44,545 bases of DNA, taken from contig NVWC01000004.1 in assembly GCA_002317795.1 (NCBI GenBank), positions 54,454-98,998 of the forward strand, in the 5' to 3' direction. The notes beneath the pieces were generated by a model. The model ran no database searches and was not told the DNA's origin. It saw only the letters and a list, made by a program, of their open reading frames with translations. Both the position numbers and the translations under genes were made by a program. Source of the stretch: Nitrososphaerota archaeon (GTDB taxonomy: Archaea; Thermoproteota; Nitrososphaeria; Nitrososphaerales; Nitrosopumilaceae). Position 1 is the first letter of the stretch. Each line of letters opens with the position of its first letter. Positions 1 through 44,545 of this stretch are shown piece after piece.

Positions 1-917
1 GAAATTAATTCAGGTGGAGTCATATCAAATGCAGGATTTATCACTTTGATATCATCGGGTGCAGTTTTTTTATCACCAATTCCAGTCACTTCACTCCCTT
101 TTCGCATCTCAATTATCACATCTTCTGCTTTGGTTTCCAAATCAATTGTAGATAATGGAGCTGCAACATAAAATGGAATTCCGTGTTGTTTTGCCATTGT
201 TGCAATCTGATATGTTCCAATTTTGTTAAAGACATGGCCAGTTTTTACAATTCTATCAGCTCCCACTATTACTTTATTCACTAATCCGTTTGCCATTGAA
301 TATCCAACTGCAGTATCAGGAATCAAACTAACATCAAAACCATCATGTTTTAACTCAAATGCAGTTAACCTTGAACCTTGTTGAATTGGTCTAGTCTCAG
401 TTGCAATTACTTTAACATTTTTACCACTTTCTCTAGTTGCACGAATAACACCTAATGCTGTACCATATGCTACAGTTGCTAATGCTCCAGCATTACAATG
501 AGTCATGATAGTATCATTGTTATCAAAAAGAACAGAACCATTTTTTCCCATAGTTTTGTTAATTTCAATATCTTCTTCTGCCATTTTTTTAGCTTTAGAA
601 ATAACTAATTCCTTAATTTGTTCTATGGAATTTCCGGACTTTGCAACATTCATGATTTTATCTAATCCCCATCCCAAATTTACTGCAGTAGGTCTAGTTT
701 CAAAGAGAATTTGTTTTGCTTTTTCTAAATATGAAATTAATTCATCTTTTGTGCTTGCATTACTTTGTAATACTGCCAATGCCAATCCAAATGCTCCAGA
801 AACTCCAATTGCAGGTGCGCCTCTAACTACAAGTGTCTTAATTGCATTTGCAACTTGAACATAATTATCATATTCAATAAAAACAAGTTCGGTAGGAAGT
901 TTAGTTTGATCAATCAT
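1..917 (-). CDS. mtnA: S-methyl-5-thioribose-1-phosphate isomerase / aIF-2B-I (eIF-2B alpha/beta/delta) family protein; 3' end cut by window edge
   Basis: Not in the ORF track because it runs off the window. My minus-strand translation reads MIDQTKLPTELVFIEYDNY..KTLVVRGAPAIGVSGAFGLALA..TIMTHCNAGALATVAYGTALGVIRA..GADRIVKTGHVFNKIGTYQIATMAKQHGIPFYVAAP..NPAFDMTPPELI. Family hallmarks are present (DQxxLP, VRGAPAIG, THCNAG, GADRI..NKIGT). The first canonical start is ATG at 917-915. Conserved N-terminal residues lie upstream without a start codon (see finding). Confidence 0.8.
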   Translation of the reverse strand, partial: MIDQTKLPTELVFIEYDNYVQVANAIKTLVVRGAPAIGVSGAFGLALAVLQSNASTKDELISYLEKAKQILFETRPTAVNLGWGLDKIMNVAKSGNSIEQIKELVISKAKKMAEEDIEINKTMGKNGSVLFDNNDTIMTHCNAGALATVAYGTALGVIRATRESGKNVKVIATETRPIQQGSRLTAFELKHDGFDVSLIPDTAVGYSMANGLVNKVIVGADRIVKTGHVFNKIGTYQIATMAKQHGIPFYVAAPLSTIDLETKAEDVIIEMRKGSEVTGIGDKKTAPDDIKVINPAFDMTPPELI

Positions 918-1061
918 TACAACTTTATTATTTTTCCATTCAACTGTTCTTAAAGAAGAATCAATAGTTTCAGGTTCCACATTAAAGAAAAATTTAATTC
1001 CTTATTTATAATGACAGAATCATTAAGGTTGAACTGATATACCCCCAAAATATTATTTAGT

Positions 1062-2075
1062 ATGTTGATAAATTTAACAGAATTACAAAAAATTGATTCA
1101 AAGAAAATATATCAAGTTTATGATATGTGGCCTAAAATTGCACGAAATTCATATGAATATAATTGGGGATCAGTAAAATATGAAAATATAAACCACATAG
1201 TTTTTGCAGGAATGGGGGGTTCAGGTTCAGTTGGGGATATTTTTTCATCAATATTATCAAAAACAAATCTCTATGTTTCAGTTGTTAAAGGGTATATCTT
1301 ACCAAAAACAGTAGATAAAAATTCTTTAGTGATATGTACTAGTGTTTCAGGAAATACCGTTGAAACATTATCCATTTTAAATCAAGCAAAAAATTTGAAT
1401 TGTAAATTAATTGCATTTTCATCTGGTGGAAAAATTGAAGAATTTTGTAAATCTAATAAAATAGATTACAGAAAAATTTCACAATTTAATTCACCAAGAG
1501 CATCATTGACAAGTTTTGTATATTCAATGCTAAAGATATTGGAATTTATTCTCCCGATAACAAAAGAGGAAGTAATTGAATCAATTATAAGTTTAGAAAA
1601 AACAGAAATTGAAATATCATCTAATAATTTAACAGAATCAAATCAGGCATTAAATTTGGCAAAATGGATTTCAGGAATCCCTTTAATTTACTATCCTTGG
1701 GGCCTACAAGCTTCTGCAATAAGATTTAAAAATTCTCTTCAAGAAAATGCAAAAATGCATGCATTATCTGAAGACGTTATTGAGGCATGCCATAATGGAA
1801 TTGTTGCATGGGAAAAAAAGTCTGTAATTCAACCTATCTTGATTAAAGGTGATGAAGATAATATAAAAACAAAAGAAAGATGGAGGATTTTATCACAGTA
1901 TTTTGATGAAAGAAAAATTAAATATTATGAAATTCATTCAATTAAAGGTAATATTCTTTCCAAATTAATTAATTTAATATATTTATTTGACTATTCTTCC
2001 ATCTACAAAGCAATATTAGATAAAGTTGATCCAACACCTGTTTCATCAATTGATTATGTAAAAAAACAGTTATGA
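1062..2075 (+). CDS. Bifunctional phosphoglucose/phosphomannose isomerase (archaeal-type SIS-domain PGI/PMI)
   Basis: 337 aa. SIS motifs 'FAGMGGSGSVGD' and 'VICTSVSGNTVET'. The length and C-terminal region fit the PGI/PMI family. Confidence 0.7.
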   Translation: MLINLTELQKIDSKKIYQVYDMWPKIARNSYEYNWGSVKYENINHIVFAGMGGSGSVGDIFSSILSKTNLYVSVVKGYILPKTVDKNSLVICTSVSGNTVETLSILNQAKNLNCKLIAFSSGGKIEEFCKSNKIDYRKISQFNSPRASLTSFVYSMLKILEFILPITKEEVIESIISLEKTEIEISSNNLTESNQALNLAKWISGIPLIYYPWGLQASAIRFKNSLQENAKMHALSEDVIEACHNGIVAWEKKSVIQPILIKGDEDNIKTKERWRILSQYFDERKIKYYEIHSIKGNILSKLINLIYLFDYSSIYKAILDKVDPTPVSSIDYVKKQL

Positions 2076-2143
2076 AAAATCATGTTAGAATTTAAAAATC
2101 TAATTAATATTAATCATAAAAAATTTAGGAGAAAGTAAAACCA

Positions 2144-3259
2144 ATGTATAAAATTCAAATTCTCACAAATATCAATGGAGTTGAATGGAATAATGAATTA
2201 CTTCAAAGTAATTATTCTACATTTTATCAAACATTTGAATATCTCAAATTTAATACAAATCAAGACTCTTTTCCAGTTTATATTAATATTTTAGATGATG
2301 ATGAAAAAAATGTAGGTCAACTTGGAATATTAATTATTAAAACAACGGCATTATATGGAAATCCATTTTTTCGAAAAATATTAAAAATTATTTCTAGTAT
2401 TTCAACTAGAGGAGTTTGGTTATATGGTCCTATCATTCATTCAAAAGAAAAAGAAAAAAGGAAAGAAATTCTAAAAGAAATTATTAAGGCAACTCAAAAT
2501 ATTTTAGAAAAATATAATCTTGTATTCATAGAGGGATATACTTCCCCATTAGATAATATGATGGATGAAGATTTCATTAATGAGTATAAAAAAAATGGAT
2601 ATTCTGAAAGAAAATATATTACTTTCATTACTAATTTGAGAGAACCCATAGAAGAAATATGGAAGAATGTACAAAGATATACAAAAACAAATGTAAAGAG
2701 AGCAATAAAAAGAGGAATTTTAGTTAAAAAACTAGAAACATTTGATGAGGCCAAAGAAAATTTATTACTTTTTCAAAAATGGTCAAAAACAAAAGGACTT
2801 ACAATATCAAATTTAAATCAAGAACTTGAAAAATTTTGGATGCGGCATAATAATGGATTCGAAAAAACTTTTCTAGCATACAAAAACCAGCAATTAGTTT
2901 CTAGTATTACAATTAGTTGTTTTAATGATATAATAATTCCATTACAAGTAATTAATTCATATTCTATAGATGCAAGGAATTTGGCAGGGCCTGCACTTAC
3001 ATGGCAAGCGATAAAAGAATCAAAAGAATCTGGTTTTAGAATTTATGATATCACAGGTGGTCCCGAATTATCTGAAAATGAAGATGATCCAGATAATACA
3101 CGTCCATTAACACATTATAAAAGAAAATGGGGAGGAGTAAAACATACACACTATCATTTTTTAAAAATTCAGAAAAAATTATCGTATAGGATATATGAAA
3201 AATTATTTAGAATGGTTAGATGGTATCACAATCATTCTAGGGAAAAACAGATTGACTAA
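2144..3259 (+). CDS. FemAB-like / GNAT-fold (acetyltransf_6-like) acyl- or aminoacyl-transferase, function unknown
   Basis: 371 aa. The N-terminus 'W..L......FYQTFEY' and the C-terminal 'YDITGG....L..YKRKWGG' resemble the FemAB/CelD-like family layout. Motif-level resemblance only. Confidence 0.4.
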   Translation: MYKIQILTNINGVEWNNELLQSNYSTFYQTFEYLKFNTNQDSFPVYINILDDDEKNVGQLGILIIKTTALYGNPFFRKILKIISSISTRGVWLYGPIIHSKEKEKRKEILKEIIKATQNILEKYNLVFIEGYTSPLDNMMDEDFINEYKKNGYSERKYITFITNLREPIEEIWKNVQRYTKTNVKRAIKRGILVKKLETFDEAKENLLLFQKWSKTKGLTISNLNQELEKFWMRHNNGFEKTFLAYKNQQLVSSITISCFNDIIIPLQVINSYSIDARNLAGPALTWQAIKESKESGFRIYDITGGPELSENEDDPDNTRPLTHYKRKWGGVKHTHYHFLKIQKKLSYRIYEKLFRMVRWYHNHSREKQID

Positions 3260-3490
3260 TTAATATCAAAAACAGGTAATATCATAATTGTCACTATTCA
3301 TTAATTTAAAATCAGATCATAAAAAAATTATAGAAATTTGCAATAATTTGGATGCATCTAGTAAAATCTTTTGACCTTTGATTTAATGAATTTAATTATA
3401 TATAAAAATAAGAATTAAGTTAAATAATTTTTCTTCGAATATTATTTTTAGAAGAAACACTAAATTTCCAATTAGTTTTTAGATTTAATA

Positions 3491-4498
3491 TCATTTTAAT
3501 ATTTTTGGATAGTTAATTTTTAATAATCTATTTTGATGTGCGGATTTTCTCCCATATTCCATTATCAGAGCCTGTAAAAGTAAATCTTTTTCTTCATTAA
3601 ATATAATTTTAGTGTTAGTACAAATTTGTACAAAATTATTAATCATTTCTAAAAAATGATTATTTAAAGGAGCAAAATGCTCAAAAGTTTTATGTTGAGT
3701 AGTTATAGAGATTTTTGGTTTCATATTTGATGGAATGTTATATGCTCTAGAAATTTTCAAAAACCCTTTTTTACCCCAAACAGAATAAAAATTTTGATAT
3801 TCAAGTTCATAACCAACAGTTCCATGAGCAATCTCACCTTCATTAAATTTTAAAAACACTGAGGCTTTTGTATCAACTTGAAATTTTTTATCAATTTGAA
3901 GAGAAGTAAAAATTTCTTTTGGTTCTTTTTCAAATATTAATCTACTAGCACATATAGGATAACATGCTGCATCATTAAAAACGCCTCCTCCTAATTTTTT
4001 CTTATATCGTATATCAGATTTTGGTACATGTGGAAATCCATATTGTGAATAAAAAGAAAATAAATTTCCAATATTTTTTTTAATGAATTTTTTTATTAAT
4101 TTATGAGATGGATGGTATTTGAACATCAATCCTTCCATTAATCTTACATTATTTTTTTGAGTTGTATGAACCATCTTTTCTGCTGATTTGAATGATGTAG
4201 TTGATGATTTCTCACACAGAACATGTTTTTTTGCTTTGGCAGATTCCAAAACCCATTTCTCATGTAATCCTATTGGGGTAGATATGTATACTGCATCAAC
4301 ATTACTTGATGATAAAACATCTTCATATGTTCCAAAATTTTTACATTTAAATTTTGAAGCAAATTGTTTCGCTTTATTTTTGTTTCTACTACCTATAAAA
4401 ATTAAATTTGCATATTTAGATTTCTGAATTGCAGGGATGATGGAATCATTGGCAATATTTGAACACCCAATAATTCCAATGTTGATTTTTTTAATCAT
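3491..4498 (-). CDS. Gfo/Idh/MocA-family NAD(P)-dependent sugar oxidoreductase
   Basis: 335 aa. N-terminal Rossmann 'INIGIIGCSNIA' and an EKP-like 'VLCEKS' motif. The size is typical of the family. Confidence 0.7.
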   Translation of the reverse strand: MIKKINIGIIGCSNIANDSIIPAIQKSKYANLIFIGSRNKNKAKQFASKFKCKNFGTYEDVLSSSNVDAVYISTPIGLHEKWVLESAKAKKHVLCEKSSTTSFKSAEKMVHTTQKNNVRLMEGLMFKYHPSHKLIKKFIKKNIGNLFSFYSQYGFPHVPKSDIRYKKKLGGGVFNDAACYPICASRLIFEKEPKEIFTSLQIDKKFQVDTKASVFLKFNEGEIAHGTVGYELEYQNFYSVWGKKGFLKISRAYNIPSNMKPKISITTQHKTFEHFAPLNNHFLEMINNFVQICTNTKIIFNEEKDLLLQALIMEYGRKSAHQNRLLKINYPKILK

Positions 4499-4550
4499 AG
4501 ATGAAAATTCGATAAGAATAGTAATATTTTAAGTTAAATTTATTTTTAGA

Positions 4551-5222
4551 CTACCAGATAGTCCAACCACCATCAACTACAAAAGTAGAACCAGTAACAT
4601 ATGATGATTTAGATGAACAAAGATATTCAACAATTCCATTTAGTTCACTTTTTTTCATCATTCTTTTTAATGGAGTTAATTTCGAATAATTTTTTATAAA
4701 TTTTTTATTTTGGTTAAACTCTACACCTCCAGGTGCAATACAATTTACACGTATTTCCGGAGCTAGATGTGTTGACAGAAATTTTGTCATATTTATCACT
4801 CCTGCTTTTGAAATACTATATCCAATATGTTTATGTTCTCCATCATACAAATCAGGTCTTGCAGAAACAATTCCTGTAGAAGCTGAAAAATTAACAATTG
4901 TACATTTTTTATTATTTCTTGCAAATTCTCTACAGACAGAAAATAATGCCACAAGATTCACATCCATAAATTTTGAAAAAGATTCTAAAGTTATATCAAA
5001 AAGGGTTCCTCTTTTTTGATTTTTTTCCACATGATCATTTAATGCAAAACAATTTACTAACGCATTTCCTTTATTTTGTTTGAACCATTTTTTTACAAAT
5101 ACTTCATCTGTTAAATCATGTCCTAAAGCAAGATCAAGTCTTAGAATCGTGTGATTCTTTTCAAGATATTTAGATATTTCTCTTCCAAGAAGACCCTCAG
5201 AACCGGTTATTATTATCCTCAT
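4551..5222 (-). CDS. Short-chain dehydrogenase/reductase (SDR)
   Basis: 223 aa. Motifs 'IIITGSEGLLG', catalytic 'YSISKAG' (YxxxK) and 'NCIAPGGV'. Confidence 0.7.
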   Translation of the reverse strand: MRIIITGSEGLLGREISKYLEKNHTILRLDLALGHDLTDEVFVKKWFKQNKGNALVNCFALNDHVEKNQKRGTLFDITLESFSKFMDVNLVALFSVCREFARNNKKCTIVNFSASTGIVSARPDLYDGEHKHIGYSISKAGVINMTKFLSTHLAPEIRVNCIAPGGVEFNQNKKFIKNYSKLTPLKRMMKKSELNGIVEYLCSSKSSYVTGSTFVVDGGWTIW

Positions 5223-5232
5223 GATTTATCAC

Positions 5233-6114
5233 TTAGTCTTTTAGAGTAACCAGATTATATTTGTCTACATGTTTTTTTACAAATTCAAGATATTTTTTAC
5301 AGGTATTTTGAGGTTCAATCATTTTTTGGTCTTCTCTAGCTCCCTGTATTATTAACTGTCCATTGTAATTAATTTTTGTCAATGTTGAAAAGAATGAGTC
5401 AAAATCAGTATCTCCAGTTCCAAGTGGAACTGTATTTCCTTCATAGAGTCTGTCTTTGACATGAACATTTGTTAGCCAAGGTTTTATTGATTGAAGTTCT
5501 TCCTTAAGATCATATCCTAATGCAGTACTATTTCCAACATCATAGTTTGCACCAATTTTTTTTCCAAAATTTTTCAAGAGTTTTTTAAAGTCATTTGGTG
5601 GAAGATCTGTTTCAAGTGTAATTTTTACATTGTATGAGTTAGCAAAATCTACAATTTGTTGTAGATTTAAAACCATTTGTTCGGTATTTGATTTGGTTTT
5701 AAGGGAAGATGAATCTACAAACGGGATCTCTAATATTTCTATATCTAATTTAGAGCATCGTTGAATAAGTTTTTGAAGTAAATCAAGATTTTGTTTTAGA
5801 TCAGATTTTCCAACATTAAAAAGCATTTTTTGCATAAAATAATCTGCACATACTGCACTTATCATGACATCATATTTTTTTGAAAGAGACCTCATTTCTT
5901 CAAGTCCATCATCATGTAAAATTGGATTATTGTTAAGATCAAATATCCATTCAATAGAATCAAAACCACAAGTATTGGCTTTTTGAAATTCATCTTTCCA
6001 AAAATCACTTGGAAATGTTTGAATTTGCTTATTGATTTGTGGTGAAAGTCTTCCACTCATAATTCCTATATCTATTGGATTTTTTCTCATTATTTTAAAA
6101 TAAAGAAATAACAA
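5233..6114 (-). CDS. Xylose-isomerase-like TIM-barrel sugar(-phosphate) epimerase/isomerase (UlaE/SgbU-like)
   Basis: 293 aa. Motifs 'GFDSIEW', 'TLETD', 'NVHVKD' and 'GTGDTDF' match the metal-binding pattern of the AP-endonuclease-2/xylose-isomerase TIM-barrel family. The real start may be the Met at 6090 (MRKNPIDIGI...). Confidence 0.6.
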   Translation of the reverse strand: MLFLYFKIMRKNPIDIGIMSGRLSPQINKQIQTFPSDFWKDEFQKANTCGFDSIEWIFDLNNNPILHDDGLEEMRSLSKKYDVMISAVCADYFMQKMLFNVGKSDLKQNLDLLQKLIQRCSKLDIEILEIPFVDSSSLKTKSNTEQMVLNLQQIVDFANSYNVKITLETDLPPNDFKKLLKNFGKKIGANYDVGNSTALGYDLKEELQSIKPWLTNVHVKDRLYEGNTVPLGTGDTDFDSFFSTLTKINYNGQLIIQGAREDQKMIEPQNTCKKYLEFVKKHVDKYNLVTLKD

Positions 6115-6141
6115 TATTAATGATAACTAAAAAGCGGTATC

Positions 6142-6636
6142 ATGAATTCAAGTTTGGCTAAACGATGTTCAAAAATTAAACTTGTGATCACAGATGTAGA
6201 TGGAGTTTTGACGGATGGTGGGATGTATTATACAAATAAAGGGGATATAATGAAGAGATTTTTTGCCAGAGATGGAATGGGAGTAACACTACTCAAAAAG
6301 AAAAAAATTCTAACTTTAATAATTACAAAAGAAAAAACAGAGATGGTCAGACAGTGGGCTAAAAGAATGAAAATTGAAAAAATGTATGAGGGTATTATCC
6401 AAAAGGAATTAATTCTGGACAACATATGTAAAAAATTCAAAGTTAAACCAGATGAAATATCATACATTGGTGATGATGTTAATGATATAGAATTATTAAA
6501 AAAGGTAGGATTGGCTGCAGTTCCAAATGATGCAATTAATGAGGCCAAAAAAAATTGTCAGTACAAATGTAAAGCAGTCGGGGGGCATGGAGCTTTTAGA
6601 GAACTTGCAGATTTGATTCTATTAGAGAAATCATAA
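6142..6636 (+). CDS. KdsC-family HAD phosphatase (ulosonate-phosphate phosphatase: Kdo-8-P / KDN-9-P / Neu5Ac-9-P type)
   Basis: 164 aa. HAD motif I 'VITDVDGVLTDGGMYY' and motif IV 'IGDDVNDIELL'. The size and layout are typical of KdsC/YrbI. Confidence 0.8.
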   Translation: MNSSLAKRCSKIKLVITDVDGVLTDGGMYYTNKGDIMKRFFARDGMGVTLLKKKKILTLIITKEKTEMVRQWAKRMKIEKMYEGIIQKELILDNICKKFKVKPDEISYIGDDVNDIELLKKVGLAAVPNDAINEAKKNCQYKCKAVGGHGAFRELADLILLEKS

Positions 6637-6672
6637 TCAAAGGATTTATTCTAGTGATAAAGAGATTAAGTA

Positions 6673-7503
6673 TTGGTATTCATTACAGCAGAAATTGGCA
6701 TCAACCATAATGGCGATACTGATATTGCAAAACAGCTAATAGACATAGCAAAAGCTGCTGGCTGTGATGCCGTTAAATTTCAGAAAAGGACAATTACCAA
6801 GGTTTACTCTAAAGAAGTATTGGATTCTCCAAGAGAAAGTATGTGGGGTACTACTACACGTGATCAAAAACTTGGCCTAGAATTTAATGAGGAGCAATAT
6901 AACATAATTGATACATACTGCAAACAAAATGGAATAGAATGGTATGCATCATCATGGGATATTGATAGTCAATTATTTCTTAGAAAATATAATCTAAAAC
7001 ATAACAAAGTTGCATCAGCTATGATTACGAATCACAAGCTTCTTGAGATTATTGCTGAAGAAGAAAAATACACATTCATATCAACTGGAATGAGTACGAT
7101 TGACGAAATTAAAGAGGCAATTCAGATTTTTAAAAAGCATAACTGTCCATTTGAGTTGCAGCACAGTAACAGCTCATATCCAATGAAGATTGAAGAAGCA
7201 AACTTACGATGTATTGAGACCTTGAGGGAAGAGTTTGGATGTAATGTAGGGTATAGTGGACATGAGGCAATAGGTTACATCATTTGTGTTTCAGCAGTAC
7301 TTCTTGGTGCCACATCTATTGAAAGACACATTACGCTAGATAGATCCATGTATGGTTCTGATCAAGCTGCTTCACTTGAACCAGCAGGTATTATTCGTCT
7401 TGTAAGGGACATTAGAACGGTGGATAAAATCCTAGGTGATGGAGTTAAAAAAGTATGGCCATCAGAAGTACCTGTCATGAAAAAGTTAAGAGTGACAACA
7501 TAA
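6673..7503 (+). CDS. NeuB-family PEP-dependent ulosonate synthase, short form without C-terminal SAF domain
   Basis: 276 aa with a TTG start. Motifs 'FITAEIGINHNGD', 'AAGCDAVKFQKR', 'GYSGHE' and 'IERHITLDR'. It ends about 80 aa earlier than the paralog at 11955-13022. Confidence 0.8.
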   Translation: MVFITAEIGINHNGDTDIAKQLIDIAKAAGCDAVKFQKRTITKVYSKEVLDSPRESMWGTTTRDQKLGLEFNEEQYNIIDTYCKQNGIEWYASSWDIDSQLFLRKYNLKHNKVASAMITNHKLLEIIAEEEKYTFISTGMSTIDEIKEAIQIFKKHNCPFELQHSNSSYPMKIEEANLRCIETLREEFGCNVGYSGHEAIGYIICVSAVLLGATSIERHITLDRSMYGSDQAASLEPAGIIRLVRDIRTVDKILGDGVKKVWPSEVPVMKKLRVTT

Positions 7504-7519
7504 ATCGGTTCTTAATTAA

Positions 7520-8092
7520 ATGTCTAGAAATCAAATTAACAGAATTTTTGAGGATAGTATCAAAGTCATTTCAGAATCAAAAAAAATTTCCCCAGATATT
7601 GAAAAAGCAGTTGAATTGATAATAAAATGTTACAAAAAGAGTTGTAAGGTTGTTATTTTTGGCAATGGTGGCAGTGCTGCAGATGCTCAACATTTATCTG
7701 CAGAATTAATTGGTCGCTTTCAGCTTGAACGACAAAGTCTGCCTGCTATTGCATTGACTACAGATACTTCAATACTTACATCACTTGGAAATGATTACAG
7801 TTTTGACTATATTTTTGCAAGACAATGTGAAGCACTAGTGAAAAAAGGAGATGTAGTTATTGCGATATCGACTAGCGGAAAATCAAAAAATGTGTTGGAT
7901 GGAATTACAGCATCAAAGAAAAAAGGAGCACACATCATAGGATTAACTGGTTCCAAAGGAATTCTTATGAAAAAGGTGGTTGATTTACTGCTTGTAATTC
8001 CTTCAACGTCAACAGCTAGAATTCAAGAAGGTCACAGAGTTACCATACATGCAATTTGTGAATTGGTTGAGAAAAAATTCAAGAAAAACTAG
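7520..8092 (+). CDS. gmhA: GmhA-type SIS-domain sugar-phosphate (phosphoheptose) isomerase
   Basis: 190 aa. Motifs 'FGNGGSAADAQHLSAEL' and 'AISTSGKSKNV' are classic GmhA/DiaA family. Confidence 0.8.
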   Translation: MSRNQINRIFEDSIKVISESKKISPDIEKAVELIIKCYKKSCKVVIFGNGGSAADAQHLSAELIGRFQLERQSLPAIALTTDTSILTSLGNDYSFDYIFARQCEALVKKGDVVIAISTSGKSKNVLDGITASKKKGAHIIGLTGSKGILMKKVVDLLLVIPSTSTARIQEGHRVTIHAICELVEKKFKKN

Positions 8093-8796
8093 AAATTGAT
8101 TTTTGATTGCTTCCGTAGATCATACATGATTTCTGCCACTTTGAATTCGATCTCATGATCAATCATAAATCCATGCTCTTTTGTTATTTCATATGGAAGT
8201 ATTTTGTCAGTAAACATTTTGCCTGTTTGTAATAGTTGCTTTACTGAATGTACATACAAACCGTTTAACTCATAAACAATTGGTGCATCCTGCCGTCTTT
8301 TTATTGGTTTGGGGCTAATTTTTGAGGGTTCTAAAAATCCTTTGGAGGTAGTTTCAAACATACCAAAATACGGATTTGGATGGGTACGACATACGGTAAA
8401 TACTGAGTCACAGTCAGATTTGAGCAAAAGATCAATTGCGCCTTTCATATCATTTTGGTCTATGAATGGAACCGTACAATCACGTGCAGTTATAATGTCA
8501 AATTTGTATCCTTGGGACTGAAGTTCTTTTACGCAGTGGAGTAAGACTTCATCAAATGTTGAATCATCCGCAGAAATCTCTTTTGGACGCATAAAAGGAA
8601 TTTCTGCACCATATTGTTTTGAAATTTTTGCAATTTCAGAATCATCAGTAGATACAATTACATTTTCAAATAATTGTGATTCTAAAGCAGTTTCAATGGC
8701 ATGAGCAATTAATGGTTTATTACTTAAAATTCTTATATTTTTTTTAGGAATTTCTTTAGAACCACCTCTAGCAGGAATAAAACAAATAGATTTCAT
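8089..8796 (-). CDS. CMP-ulosonic acid synthetase (acylneuraminate cytidylyltransferase, NeuA/KdsB-like)
   Basis: 235 aa. The N-terminal 'CFIPARGGSKEIPKKNI' is the CTP_transf_3 signature. Its start overlaps the upstream gene stop as ATGA (8793-8796). Confidence 0.8.
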   Translation of the reverse strand: MKSICFIPARGGSKEIPKKNIRILSNKPLIAHAIETALESQLFENVIVSTDDSEIAKISKQYGAEIPFMRPKEISADDSTFDEVLLHCVKELQSQGYKFDIITARDCTVPFIDQNDMKGAIDLLLKSDCDSVFTVCRTHPNPYFGMFETTSKGFLEPSKISPKPIKRRQDAPIVYELNGLYVHSVKQLLQTGKMFTDKILPYEITKEHGFMIDHEIEFKVAEIMYDLRKQSKINF

Positions 8797-10316
8797 TGAT
8801 TCTCAATATCCTCTGATGAATTTTTGTGTTGATTGATTTTTTTGATGAATTGTTCTGCAAGGAATTCAAGTTTATCTTTATGTATATCCAAAAATTTATT
8901 CATTTTTTCAATAGAAATTTTAACATCTGCATAATAACCACCAAAATAGAAATAATTTGCATAATCAATTTGAAAATTGATAATATCAAAATCAAATGAG
9001 TTTTTTTCAATTAATGCAACATATTTATCCAATTCCTCAACTTCAACTTGATTTTGAAGAGATTGTTTTATTAATTCAGGCAATTTTTCTAATGAAGAAA
9101 CTGTAGTTACTGAAGAGAGTTGACCATAAAACATATCTTTAAAAATTATGGATGGTTTATTATAAAATGCAGCCTCAAGTGCACTGGTTCCACCAACTGT
9201 AACAACTAATGAAGATTTCTTCATGATATCTTCAGATGGAACAGAAGGATGTAAAAAAACAACATTGGGAATTTCTAGAACTTGCTTATAAAATGAAAGT
9301 TCTCTCCAACCTCTGATTGATTGTGTAGGGTGCTCTTTGACATATAATTTAAAATTTATTGGAAGTGATTTAGCTAGATGGCATATTGTCTCAAATTGAT
9401 TTGTATAAAATGGTGAAGCAATAAGCAATACTCTTTCAGGTTCTTGATGTAGTGGAAAATAGACAAAATGTTCAGAATTATCTAAATCAGTTTTTAAATT
9501 TTTATCAATGAATGATTTTCTGTATTTTTCAATTAATGCATAATAAAACTGTGTTAAAAAAACTTTAAATTTTGATCTACCAAAATAGGTATAATGTGAT
9601 TGGAGATTTGTGTTTTTAGAGAGAAAAATAAAATTAAAAATAGATGTTATTCTTTTTTGTTTTGAAGAGATGAATTGATTTTTGTAAGATTCTAATTGTG
9701 TGCTAAGATTTTTTGAAAAAATTATGTTTTGTAAATCTTTTAGAGTGCGATTTTTAGTTAAAGATGGTCCAAGATCAGACACATAGTCTATTGTGTCACG
9801 TTCTTGAGTTATAATACACCTATGACCAAATCTAGAAGATTCCAACATCATAACTTTAACACCAAGAGTTCTACACATTTCATATAACAAATGATTATGA
9901 TGAAGATCAGTTGTTTTAATTATTAAAAAATCTGGTTTTATTTCTTGAAGAATTTGTTCAAATAGTTTACATTCCTTTTCTAAAATAGACAGAATTTCAT
10001 TTTGATTAAATTTGTAATAATTATTATAGTTATAAAAAAGTCGTTCATTTAATGCTAATAACCATAAATTAATTCCAAATTTTTTTTCAAATTTTATTAA
10101 ATAATCAATATCAATATTTTTTTCTGGTAATACATAATCAAAGTAATACCAAGATTTTTTAAATTTGACTAATTGTTGGTTTACAAAAAATTTTTTTGTT
10201 CTATTTGTTATATCTATAATTGAAAATAGTTCGCACGTATATTTCTCTTGCAAAAATTTTGCGATACCAAAATTAGTTATATCACTGTCTAACCAAAAAA
10301 TAATTTTTTCTGACAT
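8793..10316 (-). CDS. Putative surface-polysaccharide transferase (capsule-synthesis KpsS/KpsC- or TagF-like GT-B C-terminal domain)
   Basis: 507 aa. C-terminal 'VYFPLHQEPERVLL...KLYVKEHPTQ...VVTVGGTSALEAAFYNKPSIIF'. It is translationally coupled to the CMP-transferase downstream. Family assignment is tentative. Confidence 0.4.
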   Translation of the reverse strand: MSEKIIFWLDSDITNFGIAKFLQEKYTCELFSIIDITNRTKKFFVNQQLVKFKKSWYYFDYVLPEKNIDIDYLIKFEKKFGINLWLLALNERLFYNYNNYYKFNQNEILSILEKECKLFEQILQEIKPDFLIIKTTDLHHNHLLYEMCRTLGVKVMMLESSRFGHRCIITQERDTIDYVSDLGPSLTKNRTLKDLQNIIFSKNLSTQLESYKNQFISSKQKRITSIFNFIFLSKNTNLQSHYTYFGRSKFKVFLTQFYYALIEKYRKSFIDKNLKTDLDNSEHFVYFPLHQEPERVLLIASPFYTNQFETICHLAKSLPINFKLYVKEHPTQSIRGWRELSFYKQVLEIPNVVFLHPSVPSEDIMKKSSLVVTVGGTSALEAAFYNKPSIIFKDMFYGQLSSVTTVSSLEKLPELIKQSLQNQVEVEELDKYVALIEKNSFDFDIINFQIDYANYFYFGGYYADVKISIEKMNKFLDIHKDKLEFLAEQFIKKINQHKNSSEDIENQ

Positions 10317-10431
10317 GTCAAATATCTAATTTACATCAATAAATAATTTTTAATTATTTAAAGTTGTATTGATTCTTTGTATAACTTGACTTTTCATATC
10401 TTAAATATGAGATCTAGGATTATGATAAATA

Positions 10432-10851
10432 ATGAATGAAAAAGGGACAATAAAATTAAAAAATATCGGGAAGGATGATTACAAATTTCTATATCAGTTA
10501 CTATCAGAGAGGGGAAAAATAGCAAACATATCTCATAAAGAAATGCCATCATATGAAGAGCATATTAAATTCATATCATCAAAACCATATGCAACCTGGA
10601 AAATAATTTATTATAACAACAAAAAATCAGGATCAGTCTATTTGACTAAACAAAATGAAATTGGAATTTTTATAAAAAAAGAATTTCAAGAAAAGAAAAT
10701 AGGATCAAAAGTACTTGAATTAATTATAGAACAAAATGGTCCTGGAAGATATCTTGCAAATATCAGTCCCAATAACAAAAAATCAATACAATTTTTCAAA
10801 AATCAAAAATTTAGGTTAATACAACACACTTATGAATTCATCAAATCTTAA
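10432..10851 (+). CDS. GNAT-family N-acetyltransferase (PseH-like size)
   Basis: 139 aa. GNAT core 'IFIKKEFQEKKIGSKVLE'. Confidence 0.5.
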   Translation: MNEKGTIKLKNIGKDDYKFLYQLLSERGKIANISHKEMPSYEEHIKFISSKPYATWKIIYYNNKKSGSVYLTKQNEIGIFIKKEFQEKKIGSKVLELIIEQNGPGRYLANISPNNKKSIQFFKNQKFRLIQHTYEFIKS

Positions 10852-11953
10852 AGTGGCATTAAATATGAAGAAAAAAATTAAACTTTTTGATCCGTTAATT
10901 GGAAAAGATGAGGAAAAAATACTAGTAAATTCTTTAAAAAGTCATTTTTGGGCATCTGGTGCAGGTACAGGACATGTCAGTAATTTTGAATCAGAGTTTA
11001 ACAAATATGTTGGATCCGATAATTGTGTTGCAGTAAATAGTGGAACATCAGCACTTCATTTAGCACTATCACTTATTGATATTAAAAATAGAGAAGTGAT
11101 TTTACCATCTTTATCTTTTGTATCTACTGCTCATGCAATTCTATACAATGGTGGAAAACCAGTATTTGCAGACATTGATCCACATACATTATGTTTAGAT
11201 CATCAATCAGTAGAAAATAAAATTACAAATAAAACTAAAGTAATTCTACCTGTACATTTTGCAGGAATTCCATGTAATTTAGAAAAGATTTCACATCTTT
11301 GCAAGCAACATGAAATTGATTTAATTGAAGATGCAGCTCATGCTGCTGGTTCTTCATATAATGATAAAAAAATAGGTAGTCACGGAATGGCGATTTGTTT
11401 TAGCTTTCATCCAACAAAGAATTTGGCAATGCCTACAGGAGGAGCAATTACACTAAATGGTAAACATAGTAAAAAATTTACTCATACTCTTAAATCTAAA
11501 AGATGGTGTGGTATAGATAATAGAAAGGATTCAAAATATGATGTTACCAGTCTTGGTTGGAATTATTATATGAATGAGTTTTCTGCAGCAATTGGACGTA
11601 TACAATTAAAAAAATTAGATTCTATGAATAAAGTAAGGAAGAAAATTGCTAAACAATATGTAGAAGAAATTAAGTTAGGGAGAAAAATGGGGTTTTGTTC
11701 AAATTCATCTTACCACTTATACTGGATTCAGGTAAATAATAGAAAAAAATTCATGGAGACAATGAAAGATAATGGAATTGAAACAGGAATTCATTACACA
11801 CCAATTCATAAAATGACATATTACAAAAGTTCCATCAAATTACCAATTACTGAAAAGATTTCAAAAAATATTGTATCAATACCTATTCATCCTAATTTGA
11901 GTGAATCAGACATAAATAAAATAATAAAATTAATCAATAAACACACATCATAA
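10832..11953 (+). CDS. DegT/DnrJ/EryC1/StrS-family PLP-dependent sugar aminotransferase
   Basis: 373 aa. Motifs 'VAVNSGTSALHLAL', 'IEDAAHA' and 'SFHPTKN' (PLP-binding Lys). The likely true start is ATG 10865 (MKKKIKLFDP...). Confidence 0.85.
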   Translation: MNSSNLKVALNMKKKIKLFDPLIGKDEEKILVNSLKSHFWASGAGTGHVSNFESEFNKYVGSDNCVAVNSGTSALHLALSLIDIKNREVILPSLSFVSTAHAILYNGGKPVFADIDPHTLCLDHQSVENKITNKTKVILPVHFAGIPCNLEKISHLCKQHEIDLIEDAAHAAGSSYNDKKIGSHGMAICFSFHPTKNLAMPTGGAITLNGKHSKKFTHTLKSKRWCGIDNRKDSKYDVTSLGWNYYMNEFSAAIGRIQLKKLDSMNKVRKKIAKQYVEEIKLGRKMGFCSNSSYHLYWIQVNNRKKFMETMKDNGIETGIHYTPIHKMTYYKSSIKLPITEKISKNIVSIPIHPNLSESDINKIIKLINKHTS

Positions 11954-11954
11954 T

Positions 11955-13022
11955 TTACTCAAATTCGGTAATACCTTCACCTTGTTTTACATCATTTTTT
12001 GATTTTTTTCCATTTACCATATCTAAGAATCTAGGTTCCATTCCCCTTGAACGATTGCCAGATCTAAGTATATCAAAATTGATTCCTTCCTGAAGAATTT
12101 CTCCTTTTGAGATATTTTTTATTGATTGAATTGATCTAGTTGCAAATTGTCGCAATTCCTTTTCTTCATCAAGAATAATTTTTTTCCCATTTCCTTTTGC
12201 AAATTCTGCCCCTCTAATGGATTTTATCATTAATTCTAATTCATTTGGTATCAATGCAAAGGCATGATCAGGTCCAGAAAGACTACGATCTAATGTAAAA
12301 TGTTTTTCTATAATACTAGCACCACATCCAACTGCCATGATTGGGCCAATGAAGGGATTTGTACTATGATCAGAGAATCCTACTGGAATATCATACCTTG
12401 CCTTCATTTCAGGAATTACAGATAAATTAAGAGATTCAATCTTACACGGATATTTTGACGTACACTGTAACAGAGCAATATTATTGTGAGTTTTTTTTAC
12501 AAGATTTACAACAAAATCAATTTCATCATAAGTACTTGCACCTGTAGATATTATGAGAGGTTTATTTGTTTGTGTAAGAAATTCTATTAATCTAATATGA
12601 TTTATTTCAAATGAAGCAAGTTTATGAACAGATACAAAAGGATCAATTTCTTTAGCATCATTTACAGAAAAAGGACTAGACATGAATTCAATGTGTGTAT
12701 TTTTGGCATGATTAGCTAATTCAGGTATCATTTCATACGGCATTGATAAATTATCAAAAATTTTGTTTACACTTTCATTAATCTTGTTTTTTGAGAGGTA
12801 ATTACTGGAACCAGCATTTGAAACATATGTAGTTTCAGATTTGTAAGTTTGGAATTTTACAGCATCAGCACCGCAATTTGCTGCAACATTTATCAACTCT
12901 TTAGCTTGTTCTAAATCCTCTTCATATGTACCACATTTCCAATTAGATCCTGCTTCTGCTATAATGAATGTATTACCTAAATTTTCATGGGTTTTAAATT
13001 GTTTAAACAACATTTTTTTCAT
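11955..13022 (-). CDS. NeuB-family nonulosonic acid synthase (NeuB/PseI/LegI type) with C-terminal SAF domain
   Basis: 355 aa. Motifs 'FIIAEAGSNW', 'CGADAVKFQT', 'GFSDHS' and 'IIEKHFTLDR', plus a SAF-like tail 'ISKGEILQEGINFDILRSG'. Confidence 0.85.
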   Translation of the reverse strand: MKKMLFKQFKTHENLGNTFIIAEAGSNWKCGTYEEDLEQAKELINVAANCGADAVKFQTYKSETTYVSNAGSSNYLSKNKINESVNKIFDNLSMPYEMIPELANHAKNTHIEFMSSPFSVNDAKEIDPFVSVHKLASFEINHIRLIEFLTQTNKPLIISTGASTYDEIDFVVNLVKKTHNNIALLQCTSKYPCKIESLNLSVIPEMKARYDIPVGFSDHSTNPFIGPIMAVGCGASIIEKHFTLDRSLSGPDHAFALIPNELELMIKSIRGAEFAKGNGKKIILDEEKELRQFATRSIQSIKNISKGEILQEGINFDILRSGNRSRGMEPRFLDMVNGKKSKNDVKQGEGITEFE

Positions 13023-13049
13023 TGCATGGGTATAAAAAAATTTTTGAAT

Positions 13050-13760
13050 TTACACTGAATTTGAGTTTATTTTAACTAGTTCCGGTTCTTTGTTTATTAA
13101 TTCAAGTATATCAGTCATCAATATTGGTCTTTTATCAATTTTAGATACAATTATTCTAACTAGTTTTAGATCTTCAATAGTATCAATTGTCCAACGTAAA
13201 TTGGATATATTCTCAGTATGTATTATATCATATGTTCGAAATATTTCTGAATTATTATAGAAATATGGTGTAACATGTTCACGATCATAATCCATTTTTG
13301 AATTTTTCCAAGCTTGTTCTAGTGCATGAAAAGAAAATATTTCAATTTCAGTTCCATATGGAAATGATCTTATGTGTGCATTTGAAATATAATCAAAATT
13401 TCCAGATTGAAATTTCTGAATTACATTCTCTATCAAAGTCGGATCAATTAAGGGGTTATCTGCTGTAATTCTTACAATTGTAGAGATTGAAAATTTTTTT
13501 GCACATTGATAATATCTATCTAAAACATCTTTTGAATTTCCCCTAAAACAATCAATTTTAAAATTGTTTGTGAATACTTCAATTGTGTCATCTTCTTTTA
13601 AGTCAGTAGTAGCCACAATGATTTTTTCAATAGATTTACAATGTTGAAGTTGAGAAATAACATAAGATAAGATTGGATTTTTATCATCTAACATCATCAT
13701 AACTTTTCCAGGTAATCTGATAGAACCCATTCTTGCCTGAACTATACAAGTAATACTCAT
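13050..13760 (-). CDS. Cytidylyltransferase of the SpsF/FlmC (CTP_transf_3) type, candidate second CMP-nonulosonate synthetase
   Basis: 236 aa. The N-terminal 'CIVQARMGSIRLPGKV' is typical of SpsF-like proteins. Confidence 0.7.
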   Translation of the reverse strand: MSITCIVQARMGSIRLPGKVMMMLDDKNPILSYVISQLQHCKSIEKIIVATTDLKEDDTIEVFTNNFKIDCFRGNSKDVLDRYYQCAKKFSISTIVRITADNPLIDPTLIENVIQKFQSGNFDYISNAHIRSFPYGTEIEIFSFHALEQAWKNSKMDYDREHVTPYFYNNSEIFRTYDIIHTENISNLRWTIDTIEDLKLVRIIVSKIDKRPILMTDILELINKEPELVKINSNSV

Positions 13761-13812
13761 TAAATTACATTAAAAAGTTCTCAGTATGAATTGTTATCGG
13801 TAGAAATTTTCT

Positions 13813-14625
13813 TTAAGAAAGATCCAATTGAAGGATGTAATTTTTAATATTTCCAAAGAAAGGTGGATTTGATTTATTCTGAAATTTATTAGTAAAAAAG
13901 AGTAAAATATCTTTTAAAGGATTTGCATAAGGAGTACCAAGATAAGGTGATATTTCTTGAGTTATTTTCAAATTTAGAGATTTTATCATATAGTGAAAAG
14001 ACTTGTTTGTAAAAAAATGAGGGGAAAGATCGGGCGTATAGAAGCCAAATTTTTCTTTATAATACCTACTAGTAAATGATGAAAAATTAGGTAATGAAGA
14101 AACTAGGATAATACCATTTTTTTTTAAAAGATCAGTTGCACATTTCAAATTATTTATTGGATCTACAGAATGTTGTATTACACCTCTAAATTGTATGAAA
14201 TCAAATTTGTCTTTGGTGGAAAAATTACAAAGAGTCATCTTATGGAAATTACAATCAGGATGTAGTTTTTTTGCTTCTTCAATTATATTTGTGGATAAAT
14301 CTATTCCAATTTTTTTTAAATTTTGTGGTAAAGATGAAAAAAAATCTCCATGAGCACAGCCTACATCTAAAAATGAACCTTGGAACTTTTTAAAATTTGA
14401 TATCCAATCAATTTCATTTAGATACATAAATTTTCTTTTTTCATCTTGTTTTCTGTAAATGGTATTGTATGTATTCTCATACAAATCACTCCAATAGCTA
14501 TCATCAGTTATTCGTTTACTGAACTTATGAGTACATGTTACACATTGTAAAATACCAAGAAATGGTTCAATTTTATCAGTTTTACATATTGGGCAGTTCA
14601 TATTTGTGATAAGATTGAAATTCAA
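13813..14625 (-). CDS. Class I SAM-dependent methyltransferase with N-terminal Cys4 zinc-ribbon
   Basis: 270 aa. Zinc-ribbon residues 'CPICK...CVTCTH', then SAM motif I 'FLDVGCAHGDF'. Confidence 0.7.
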   Translation of the reverse strand: MNFNLITNMNCPICKTDKIEPFLGILQCVTCTHKFSKRITDDSYWSDLYENTYNTIYRKQDEKRKFMYLNEIDWISNFKKFQGSFLDVGCAHGDFFSSLPQNLKKIGIDLSTNIIEEAKKLHPDCNFHKMTLCNFSTKDKFDFIQFRGVIQHSVDPINNLKCATDLLKKNGIILVSSLPNFSSFTSRYYKEKFGFYTPDLSPHFFTNKSFHYMIKSLNLKITQEISPYLGTPYANPLKDILLFFTNKFQNKSNPPFFGNIKNYILQLDLS

Positions 14626-14638
14626 TATTATAAAGTTG

Positions 14639-15955
14639 TTAAATGTGTTTTTGTAAAAGGTTTTTTTGTATTAACATATTTGCAGCATTTACAATAATGT
14701 TAAAATTAATTCCAGATTTGTTAGAAATGTCTAATAATGAATTCTCGCCATCAGATAGATTAAGTATCCATTGTATTGCATTTTTAGTAAGATCATTTAC
14801 TTTTTGACCCCCTAACGTATCATATAATCCACGTTTACTTAACTGAGGTTCACATTTTGGAATCAAATTAAGAAATTTTGCATTATTTTCCAGTACAAAA
14901 ATAATTTCAATGTATTTTGTAATAGAATCTTTCAAATTGTTTGCATTTACAAATTCTAAATTATCAGCAGAAGTATGATATTCATCGAATTTTCCATACA
15001 TGGTTTTCATCAATGAGCCTACTGGGAGATTAAATCCAGGAGAACAAAATTGTCGTTCATCACTTCCTGAAGGAAAAAAATCCAATAGTGTAAATTTACT
15101 GTTTGAATTTTGTAATACATTAATTACAACTTGATCGATTTCTGCATTTCCGCGTCTACTTTTTTTATATGTAAAGCTTCCAGAATCACCTAAACATGTA
15201 GCAACTAACCCATGTTTAATTTTAAAAGTATTTTTTTCATTTATTGATAACCAAGCTATTGCACCTATTGTTTCAGGAATAAACAAAAATCGATAAGAAT
15301 AATTTAAAGATAATTTACTCAAATATTTAGCAAGAAAAGTAACTAATGTAACTCCAGAAAGATTATCGTTACATAATGATGGATGACAAGTATAACAAGT
15401 GATTAGAATTTCATTTTCTGTTTTACCTTTAATAAAATATTCACCATATGTTAGATGGCCATCATCAAGAGACGAATCAATTACTATTTCATACTCCCCA
15501 TCAATTAATTCCAAAAATTGGTTATGTGTGAGACAAAAACCCCAATCTTCAGAATAATAACTAGTCAAATATGGAATACTGTCTGGTTGTTTTGGTAGAG
15601 TATGTAATTTTTTTTTTAATTCAGTTAGAAATATTTTTTTCTTAACTGGAATACTATAATTTACAATATGTAAATTAGATTTTTTAAAATCAATTATTTT
15701 TTTGCCTGTAGGATCTATCACATATGCATCATTGATATTCCATTCTTTTGGAATTACCCAATCATAAACTTCAGTACCAGTTGGTACTTCATATGATTGA
15801 ATTTCAAGATGTTTACGTATAATTTCGTGAGTTTTTCTCACATTATTTCCTGTAATACTCCTACATAGAGGATACAAATCTTTCATTAATTGATACATTT
15901 CTTGACTAATATTATCAACTTCAGATAAAATTTTTGTAAAATCATCAAGTTTCAT
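14639..15955 (-). CDS. DUF4910/DUF2172 aminopeptidase-like (M28-like) domain protein with C-terminal winged-helix (COG4310-type)
   Basis: 438 aa. The strings 'LYPLCRSITGNNVRKT', 'VPTGTEVYDWVIPKEWNI', 'IPYLTSYYSEDWGFC', 'CHPSLCNDNLSG', 'GSDERQFCSPGFNLPV', 'EYHTSADN' and 'EPQLSKRGLY' match my recollection of this family's consensus. Confidence 0.75.
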   Translation of the reverse strand: MKLDDFTKILSEVDNISQEMYQLMKDLYPLCRSITGNNVRKTHEIIRKHLEIQSYEVPTGTEVYDWVIPKEWNINDAYVIDPTGKKIIDFKKSNLHIVNYSIPVKKKIFLTELKKKLHTLPKQPDSIPYLTSYYSEDWGFCLTHNQFLELIDGEYEIVIDSSLDDGHLTYGEYFIKGKTENEILITCYTCHPSLCNDNLSGVTLVTFLAKYLSKLSLNYSYRFLFIPETIGAIAWLSINEKNTFKIKHGLVATCLGDSGSFTYKKSRRGNAEIDQVVINVLQNSNSKFTLLDFFPSGSDERQFCSPGFNLPVGSLMKTMYGKFDEYHTSADNLEFVNANNLKDSITKYIEIIFVLENNAKFLNLIPKCEPQLSKRGLYDTLGGQKVNDLTKNAIQWILNLSDGENSLLDISNKSGINFNIIVNAANMLIQKNLLQKHI

Positions 15956-15994
15956 AAAAATCAGACATATTCCATTATTGTTAGGTTTACGAAT

Positions 15995-17869
15995 TTAGAA
16001 AGACGTTATATTGTTTGCTAGTGATTCTGATGCACTACCATGATTTACAAGATATTTTTTCAAAAAGATTTGTCCATTAGCAATCAGTTTTGAACAAAAG
16101 TCATCATTAAACAATACATCATTTAGAATTTTATCAATAGGTTCTTTGTCAGATATTGATAAAATTGCATTATCTTTATCAAATTGAAAATCATATGATT
16201 TATCATCTAAAACAATGTTAACTACAGGTTTTTTCATAACTAATCCTTCTAGCATGACTGTAGAAGTATCAAAACTTTCTGGACTAATATTTACTAATAC
16301 ATTACATGAATCAATTAAATCAATTATTGGTTTCACATGATAAATTGGAATTTTTGGATCTATGTCATGAAACACATCAGTCATAAAACTTTCATATTCA
16401 TCTTGGCCTGGATGTAATTTAACAACTACTTCAACATTAGGAATTTTTTTTACAACATTATAAAAAGATCTTAAAAAATTCTCCAATCGCAGATAAAGAT
16501 GTGTGTCACCAAAAGCAGATAAATTTGTTATTGGATGAGGCGTAATAAGAATAATTTTTTTTTGCTGCATTGGAGAAAGTTGCCTATTAAAAAAAGAATC
16601 ATGTCTTGGACTACCTGAAACTAAAATCTTATCAGGATTAAATTGATGTTGAGTAAGAAGATAGTTTTTTTGAATATCACCCCATACTGCTATTTGATCT
16701 TTTAATAATGAATACATATGAAAAATATCAAATTTTTTCAATTCTGGTGTATGATTTGCAAATCCATGTTCTAAAAGAACAAATGGGATTTGATGTTTAT
16801 TAATTGCAAGAAAAGATTTCTCAGTTTCTCCAACAACATTCAATCCAATAACACAACTTAGATTGGATTGTTTAACAATATTCTTAGAAGCTACTAAAAG
16901 TGAAATATATTCATGAAATCTTTTCTTGTACGTTTCAATGAGAGTATCTTTTATACAAGACCAAAATGAAACTCCTTCCATACAAAATATAGTATTAAAA
17001 ATTACATCATCTGAAAATAGGTATTCTAATTTTTCATTAGAGGTTTGAGTAACAGAAAGTATTTTTTCCTTTTCATTCTTTGAAATAATTTTTTGAAAAT
17101 CTAGAATTTTTGATCCAGAATTCAATAAAGATTTTATTGATTTTATGCTCCAAAGTGAAGTTCTTCGTCGATTTAGAATCAAAATATTGACATTATGCGT
17201 TCCCAAATGGTAAAGTAAGTCATCATATTGAGAAGGATCAAATTCCAATAATAGAATAGTGTTTTTTTTATTATCAAACTTGAAGGATAGCTTTAGAAAT
17301 TTTGTTAGTATTGATTCCAACAAATAAACAAAATTTTGATAATATTTTCTACCAATGTGAAAAGAAATAGGAATAAAACCAATATTGAATTTTATTTGTA
17401 TTTTATCCCAGGGTAGACGATATTTTTCATTGTGCCCAATTACATGGATATTAATTTTTTGATCTTTCGTAAGAGCACGTATTATTTTACTTAGAGTGTT
17501 TGTTACAAAAATTTTAGTTGGTTTTTCTTTTTCAAGAATCCTCTTTATCAATAAAAAATTGAATAAATTAGTGATCAGTAAATGATGAAGTTCAGCAGTA
17601 TCTAACAATTCTAAAAGATTTACATTTTCAAATTCTATTTGTTTTGAAATTGAGTCATCATCATACCATCTATACAGATTTAATGTGAAATCATAAATTT
17701 TTAATCTATCATCAGAGCTCAAATATGTTTCAGCTATTTCATGAGTGATTTTTTCTTTTTCAAGAGTTTTGTGAACCGTTATGTTAAAAGAAAAAATTTT
17801 TGATTGTGATGAATTAAGATTTTTTTTATGTATTCCATAAATGTTGTCTAAAAAAGTTAGTTTAGTCAT
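15995..17869 (-). CDS. Large uncharacterised protein with GT-B/TagF-like C-terminal domain; putative glycan transferase
   Basis: 624 aa. The C-terminal 'ILITPHP...VVVKLHPGQDE...VNISPESFDTSTVMLEGLVMKKPVVNI' resembles the C-terminus of the 507-aa protein at 8793-10316. The N-terminal ~400 aa show no motif I recognise. Confidence 0.3.
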   Translation of the reverse strand: MTKLTFLDNIYGIHKKNLNSSQSKIFSFNITVHKTLEKEKITHEIAETYLSSDDRLKIYDFTLNLYRWYDDDSISKQIEFENVNLLELLDTAELHHLLITNLFNFLLIKRILEKEKPTKIFVTNTLSKIIRALTKDQKINIHVIGHNEKYRLPWDKIQIKFNIGFIPISFHIGRKYYQNFVYLLESILTKFLKLSFKFDNKKNTILLLEFDPSQYDDLLYHLGTHNVNILILNRRRTSLWSIKSIKSLLNSGSKILDFQKIISKNEKEKILSVTQTSNEKLEYLFSDDVIFNTIFCMEGVSFWSCIKDTLIETYKKRFHEYISLLVASKNIVKQSNLSCVIGLNVVGETEKSFLAINKHQIPFVLLEHGFANHTPELKKFDIFHMYSLLKDQIAVWGDIQKNYLLTQHQFNPDKILVSGSPRHDSFFNRQLSPMQQKKIILITPHPITNLSAFGDTHLYLRLENFLRSFYNVVKKIPNVEVVVKLHPGQDEYESFMTDVFHDIDPKIPIYHVKPIIDLIDSCNVLVNISPESFDTSTVMLEGLVMKKPVVNIVLDDKSYDFQFDKDNAILSISDKEPIDKILNDVLFNDDFCSKLIANGQIFLKKYLVNHGSASESLANNITSF

Positions 17870-17983
17870 TTTCTATCGTATCAATATATCTCATCTATTT
17901 GTCAATTTCTAAGTTTTTTATTTCAATACGCCTAACAATAAAAAATTATAATGTTTTTTATGGAAGTGTAAAAAATTACTCCC

Positions 17984-18988
17984 ATGTTTGATGGTAAAAC
18001 CATTCTAATAACTGGTGGAACAGGCTCTCTTGGTTCTGCATTAACAAAAAGACTGCTCAAAGAAAAAGTAGCAAAAATCCGAATTTTCAGTAGGGATGAA
18101 TTGAAACAAGTCAACATGAAATCTCAGTTACCAGATAAAAGGCTAAGATTTTTGATAGGCGATATTAGAGATAAAGATAGATTATACAGGGCAATGGAGA
18201 ATGTTGATATTGTTTTTCATGCTGCTGCACTTAAACAAGTTCCAGTGGCAGAATACAATCCATTTGAATTTGTTAAAACAAATGTAAATGGTGCCCAAAA
18301 TGTAATTGATTCTTGTCTTGATAATAAAGTTGAATTAGCTTTAGCTATTGGAACTGACAAAGCAGTTTCTCCATCAACTACATATGGTGCAACAAAACTT
18401 CTAATGGAAAGATTATTTCTGTCAGCTAATTTTTACAGAGGTGATAGAAAAACAAAGTTTGTTTGTGTAAGATATGGAAATGTTTTAGGAAGCAGAGGTT
18501 CAATATTTCCAGTATTTGTTGAAAATATTATTTCAAAAGGAAAAATACCAATAACAGATCCAACTATGACACGATTTAATATTACCATGACGCAAGCTAT
18601 TGATTTAATTTTTAGAGCTGTTAAACATGGTTCAGGTGGTGAAGTATTTGTTCCAAAATTAAAAGCATTTACAGTAGAAGAAATGAAAAATGCAATAATA
18701 GAACTACTGAATAAAAAAGCTAAAACAATAAAAATTCCCGTCAGGGTTGGAGAAAAATATCATGAAATATTAATTAGTAAACATGAAATTAGAAATACAT
18801 ATGAATCAAAAGATGATTACATTGTTTACAATTTTGGTGGGGAAGGATTAGATGAAAAGAAAAAAATACCTTTCAAGAAAACTAAACTAAATAAAGAATA
18901 TTCATCAGATAGTACTAAATTATTTACAAAAAATGAACTTAAATCAATAATTACAAAAGAAGGAATCTTATCTGATTTTAAGATTTGA
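17984..18988 (+). CDS. pseB: UDP-N-acetylglucosamine 4,6-dehydratase (PseB/FlaA1/CapD-like extended SDR)
   Basis: 334 aa. The N-terminus 'MFDGKTILITGGTGSLGSAL', 'FHAAALKQVP' and catalytic 'YGATK' are typical of PseB/FlaA1. Confidence 0.7.
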   Translation: MFDGKTILITGGTGSLGSALTKRLLKEKVAKIRIFSRDELKQVNMKSQLPDKRLRFLIGDIRDKDRLYRAMENVDIVFHAAALKQVPVAEYNPFEFVKTNVNGAQNVIDSCLDNKVELALAIGTDKAVSPSTTYGATKLLMERLFLSANFYRGDRKTKFVCVRYGNVLGSRGSIFPVFVENIISKGKIPITDPTMTRFNITMTQAIDLIFRAVKHGSGGEVFVPKLKAFTVEEMKNAIIELLNKKAKTIKIPVRVGEKYHEILISKHEIRNTYESKDDYIVYNFGGEGLDEKKKIPFKKTKLNKEYSSDSTKLFTKNELKSIITKEGILSDFKI

Positions 18989-19430
18989 CTTTCCACTTTG
19001 ACCAATCATAATCAGAAAACTCTACATTTTCCATTTCATTATCATTTGGTTGCCAGGCGATATTTGTTAATGTCAAAATTCTTGAGGTAGAATCAGATAT
19101 GTTAATGTGTGCTGATGGAAAATTTTTAGGTACAAATATGATCACTGGGTTTTCTGCATCAGATTCAATTTCCTGAAATCCATCATCGGTTTTAATAATA
19201 AAAACAACTTTGCCATGAATACATGTAAAATAACTGTCTCTTCTTTTATGAAGATGAGGTCCTTTTATTTCTCCAGATTTAACAGAACTGACATAAACCA
19301 TTTTTGGTTCAGTTTTGATAATATCGTCATAGTCCCTCCAGATGACAGTCAAAGAGCCATTCACATGAGAATCTTTGATATCTGTAGTAGGATGTTTTTC
19401 TAATTTGAAAACAGTTGGAATTTCTGCCAT
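18978..19430 (-). CDS. Cupin-fold sugar-nucleotide epimerase/ketoisomerase-like protein (RmlC/WxcM/FdtA-like)
   Basis: 150 aa. Cupin core 'GEIKGPHLHKRRDSYFTCIHGKVVFII'. Specificity cannot be determined. Confidence 0.45.
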   Translation of the reverse strand: MAEIPTVFKLEKHPTTDIKDSHVNGSLTVIWRDYDDIIKTEPKMVYVSSVKSGEIKGPHLHKRRDSYFTCIHGKVVFIIKTDDGFQEIESDAENPVIIFVPKNFPSAHINISDSTSRILTLTNIAWQPNDNEMENVEFSDYDWSKWKVKS

Positions 19431-19521
19431 ATTTTAGAATTCAGATTGGACAATAAAAATATGCATAACAATAGTTGCCAATATTAGAACATTTTTTAAT
19501 ATAAACAGCATCTGAATCATA

Positions 19522-20508
19522 TTGAAATTATTAGTTACTGGTGGTTTGGGTTTTATCGGGAGTAATTTTATCTTAAAAACATTAGAAAAGAACAAGGACT
19601 GGGAAATAATCAATATTGACGATAAACTGTATGGTTCCAATTCAAAAAGTCTGGAAAAAATTGAAAAATCAAATAGATATGAATTTGTTAAAGGAAATAT
19701 CACAAATAAAGAGATTTTAGATAAAACAATGATAAAATGTGATGCTGTAATTAATTTTGCAGCAGAATCTTTTGTGGATAGAAGCATATCAGATGCAACA
19801 TCATCTTTTGATTCTAATCTTAAAGGAATTTTTATTTTATTAGAATTAATTAAGAAATATAAAAAAAGACTAGTTCAAGTTTCAACAGATGAAGTTTTTG
19901 GAAGTTTAGACAAAGGAAGTGCAAATGAAATTTTCCGTTTTAATCCTTCTAGTCCATATTCTGCAACTAAAGCAGGAGCTGAATTATTGGTAAATTCATA
20001 CTTCATAACATATGGCTGTAATTGTGTTATCACACGATGTACTAATAATTATGGACCGAGACAATTTCCTGAGAAATTAATTCCAAAAATAATTCTTTTA
20101 GCAGAACAAGGGAAAAAAATTCCAATTTATGGAACTGGTACTAATATTCGAGATTGGATTTTTGTTGATGATCATTGTGATGCAGTGTTCAACGTATTAA
20201 ATAATGGTAAAGCAGGTGAATCATACAATATTTCAGCAGATAACGAAATTAGTAATATATCAATTGTAAAAAAAATTTTGGCTTTGATGAATAAATCAGA
20301 AGATTTGATGGAATTTGTTGAAGATCGTCCAGGCCATGATTTTAGATATAGTATGGATTCTTCCAAGATAAGATCTGAATTGGGTTGGAAAAATAAAGTG
20401 AAATTTGATGATGGTTTAAAAAAGACAGTTAATTGGTACCTGTCAAATAATGATTGGTGGAAAAATATAGTTAAAGATTCTCTAAATCAGACGCCCTGGA
20501 AAAACTAA
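19522..20508 (+). CDS. rfbB: dTDP-glucose 4,6-dehydratase (copy 1)
   Basis: 328 aa with a TTG start. Motifs 'MKLLVTGGLGFIGSNF', 'STDEVFG', 'YSATKAGAE', 'RCTNNYGPRQFPEKLIP' and 'RPGHDFRYS'. Confidence 0.9.
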   Translation: MKLLVTGGLGFIGSNFILKTLEKNKDWEIINIDDKLYGSNSKSLEKIEKSNRYEFVKGNITNKEILDKTMIKCDAVINFAAESFVDRSISDATSSFDSNLKGIFILLELIKKYKKRLVQVSTDEVFGSLDKGSANEIFRFNPSSPYSATKAGAELLVNSYFITYGCNCVITRCTNNYGPRQFPEKLIPKIILLAEQGKKIPIYGTGTNIRDWIFVDDHCDAVFNVLNNGKAGESYNISADNEISNISIVKKILALMNKSEDLMEFVEDRPGHDFRYSMDSSKIRSELGWKNKVKFDDGLKKTVNWYLSNNDWWKNIVKDSLNQTPWKN

Positions 20509-20545
20509 CCTGAAATTATTAATATTAATAAAAATTCATCTTCAT

Positions 20546-21610
20546 ATGAAAGGAATTCTTCTTCATGGAGGTCATGGAACTAGATTAAGGCCACTAACTC
20601 ATACTGGTCCAAAGCAGTTACTACCAATTGCAAATAAACCCATGTCAGAATATTGTATTGAATCAATGAAGGAAGCAGGAGTCAAAGATATTGTAATTAT
20701 CATAGGAGGTATTGGTTCACAAAAAGTAAAAGACTATTATGGAAATGGCGAAAAATTTGGTGTCAACATTAGTTATATTCATCAGGATTTTCCTCGTGGA
20801 ATATCACATGCAATTAGTTTATGTGAAGATTTTATTGGTGATGAAAAATTTCTTGTTTTCTTGGGAGACAATATCATTCAAAAATCAATAAGTGTATTTG
20901 GAATGGAGTTTGAAAAATCTAATGCTGCTGCATCAATTCTTTTGTGTGAAGTGGATAATCCCAATAGGTTTGGAATTGCTGACATTAAAGATGGTAAAAT
21001 CAAGAAGATTGTTGAAAAACCTAAAGAGCCTCCAACAAATTTAGCTGTAACTGGAATTTATTTTTTGACACCAGTAATTTTTGATATTATTAAAAGATTA
21101 AAACCATCTTGGAGAAATGAATTAGAGATAACAGATGCGTTAGATATGTTATTGAATGAAAACCATATAATTACTTACAACATGATTACTGATTACTGGA
21201 AAGATACTGGTACTCCTGAAGATATAATTCATGCAAATAAAACCATTTTAGAAAATTTATCTGCAGATTTTAGAGGTAAAATGGAATCTACTGTTTCTTT
21301 AGAAGGTAATGTATCAGTTGGAAATGATACTTTGATCAAAAATGAAGTGAAAATAAAAGGTCCAGTAATAATTGGAAAAAATTGTGAAATTTATGGTGAT
21401 GCCATAATTGGACCAAATACAAGCATTGGGAATGGATGTATAATTTCAGGAGGGAAAATAAAAGATTCTATAATTATGGATAATTGTGAAATTGGAAAAA
21501 ATGTAAATATAAAAAATAGTATAATTTCATCAAATTCAAGTATAAAACATAATAACACGCAAGATGAGCAAATTTTTCTTTTAGGGGAAGGAACAAAAAT
21601 ATTATTTTAG
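20546..21610 (+). CDS. Glucose-1-phosphate thymidylyltransferase-type sugar-1-P nucleotidyltransferase, long form with C-terminal left-handed beta-helix
   Basis: 354 aa. The N-terminus 'GILLHGGHGTRLRPLTHTGPKQLLPIANKP' is followed by C-terminal hexapeptide repeats (IIGKNCEIYGDAIIGPNTSIGNGCII). Confidence 0.8.
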   Translation: MKGILLHGGHGTRLRPLTHTGPKQLLPIANKPMSEYCIESMKEAGVKDIVIIIGGIGSQKVKDYYGNGEKFGVNISYIHQDFPRGISHAISLCEDFIGDEKFLVFLGDNIIQKSISVFGMEFEKSNAAASILLCEVDNPNRFGIADIKDGKIKKIVEKPKEPPTNLAVTGIYFLTPVIFDIIKRLKPSWRNELEITDALDMLLNENHIITYNMITDYWKDTGTPEDIIHANKTILENLSADFRGKMESTVSLEGNVSVGNDTLIKNEVKIKGPVIIGKNCEIYGDAIIGPNTSIGNGCIISGGKIKDSIIMDNCEIGKNVNIKNSIISSNSSIKHNNTQDEQIFLLGEGTKILF

Positions 21611-21663
21611 CTATTTTTGATTGATGTATTTTTTAATATAAAAGAAATTGGATTTGAGAAGAT

Positions 21664-22722
21664 ATGATTGATGAGCAGGAAAAATCACTTGTAAGTATAA
21701 TTATTTTAAATTATAATGCAGGAGATTTATTGATAAATTGTGTAAAGTCTGTTTTTGAAACAAATTATAAAAATTATGAAGTAATAGTAGTAGACAATAT
21801 TTCTACGGACAATAGTCACAAAAAATGTAAGGAAAGATTTGAAAATATTCAATTAATTGAAAATATAGAAAATTTTGGATATTGTGAAGGAAATAACATA
21901 GGAATTAGAAAAGCTCGAGGAGAATTCATAGTAATTTTAAATCCAGATACAATTGTTGAACCTAATTGGTTAGATGAATTTTTAAAAGCATATTCAAAAT
22001 TTGGTGATGGTCTTTATCAACCAAAAATTCTTTCACTGTATGAAAAAGATGTGTTACAAAGTACAGGAAATATGATACATCTTTTTGGTTTTGGTTTTGC
22101 AAGAGATAAAGGAGTTGTCGATAAAAAACAATATAAAAAAATAGAGAAAATTGGATATGCTTCGGGTACATGTCTTTTTACATCATCTAAAGTTTTTAAC
22201 AAGATAGGACTACTTGATCCTTTTTTGTTTCTTTATCATGATGATTTAGATTTAGGATGGAGAGCAGCACAAATAGGAATTAATTCTTTTTTTGTTCCAA
22301 ATGTTAAAATTTTACATGCTGAAAGTTATATTTTAAAATGGAGTTCAAAGAAATTTTATTGGTTAGAACGTAATAGAAAATATTGTCTTTTAACTCATTT
22401 TTCTAAAGACACATATAAAAAAATGAGATTTAATCTGTTATTAGTTGATTTTTTTGTATGGATTTTTTATATTTCTAAAGGATTTGTAGGTGCTAAAATA
22501 AAAGCAGAATTAGATATTTACAAAAACAAAAAACAAATTGAAAAAAAATATATTGAATTAGAAAGTAAAAAAATTATTCAAGATCATGAATTGATTAAAA
22601 AATTTCCAGATAAAATTTTTGTTCCAAAAAATGTCACTAAAGGTATTATCAATAATTTATTTAATTCAATACTTGAAAAATTAAGTAAAAAAACAAAAGC
22701 AAGTATTTTTCAAAAAAATTAG
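21664..22722 (+). CDS. GT2-family glycosyltransferase (rhamnosyltransferase-like)
   Basis: 352 aa. Motifs 'VSIIILNYNAGD', 'VVDNISTDNS', 'ILNPDT' and a 'DDLDLGWR' DxD-like motif. Confidence 0.8.
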   Translation: MIDEQEKSLVSIIILNYNAGDLLINCVKSVFETNYKNYEVIVVDNISTDNSHKKCKERFENIQLIENIENFGYCEGNNIGIRKARGEFIVILNPDTIVEPNWLDEFLKAYSKFGDGLYQPKILSLYEKDVLQSTGNMIHLFGFGFARDKGVVDKKQYKKIEKIGYASGTCLFTSSKVFNKIGLLDPFLFLYHDDLDLGWRAAQIGINSFFVPNVKILHAESYILKWSSKKFYWLERNRKYCLLTHFSKDTYKKMRFNLLLVDFFVWIFYISKGFVGAKIKAELDIYKNKKQIEKKYIELESKKIIQDHELIKKFPDKIFVPKNVTKGIINNLFNSILEKLSKKTKASIFQKN

Positions 22723-23072
22723 TTTATTAATTCTGAAATAACAATAGCAATTGCATAATTTTTTTCATGACTAATAGATGCACGAAAAATATATTTTTTT
22801 TTGAAATTCAGCAATTCAATATTAGGTTTAGATTGTTTATGTGAAGTTACAATTTTAGAAATATAGATATTTTCATTGATTGATTTTTTGACAGCTTCCT
22901 TTAAAGCAAATTTTCCAGCAAAGTGAGGAGATGGTTTTTTGTATTTTAAACAATAATCAATTTCTGATGGTTGAAAGATTTTATTATATAATCCAGGGGT
23001 TTTTTCATATGAAATTTTTTCAAAATCAGATATATGAGTAATATCGATTCCAATTCCAAGTTTTTCAATCAT
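22719..23072 (-). CDS. acpS: Holo-ACP synthase (AcpS-type 4'-phosphopantetheinyl transferase)
   Basis: 117 aa. Motifs 'LGIGIDITHISDF' and 'FAGKFALKEAVKK'. It is the last gene of the FkbH-ACP-MaoC-AcpS operon. Confidence 0.75.
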   Translation of the reverse strand: MIEKLGIGIDITHISDFEKISYEKTPGLYNKIFQPSEIDYCLKYKKPSPHFAGKFALKEAVKKSINENIYISKIVTSHKQSKPNIELLNFKKKYIFRASISHEKNYAIAIVISELIN

Positions 23073-23075
23073 TTT

Positions 23076-23501
23076 TTATCTAACAATGACTTTTGCCACA
23101 CCATCAATTAAACAGGTTCCAGATTCATTTAGAATAGAAGTAGAAATAGAAATAATTCTTGTTGAACTACTCTTCTCAGTCACTTTACCTATAACTTGAA
23201 TTTTATCATCAATATAACAAGGTGAACGAAAGTTTAGAGTTTGTGAAAAATAAAGAGCATTTTTTCCAGGTAATTTCATGCCTATTAATTGTGAGAAAAA
23301 AGAAGCTAGCAACATTCCATGTACAATTCTTTTTCCATATGTACTTGAAACTGCATATTCATCATTCATGTGTAATGGATTCAAATCTCCAGAAAAGTTA
23401 CTAAATTCATCAACCATAGATTCAGTAATTTTTTTTGAAAAACTTTCTTTTTGTCCAATGAATATATCATCAAATGATAACTCATTTGCAATTTCAGTCA
23501 T
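23076..23501 (-). CDS. MaoC-like (R)-specific hydratase/dehydratase (hot-dog fold)
   Basis: 141 aa. Hydratase-2 core 'FSGDLNPLHMNDEYA' and 'IVHGML'. Confidence 0.8.
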   Translation of the reverse strand: MTEIANELSFDDIFIGQKESFSKKITESMVDEFSNFSGDLNPLHMNDEYAVSSTYGKRIVHGMLLASFFSQLIGMKLPGKNALYFSQTLNFRSPCYIDDKIQVIGKVTEKSSSTRIISISTSILNESGTCLIDGVAKVIVR

Positions 23502-23733
23502 TAAAATTTACACCGTGGTTTTGTAAGTGACGTTTTATATCAGATACATTTTTGACATCCATTGCTTCATCAATAGAAAATTTAACATCAAAATTAGTTT
23601 CCAATTCATCTAACAAAACATATCCATTAAAAGATGTCCAATTTGAAATAGACGTAGGACTTGATTCATCATTTATTTCTTCTATGTTAATGTTCATTAC
23701 TTTTGAAATAATTTTATATAATTTTTCAGCCAT
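23494..23733 (-). CDS. Acyl carrier protein (stand-alone PP-binding domain)
   Basis: 79 aa and acidic. The candidate attachment Ser lies in 'NWTSFNGYVLLDELE' (a DSL-like position), followed by helix III 'SIDEAMDV'. Its start overlaps the FkbH stop (TAATG). Confidence 0.7.
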   Translation of the reverse strand: MAEKLYKIISKVMNINIEEINDESSPTSISNWTSFNGYVLLDELETNFDVKFSIDEAMDVKNVSDIKRHLQNHGVNFND

Positions 23734-25487
23734 TATTTTACTCTTAAAGTTAAAAATTCAGGCATACTGAAAGGTGTTTCGATATTATAAACCCAATAAT
23801 CATTTTCTTTAGAAAATTTAGAATCTGGAAGTAAGTGTTCTATTGGTTTATTTTTTGTGGTGGGAATAAATTTAGCTTTAAGTCTTTTTACATTATTTTT
23901 TCTTGCTTCATTTATTATGTGATACAATATCGCTTTCTCAATTTCACGCCCCATAACTCTACAGCTAAGAAGAAAAGTATCTAAAAACCATTCATCTGAA
24001 TTAGTTTTTTCAACTATAAAGGCACCAGTAATTCCATTATCACCAAATTTATCTCGTATTTGTGCACAGCCTACTAGCATTTTATCATCTTCAGAGAATT
24101 TTTTGATTTCTTCTTCCTGATATCTTTTTGTAGTAAGATTGAATTGGTTTGTTTTCATAGTGAGTTGAGAAATTCTTGGGATGGTAAAACTGTCTGATTT
24201 TTTAATATCTATTTCTAAATTTAATGTTTTAAGAAATTCAGTAAGATTAGTTGATGATTTTTGAGATTCACTTCTTTGTTTTTGTTGAAAATACATTTTT
24301 CTTCGATTAGTATCTTCATTTGTCACCTGAAAGACACTAAAATCATGTAATGATTGAATTACTTCAGAATATTGAGACGGGTCATGAGGAAGATCGGGGG
24401 TAGTTATTTCAGGCATGTTTTCTTTAACGAATTCTCTGTTGACTGGGTCATCATCGAAAAAAACAAAACTATCTAATCCTATGTTAAGTTCTTCAGAAAT
24501 ATATTGCATATTTGATACTTTATCATCCCAATTAATTTTCATACAAGCAAAATCATCTTCTTTTAAAATCATATGTGGATGTTCACGAATTACTTGAATA
24601 GCATCATCAAAATTATTTTTACTGTTTATTGCAAGTATTATTCCTCTTTGGGATAATGCTTTCAAATATTTTTGAAATTCTACAAAAGCATTTCCGGGAG
24701 GTTGAGGACCTAAGCGAATTCCATCAAAACCATCCTCACCTACAATTCCGCCCCAAAGTGTATTATCAAGATCTAGTACAATACATTTTTTTGTTAAACC
24801 AAGAAAAGATATAACATATGGAATTAAGTCATTTGCTAAATGTGGAATATAATCAAGTGCAATTTTAATATCACCAAATAGATAATTTTGAAAATTAAAA
24901 ACATTATTTTCTCCATGTTGAATCACAAATTTAAAAAAATCAAATATATGAACAGAATCCATCTCAATTACTTTATCCTTAAGTTTTTTATTAAAATCAA
25001 TAATGGCATCATGAAAACTATAACTTGTTTTCATTTCTGCAATTCCATGCGGAGAATAATGTGGTAATCCTAAATTTGTTATTACAAGTTTTGAAGTAGT
25101 GGTTTCATTAAATTTTTCAATCAAGTTTAACAATTCATTAATTTTTTCATCTACAAAATTTTTTCTTTCTGATTTTGTTATAGAATAAGGAAAATGGAAT
25201 AAATTACCAAAAATACTTCTTGTATCTAAAATTAAAAATGTTATATCAGGTGAGAAACTGTATAAATTACTTTTTGTATCAAAAATCTCTTGATTATATT
25301 GATTATATCCAGCAACATATGTGGAACCAAAAATTTGTTTTTGCGAACATTTGACTTTAAGTGATTCAGCTAATCCATTAATTGTAAAGCTGGATAAAAT
25401 TGCTAATTTGATTTTATTCTTATAATCATTAATTTCTATTTTTTGTGAATCTAAAATATATTCTGATAGAGGTTTTACTTTATCCAT
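23733..25487 (-). CDS. FkbH-like protein (HAD-IIIC phosphatase/acyl-loading enzyme with C-terminal GNAT-like domain)
   Basis: 584 aa. HAD motif I 'CIVLDLDNTLWGGIVGEDG', then 'ILAINSKN' and 'FFDDDPVNRE'. The C-terminal 'ISQLTMKTNQFNLTTKRY...SCRVMGREIE' is typical of the FkbH family. Confidence 0.8.
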   Translation of the reverse strand: MDKVKPLSEYILDSQKIEINDYKNKIKLAILSSFTINGLAESLKVKCSQKQIFGSTYVAGYNQYNQEIFDTKSNLYSFSPDITFLILDTRSIFGNLFHFPYSITKSERKNFVDEKINELLNLIEKFNETTTSKLVITNLGLPHYSPHGIAEMKTSYSFHDAIIDFNKKLKDKVIEMDSVHIFDFFKFVIQHGENNVFNFQNYLFGDIKIALDYIPHLANDLIPYVISFLGLTKKCIVLDLDNTLWGGIVGEDGFDGIRLGPQPPGNAFVEFQKYLKALSQRGIILAINSKNNFDDAIQVIREHPHMILKEDDFACMKINWDDKVSNMQYISEELNIGLDSFVFFDDDPVNREFVKENMPEITTPDLPHDPSQYSEVIQSLHDFSVFQVTNEDTNRRKMYFQQKQRSESQKSSTNLTEFLKTLNLEIDIKKSDSFTIPRISQLTMKTNQFNLTTKRYQEEEIKKFSEDDKMLVGCAQIRDKFGDNGITGAFIVEKTNSDEWFLDTFLLSCRVMGREIEKAILYHIINEARKNNVKRLKAKFIPTTKNKPIEHLLPDSKFSKENDYWVYNIETPFSMPEFLTLRVK

Positions 25488-25608
25488 TATTTCAAATATT
25501 GTAATTTAACCTTAAATATTTACTAGATGTGTGTATTTCAAACAAAATTGACTAATTTTTTCTTCATAAGCCTTTAAAGCCAAAAACCAATTTTTCATAG
25601 TGAATTAG

Positions 25609-26151
25609 ATGGAAAATTCTGAAGATGTATTTTCAATAAATGAACAAGAAGTGATGGAATATTATGATCTTAAAGGTTCTTCTGGTAAAATAAAATTAAA
25701 ATTAAAAATGCTACGATCTTGGATTTTACATTATATTGCATATTCGTCTCCTTTGTCAAATTTTGTAATTAATATACAAAGATCAAGAGGGGTAATAATT
25801 GGAAAAAATTGTCATCTATCACCATATGTGTTAATAGATTTAGTATATCCAGGGTTAGTCAAAATTGAAGACAATGTCACCTTAGGTTCAAATTCAATGA
25901 TTTTTGCACACATCAACCCAACTGCAAATCTAAAGTTAAAAAAAACTCAGTATCCAAGAAAAATTGCTCAAGTAATTATTAAATCAGGAGCAGTTATCAA
26001 TCCAGGAGTAATAATTACTGCAGGAGTAACAATTGGAAAAAATGCAATAGTTTCCATAGGTAGTGCAGTTTTTGAAGATGTGCCAGATAATTGTGTAGTT
26101 TTAGGTAATCCTGCTAGAGTGGTAAAAAAACTTGATTTGGAAGAAAAGTAA
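25609..26151 (+). CDS. Hexapeptide-repeat (LbH) O-/N-acetyltransferase (WcaF/maltose acetyltransferase-like)
   Basis: 180 aa. Repeats 'IEDNVTLGSNSMIF' and 'IKSGAVINPGVIITAGVTIGKNAIVSIGSAV...VLGNPARVV'. Confidence 0.75.
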   Translation: MENSEDVFSINEQEVMEYYDLKGSSGKIKLKLKMLRSWILHYIAYSSPLSNFVINIQRSRGVIIGKNCHLSPYVLIDLVYPGLVKIEDNVTLGSNSMIFAHINPTANLKLKKTQYPRKIAQVIIKSGAVINPGVIITAGVTIGKNAIVSIGSAVFEDVPDNCVVLGNPARVVKKLDLEEK

Positions 26152-26189
26152 ATTAAAATATGTTATTTCAATAAAGATGTGAAAAAGAA

Positions 26190-27020
26190 TTGAATTTACT
26201 TGGAATAGATTTTGAAGATTGGTTTCATCCAGAATTAATCCAAAAAGTATTAACAAATGAAGAAAAACAACCAAAAGTAATTCAAGGACTTGATAAAATT
26301 ATTGATTGGTTAAACCATCATGATACTTATGCAACTTTTTTTGTTGTTGGAGAATTATTAGAATATCAACCAGAACTTTTTGATAAAATTATTGAAAATG
26401 GTCATGAAATAGGTTTCCATACAATGCATCATACAAGATTAGATACTATTGGTTTTAAAGAAAAATTTCAAGAAGAAATTAAAATTTTTGATAAAATGAC
26501 ATCAGGAAAATCCATAGGATTCAGAGCACCGACTTTTTCGTTAAATGATTCAAGTAGATGGCTAATTGACGTTTTAGAAAATAGTAAATATCAATATGAT
26601 AGTAGTGTTGTTCCAGTAAAAACAAGTATGTATGGATTGCCAAATGCGGAAAAATATCCTTACAAAATTAGCAGTAAATCATTGGAGCATGAAGATCCTG
26701 AATCAAATATAACTGAATTTCCAATATTAGTTACTAATTTCTTAGGGAAAAGAATTCCTGCAGGAGGGGGATTCTATGTTAGAACATTACCACAAAAAAT
26801 CATTACAAATGCTATAAAAAATTATGAAAAAAACAACAATCCAGCAGTATTTTATATTCATTCTTGGGAATTAACACCAGAATATATGCCTAGAATAAAA
26901 TTATCATTAAAAGATAATTTCATCACATATCATAATATAGAAAAAACATTATCAAAAATGGATAAAATATTGAATGATTTTTCTTTTACATCATTTAAAA
27001 GATTTCTTAAGAGTGCTTAA
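26190..27020 (+). CDS. Polysaccharide deacetylase (CE4 family)
   Basis: 276 aa with a TTG start. Motifs 'GIDFEDWFHPE', 'ATFFVVGE', 'GHEIGFHTMHH' and 'GFRAPTFS'. Confidence 0.75.
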   Translation: MNLLGIDFEDWFHPELIQKVLTNEEKQPKVIQGLDKIIDWLNHHDTYATFFVVGELLEYQPELFDKIIENGHEIGFHTMHHTRLDTIGFKEKFQEEIKIFDKMTSGKSIGFRAPTFSLNDSSRWLIDVLENSKYQYDSSVVPVKTSMYGLPNAEKYPYKISSKSLEHEDPESNITEFPILVTNFLGKRIPAGGGFYVRTLPQKIITNAIKNYEKNNNPAVFYIHSWELTPEYMPRIKLSLKDNFITYHNIEKTLSKMDKILNDFSFTSFKRFLKSA

Positions 27021-27945
27021 CAGAGTGAAAAAAATCGAGAGTGTTTTGAATGCCAGTTTTGAGATCAACCTTAGGTGTCCAACCTAAATTTTTTAATTTT
27101 CTATTACTAACCACAAAATTTCCTACATCAACTTTTTTTGTATATGTTGGTGTTTTGATATAACTAACTTTTGCATTAGTCATTTTTTCTAATAAATTTC
27201 CTAATTGGAAAAACCAAGTTTTTTTAGAAGAAGAAATCCAATAAAGTTCACCTGAATGTCCTTTTTTAATAATAGTTTTGATTCCTGAAATCACATCAGA
27301 AATGTATATCAAATCTCTAAAAATTTTTCCTTCGTTAAATATTGTAATATTTTCATCATTAAATGCTTGATGAATTAAATAGTTTACTGCATTCTTTTTT
27401 GGGATAGTTTGCTCTCTGGGTCCAAAAGAGTTTGTAATTCTAAAAATTTTTGTATCGATTCCATAAACGTTGTGATAAATTTTACAATAAAATTCACTAG
27501 CTAATCTATTAGTTCCATATAATGTGGTAGGGTTACAAGGTGTATCTTCGGTTACGGGAAGTTTGTTAGGAGGACCAACTACAATGAATGTACTTCCTAA
27601 AACAAAGCTACATTTTTTTTTCATGTTCTTAATTTTTTCAAGAATAAAAAGTGTAGATTTTAAATTTGAATTTATATCATCGATAGGGTTTTCAAATGAT
27701 TTTAAATGAGATGTTTCTCCTGCCAAATGAATAATCAAATCAGGTTTATGTCTATCAATTGAATCACTAAGTTTTCTATAATTTGTAACATTTACTTTAT
27801 CAAGTTTCATTCGTTTTGAAATTTTTAGATTAGATTTTTTTTTATAACTTCTTGTAAGAATGATAATTTCATGACCATCTTTGTTTAATTCATCAGCTAA
27901 ATGACTTCCAACAAATCCTAAGCCACCAGTTATCATTATACGCAT
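27007..27945 (-). CDS. NAD-dependent sugar-nucleotide epimerase/dehydratase (extended SDR) with atypical YxxxR
   Basis: 312 aa. The N-terminus is 'MRIMITGGLGFVGSHL'. The expected catalytic segment reads 'LYGTNRLASE' (Arg where Lys is expected), followed by 'RITNSFGPRE'. Confidence 0.75.
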   Translation of the reverse strand: MRIMITGGLGFVGSHLADELNKDGHEIIILTRSYKKKSNLKISKRMKLDKVNVTNYRKLSDSIDRHKPDLIIHLAGETSHLKSFENPIDDINSNLKSTLFILEKIKNMKKKCSFVLGSTFIVVGPPNKLPVTEDTPCNPTTLYGTNRLASEFYCKIYHNVYGIDTKIFRITNSFGPREQTIPKKNAVNYLIHQAFNDENITIFNEGKIFRDLIYISDVISGIKTIIKKGHSGELYWISSSKKTWFFQLGNLLEKMTNAKVSYIKTPTYTKKVDVGNFVVSNRKLKNLGWTPKVDLKTGIQNTLDFFHSVKHS

Positions 27946-28022
27946 ATATTTTTTTTAAAAAAGTTAGTTAAAAGTGAATTCTTTTAATTTAATTTAATAT
28001 ATCCTCGTTCAAATTAGAATAA

Positions 28023-28793
28023 ATGAAGCCCACTATAGAAAAATTTAAAATTTTTCTGAAAGTAATGAAAGTACTTAGAAATTGGTGGTTGTATCCAATT
28101 GTGTATTTAAAATTAATAAAAAAACCTACAGTAATTTTTGAAACAAAAAATGGAATAAAAATCATGTTAAGAACAGATTCTACAGATCTTATGGCTTTCA
28201 CACATGTATGGTTAATTGGTGAATATTCAAAAAATAATTTTCAAATTAAGAAAACAGATACTGTAATTGATGTAGGAGCACATATAGGATTATTTTCACT
28301 TTATGCTTCTCAAAATTGTACTGAAGGTAAAATTTTTGCATTTGAACCAATTAAAGAGAATTATAAAATTTTAGAATCAAATAAAAAACTAAATAAATCG
28401 TCTAATATTATATCTGAAAATTGTGCAATTTCAAAATCAACTTCAAAAATTATATTGTATAAAAATAATGATGAAGCAGGTCATAGTAAATTTATACAAA
28501 CTGATGATCCTGTAGAAGTTGCTTCAAAATCATTAAATGATTTTTTTAAAGATAATAAAATAGAATTGGTAAATTTATTAAAATTAGATTGTGAAGGTTC
28601 AGAATATGAAATTATTGATTCATTAGACGACAAATATTTTGAGAAAATTGAAAAAATGATAATTGAGTATCATTTAGCAGATTCAAATCCTGAATTATTA
28701 GAAAAATTAAAAAATAAATTGAAATATCATTCTTATAATATTTCTGTTGAACCGTTATTCCAAGATATTGGATTTTTGTATGCTAAAAAATAA
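28023..28793 (+). CDS. FkbM-family SAM-dependent methyltransferase
   Basis: 256 aa. Motifs 'VIDVGAHIGLFSLYAS', 'IFAFEP' and 'LLKLDCEGSEYEII'. Confidence 0.8.
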   Translation: MKPTIEKFKIFLKVMKVLRNWWLYPIVYLKLIKKPTVIFETKNGIKIMLRTDSTDLMAFTHVWLIGEYSKNNFQIKKTDTVIDVGAHIGLFSLYASQNCTEGKIFAFEPIKENYKILESNKKLNKSSNIISENCAISKSTSKIILYKNNDEAGHSKFIQTDDPVEVASKSLNDFFKDNKIELVNLLKLDCEGSEYEIIDSLDDKYFEKIEKMIIEYHLADSNPELLEKLKNKLKYHSYNISVEPLFQDIGFLYAKK

Positions 28794-28803
28794 TTGAACC
28801 TGA

Positions 28804-29619
28804 TTATTTTCTTAAAATCCCTAAGTATGATTGAGAGTTTTGATTTTGTAACATAATAATTGGTTCTTTTTTAATCGATTTATAAAAATCACTAAATGCG
28901 TTATTACTTGATATATCATCAGAAAGTAAAAATCCATTTTCTTTGATAAATGGCCAAGATGTTTTGAATTCATAATGCATATTCTTGTATGTATGAAGAC
29001 TATCATGTAAAAATATATCAATTGATGGTAAAGTGGTAAGAGTTTTTTTAAGAATTTTTTCTGAAGTTCCAATTTTTAGTTCCCACCTATTTCGTAAATT
29101 TTTCGGAATAGCAGAACCAATCATTTCTTTTGATTGCCAAGGTCTAAAAATAGAATCAATTGAAATTAATTTTCCTTTATTATTTTCATCTAGTGCTTTT
29201 AAAATATATGAAGAGCTTATACCATATGCCACTCCAGTCTCTACAATTAATTCAGGTTTTACAAGTTTACATAATCTGTATAAAAATGGACCAGATTCTC
29301 CCACTATAGAATAATCTACAGGATACGGTTTTTCTATTGATGGGTATTCACCAGAAATGTTTTCAAAGAAATATTTCAGGTGTTTTTCTAAATCATCAAT
29401 TTTTGTTAGTTCATCTTTAATCTCCTCATTTTTTCCAAAAATTAAGTTTAATGCTTGTGAAAAGCTTACTGGTTTAAATTCAAATTTTTTAAACTCATGT
29501 TTTATATCGTCAGAAACTTGATTTGCTTCATTAATTAAATCAAGTCCACTCTTAGGATGAATTAATGAAAATTTGATAAGAGACAGATAAAATGATAATT
29601 TTTTCAATAATTGATACAT
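28804..29619 (-). CDS. Class I SAM-dependent methyltransferase (Methyltransf_24/CmcI/TylF-like)
   Basis: 271 aa. Motifs 'IVETGVAYGISSSYILKAL' and 'IDIFLHDSLHTY'. Confidence 0.5.
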   Translation of the reverse strand: MYQLLKKLSFYLSLIKFSLIHPKSGLDLINEANQVSDDIKHEFKKFEFKPVSFSQALNLIFGKNEEIKDELTKIDDLEKHLKYFFENISGEYPSIEKPYPVDYSIVGESGPFLYRLCKLVKPELIVETGVAYGISSSYILKALDENNKGKLISIDSIFRPWQSKEMIGSAIPKNLRNRWELKIGTSEKILKKTLTTLPSIDIFLHDSLHTYKNMHYEFKTSWPFIKENGFLLSDDISSNNAFSDFYKSIKKEPIIMLQNQNSQSYLGILRK

Positions 29620-29695
29620 TTTGATAACTTTATTAGAATATTGTTAATTTTTCTTTTCCTAATGTTAATTAATTAATCAATTAAAATTCTCTCAA

Positions 29696-30886
29696 ATGAA
29701 GATTGGATTAATTTGTCCCGCATCATTACCTGCAACACAGTTTGGAGGAATACTTTTTCTGGCAGTAGATATTGCAAATGAATTAGGGAAAAATGGACAC
29801 GATACAACTATTTTCACTACAAATCTAGATTTTGCTAATAATCCACATACATTCAATAAAAAACTTCCAAAACATGAAAAGATGGATAATTTTCAGATCA
29901 ATCGTACAAATGTATGGTTTCATCTCAAATTATTTTATATAAATCCAAAAATGTATTTTGAAATAAAGAAATCTAAACCAGATATCATACATACAATTGG
30001 GGTAAGAAGTTTTCAATCATTAATTGCTAGTTTAATTTCCAAATATCAAAATATACCATTAGTCATTTCAGATCAGGGAGGATTAACAACGCATCCAGAA
30101 TTAAAACAAGGAGGAATAATAAAAAAGATTTTGTATACAATTCAAAATCCAATAATTAAATTTATTGTTAAACAGTCTACAAAAATAATAGTTGCAAACA
30201 AATACGAGAAAGAAATTTTTCAAGAATTAACAAATGAATCAAAAATTAATATTGTAAAAAATGGAATAAATTTAGATATTGTTAAAAATTCTAAAATAAA
30301 TTTTAAAGAAAAATTTCATATTGATAATGATTTTATTTTATTTTTAGGTAGATTTAACAAAGTAAAAGGAATAGATAATTTAATTAGAGCATGGAAAATA
30401 ATTAATTCTAAAAATCATTTTAAAAAAATTAAATTGGTAATAATGGGTGTAGATTTTGGATTTCAAAAAGAAATGTTAATGATGATAGATGAAAAAAAAT
30501 TGTCTGATAGTATAATAATTATCAAAAAACCATTAAGAGATGAAGTTTTTGCTGCTTACAAAGCATGTTTGTTTTTAGTATTACCATCAAGATGGGAGCT
30601 CTCGCCATTAACACCATTAGAAGGATTCGCATTCAAAAAAACAACAATTAGTACAATTGCTCATGGAATACCACATACATTAACAGATGGAGAAAATGCA
30701 ATTTTAGTTGAACCTGAAAATTATCATCAATTATCAGATGCAATTGAAAATTTATTAAAAAATCAAAATTTGAGAGATAATCTATCACAAAATGGATTTA
30801 AATTAATTCAGGATGAATGTAACTCAAAAAAAATGGCCGAAAATGTATTGAAGATATATGAAGATATTTTATCGTCTAAAAATTAG
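29696..30886 (+). CDS. GT4-family (group 1, GT-B) glycosyltransferase
   Basis: 396 aa. It carries the motif 'FLGRFNKVKG' and an EX7E-type motif 'PSRWELSPLTPLEGFA'. Confidence 0.8.
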   Translation: MKIGLICPASLPATQFGGILFLAVDIANELGKNGHDTTIFTTNLDFANNPHTFNKKLPKHEKMDNFQINRTNVWFHLKLFYINPKMYFEIKKSKPDIIHTIGVRSFQSLIASLISKYQNIPLVISDQGGLTTHPELKQGGIIKKILYTIQNPIIKFIVKQSTKIIVANKYEKEIFQELTNESKINIVKNGINLDIVKNSKINFKEKFHIDNDFILFLGRFNKVKGIDNLIRAWKIINSKNHFKKIKLVIMGVDFGFQKEMLMMIDEKKLSDSIIIIKKPLRDEVFAAYKACLFLVLPSRWELSPLTPLEGFAFKKTTISTIAHGIPHTLTDGENAILVEPENYHQLSDAIENLLKNQNLRDNLSQNGFKLIQDECNSKKMAENVLKIYEDILSSKN

Positions 30887-30959
30887 AAAAACATGAATTT
30901 GGTATATAATCAAGCTATAACTTTATTATTCTAATCAATTCAAAAAAAACGGAAAAATT

Positions 30960-31841
30960 TTGAAAGTTGTGATTGGAATGCCCGCATTTAATGAGGGTGA
31001 AAAAATACAAGAAATTATCAATAAAATAAAAATAATTTCTGATGAGATCATTGTATGTAATGATGGATCAACTGATTCAACAGGTTCAATTGCACAAAAA
31101 ATGGGTGCAATTGTAATTAATCATGAAAAAAATTTAGGTTATGGGGCAGCAATTAACAGTATTTTTTCAAAAGCAAGAGAGATGGAAGCAGATATTCTTG
31201 TCACTTTTGATGCAGATGGTCAACATAAATCAAATGACATTAAATCAGTAATTCAACCAATTATAGATAGAAAAGCAGATATCGTTATTGGTTCAAGGTT
31301 TCTTGAAAATGAATTAGATATGCCAAAATATAGAAAATTTGGTATTAAAACAATTACAAGTTTAACAAATATTTCATCTGAAATAAAATTAACAGATTCT
31401 CAAAGTGGATTTAGAGCTTATAATAAAAAAACTCTTTCAGAAATTCATCCGATTGAAAAAGGGATGGGTATATCAACTGAAATTTTGATTAAAGCAAATA
31501 AGAAAAAGCTTAGAATTAAAGAAGTACCAATAAAAGTTTCATATCAAGGAAATACTTCAACACATAATCCAATTTCTCATGGTATTTCAGTTATTTTAAG
31601 TACTACAAAATTTATTTCAATAGAACGTCCACTTACATTTTATGGAATTCCAGGACTTATTTTCCTTATTATCGGTTTGATTTTTGTAGGATGGACAATT
31701 CAATATTTCACTGAATTTGGAGTGTTTCAACCAGTTTTAGCATTACTTGCTATTGGATTAACATTATTTGGTTTGATGTGTGTATTAACATCAATAATCT
31801 TATTTTCACTAATACATGTGATAAGAGAACAAAAGGACTAA
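30960..31841 (+). CDS. GT2 polyprenyl-phosphate glycosyltransferase (Dpm1/GtrB/AglD-like) with two C-terminal TM helices
   Basis: 293 aa with a TTG start. Motifs 'VIGMPAFNEGEKI', 'CNDGSTDST', 'TFDADGQH' and 'DSQSGFRAY'. The hydrophobic C-terminus reads 'GLIFLIIGLIFVGW...LALLAIGLTLFGLMCVL'. Confidence 0.8.
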   Translation: MKVVIGMPAFNEGEKIQEIINKIKIISDEIIVCNDGSTDSTGSIAQKMGAIVINHEKNLGYGAAINSIFSKAREMEADILVTFDADGQHKSNDIKSVIQPIIDRKADIVIGSRFLENELDMPKYRKFGIKTITSLTNISSEIKLTDSQSGFRAYNKKTLSEIHPIEKGMGISTEILIKANKKKLRIKEVPIKVSYQGNTSTHNPISHGISVILSTTKFISIERPLTFYGIPGLIFLIIGLIFVGWTIQYFTEFGVFQPVLALLAIGLTLFGLMCVLTSIILFSLIHVIREQKD

Positions 31842-31875
31842 GTTACATCTACTGTAATTAAAAAAAAGTATCAAT

Positions 31876-33045
31876 ATGTGGGACATTTTTCGAAGTAAGA
31901 TAACTGGATTAAAAGATGTATCAACAATTGGAATTGTTGATATTTCAACTAATGCCATGTCTGTTGTTTTTTGGTTATATATTGCCTCAGCTTTAGGAGC
32001 TGAAAATTATGGTGAAATTAGTTACATTATAGCAATCGCAAGTATTGTTTCTGTGATTTCATTGTTAGGTACAGAAAATGTAATGACAGTGTTAGCAGCA
32101 AAAAAAGTCAAGGTACAATCAACACTCTATTTTCTAGTAGCTATATCAAGTTCTATCACGTCAATAATTGTTTTTATTATTTTTGATAGTTTTGAAATAA
32201 GTTTTCTCGTCATAAGTTATGTAATCATAAGTTTAACACTTTCAGATATCATAGGGAGAAAAATTTTTGTGCAATATGCAAAATATGTTGTAGCAAATAA
32301 AATTTTGATGGTGACTTCAGCATTAGGATTATATTTTCTTATTGGAAATGAAGGTGTTATTTTGGGAATTGCAATTTCAGCTTTTCCATATTTCTTTATG
32401 ATTTACAAATCATGTAAAGAAACTAAAATTGATTTTAGCATAATACGTGAACGGACAAAGTTTGTAGTTACAAATTATGCAATAACATTATCAACTTCAT
32501 TTGGAGGTTCTACGGACAAATTATTAATTGCGCCATTATTAGGATTTGCGTTATTAGGAAACTATCAATTAGGAATACAATTCCTTGCAATGTTGAATAT
32601 TTTACCTGCAATTGTTTTCAAGTATGTTTTACCTCATGATGCATCTGGAGAATCAAGTACTAAATTAAAATTAATAACAATTTTAGCATCAGGAATAATT
32701 ACAATTATTGCATTTTTTATTTCTCCATTGATAGTTTCACAAATTTTTCCAGGATATTTACAAGCAATAGAGATCATTCCAATTCTTAGTCTTTCATTAA
32801 TTCCAAGTACTGTAATTCTATTTTATACATCAAAATTTCTAGGAAATGAAGACAATATCCCAATTTTTGTTGGGTCAATTCTATATTTGATTATTTTAGT
32901 TGTTTTAATAATTATTTTAGGGAAAATGTATGATTTACTTGGAATTGCAATAGCATTCAATATTGCAATTACTACTCAAATGGTGTACTTAATAATAATT
33001 CAAAAATGGAGAAGTCAAAGGTTTCAGGAAAAAAATGAAAAATAA
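31876..33045 (+). CDS. Polytopic membrane protein, Wzx/MOP-type oligosaccharide flippase-like (AglR-like)
   Basis: 389 aa and almost entirely hydrophobic, with roughly 10-12 predicted helices by eye. It sits between the Dol-P-sugar synthase and the GT-C gene. Confidence 0.6.
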   Translation: MWDIFRSKITGLKDVSTIGIVDISTNAMSVVFWLYIASALGAENYGEISYIIAIASIVSVISLLGTENVMTVLAAKKVKVQSTLYFLVAISSSITSIIVFIIFDSFEISFLVISYVIISLTLSDIIGRKIFVQYAKYVVANKILMVTSALGLYFLIGNEGVILGIAISAFPYFFMIYKSCKETKIDFSIIRERTKFVVTNYAITLSTSFGGSTDKLLIAPLLGFALLGNYQLGIQFLAMLNILPAIVFKYVLPHDASGESSTKLKLITILASGIITIIAFFISPLIVSQIFPGYLQAIEIIPILSLSLIPSTVILFYTSKFLGNEDNIPIFVGSILYLIILVVLIIILGKMYDLLGIAIAFNIAITTQMVYLIIIQKWRSQRFQEKNEK

Positions 33046-34585
33046 TAATTTAAATATAAAAATCATAGAAAATAATGAGTTTTTTTTAAAATATTGGAAG
33101 TATTTACTTATTGGAATTTTTTCTTTAGGTTTAGCAATTAGACTAATTTTTTTACCTGTAAATGTACCTTTAACATTAGATGCAACATCATATCTTTGGT
33201 ATGCCTTAGATACTAAAACACTAGGTTATTTTCCAGTAGACCATGGATTTCCTAATGCAGGTTGGCCACAATGGTTATCTTTGATCTTTTTTGTGATTCC
33301 ATCTTCAGAAATTTTAGATTATATGTCAGTTCAAAGAATTAGTTCGGTCATAATATCATCATTAACTATTTTTCCCGTATTTTTTCTATGTAAAAAATAT
33401 TTTAGAAATTCAATTTCATTAGTAGGCGCTCTCTTTTTTTCAATAGAACCTCACTTGATACTAAATTCACATTTAGGTATTACAGAACCATTATTCATAT
33501 TATTTATTGTAACATCAATAGTTTGTGTACTATCAGAAAATAAGAAATTAGCATATTTGGGATTTGTATTAAGTGCATTAGCAACATTAGTACGATATGA
33601 AGGATTATTGTTTTTATCAGTATTATCAATAATGTTTTTTATCTCATATAAAACAGATTCAAAAAAAATTATAAAATATGGATTAGCATTAAGCATTTTT
33701 ATTTTAGTTCTACTTCCATTTACATATATACAAACACAAGAAGATGGATTAACCAATAATGTTGCAGCAGGAATTATTACACCATTAAAATTAACAGAAA
33801 ATGAAGAAAATCAAACAGTATCTTTATTGATTTTTGTGTTTGATGGTTTTCAAAATCTCGTCAAATATACAGGATGGGTAATGATTCCTTATTTTATTAT
33901 ATTAACACCAATTGGAATAATTATTTGTTTTAAAAATAAAAATCAAAACAAATCAATTTTCATAATTTCAATTATTGTATTATCAATTCCTGCACTTTAT
34001 GCATATTCTAGAGGAATTCAAGAAACACGATATTTGTTAATATTAATACCATTTTTTACTATTTTTTCACTTTTTTTTATTGAAAAAATTATTAGAAAAG
34101 AGAATGGAAAATTTATTGTGATTGGAATAATGATATTAGTAATAATTTCATCAGTATTGTATGTTGATTACAAAAAAATTGATGCTCTTCATGAAAAAGA
34201 ATCATATCTTATTTCAAAACAAGTTGGAAAATTAGCATTAAATGTAAATGAATTCTATCCTGAATCAAAATTTCTGAAAATAGCTTATGTTGAAGAGTAT
34301 GATTTCCCAATAATTGGTAATGACATTCCAATAATACACCCAATTGAAACGCAAGAATATGACTCTATTTTTGAATTCATTAAACAAAATCAAAAAAATA
34401 ATTTAACACATTTAGTAATAGATAACAATGTTGACAGAAAACAATTTTTGAAGGAAGTTTTCAACAATGAAATGAAATATCCATTCCTTACAAAAGTTTT
34501 CGATTCCAAAGATTTGGAGTTTGATTATTTAGTAAAAATCTTTGAGATTGACTATAATAAATTCTCAAAATATATTTCAGAATAA
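33035..34585 (+). CDS. GT-C-fold membrane glycosyltransferase-like protein (ArnT/PMT_2/AglS-like) with soluble C-terminal domain
   Basis: 516 aa. The N-terminal ~390 aa are multi-TM, with an acidic first loop 'LTLDATSYLWYALD'. The C-terminal ~120 aa are hydrophilic. It overlaps the flippase gene by 11 nt. Confidence 0.5.
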   Translation: MKNNNLNIKIIENNEFFLKYWKYLLIGIFSLGLAIRLIFLPVNVPLTLDATSYLWYALDTKTLGYFPVDHGFPNAGWPQWLSLIFFVIPSSEILDYMSVQRISSVIISSLTIFPVFFLCKKYFRNSISLVGALFFSIEPHLILNSHLGITEPLFILFIVTSIVCVLSENKKLAYLGFVLSALATLVRYEGLLFLSVLSIMFFISYKTDSKKIIKYGLALSIFILVLLPFTYIQTQEDGLTNNVAAGIITPLKLTENEENQTVSLLIFVFDGFQNLVKYTGWVMIPYFIILTPIGIIICFKNKNQNKSIFIISIIVLSIPALYAYSRGIQETRYLLILIPFFTIFSLFFIEKIIRKENGKFIVIGIMILVIISSVLYVDYKKIDALHEKESYLISKQVGKLALNVNEFYPESKFLKIAYVEEYDFPIIGNDIPIIHPIETQEYDSIFEFIKQNQKNNLTHLVIDNNVDRKQFLKEVFNNEMKYPFLTKVFDSKDLEFDYLVKIFEIDYNKFSKYISE

Positions 34586-34591
34586 CTTTAA

Positions 34592-35419
34592 TTAAATAAT
34601 TTCAAAATGAGTTCGTTTAAGAAAATCGTCAATATTTTTCACTGCTATTAGATTTTCCATATTTGGAATAAAATTTTTGGAAATCGGTAACATTTGTTCA
34701 TTAAAAATTTTAAAAATTTGAAAATTTAATTTAGAAAGAAAATCAAATATTTCTTTAAAATTATAACCATATTTTTCATATTGTTTAGAAACAGCCTCAA
34801 AATATACACAATCAGTATTTTTTAAAATTTTTTCTGAGCCTAAAAAAACAAATTTCTCATATCCTTCTACATCAATTTTCATTAAATGAATATGGATATC
34901 ATTAGGAATTAAATCATCAATAGTTTTTTGAGAAATTTCCAATTTACCATTTGTTAGTAATGTTGTGTTTTGATCATCAGATCTTAAATCAGAAAAATAT
35001 GTTGTCTTGATAGCATCACCTACAGAATTATTAAAAATTTGAATATTTTTAAAAGAATTCAACGAAATGTTTCCTTTTAAATATGTAAAAATTTTTGGGT
35101 GTGGTTCTATTGCAAAAATTTTTCCACAAGGTTTCACAATTGAAGCTGCTAAAAGAGTCAAACTCCCAATATTTGCACCCACGTCAATTACATTATCATT
35201 TTTTTTTAAAATGATTGAAAAAAAGAATCATCTATGATTCGATCATTTGGATTAAACCAGAAAATTAGAGATAATGATGACGGATAGAATTTTAATTTAA
35301 AAATTCATTTTAATGGTAAAAAAACTACATAATTTTGATTTAATCAGAAACGTTGCAATAAAATATTTGAAGGGTTGATTTTTTGTTTTCAATATTTTTA
35401 AAAATTTAATTATTTTCAT
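34592..35419 (-). pseudogene. FkbM-family methyltransferase disrupted by two frameshifts at A/T homopolymers
   Basis: The track ORF 34592-35182 starts within the FkbM motif ('DVGANIGS' once upstream codons are read). Upstream I can read a 40-aa N-terminus from ATG 35419 (MKIIKFLKILKTKNQPFKYFIATFLIKSKLCSFFTIKMNF*), with its stop at 35297-35299. A middle piece in another frame covers 35304-35209 (IFKLKFYPSSLSLIFWFNPNDRIIDDSFFQSF*). Joined together, the three pieces are collinear with the intact paralog at 28023-28793. Confidence 0.75.
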
Positions 35420-35519
35420 ATATTAAATTATAAAATAAACTAATTTAAGTTTAGTATAGATTAATACTCAAAAAATGTTTGAGAAAAAATTCATTTAGAA
35501 GGAAATATAAAAAATATTT

Positions 35520-36014
35520 ATGACATATTCAATTTGGTTGGAACCAATCAAAAAAGATACAATTTATCTAAAAAATATAATTAATTATTTAGCAAAAAAA
35601 TATGATTCTCCAATATTTGATCCACATGTAACAATTGATTCAGAAATCAAAGAATTACCAACAAATGAAAAAATGATAAAAACTTTCCAACAAATTTTAA
35701 AAGTAGATATTTTTAGTCATAATTTACAATTTTCGGATTATATTTGGAAAACATTATTTATTCAATTAAAAAAAAATTTAAGATTAGAACAAATTAGAAA
35801 AATGTTTAAAGATGAATTTAACTACAACTCAAGTTATAATTTTGAACCTCACATAAGTCTAGTATATAAAAAATTAAACAATAATATTAAAAAGCAAATT
35901 ATTCAAAATATAAAAATTAAATCAAAATTTACATTTGATAAAATTTCAATAATTTATTCTACAAAAGAAGTTAAAGAATGGAAAAAAATATTAACTATTA
36001 ACTTGAAAAACTAA
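35520..36014 (+). CDS. 2H-superfamily phosphoesterase (cyclic phosphodiesterase / LigT-like)
   Basis: 164 aa. It has two HxT/S motifs at the expected spacing: 'DPHVTI' (His codon 35625-35627) and 'EPHISL' (His codon 35850-35852). The N-terminus 'YSIWLEP' resembles CPDase-type members. Confidence 0.65.
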   Translation: MTYSIWLEPIKKDTIYLKNIINYLAKKYDSPIFDPHVTIDSEIKELPTNEKMIKTFQQILKVDIFSHNLQFSDYIWKTLFIQLKKNLRLEQIRKMFKDEFNYNSSYNFEPHISLVYKKLNNNIKKQIIQNIKIKSKFTFDKISIIYSTKEVKEWKKILTINLKN

Positions 36015-37123
36015 CTTTGCATGTCATCAAGGATTTTTTTCAATGATTCTTTAGATATAGAATGTTTTTTGTTATTTGTATCTAAAATTATATCAAATTC
36101 TCCCGAATCAAATTGATTTACTTTGTTTTTAATAATATTTTCATATGTTTTATAACCAATTCCTGAAAAACAACAAGGATCATTCTCATTAAAAATTTGT
36201 AATTGCTTTCTATTTTCTCCAATTGAACCCAAAACATACAGATCAAGATAACCTGATATTTGATAAAATTCAGGAATCATTTGTTCATAATCACCCATAT
36301 TTTTTACATTATTAAATCTCAAATACATAGGAACAGAACCTGCAACAGGATAACTTTTTGAGATTCTAGTATCTAATGCAGAAGATAATACAGTAGTCCA
36401 ACCACCACCAGAAATTCCCACCATGTGAATCAAATTATAATTATATTGTTTTTCAATATAGTTTAACGAAACAATTATGGGTTCCACAAAAAAGATTATT
36501 GGTGAAAATACTTCTGATTCAAGGAATTTAAAGTAATCATGATTTGTAAATTTTACAGGACCAAAATTTGAAAGTTCTATTAGTGGTTGGTTATTTGGTT
36601 CCAATAGTGGCATAGAAAATGCTAAAACAGAATAATTATTGTTTAAAAAGAATTCAATGGTGTTCTTTCCATTAGCAAAATCACCATCATGACCTTGGTG
36701 ATAAATGACAAGATGATTGTTACTTTCTTTAGGAATAAAATGATAAATATTAGAATTTATTCCATAATCCATTACAATTGAAATTTTTTCAATTTTTTCC
36801 AAATTAGATATATCAGAAAAACGATTATCAATAAAATTACTCTCAATTTTATTTGGTAATTTATCAAGACGGGATAAATCTTGCTTCCAAATATAATTAA
36901 TTAATTCATTACGTTTTTCTAATAAGATTTCTTTATTGTCAATTTGAATCAACGAAGAAATATCATATGTTTCAAATTGTGAGTAATCTAATTTATGAAA
37001 TTGATCATCATTAATGGTAAAAGAAATGTAAATATCTTTAATTATATTAAAAGGTGGTATTTCAAATCCACCGACTGCAATTCCTGTTCCAAATGAAATT
37101 AGAAAACCAAGTAGAAAAATCAA
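36011..37123 (-). CDS. Membrane-anchored alpha/beta-hydrolase (putative esterase)
   Basis: 370 aa. It has an N-terminal hydrophobic anchor 'MIFLLGFLISFGTGIAVGG' and a nucleophile elbow 'HMVGISGGGW' (GxSxG), preceded by 'VIYHQGHDG'. Confidence 0.5.
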   Translation of the reverse strand: MIFLLGFLISFGTGIAVGGFEIPPFNIIKDIYISFTINDDQFHKLDYSQFETYDISSLIQIDNKEILLEKRNELINYIWKQDLSRLDKLPNKIESNFIDNRFSDISNLEKIEKISIVMDYGINSNIYHFIPKESNNHLVIYHQGHDGDFANGKNTIEFFLNNNYSVLAFSMPLLEPNNQPLIELSNFGPVKFTNHDYFKFLESEVFSPIIFFVEPIIVSLNYIEKQYNYNLIHMVGISGGGWTTVLSSALDTRISKSYPVAGSVPMYLRFNNVKNMGDYEQMIPEFYQISGYLDLYVLGSIGENRKQLQIFNENDPCCFSGIGYKTYENIIKNKVNQFDSGEFDIILDTNNKKHSISKESLKKILDDMQS

Positions 37124-37249
37124 TGTGATAGTAGTATGTTTAATTTTAAATCAACTCTAGTTTGGAGATATTTTGATTCTTTAAATAATTAATGCTTTTA
37201 ATTCAATAAAATTAATGAATTTGGACAGTTCATCATAATATTGTAATGA

Positions 37250-38464
37250 ATGGTTCAGATAATTAATAAGCACATTTTACAGTCATTTTTTAAGATGAAA
37301 GTAGATTTGATGAATGAAACTATTCCATTATTTTTACCTGACATTACAAATGAAGATAAAAAAGCAATCCTTGAGACACTCAATAAAGCACTACTCACAG
37401 ATGGACCTAAACTTAGGGAATTTGAATCATCATTTGCCAAGTTTACAGGAGCAAAATATGCCATAGGGGTTTCAAATGCTACATCTGCGTTACATTTGTC
37501 ACTTTTAGCTAATAATGTAGGAAAAGGGGATGAGGTAATAATACCAGACATGACATTTGTAGCAACAGCTAATGCAGTCATCCATAGTGGTGCAACACCA
37601 GTATTTGTAGATGTGGAAATGAATTCAATGAATATTTCAGTTGATTCTATTAAAGAAAAAATTAATAAAAAAACAAAAGCAATTTTACCAGTTCATTTTG
37701 CAGGTAAAGTTTGTAATATTAAACAAATAGTAAAAATTGTAAAAGAGAATAATCTAAAATTAATTGAGGATTGTGCTCATGCTATTGGGGCACGTGTTGG
37801 AAAAAATCATGTTGGGACATTTGGAAATTCTGGATGTTTTAGCTTTTATCCAACAAAAAATATCACTACCATTGAAGGTGGCATGGTCATTACAGATTCA
37901 AAAGAAATTGCTGAAAAAATATCTTTATTAAGAAATCATGGATTAACAAAAACATTATCACAAAGATATTCTAAAGGAATGCCTTGGGATTATGATGTAA
38001 TACAATCTGGATATAATTATAGATTAGATGAAATTAGATCAACTTTAGGCATATCTCAATTAAAACGAATAAGGAAACTTAATCAAAATAGGAAAAAAAT
38101 CTATGAATACTATAATAAAAAATTTAAAAATGTAGAAGAAATTATCACTTTTCCATCATCAGAAAAAGAGGAACATGTGTATCATTTGTATATGATTAGA
38201 ATTAATAAAAAAAGTAAAGTATCAAGAGACAAATTATTTTCCAAATTATTAAAACTTGGAATAAAAACTACAGTGCATTATAAACCACTGCATAAATTTT
38301 CTGCATTTAAAAAATTTATCAAAAGTAATAATAAATTTAATAACTCAAATCAACTTTACAATGAAATTTTATCATTACCATTTTATCCAAATATGCCAAA
38401 AAATCATCAAGAATGTGTAATTACATCAATCTTAAAAATTTTGGAAAAAGGAAATAAAAAATAA
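37250..38464 (+). CDS. DegT/DnrJ/EryC1/StrS-family PLP-dependent sugar aminotransferase (second copy)
   Basis: 404 aa. Motifs 'AIGVSNATSALHLSL', 'IEDCAHAIGA' and 'SFYPTKNITT'. The probable true start is Met at 37310 (MNETIPLFLPDI) or 37295. Confidence 0.85.
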   Translation: MVQIINKHILQSFFKMKVDLMNETIPLFLPDITNEDKKAILETLNKALLTDGPKLREFESSFAKFTGAKYAIGVSNATSALHLSLLANNVGKGDEVIIPDMTFVATANAVIHSGATPVFVDVEMNSMNISVDSIKEKINKKTKAILPVHFAGKVCNIKQIVKIVKENNLKLIEDCAHAIGARVGKNHVGTFGNSGCFSFYPTKNITTIEGGMVITDSKEIAEKISLLRNHGLTKTLSQRYSKGMPWDYDVIQSGYNYRLDEIRSTLGISQLKRIRKLNQNRKKIYEYYNKKFKNVEEIITFPSSEKEEHVYHLYMIRINKKSKVSRDKLFSKLLKLGIKTTVHYKPLHKFSAFKKFIKSNNKFNNSNQLYNEILSLPFYPNMPKNHQECVITSILKILEKGNKK

Positions 38465-39052
38465 TCATTTTTTGAGTAATATTGCTTCTCTAATAGGAAT
38501 TCTTTGTCCTCTTACAGGTTTAGGATTATAAAAAAAATCAAAAATTATTTCGGATTTAAGTAAATTTGAAATTTTTTTTGAGTTAAGATAATGAAACGCT
38601 GTTTTGTCAGTTTTTCCTTTAATTTGTTCAATTAAGGGATTTGGATTTATTACTAAAATGTATGAATCTTTTTTCATAATTTTTTCTAGTGACTTTATTT
38701 GAGCATGAGGAATATGGTTTAAACTGTGAATAAATAAAAAAATTCCATATATTTTATGTGAATAACTTGATGTGAATTCACCTAAATCTTGTTTAATTAA
38801 TTTAAAACCAAATTTAGAGTATTTTTTTTCTGCAAATTCTTGGAATGTGATTCTAGGTTCAATTCCTATAATTTTTACATTTTTAAAAGATTTAACAATT
38901 TCAATATCTTCACCTAATCCAGTACCAATAACATAGAAAATTTTTTGTTTGGAAGTAAGACAATATTTTATCAAAAGTTTTCCAGTTTCTATATCTAAAT
39001 GATAATTATCTTTTTGATTAAATTTTTTCACTTTTTCGATATAGTGATCCAT
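38465..39052 (-). CDS. Hypothetical protein, weak class I methyltransferase-like signature
   Basis: 195 aa. 'FYVIGTGLGEDIEIV...IIGIEP' resembles SAM motif I plus post-I. There is no other support. Confidence 0.3.
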   Translation of the reverse strand: MDHYIEKVKKFNQKDNYHLDIETGKLLIKYCLTSKQKIFYVIGTGLGEDIEIVKSFKNVKIIGIEPRITFQEFAEKKYSKFGFKLIKQDLGEFTSSYSHKIYGIFLFIHSLNHIPHAQIKSLEKIMKKDSYILVINPNPLIEQIKGKTDKTAFHYLNSKKISNLLKSEIIFDFFYNPKPVRGQRIPIREAILLKK

Positions 39053-39085
39053 TTACTGTCATCAAATTTTTACTATTTTTAAAGA

Positions 39086-40072
39086 TTATACAAATTCTTT
39101 AATCAATTCCACTAAAGATTCTACTCCTTTATCATTTGTAAAATTTGTTAATGCATGTTCTCTACCTGCTTGTGCAATTTCTTCCCATTTTGGATTTTCA
39201 GTATCATTTAAATATTCTTCAAATTTTTCTTGATAATTATTTTTATTTATAAAAATTGCAGATTCACCATCTTTAAACCCAAGACTTTTTCCAAAATTAT
39301 TTTCGGTAACTTCCATGAATGTTAAACAAGATGCAGCTGGAATTTCAAAATATTTTATTGTGTATGTGTCAGTAGTTGCAGCAATTGATGCTGCATATTT
39401 ATTTAATTTTAATGGATATTTGTCTCCAATAAATTCATGTTCTAATGTAGAAGTATAATCAACATATGGAAGTTTATTACACATAGTTCGTAATTTGTAA
39501 TGCTTCATAGGATCAGAGTCACCACGCATTAATTTTTGGTAGATTCTATTTGTAAAATTTGTGCGTGCAACTGCACCTGAATTTAAGATTCTTTTTTTAA
39601 TTCGATCATTAAAAGGTGTAATTTTTTCGTAAAATGATGGTTCAATTCCAAAAAAAATAGTTTTAAATTTGAAATTTGAGGGAAAGTATTTTTTAAAGAA
39701 TTCGTTATCCCACGGTCCAAAATATGCATCAACTTTTAATTTTTCATGGTATTTTTTGACATCAAAATTTTTGGCAGCCCAAGGATCACCTACTTTCGAA
39801 ATAATTGGAATATTTGTTTTGTTAATTCCTTCTAATTCATTTAACACACATAATTGTCCTGTGTTAAATGTGTCATACAATAAAATTACATCAGTTTTTC
39901 CCTTAAGTTTTGTTACATCATATTTCTCATTAGTCAAAATATAATTTACATCAATTTCCGAATTTCGTTTTAGAGCATTAAAATAAAAATTATAAAAATA
40001 TGTGTAAAAGCTTTTTTGGGTTAATGCTTCACAATCTCTGTAAAGAAAGGTAACTTTTATTTTTTTATCCAT
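39086..40072 (-). CDS. Hypothetical protein, CgeB/Glyco_trans_1_2-like putative glycosyltransferase
   Basis: 328 aa. The C-terminal 'KYFEIPAASCLTFMEV...GFKDGESAIFI' resembles the donor-binding end of GT-B/CgeB-like proteins. The assignment is tentative. Confidence 0.3.
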   Translation of the reverse strand: MDKKIKVTFLYRDCEALTQKSFYTYFYNFYFNALKRNSEIDVNYILTNEKYDVTKLKGKTDVILLYDTFNTGQLCVLNELEGINKTNIPIISKVGDPWAAKNFDVKKYHEKLKVDAYFGPWDNEFFKKYFPSNFKFKTIFFGIEPSFYEKITPFNDRIKKRILNSGAVARTNFTNRIYQKLMRGDSDPMKHYKLRTMCNKLPYVDYTSTLEHEFIGDKYPLKLNKYAASIAATTDTYTIKYFEIPAASCLTFMEVTENNFGKSLGFKDGESAIFINKNNYQEKFEEYLNDTENPKWEEIAQAGREHALTNFTNDKGVESLVELIKEFV

Positions 40073-40111
40073 TAGATATTTTTACTTAAAATATATTTAA
40101 TTAAATCCTTT

Positions 40112-40585
40112 TTATTTTAGAGTTTTTTTAGTCATATAATCTTGAATATCAGATTTAGTTTTAGATATTTTTTCAATTTCCTCATCAGATAATTTTTCAT
40201 TAGTAGAAAGTTTTGTAAGAATATCCAATATCTGAATGTATAATGGTAAAGTAATTTCAGTTGTTTGAATTAATCTGTAAAAATGAGGGTTGGCTTCTAC
40301 ACCAATATCAGCTTCAGCTTTGTAAGAACCAGATTTTTTAAAATGAACATAGCCTACACTGGTAAGAGTAGGAATAATAATCAAAATGGCCACAATTACA
40401 TAAGATAAAAAAGTTGGAAAAACTTCTTTAAGAATAGGTACCTCTTCTATTGCAAGATAATATGTTAGAGTTAATGTATTTACAGCACCTAAAATGAAAG
40501 CAAAATATGTACTCCAACCAGTTCGAAAATAAAACCATGACCGAAAAATTATACGTTTTTTCATGTATTGTTTCTTGTTATTCAA
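40112..40585 (-). CDS. Small membrane protein of unknown function (about 3 TM helices plus acidic C-terminal tail)
   Basis: 157 aa. Hydrophobic segments are 'STYFAFILGAVNTLTLTYYLAI' and 'FLSYVIVAILIIIPTLTSVGYV'. No recognisable motif. Confidence 0.4.
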   Translation of the reverse strand: MNNKKQYMKKRIIFRSWFYFRTGWSTYFAFILGAVNTLTLTYYLAIEEVPILKEVFPTFLSYVIVAILIIIPTLTSVGYVHFKKSGSYKAEADIGVEANPHFYRLIQTTEITLPLYIQILDILTKLSTNEKLSDEEIEKISKTKSDIQDYMTKKTLK

Positions 40586-40655
40586 TATATCAATTATAAC
40601 GTCATAATGAATTACAAAAAAGTAATATTTTTCTAGCTAAGTATTAGAAACAAAT

Positions 40656-41657
40656 TTAGGTTTTCCATTGATAACTGTCCATAAAAGTTAAATCAAAATT
40701 AGACCACCACTTTTTGTTATTTAAATACCAAGAAACAGTTTCTTCCAAACCTTTTTCAAATTCAATATGTGGTTTCCATCCAAGGGAATCTTGTAATTTT
40801 GACGAATTCAGGCTATAACGATCATCATGTCCAGGTCTATTTTCTGCAAAAACATAACCATCAGAAGGTTTTTTCATAATTGATAAAATTTTTTGGACAA
40901 TAGTTAGTACATTCAATTCATTTTTTGCAGAAATGTTGTAATATTCACCACTAACACCATTATGAAGAATTTTAGATATAGCTTTACAATGTTCTTCAAC
41001 ATGTATCCAATCTCTTACTCCATTACCATTATTATAAATAGGAATTTTTTTATTCTGATCAGCTAAAATAATTATTTTTGGAATTAATTTTTCCGGATGT
41101 TGTCTTGGGCCGTAATTATTAGTACATCTCGTAATAATTGCATTTATGCCATAAGTAATAATATAAGAATTTACTAATAATTCAGCAGAAGCTTTTGAAG
41201 ATGAATATGGACTAGAAGGATTTAATTTAAAATCTTCAGTTGCACTTCCAGATTTTAAATCACCAAAAACTTCATCAGTAGAAATTTGAATTAATCTTTT
41301 TGATTTATAATTTTTTAATAATTCAAGAATTGTAAAAGTACCCATTATATTTGAATCAATAAATGGACGAGCGTTTGCGATACTTCTATCAACATGAGAT
41401 TCAGCAGCAAAATTAACAATTAGATCACATTTTGAGATTAATTTTTCCATTAAATTATAATCAGTGATATTTCCTTTAACAAATGTATAATTTTTGTTAT
41501 TTTGAATATCTTTAAGACTAAGATGATTGGAGCCAGATATTTCATCATCAATATTTATAATTTCATAAGTAGGATAATTTTTTAAAATATATAAAATGAA
41601 ATTGCTTCCAATAAATCCAAGACCACCAGTAACTAAAAGTTTCATAAAAAAAATCAA
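40656..41657 (-). CDS. rfbB: dTDP-glucose 4,6-dehydratase (copy 2)
   Basis: 333 aa. It is roughly 60% identical by eye to copy 1, with the same motifs (GGLGFIGSNF, STDEVFG, YSSSKASAE, RCTNNYGPRQHPEKLIP). The likely start is Met at 41645 (MKLLVTGG). Confidence 0.9.
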   Translation of the reverse strand: MIFFMKLLVTGGLGFIGSNFILYILKNYPTYEIINIDDEISGSNHLSLKDIQNNKNYTFVKGNITDYNLMEKLISKCDLIVNFAAESHVDRSIANARPFIDSNIMGTFTILELLKNYKSKRLIQISTDEVFGDLKSGSATEDFKLNPSSPYSSSKASAELLVNSYIITYGINAIITRCTNNYGPRQHPEKLIPKIIILADQNKKIPIYNNGNGVRDWIHVEEHCKAISKILHNGVSGEYYNISAKNELNVLTIVQKILSIMKKPSDGYVFAENRPGHDDRYSLNSSKLQDSLGWKPHIEFEKGLEETVSWYLNNKKWWSNFDLTFMDSYQWKT

Positions 41658-41753
41658 ATTTATTACATTATTAAATCATATTTAAAATTAAAAATATAAT
41701 TTCCTAGAAAAATATAACATTCATTTTTATACAAAAAACTTTAATGAAATCTA

Positions 41754-42623
41754 ATGATTAAAACTGCAATCATACCAGTTGCAGGTCATGGAACTAGATT
41801 ACTTACATTAACTAAAGACAATCCTAAAGAAATGGTTCCTATTTTTTCAAAGTCATTCAATGAAATTACATTAAAACCACTTATTGAACATATTTTTTTA
41901 CAATTATTTGATGCAGGAATAAGAAATTTCTATTTTATTGTTGGAAAGAAAAAACGCTCCATAGAAGATCACTTTACACCAGAAAGGGATTATCAAAATT
42001 ATCTAAAAAAAGGAGATAGAAATTATTATGATTTATTGGAAGATTTTTATAAAAAAATTGAAAAATCTAATATTATTTGGATAAATCAAAATTCACCACG
42101 GGGATTTGGTGCCGCAATTTTGAATGCAAAAGGAATTGTAGGTACAGAACCATTTCTGGTACATGCTGGTGATGCATATGTAAGGGGAAATTCAAAACAT
42201 CTTCAAAAATTAATGAAAGAATACGATTCAAATAAATCAGATATAATTTTTTATTTGAAAAATGTTAAAAATCCTAAATCATATGGGGTTGCATCTATAT
42301 CTAAAAAAATATCAAAAGTATATCATGTAAATAATGTAGAAGAAAAACCACAGAATCCTAAAAGTCAAAATGCAATAATGCCAATTTATATTTTTGACCA
42401 AAAAATATTTAATGCACTTTCAAAAACTAAACAAGATATAGGAAAAGAATTACAACTAACTGATGCAATTCAAAAAATGATTAAAACAAAGCATAAAGTA
42501 CATGCAATAAAATTTCCTAAAACTGATGATTGTATAGATATAGGAACTCCAGAAAATTATTTTCATGCAATTTCTATTTCGTATAAAGACAGTAAAAAAC
42601 TAAAAAGTAGAGAGAAAAAATAG
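41754..42623 (+). CDS. Sugar-1-phosphate nucleotidyltransferase, UTP-glucose-1-phosphate uridylyltransferase (GalU)-like
   Basis: 289 aa. Motifs 'AIIPVAGHGTRLLTLTKDNPKEMVPI' and 'KRSIEDHF'. Confidence 0.65.
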   Translation: MIKTAIIPVAGHGTRLLTLTKDNPKEMVPIFSKSFNEITLKPLIEHIFLQLFDAGIRNFYFIVGKKKRSIEDHFTPERDYQNYLKKGDRNYYDLLEDFYKKIEKSNIIWINQNSPRGFGAAILNAKGIVGTEPFLVHAGDAYVRGNSKHLQKLMKEYDSNKSDIIFYLKNVKNPKSYGVASISKKISKVYHVNNVEEKPQNPKSQNAIMPIYIFDQKIFNALSKTKQDIGKELQLTDAIQKMIKTKHKVHAIKFPKTDDCIDIGTPENYFHAISISYKDSKKLKSREKK

Positions 42624-42651
42624 ATATTTTAATATTTCAACTACTAAAATA

Positions 42652-43503
42652 TTGAACATGAAATGTATTTCTTGTGATTCAGAAAAATTTTTAGAATATT
42701 CAAAAAAATCATATCTAAATATTCCAGTTTATCAGTGTGATGAATGTAAGTTGATTGTTACAGGTAAAACTAAAAATGAAGTGAATGATGCAATTTCATC
42801 AATTTATTCCAATGAATTTTGGGATGAGCAAAAAGAGATTTATGGGAACATAGATAATGAATTCACAGATATAATCTCAAAATCAAAACAAAGGGATTTT
42901 ATTTCACAGTTTAAATTTTGTAAATCATTTTTTCAAAATAGGAAAAAGATTTTAGAGATAGGTTCAGGAACTGGGCATACAATATTTTGGTTAGACCAAA
43001 AAGGATTTCATGTCACTGGAATTGAACCAGATTTGCAAAATGTTATCTCAATTAATCCCAAATTAAAAAATAGTAAGATTATACATTGTTATATTGATGA
43101 TTTTACCAAAGATGAAAAATATGAAATAATATGGATGTCACATGTGTTTGAACATTTAGCAGAACCAGATATTTTTTTGGAAAATATTAAGAATAAAATA
43201 TCTGAAGATGGTGTTTTCTTTTTAGAAGTTCCAAATTGTGATCATTCACCTACACTAAAAGATTCAATTTTTGGAAGTCCACATGTGTATCATTTTACAA
43301 GTAAAACCATCATAGATCTTTGTAAAAAACATAATTTTGAAATAATTACATGTAAAATATTTAGGCCAGCAAATAAAATTGAAGGAATTTTAAATAAATT
43401 ATTTAGAAATATAATAAAAATATTTCCGTATTATCCAAGAATTGAATGTGGTATAAAACAAGGTAGGGATCTAAGAATTATGTTAAAAATGATAAAAAAC
43501 TAA
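42652..43503 (+). CDS. Class I SAM-dependent methyltransferase with N-terminal Cys4 zinc-ribbon
   Basis: 283 aa. Zinc-ribbon residues 'CISCDS...CDECKL', then 'ILEIGSGTGHT'. ATG 42658 is a likely alternative to TTG 42652. Confidence 0.7.
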   Translation: MNMKCISCDSEKFLEYSKKSYLNIPVYQCDECKLIVTGKTKNEVNDAISSIYSNEFWDEQKEIYGNIDNEFTDIISKSKQRDFISQFKFCKSFFQNRKKILEIGSGTGHTIFWLDQKGFHVTGIEPDLQNVISINPKLKNSKIIHCYIDDFTKDEKYEIIWMSHVFEHLAEPDIFLENIKNKISEDGVFFLEVPNCDHSPTLKDSIFGSPHVYHFTSKTIIDLCKKHNFEIITCKIFRPANKIEGILNKLFRNIIKIFPYYPRIECGIKQGRDLRIMLKMIKN

Positions 43504-43525
43504 TTATTAGAAATATTCAAATAAA

Positions 43526-44545
43526 TTATTTTTTTCCAGTTACACAAAGTCCACTTTCAATTTCTTTGAAATAAGTTATTTTCACTTTTGAATCTTTATA
43601 CCATTTTTTAACTTCTGATGGAGCATGTCTAAATGCAAATTTTGGATAATACCAATCAAAATTCACACCAATGCTTCTTTCTAAATTGTTAGATGGATCC
43701 CAAAAACATTTTAGAAAATGCCAATAAATAAAACGCTGAACATCATATGTTCCTTTTTTTATTCCCAATAAAGGAATATCTTTAGGAATTAAAATTTTTT
43801 TATTAATTTTTAATAAATTTTTGCCCAATAGTGACATATCTTTTGAAAATTCTATACATTCCTTAACTGACATATTTACAGTTGTTTTACGAATAAAATC
43901 ATCTGCAAATTCTCTCATTGGTGTTTTTTTATTGTATACGTAAATTGAAATATGTGAATTTTTTTTCAGGAATTTTGTTAAATAAGTAAAAGATGTTTTT
44001 GTGTTATCAGTATGATGTAAAACTTGATCCGATAAAATGAAATCAAAGAATTTTTTCTTAAATGGGAGATTTCTCAAATCAGCTTGAAGAAAATGTAAGT
44101 TTGATTGTTTACCATATTTTTTATTAGCAAACTCAATGCTATCACTAGCATCTATTGCAAAAACAATAGATTTTGAATTAGAAGACAATAATTTGGCAGT
44201 GTTCCCCACCCCAGTGCCAGCTTCTAAAATGAGTTTTTTTGATTTTAGAAATTTTTTAAAATTTGTCATGGTACCCCAACCAAATCGATCAAAAAACCAT
44301 TTTTGTTGAAATGATGTCCACTCTTTAGCTTGATGATTTTTATGATTTAATTTCCATTTTATAGAAAAAGCATCTTCAGTTTTAATAAAATCTTTTTTGG
44401 TATCAGTAACAAATCTTGGAATACCATTTTTAATATGAAATTTATGATTGTTTTGACACTTTAAAATACCTGTTTGAATTTCTGATTTTAATAATTTAGA
44501 AATCTTTAAAGTTAAATTTTTGTTACATTTTGGACATATTAGATA
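43526..44545 (-). CDS. Class I SAM-dependent methyltransferase with N-terminal Trm112-like zinc-ribbon; 5' end beyond window
   Basis: The track lists only 43526-44269. The frame stays open upstream to the window edge. My translation of 44545-44270 is YLICPKCNKNLTLKISKLLKSEIQTGILKCQNNHKFHIKNGIPRFVTDTKKDF...FDRFGWGT, followed in frame by MTNFKKF... It also carries SAM motif 'ILEAGTGVGN'. Confidence 0.75.
   Translation of the reverse strand, partial: YLICPKCNKNLTLKISKLLKSEIQTGILKCQNNHKFHIKNGIPRFVTDTKKDFIKTEDAFSIKWKLNHKNHQAKEWTSFQQKWFFDRFGWGTMTNFKKFLKSKKLILEAGTGVGNTAKLLSSNSKSIVFAIDASDSIEFANKKYGKQSNLHFLQADLRNLPFKKKFFDFILSDQVLHHTDNTKTSFTYLTKFLKKNSHISIYVYNKKTPMREFADDFIRKTTVNMSVKECIEFSKDMSLLGKNLLKINKKILIPKDIPLLGIKKGTYDVQRFIYWHFLKCFWDPSNNLERSIGVNFDWYYPKFAFRHAPSEVKKWYKDSKVKITYFKEIESGLCVTGKK

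Follow-up and report, generated by a model that had tools for sequence, protein, structure and literature searches.

A putative four-gene carrier-protein acylation cassette in a glycan island of Nitrosopumilaceae

Acyl carrier protein (ACP) and ACP synthase are described in the literature as absent from nearly all Archaea, and the occurrence of both in the genome of a marine ammonia-oxidising archaeon of the Nitrosopumilaceae, beside an FkbH-like loader and a MaoC-type dehydratase, raises the question of what they do there. The window analysed here, a stretch of 44,545 nt, is a glycan island, as its preliminary description proposed: it contains two NeuB genes, two CMP-sugar synthetases, RmlA/RmlB, DegT aminotransferases, glycosyltransferases and methyltransferases. 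The four genes in question are:

23733-25487, minus strand, FkbH-like loader (584 aa; TIGR01686, FkbH_N and HAD-IIIC profiles)
23494-23733, minus strand, ACP (79 aa; PP-binding profile)
23076-23501, minus strand, MaoC dehydratase, in a variable tailoring slot (141 aa; MaoC_dehydratas profile)
22719-23072, minus strand, AcpS-type 4'-phosphopantetheinyl transferase (117 aa; ACPS and TIGR00556 profiles)

The genes are translationally coupled. Read on the minus strand, the FkbH stop and ACP start codons overlap as TAATG (23731-23735), the ACP and MaoC genes overlap by 8 nt (23494-23501), and 3 nt separate the MaoC stop from the AcpS ATG. The preliminary description gave the same coordinates and junctions exactly, and its four gene assignments are each backed by the profile searches that it proposed (FkbH/HAD-IIIC, PP-binding, MaoC_dehydratas and ACPS), all of which are positive. 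The catalytic motifs of all four proteins are intact, and every motif listed earlier (LDLDNTLWGG, WTSF, SGDLNPLH, GIGIDI and KFALKEAVKK) is found in the translations. Most likely, the cassette makes a C3 acyl group that decorates archaeal surface sugars.

The FkbH-like protein matches NCBIfam TIGR01686 (FkbH) with 304 bits (cut-off 147; E 1e-90), HAD-IIIC with 67 bits (cut-off 36) and Pfam FkbH_N with an E-value of 4.5e-16. It is a long form with three domains, an N-terminal FkbH_N domain, a HAD-IIIC phosphatase and a C-terminal GNAT-fold domain with a conserved cysteine; GNAT folds match the C-terminal domain of the AF2 model (pLDDT 94), as had been suggested from the translation. D239 and D241 (within LDLDNTLWGG), S289, N291, K323, D345 and S508-C509-R510 are invariant in all 64 of 64 diverse FkbH homologues. 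FkbH enzymes act on 1,3-bisphosphoglycerate (1,3-BPG) to give phosphoglyceryl-S-enzyme, glyceryl-S-enzyme and finally glyceryl-ACP (PMC9057759; PMC7489565), and a pathway-reconstruction paper citing Zhang 2011 gives the net reaction of the FkbH loading domain as 1,3-BPG plus ACP to D-lactyl-ACP (PMC7901079).

The characterised FkbH-type enzyme OzmB (366 aa) is without the N-terminal domain (PMC9057759), which makes up an additional ~230 aa in the window protein. The sole solved relative of the long form, BF1531 (PDB 3slr, aligned to residues 25-385, E 7e-57), is uncharacterised, and we know of no biochemistry for long-form (~580 aa) FkbH-like proteins, which we count against our preferred explanation. 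The long form might thus load some other phosphorylated or activated acid, giving an acyl group that is not derived from glycerate. We regard this as very unlikely, since the FkbH family cut-off is exceeded by a wide margin in the HAD and GNAT-like core, all 64 diverse sequences retain both the aspartates of the phosphatase and the cysteine of the SCR motif, and the MaoC, MaoC plus ketoreductase, and epimerase partners of FkbH fit the needs of a 2,3-dihydroxyacyl thioester.

The ACP scores 23.4 bits against PP-binding (gathering score 20.8), and all 52 ACPs adjoining FkbH share W32, S34 and E45. Ser34, in the W-T-S motif, is the predicted phosphopantetheine site; helix II of the AF2 model begins at residue 35, and the top 50 PDB fold matches to the model are all ACPs (50/50, TM 0.65-0.82). 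MaoC (MaoC_dehydratas, E 2.7e-17) has Aeromonas caviae PhaJ as its closest solved relative (1iq6, E 1e-24), the SGDLNPLH of the window protein aligning with SEDFNPLH, and it is by similarity a putative PhaJ-like (R)-specific hydratase-dehydratase with a hotdog fold. AcpS matches ACPS (E 8.9e-13) and TIGR00556 (56 bits, cut-off 45), and its PDB matches are without exception holo-ACP synthases or AcpS-type phosphopantetheinyl transferases (11/11).

The arrangement is far beyond chance, because the same four genes recur in identical order in independent contigs, with FkbH identity down to ~60%, and also in unrelated genomes in which the components are 34-46% identical. The archaeal host assumed earlier is borne out, in that an FkbH relative with 79% identity is found in an uncultured Candidatus Nitrosopumilus genome and Ca. 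Nitrosotenuis chungbukensis carries the same block, whose core is the cassette and whose conservation thus spans Nitrosopumilus and Nitrosotenuis. The earlier interpretation stands in its main lines but has to be broadened, for this is no one-off import: besides being widespread in Nitrosopumilaceae, the module has relatives of the AcpS-FkbH-ACP type among Thorarchaeota, DPANN archaea and CPR bacteria. The horizontal origin suggested before is plausible. The kit is seen in several archaeal phyla whose usual description is that they have no carrier proteins.

A dedicated phosphopantetheinyl transferase next to its ACP had been put forward as what a host-independent module needs, and the comparison supports this logic: of the 26 low-GC loci, 22 have AcpS beside FkbH-ACP (archaeal or CPR hosts are confirmed for several), whereas the figure for high-GC loci is about 2 of 26. 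The linkage of AcpS tracks hosts expected to be without FAS-II. One locus (L014) has FkbH, ACP and MaoC, but no AcpS in the 3.4 kb of sequence covered downstream of FkbH, and is counted against the preferred explanation.

FkbH-ACP pairs are classically parts of polyketide synthases (PMC7489565; PMC9057759), and the cassette could in principle supply not a glycan but a small molecule of the polyketide/tetronate type, or a lipid. A Pseudalkalibacillus plasmid locus (L008) is indeed a KS/KR/DH cluster, and the module in the Thorarchaeota locus examined has lipid genes as neighbours, for a geranylgeranyl reductase and for the N-terminal domain of an HMG-CoA reductase. Such a role is nevertheless extremely improbable here: neither the 44.5-kb window nor the annotated archaeal loci contain a ketosynthase, FabH or AT gene, and the Nitrosopumilaceae neighbours are all sugar-nucleotide, glycosyltransferase or glycan-modifying genes.

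Between ACP and AcpS lies a tailoring slot whose content can be swapped: it is occupied by MaoC, by a methylmalonyl-CoA-epimerase-like protein, by MaoC plus a ketoreductase, or by nothing. Within the clade of at least 49% FkbH identity it holds MaoC in 13 loci, the epimerase-like VOC protein in seven and neither in one, and a FabG-like ketoreductase immediately follows MaoC in L011, L036, L064, L082 and L096. The MaoC and epimerase types both work at the alpha-carbon of acyl thioesters.

The cassette had been called self-contained, but the conserved unit also takes in two genes divergent from FkbH, its most constant partners, listed here with the intergenic region:

25488-25608, no strand, FkbH/LbH divergent intergenic region, with a TATA-like box
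25609-26151, plus strand, left-handed beta-helix (LbH; hexapeptide) acyltransferase (Hexapep, E 4e-10)
26190-27020, plus strand, polysaccharide deacetylase, NodB-type with DUF3473 (DUF3473 and Polysacc_deac_1 profiles)

The LbH gene is divergent from or beside FkbH in most Nitrosopumilaceae loci, as well as in Thorarchaeota (with 35-37% identity) and, at 35%, in the archaeal locus L012. The deacetylase (DUF3473, E 1.4e-33; Polysacc_deac_1, E 2.5e-14; TIGR03006-like with 200 bits, below the cut-off of 276) is kept beside the LbH gene in both Nitrosopumilaceae and Thorarchaeota. In L013 a Polysacc_deac_1 domain is fused to FkbH, and a PIG-L deacetylase is present at the P0121 locus. The constancy of this pair and the fusion together suggest a sequence of deacetylation and re-acylation with the same logic as that of LpxC and LpxD in lipid A synthesis.

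We propose that the four genes probably form an acyl-donor module independent of host metabolism. AcpS would turn the 79-aa apo-ACP into holo-ACP at Ser34, and the FkbH-like enzyme would take a glyceryl unit from 1,3-BPG onto Cys509, its HAD domain (D239/D241) stripping the phosphate before the glyceryl is handed to the ACP. MaoC would then remove the alpha-proton and the beta-hydroxyl from glyceryl-S-ACP to give 2-hydroxyacryloyl-ACP, which would tautomerise to pyruvoyl-S-ACP; lactyl-ACP might follow through a non-adjacent reductase. The adjacent deacetylase would take the N-acetyl group off an amino sugar, exposing the amine, which the LbH acyltransferase would re-acylate from acyl-ACP. Among the C3 units considered previously, glyceroyl is thus disfavoured because MaoC is present, and pyruvoyl is the direct prediction, with lactyl if a ketoreductase follows; the window has no ketoreductase adjacent to the cassette, so that the end product may be either pyruvoyl or lactyl. 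Against this explanation stands the point that no N-pyruvoyl sugar has, to our knowledge, been described. A further point against it is that glycoproteomics of Nitrosopumilus piranensis detected no N-glycan on its S-layer protein (PMC12153357).

The LbH protein is the best candidate for acyl transfer from the ACP. Its family is generic, with best matches Maa/WbbJ-like, and since these nearest families are acetyl-CoA O-acetyltransferases, N-acylation and the use of acyl-ACP are proposals. The C3 acyl could instead be placed as an O-ester on a sugar hydroxyl by LbH, with the deacetylase in an unrelated role such as trimming of polymer acetyl groups; the best family and structure matches of LbH are maltose and galactoside O-acetyltransferases, WbbJ and WcaF, and MBOAT O-acyltransferases are paired with FkbH-ACP in some bacterial relatives (L010, L082). 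We consider this rather unlikely, because the fusion in L013 and deacetylase neighbours from two families (NodB-type and PIG-L) indicate a coupled role, and N-acyltransferase families come straight after the module in other relatives (Antibiotic_NAT in L038 and L095; GNAT in L011 and L064). A WcbI protein holds that place in L009, as do the MBOAT proteins in L010 and L082, and we count this variety of acyltransferases immediately following the module in favour of our explanation.

Further genes of the window are:

28023-28793, plus strand, FkbM-family methyltransferase (TIGR01444, E 4.5e-33)
27007-27945, minus strand, SDR extended, sugar epimerase/dehydratase (Epimerase, E 6e-46)
21664-22722, plus strand, GT2 glycosyltransferase (Glycos_transf_2, E 3.8e-26)
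20546-21610, plus strand, RmlA, long-form glucose-1-phosphate thymidylyltransferase (TIGR01208, 402 bits, cut-off 320)
19522-20508, plus strand, RmlB, dTDP-glucose 4,6-dehydratase (TIGR01181, 430 bits, cut-off 365)
18978-19430, minus strand, FdtA-like cupin (Pfam FdtA, E 1.6e-16)
14639-15955, minus strand, possible Cj1295-like protein, strain-specific accessory candidate (DUF4910, E 2e-109; DUF2172; HTH_47)
2144-3259, plus strand, FemAB-like protein, alternative transferase candidate (weak FemAB match, E 7e-6)

In Nitrosopumilaceae the conserved unit adds GT2, RmlA, RmlB and the FdtA-like gene. The GT2 gene is convergent to AcpS, their 3' ends sharing 4 nt, and this arrangement is repeated in L004 and L005-7, which also keep RmlA, RmlB, the FdtA-like gene and, in the same place, the SDR gene, a member of the conserved block. 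In L004, L014, L032, L033 and L035 an FkbM gene again lies upstream of FkbH, at a distance of ~2.5-3.3 kb. The FdtA-like cupin, which has no match in NCBIfam, is a possible 3,4-ketoisomerase and hints at a dTDP-3-amino-3,6-dideoxyhexose acceptor. The acceptor would most likely be a product of the RmlA/RmlB/FdtA-like pathway or a glycan-bound hexosamine.

Alternatively, the same donor module could serve a nonulosonic acid (Pse/Leg-type) acylated at N5 or N7, with the Cj1295-like protein and methyltransferases involved, after the model of Campylobacter jejuni di-O-methylglyceroyl-Pse and Tannerella forsythia Pse5Am7Gra. The earlier comparison with C. jejuni is apt, as its flagellin glycosylation locus holds cj1302, an FkbH-domain gene. 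Formation of di-O-methylglyceroyl-Pse there requires Cj1295, a protein described as having a domain of the aminopeptidase type (PMC3068675); the domains of the window protein suggest that it is of the same kind, and its gene adjoins a methyltransferase. The two NeuB genes and two CMP-sugar synthetases of the window are accompanied by PseB- and PseC-like genes, and related cassettes lie inside NulO loci (L011, L013, L038). Such an acceptor is doubtful, however, since the Nitrosopumilaceae NulO genes are 8-10 kb from the cassette and vary between relatives, whereas RmlA, RmlB, the FdtA-like gene, LbH and the deacetylase are fixed, and the Thorarchaeota locus examined has no NulO genes near the module. 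The Cj1295-like gene is present in this window only among the loci compared, and the FemAB-like gene elsewhere only in L014 (FkbH 90% identical), straight after MaoC. Of the four transferase candidates formerly proposed, synteny favours LbH.

The region between FkbH and LbH contains an A/T-rich TATA-like box, TTAAATATTT (plus-strand 25511-25520), that precedes the FkbH ATG by ~24-33 nt and may be the promoter of FkbH. Sigma-70 sites in this region are no more frequent than in shuffled sequence, and the core of the box, AAAT..TTA, is invariant across six Nitrosopumilaceae loci.

The four minus-strand genes between 22719 and 25487 were found by an ORF check of the window at the positions proposed in the preliminary description, and profile searches of their products bear out all four identities.

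23733-25487, minus strand: FkbH-like loader, 584 aa (FkbH_N, TIGR01686, HAD-IIIC)
23494-23733, minus strand: ACP, 79 aa (PP-binding)
23076-23501, minus strand: MaoC, 141 aa (MaoC_dehydratas)
22719-23072, minus strand: AcpS, 117 aa (ACPS, TIGR00556)

Read on the minus strand, the junctions are also as first described: the FkbH stop codon overlaps the ACP start in TAATG, the ACP and MaoC genes overlap by 8 nt, and MaoC and AcpS are 3 nt apart. We note that the stop codons of AcpS and of the convergent GT2 gene beyond it fall within a 4-nt overlap of the two genes (22719-22722), as they do in Ca. Nitrosotenuis chungbukensis (L004) and in the marine metagenome contig L005.

The FkbH-like protein matches FkbH_N (Pfam profile search, E 4.5e-16) and belongs to the TIGR01686 FkbH family, scoring 304.2 bits (cut-off 146.65) as well as 67.4 bits against TIGR01681 HAD-IIIC (cut-off 35.75); its ACP is encoded next door, overlapping the FkbH stop codon. 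In a 64-sequence alignment with relatives down to 33% identity, D239, D241 and T243 of the HAD motif I D239-L-D241-N-T243 (DxDxT) are kept in 64/64 homologues, and the later HAD motif residues S289/N291, K323 and D345 are invariant, with D346 near-invariant. S508-C509-R510, inside the C-terminal GNAT-fold domain, is also invariant across the 64, and we infer that C509 is the counterpart of the S-glyceryl cysteine of OzmB. The AlphaFold2 model (pLDDT 94.1) has three domains. Over residues 25-385 it matches PDB 3slr, a structure of the N-terminal portion of BF1531 from B. fragilis (TM 0.90, target-normalised; E 7e-57 by sequence). The HAD core is matched by MDP-1 and the C-terminal domain by many GNAT acetyltransferases, so that the GNAT-like character first assigned to this domain is right. 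OzmB, a characterised FkbH-type enzyme, has 366 aa (PMC9057759), and the window protein is a long form with an extra N-terminal domain of about 230 aa.

The ACP scores 23.4 bits against PF00550 PP-binding (gathering score 20.8) and only 22 bits against TIGR00517, the FAS-type AcpP equivalog (cut-off 70), and is thus not a housekeeping AcpP. Its Ser34 lies in a W-T-S motif rather than the usual D-S-L, and W32, S34 and E45 are invariant in an alignment of 52 ACPs adjoining FkbH genes. In an AF2 single-sequence model (pLDDT 78) helix II spans residues 35-48, directly after Ser34, and all of the top 50 PDB fold matches are ACPs; the model is that of a four-helix carrier with the predicted phosphopantetheine serine, Ser34, at the start of helix II. 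AcpS scores 48.7 bits against PF01648 (threshold 25; E 8.9e-13) and 56.3 bits against TIGR00556 (cut-off 45.35), and just misses the AcpS equivalog TIGR00516 (54.0 bits against 59.8). Its PDB matches are all holo-ACP synthases or AcpS-type PPTases, and IGIDI and FALKEA align with the Mg-binding Asp and Glu motifs of the holo-ACP synthase 5xuk. Phosphopantetheinylation of the ACP by the adjacent AcpS is the predicted function of this pair.

The host was taken to be archaeal at the outset, and this is sustained by the nearest named FkbH relatives. The window belongs to a metagenome scaffold of 134 kb. Close relatives of its FkbH number in the thousands; the one match among the best 120 that carries an organism name is the Ca. 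Nitrosotenuis chungbukensis protein (61% identical), and a species-level genome collection gave one match, an uncultured Candidatus Nitrosopumilus single-cell genome (79%). These relatives place the host in the Nitrosopumilaceae, which are ammonia-oxidising archaea (AOA). The same gene order is present in L004 and in the marine metagenome contigs L005-L007 (FkbH 61% identical). On one side lie an SDR epimerase gene, a polysaccharide deacetylase gene (DUF3473; 26190-27020) and a left-handed beta-helix acyltransferase gene (LbH; 25609-26151), the last divergent from FkbH; on the other, FkbH, ACP, MaoC and AcpS are followed by the convergent GT2 gene, RmlA, RmlB and an FdtA-like gene. An FkbM methyltransferase gene is often found just outside this block, with genes for nonulosonic acids (NulOs) farther out and variable. 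The unit that is conserved in synteny thus takes in LbH and the deacetylase, and while the four-gene cassette itself holds good, its description as self-contained does not. Within the 121-bp divergent FkbH/LbH spacer, some 24-33 nt before the FkbH ATG, there is an A/T-rich box whose core is invariant in the six loci compared; this looks like a candidate archaeal TATA box. A scan for sigma-70 promoters and intrinsic terminators, a model ill-suited to an archaeal host, gave sites no commoner than in shuffled sequence, and no tRNA or Rfam families were found in the window.

An exhaustive search finds FkbH-like proteins in 14,139 clusters at 50% identity (E <=0.001). We compared the contexts of the nearest proteins and of 80 more metagenome loci, with FkbH identities from 90% to 31%, annotating them by iterated family searches; in such searches extended SDRs match one another, and LbH matches the C-terminus of RmlA, so that these families were read only with length filters. 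GC content serves here as a proxy for archaeal/CPR as against typical bacterial hosts, names being confirmed for some loci only. Of 52 loci with sufficient flanking sequence, 51 have an ACP gene near FkbH. AcpS lies within 4 kb of FkbH in 22/26 loci of GC <=0.45 but in 1/26 of GC >=0.50 (Fisher p 2e-9); one further AcpS-linked high-GC locus, L011, was missed by the length filter. The named low-GC, AcpS-linked groups are Nitrosopumilaceae; Thorarchaeota, Promethearchaeota and Odinarchaeota; L012, an archaeal contig carrying fibrillarin, Nop and eRF1 genes; Woesearchaeota (L095); and CPR Uhrbacteria (L096). In homologues on bacterial plasmids (about 30% identity) FkbH has an ACP as partner, but no AcpS-type PPTase. 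CPR bacteria are expected to lack FAS-II. The AcpS-linked archaeal groups are likewise lineages described or expected to be without it, and AcpS linkage in low-GC loci, together with its absence from the plasmid homologues, is the pattern predicted by the earlier argument that a host-independent module needs a private PPTase encoded beside its ACP (22/26 low-GC against about 2/26 high-GC loci).

The same distribution does not fit a singular import, as had been envisaged, since the module is widespread in Nitrosopumilaceae, Asgard, DPANN and CPR. Homologues of all four proteins are clustered together in genomes of GC 0.32-0.58, at 42-46% identity to the window protein for FkbH, 34-41% for ACP, 37-46% for MaoC and 34-35% for AcpS. 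FkbH and its partners diverge together (Mantel r 0.59-0.81), a correlation that fits module inheritance and plain shared ancestry alike and so is not evidence for horizontal transfer; a horizontal origin of the cassette is plausible. In the Thorarchaeota (Asgard) clade a five-gene unit is seen, AcpS-FkbH-ACP with LbH and the deacetylase (L045, L046 at 6437-10298, and L048). In L046, the one Thorarchaeota-clade locus examined in this respect, the unit sits amid housekeeping and lipid genes, not in a glycan island; its neighbours encode an archaeal ThrRS editing domain, a geranylgeranyl reductase, an XPB-like helicase and an HMG-CoA reductase N-terminal domain. The Woesearchaeota arrangement is as follows.

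L095 5634-9360 (GCA_016187495.1): AcpS-FkbH-ACP-MaoC, then an aminoglycoside-3-N-acetyltransferase-like gene

This DPANN locus is a second version with MaoC only, and it also contains DegT, formyltransferase, GFO/IDH/MocA oxidoreductase and UDP-sugar dehydrogenase genes.

A more variable picture is seen at the gene position between ACP and AcpS, which we refer to as the slot. In the window it is filled by MaoC, which matches MaoC_dehydratas (E 2.7e-17) and whose nearest relative of known structure is PhaJ of A. caviae (1iq6, E 1.3e-24). SGDLNPLH of MaoC aligns with SEDFNPLH of PhaJ, including the Asp and His of the hydratase motif, which we take to be catalytic in PhaJ, an enzyme that prefers short chains. 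In the clade with FkbH identity of at least 49%, 21 loci have enough downstream sequence, and the occupant is MaoC in 13, a VOC protein in seven and neither in one. The VOC protein (134-145 aa) aligns end to end with methylmalonyl-CoA epimerase, matching TIGR03081 at E ~1e-21, below cut-off, and Glyoxalase_4 at E 4e-23. It occupies the exact place of MaoC in these sister loci:

L018 9011-9415: VOC protein
L026 3869-4306: VOC protein
L032 8957-9388: VOC protein
L035 8969-9385: VOC protein

In Nitrosopumilaceae-like sister loci the slot looks allelic, MaoC against VOC. Elsewhere a FabG-like ketoreductase (KR) gene directly follows MaoC (L011, L036, L064, L082 and L096), and L012, L038 and the Thorarchaeota loci have nothing in the slot.

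MaoC-type dehydratases and methylmalonyl-CoA epimerases share a first step, removal of the alpha-proton from an acyl thioester, and this shared step is the best indirect sign that the ACP-bound acyl group is the substrate of the slot enzyme. From translational coupling and the alternative occupants we infer that MaoC acts on ACP-bound glyceryl. With an empty slot the 2,3-dihydroxypropanoyl thioester would stay D-glyceroyl, an epimerase would give its C2 epimer, MaoC would give 2-hydroxyacryloyl, which would tautomerise to pyruvoyl, and MaoC with a KR would give a lactyl thioester. The ACP-bound C3 donor of the preliminary description is therefore upheld in outline, with the change that, MaoC being present, pyruvoyl or lactyl is predicted rather than glyceroyl. 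We considered the FabG-like SDR at 4551-5222 as the missing ketoreductase but did not assign it that role; it is 18 kb off, and its matches, the flagellin-modification protein PtmA among them, are to SDR families of a general kind.

After ACP and AcpS, LbH and the deacetylase are the most constant partners. They flank the module in Nitrosopumilaceae and also in three Thorarchaeota-clade loci (LbH 35-37% identical), the LbH gene precedes AcpS in L012, the low-GC metagenome contig L013 encodes an 876-aa Polysacc_deac_1::FkbH fusion (4664-7294), and another relative has a PIG-L deacetylase gene nearby. Other acyltransferase genes lie directly after the module elsewhere: Antibiotic_NAT in L038 and L095, a GNAT of about 360 aa in L011 and L064, MBOAT in L082 and S. 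meliloti pSymB, and WcbI in Niveispirillum. The simplest reading of these arrangements is a donor module with an interchangeable transferase. A plausible scenario for the archaeal core is that the deacetylase would free an amine, which the LbH enzyme would re-acylate from the acyl-ACP, following the logic of LpxC and LpxD. The LbH protein is nearest by sequence to acetyl-CoA O-acetyltransferases. Of the candidates for the final transfer named at first, LbH is the one best supported by conserved synteny; the possible Cj1295-like protein was seen in this window only among the loci compared.

In Nitrosopumilaceae the acceptor may be a dTDP-amino-6-deoxyhexose, as is suggested by the constant presence of the RmlA, RmlB and FdtA-like genes. 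A real alternative is that the acceptor is a NulO (a Pse- or Leg-type sugar): the contexts of L011, L013 and L038 show relatives serving NulO pathways, and the window itself has NulO genes and a possible Cj1295-like gene. In L013 we also note a 1097-aa fusion of Epimerase_2 (NeuC-like), NeuB and 2-Hacid_dh domains (11021-14314) and a B12-radical-SAM gene between the FkbH and ACP genes.

The setting in a glycan island is borne out by profile searches, with sugar-nucleotide, glycosyltransferase and methyltransferase genes across the 44.5 kb, which outside the cassette are about 26% GC. PseB- and PseC-like genes are present, as are RmlA (TIGR01208, 402 bits against 320) and RmlB (TIGR01181, 430 bits against 365), together with FdtA-like, DegT aminotransferase, GT2 and GT4 glycosyltransferase, PMT-like, FkbM and class I methyltransferase genes and a weak FemAB-like match. 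Two genes each were found for NeuB and for CMP-sugar synthetase:

6673-7503 and 11955-13022: NeuB, one of them short (276 aa)
8089-8796 and 13050-13760: CMP-sugar synthetases

These suggest two separate nonulosonic/ulosonic acid pathways within one island. The gene at 14639-15955, about 7 kb from the cassette, encodes a DUF4910/DUF2172/HTH_47 protein and adjoins genes for a class I methyltransferase, a CMP-sugar synthetase and NeuB; it is possibly Cj1295-like, likened by Cj1295's description only. An FkbH-domain gene, an ACP gene, Pse/Leg genes and this possible Cj1295-like gene, so likened, are thus all in the window. Beside it, a 624-aa protein (15995-17869) has weak matches only, to Epimerase_2 and to TIGR04396, a surface carbohydrate biosynthesis protein; its L005 counterpart is marked PF27859 (LIC12162), and in some relatives it is kept beside the FdtA-like gene. 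Four island ORFs of 117-370 aa (505-858, 36011-37123, 38465-39052 and 40112-40585) gave no Pfam match at E <=0.001.

FkbH chemistry is established in PKS systems (PMC7489565, PMC9057759). The cassette resembles FkbH/OzmB loading in methoxymalonyl-ACP and tetronate actinomycete PKSs in its HAD-IIIC core, its C-terminal domain with a Cys and its stand-alone ACP, but the window has no PKS and no adjoining FkbK/FkbI-type dehydrogenases, FkbG-type methyltransferase or FabH-like tetronate-forming enzyme, and differs in its glycan context, archaeal host and own AcpS. FkbH loading modules of trans-AT PKSs are listed in a pathway reconstruction as converting 1,3-bisphosphoglycerate and ACP, net, to D-lactyl-ACP (PMC7901079). 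Those of FR901464 and bryostatin share FkbH and a dehydratase with the cassette, and their route from glyceryl through pyruvoyl to lactyl is paralleled by the cassettes with both MaoC and KR. Their DH/KR domain order is said to have been described by Zhang in 2011 and Sudek in 2007. In contrast to these modules, the cassette proteins are stand-alone, the dehydratase is a MaoC/PhaJ hotdog protein and not a PKS DH, the window has no adjacent KR, and its product would undergo no ketosynthase extension.

The C. jejuni flagellin glycosylation locus makes 5-N-(2,3-di-O-methylglyceroyl)-pseudaminic acid by a pathway itself without biochemical characterisation. It presumably also holds ACP genes, and we know of no MaoC or private AcpS gene in it. 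Its cj1302 is an FkbH-domain gene, and Cj1295 is required for di-O-methylglyceroyl-Pse (PMC3068675). The window is alike in having an FkbH-domain gene in a NulO-rich island, methyltransferases and a protein resembling Cj1295 as described, and differs in that the constant partners in Nitrosopumilaceae are LbH, the deacetylase and dTDP-sugar genes, not Pse genes. The likeness to LpxC and LpxD is one of logic only, in that genes for an ACP, an LbH acyltransferase and a deacetylase lie together and the proposed order of reactions is the same; the window deacetylase is NodB-type with DUF3473, LbH is no orthologue of LpxD (LpxA and LpxD profile matches are weak), and the acyl group is proposed to be C3 rather than a hydroxy fatty acid. 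The V. cholerae O1 tetronate genes provide a further example of ACP-dependent N-acyl glycan decoration. Aeromonas flagellin glycosylation islands contain acyl cassettes with an ACP (PMC7874193). Both systems place a carrier protein and acyl-processing enzymes inside glycan loci, but load the ACP by AMP-ligase or LuxE-type enzymes and use the host PPTase, where the window has FkbH and its own PPTase.

A tentative reading, to which we give somewhat less credence than doubt, is that in Nitrosopumilaceae, Thorarchaeota and DPANN an ACP and PPTase pathway puts glycerate-derived C3 acyl groups on surface sugars, not lipids, and that the slot gene sets the group (glyceroyl, its C2 epimer, pyruvoyl or lactyl), so that the MaoC-only versions in the window and in Woesearchaeota would yield an N-pyruvoyl sugar. 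To our knowledge no such sugar has been described. If this is true, a swap of the slot gene would be a cheap surface change for co-existing strains, for example against viruses. What appears new is the re-use of FkbH-ACP glyceryl loading, with a private PPTase and a swappable slot, for archaeal glycan decoration, the chemistry being predicted from sequence. Among the papers listed by full-text searches that combined FkbH or HAD-IIIC with archaea or AOA, none contains an FkbH term.

In reviews and a 2024 preprint nearly all Archaea are described as lacking ACP and ACP synthase, the rare exceptions being attributed to transfer from bacteria, and this stated absence underlies 'lipid divide' arguments. 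With the cassette, some of Earth's most abundant archaea, as well as Asgard and DPANN lineages, have an ACP paired with a PPTase. Because its context is glycan and not lipid, it may explain scattered archaeal ACP genes while leaving ACP-independent fatty acid synthesis unchallenged. According to a 2017 report the genes behind the N-glyceroyl groups on the NulOs of T. forsythia and V. vulnificus had not been identified, and the cassette offers a route to this decoration of sugars and to lactyl-type and related ones. In marine AOA the glycosylation islands are large and flexible, with unknown product, and an N-glycan was not detected on the Nitrosopumilus piranensis S-layer protein (PMC12153357); the cassette gives a concrete chemical prediction for surface glycans from such islands, and as its proteins are small and soluble the predictions are within reach of mass spectrometry.

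Among the various other differences, we note that L014 (8755-11619), with FkbH 90% identical, keeps FkbH, ACP and MaoC but has no AcpS in the 3.4 kb downstream of FkbH. Directly after MaoC come a FemAB-like gene, then one of 336 aa, presumed to be the counterpart of the window PGI gene, and the start of an IF-2B-like gene, such that about 19 kb between AcpS and the FemAB-like gene of the window appears to be missing. On the parent scaffold (L094), a tRNA gene (352-426) about 9.6 kb, and a phage-type integrase gene (6559-7338) about 3 kb, upstream of window position 1 lie just beyond the island on its left side, next to a gene of the IF-2B family, and may mark an island boundary or integration site.
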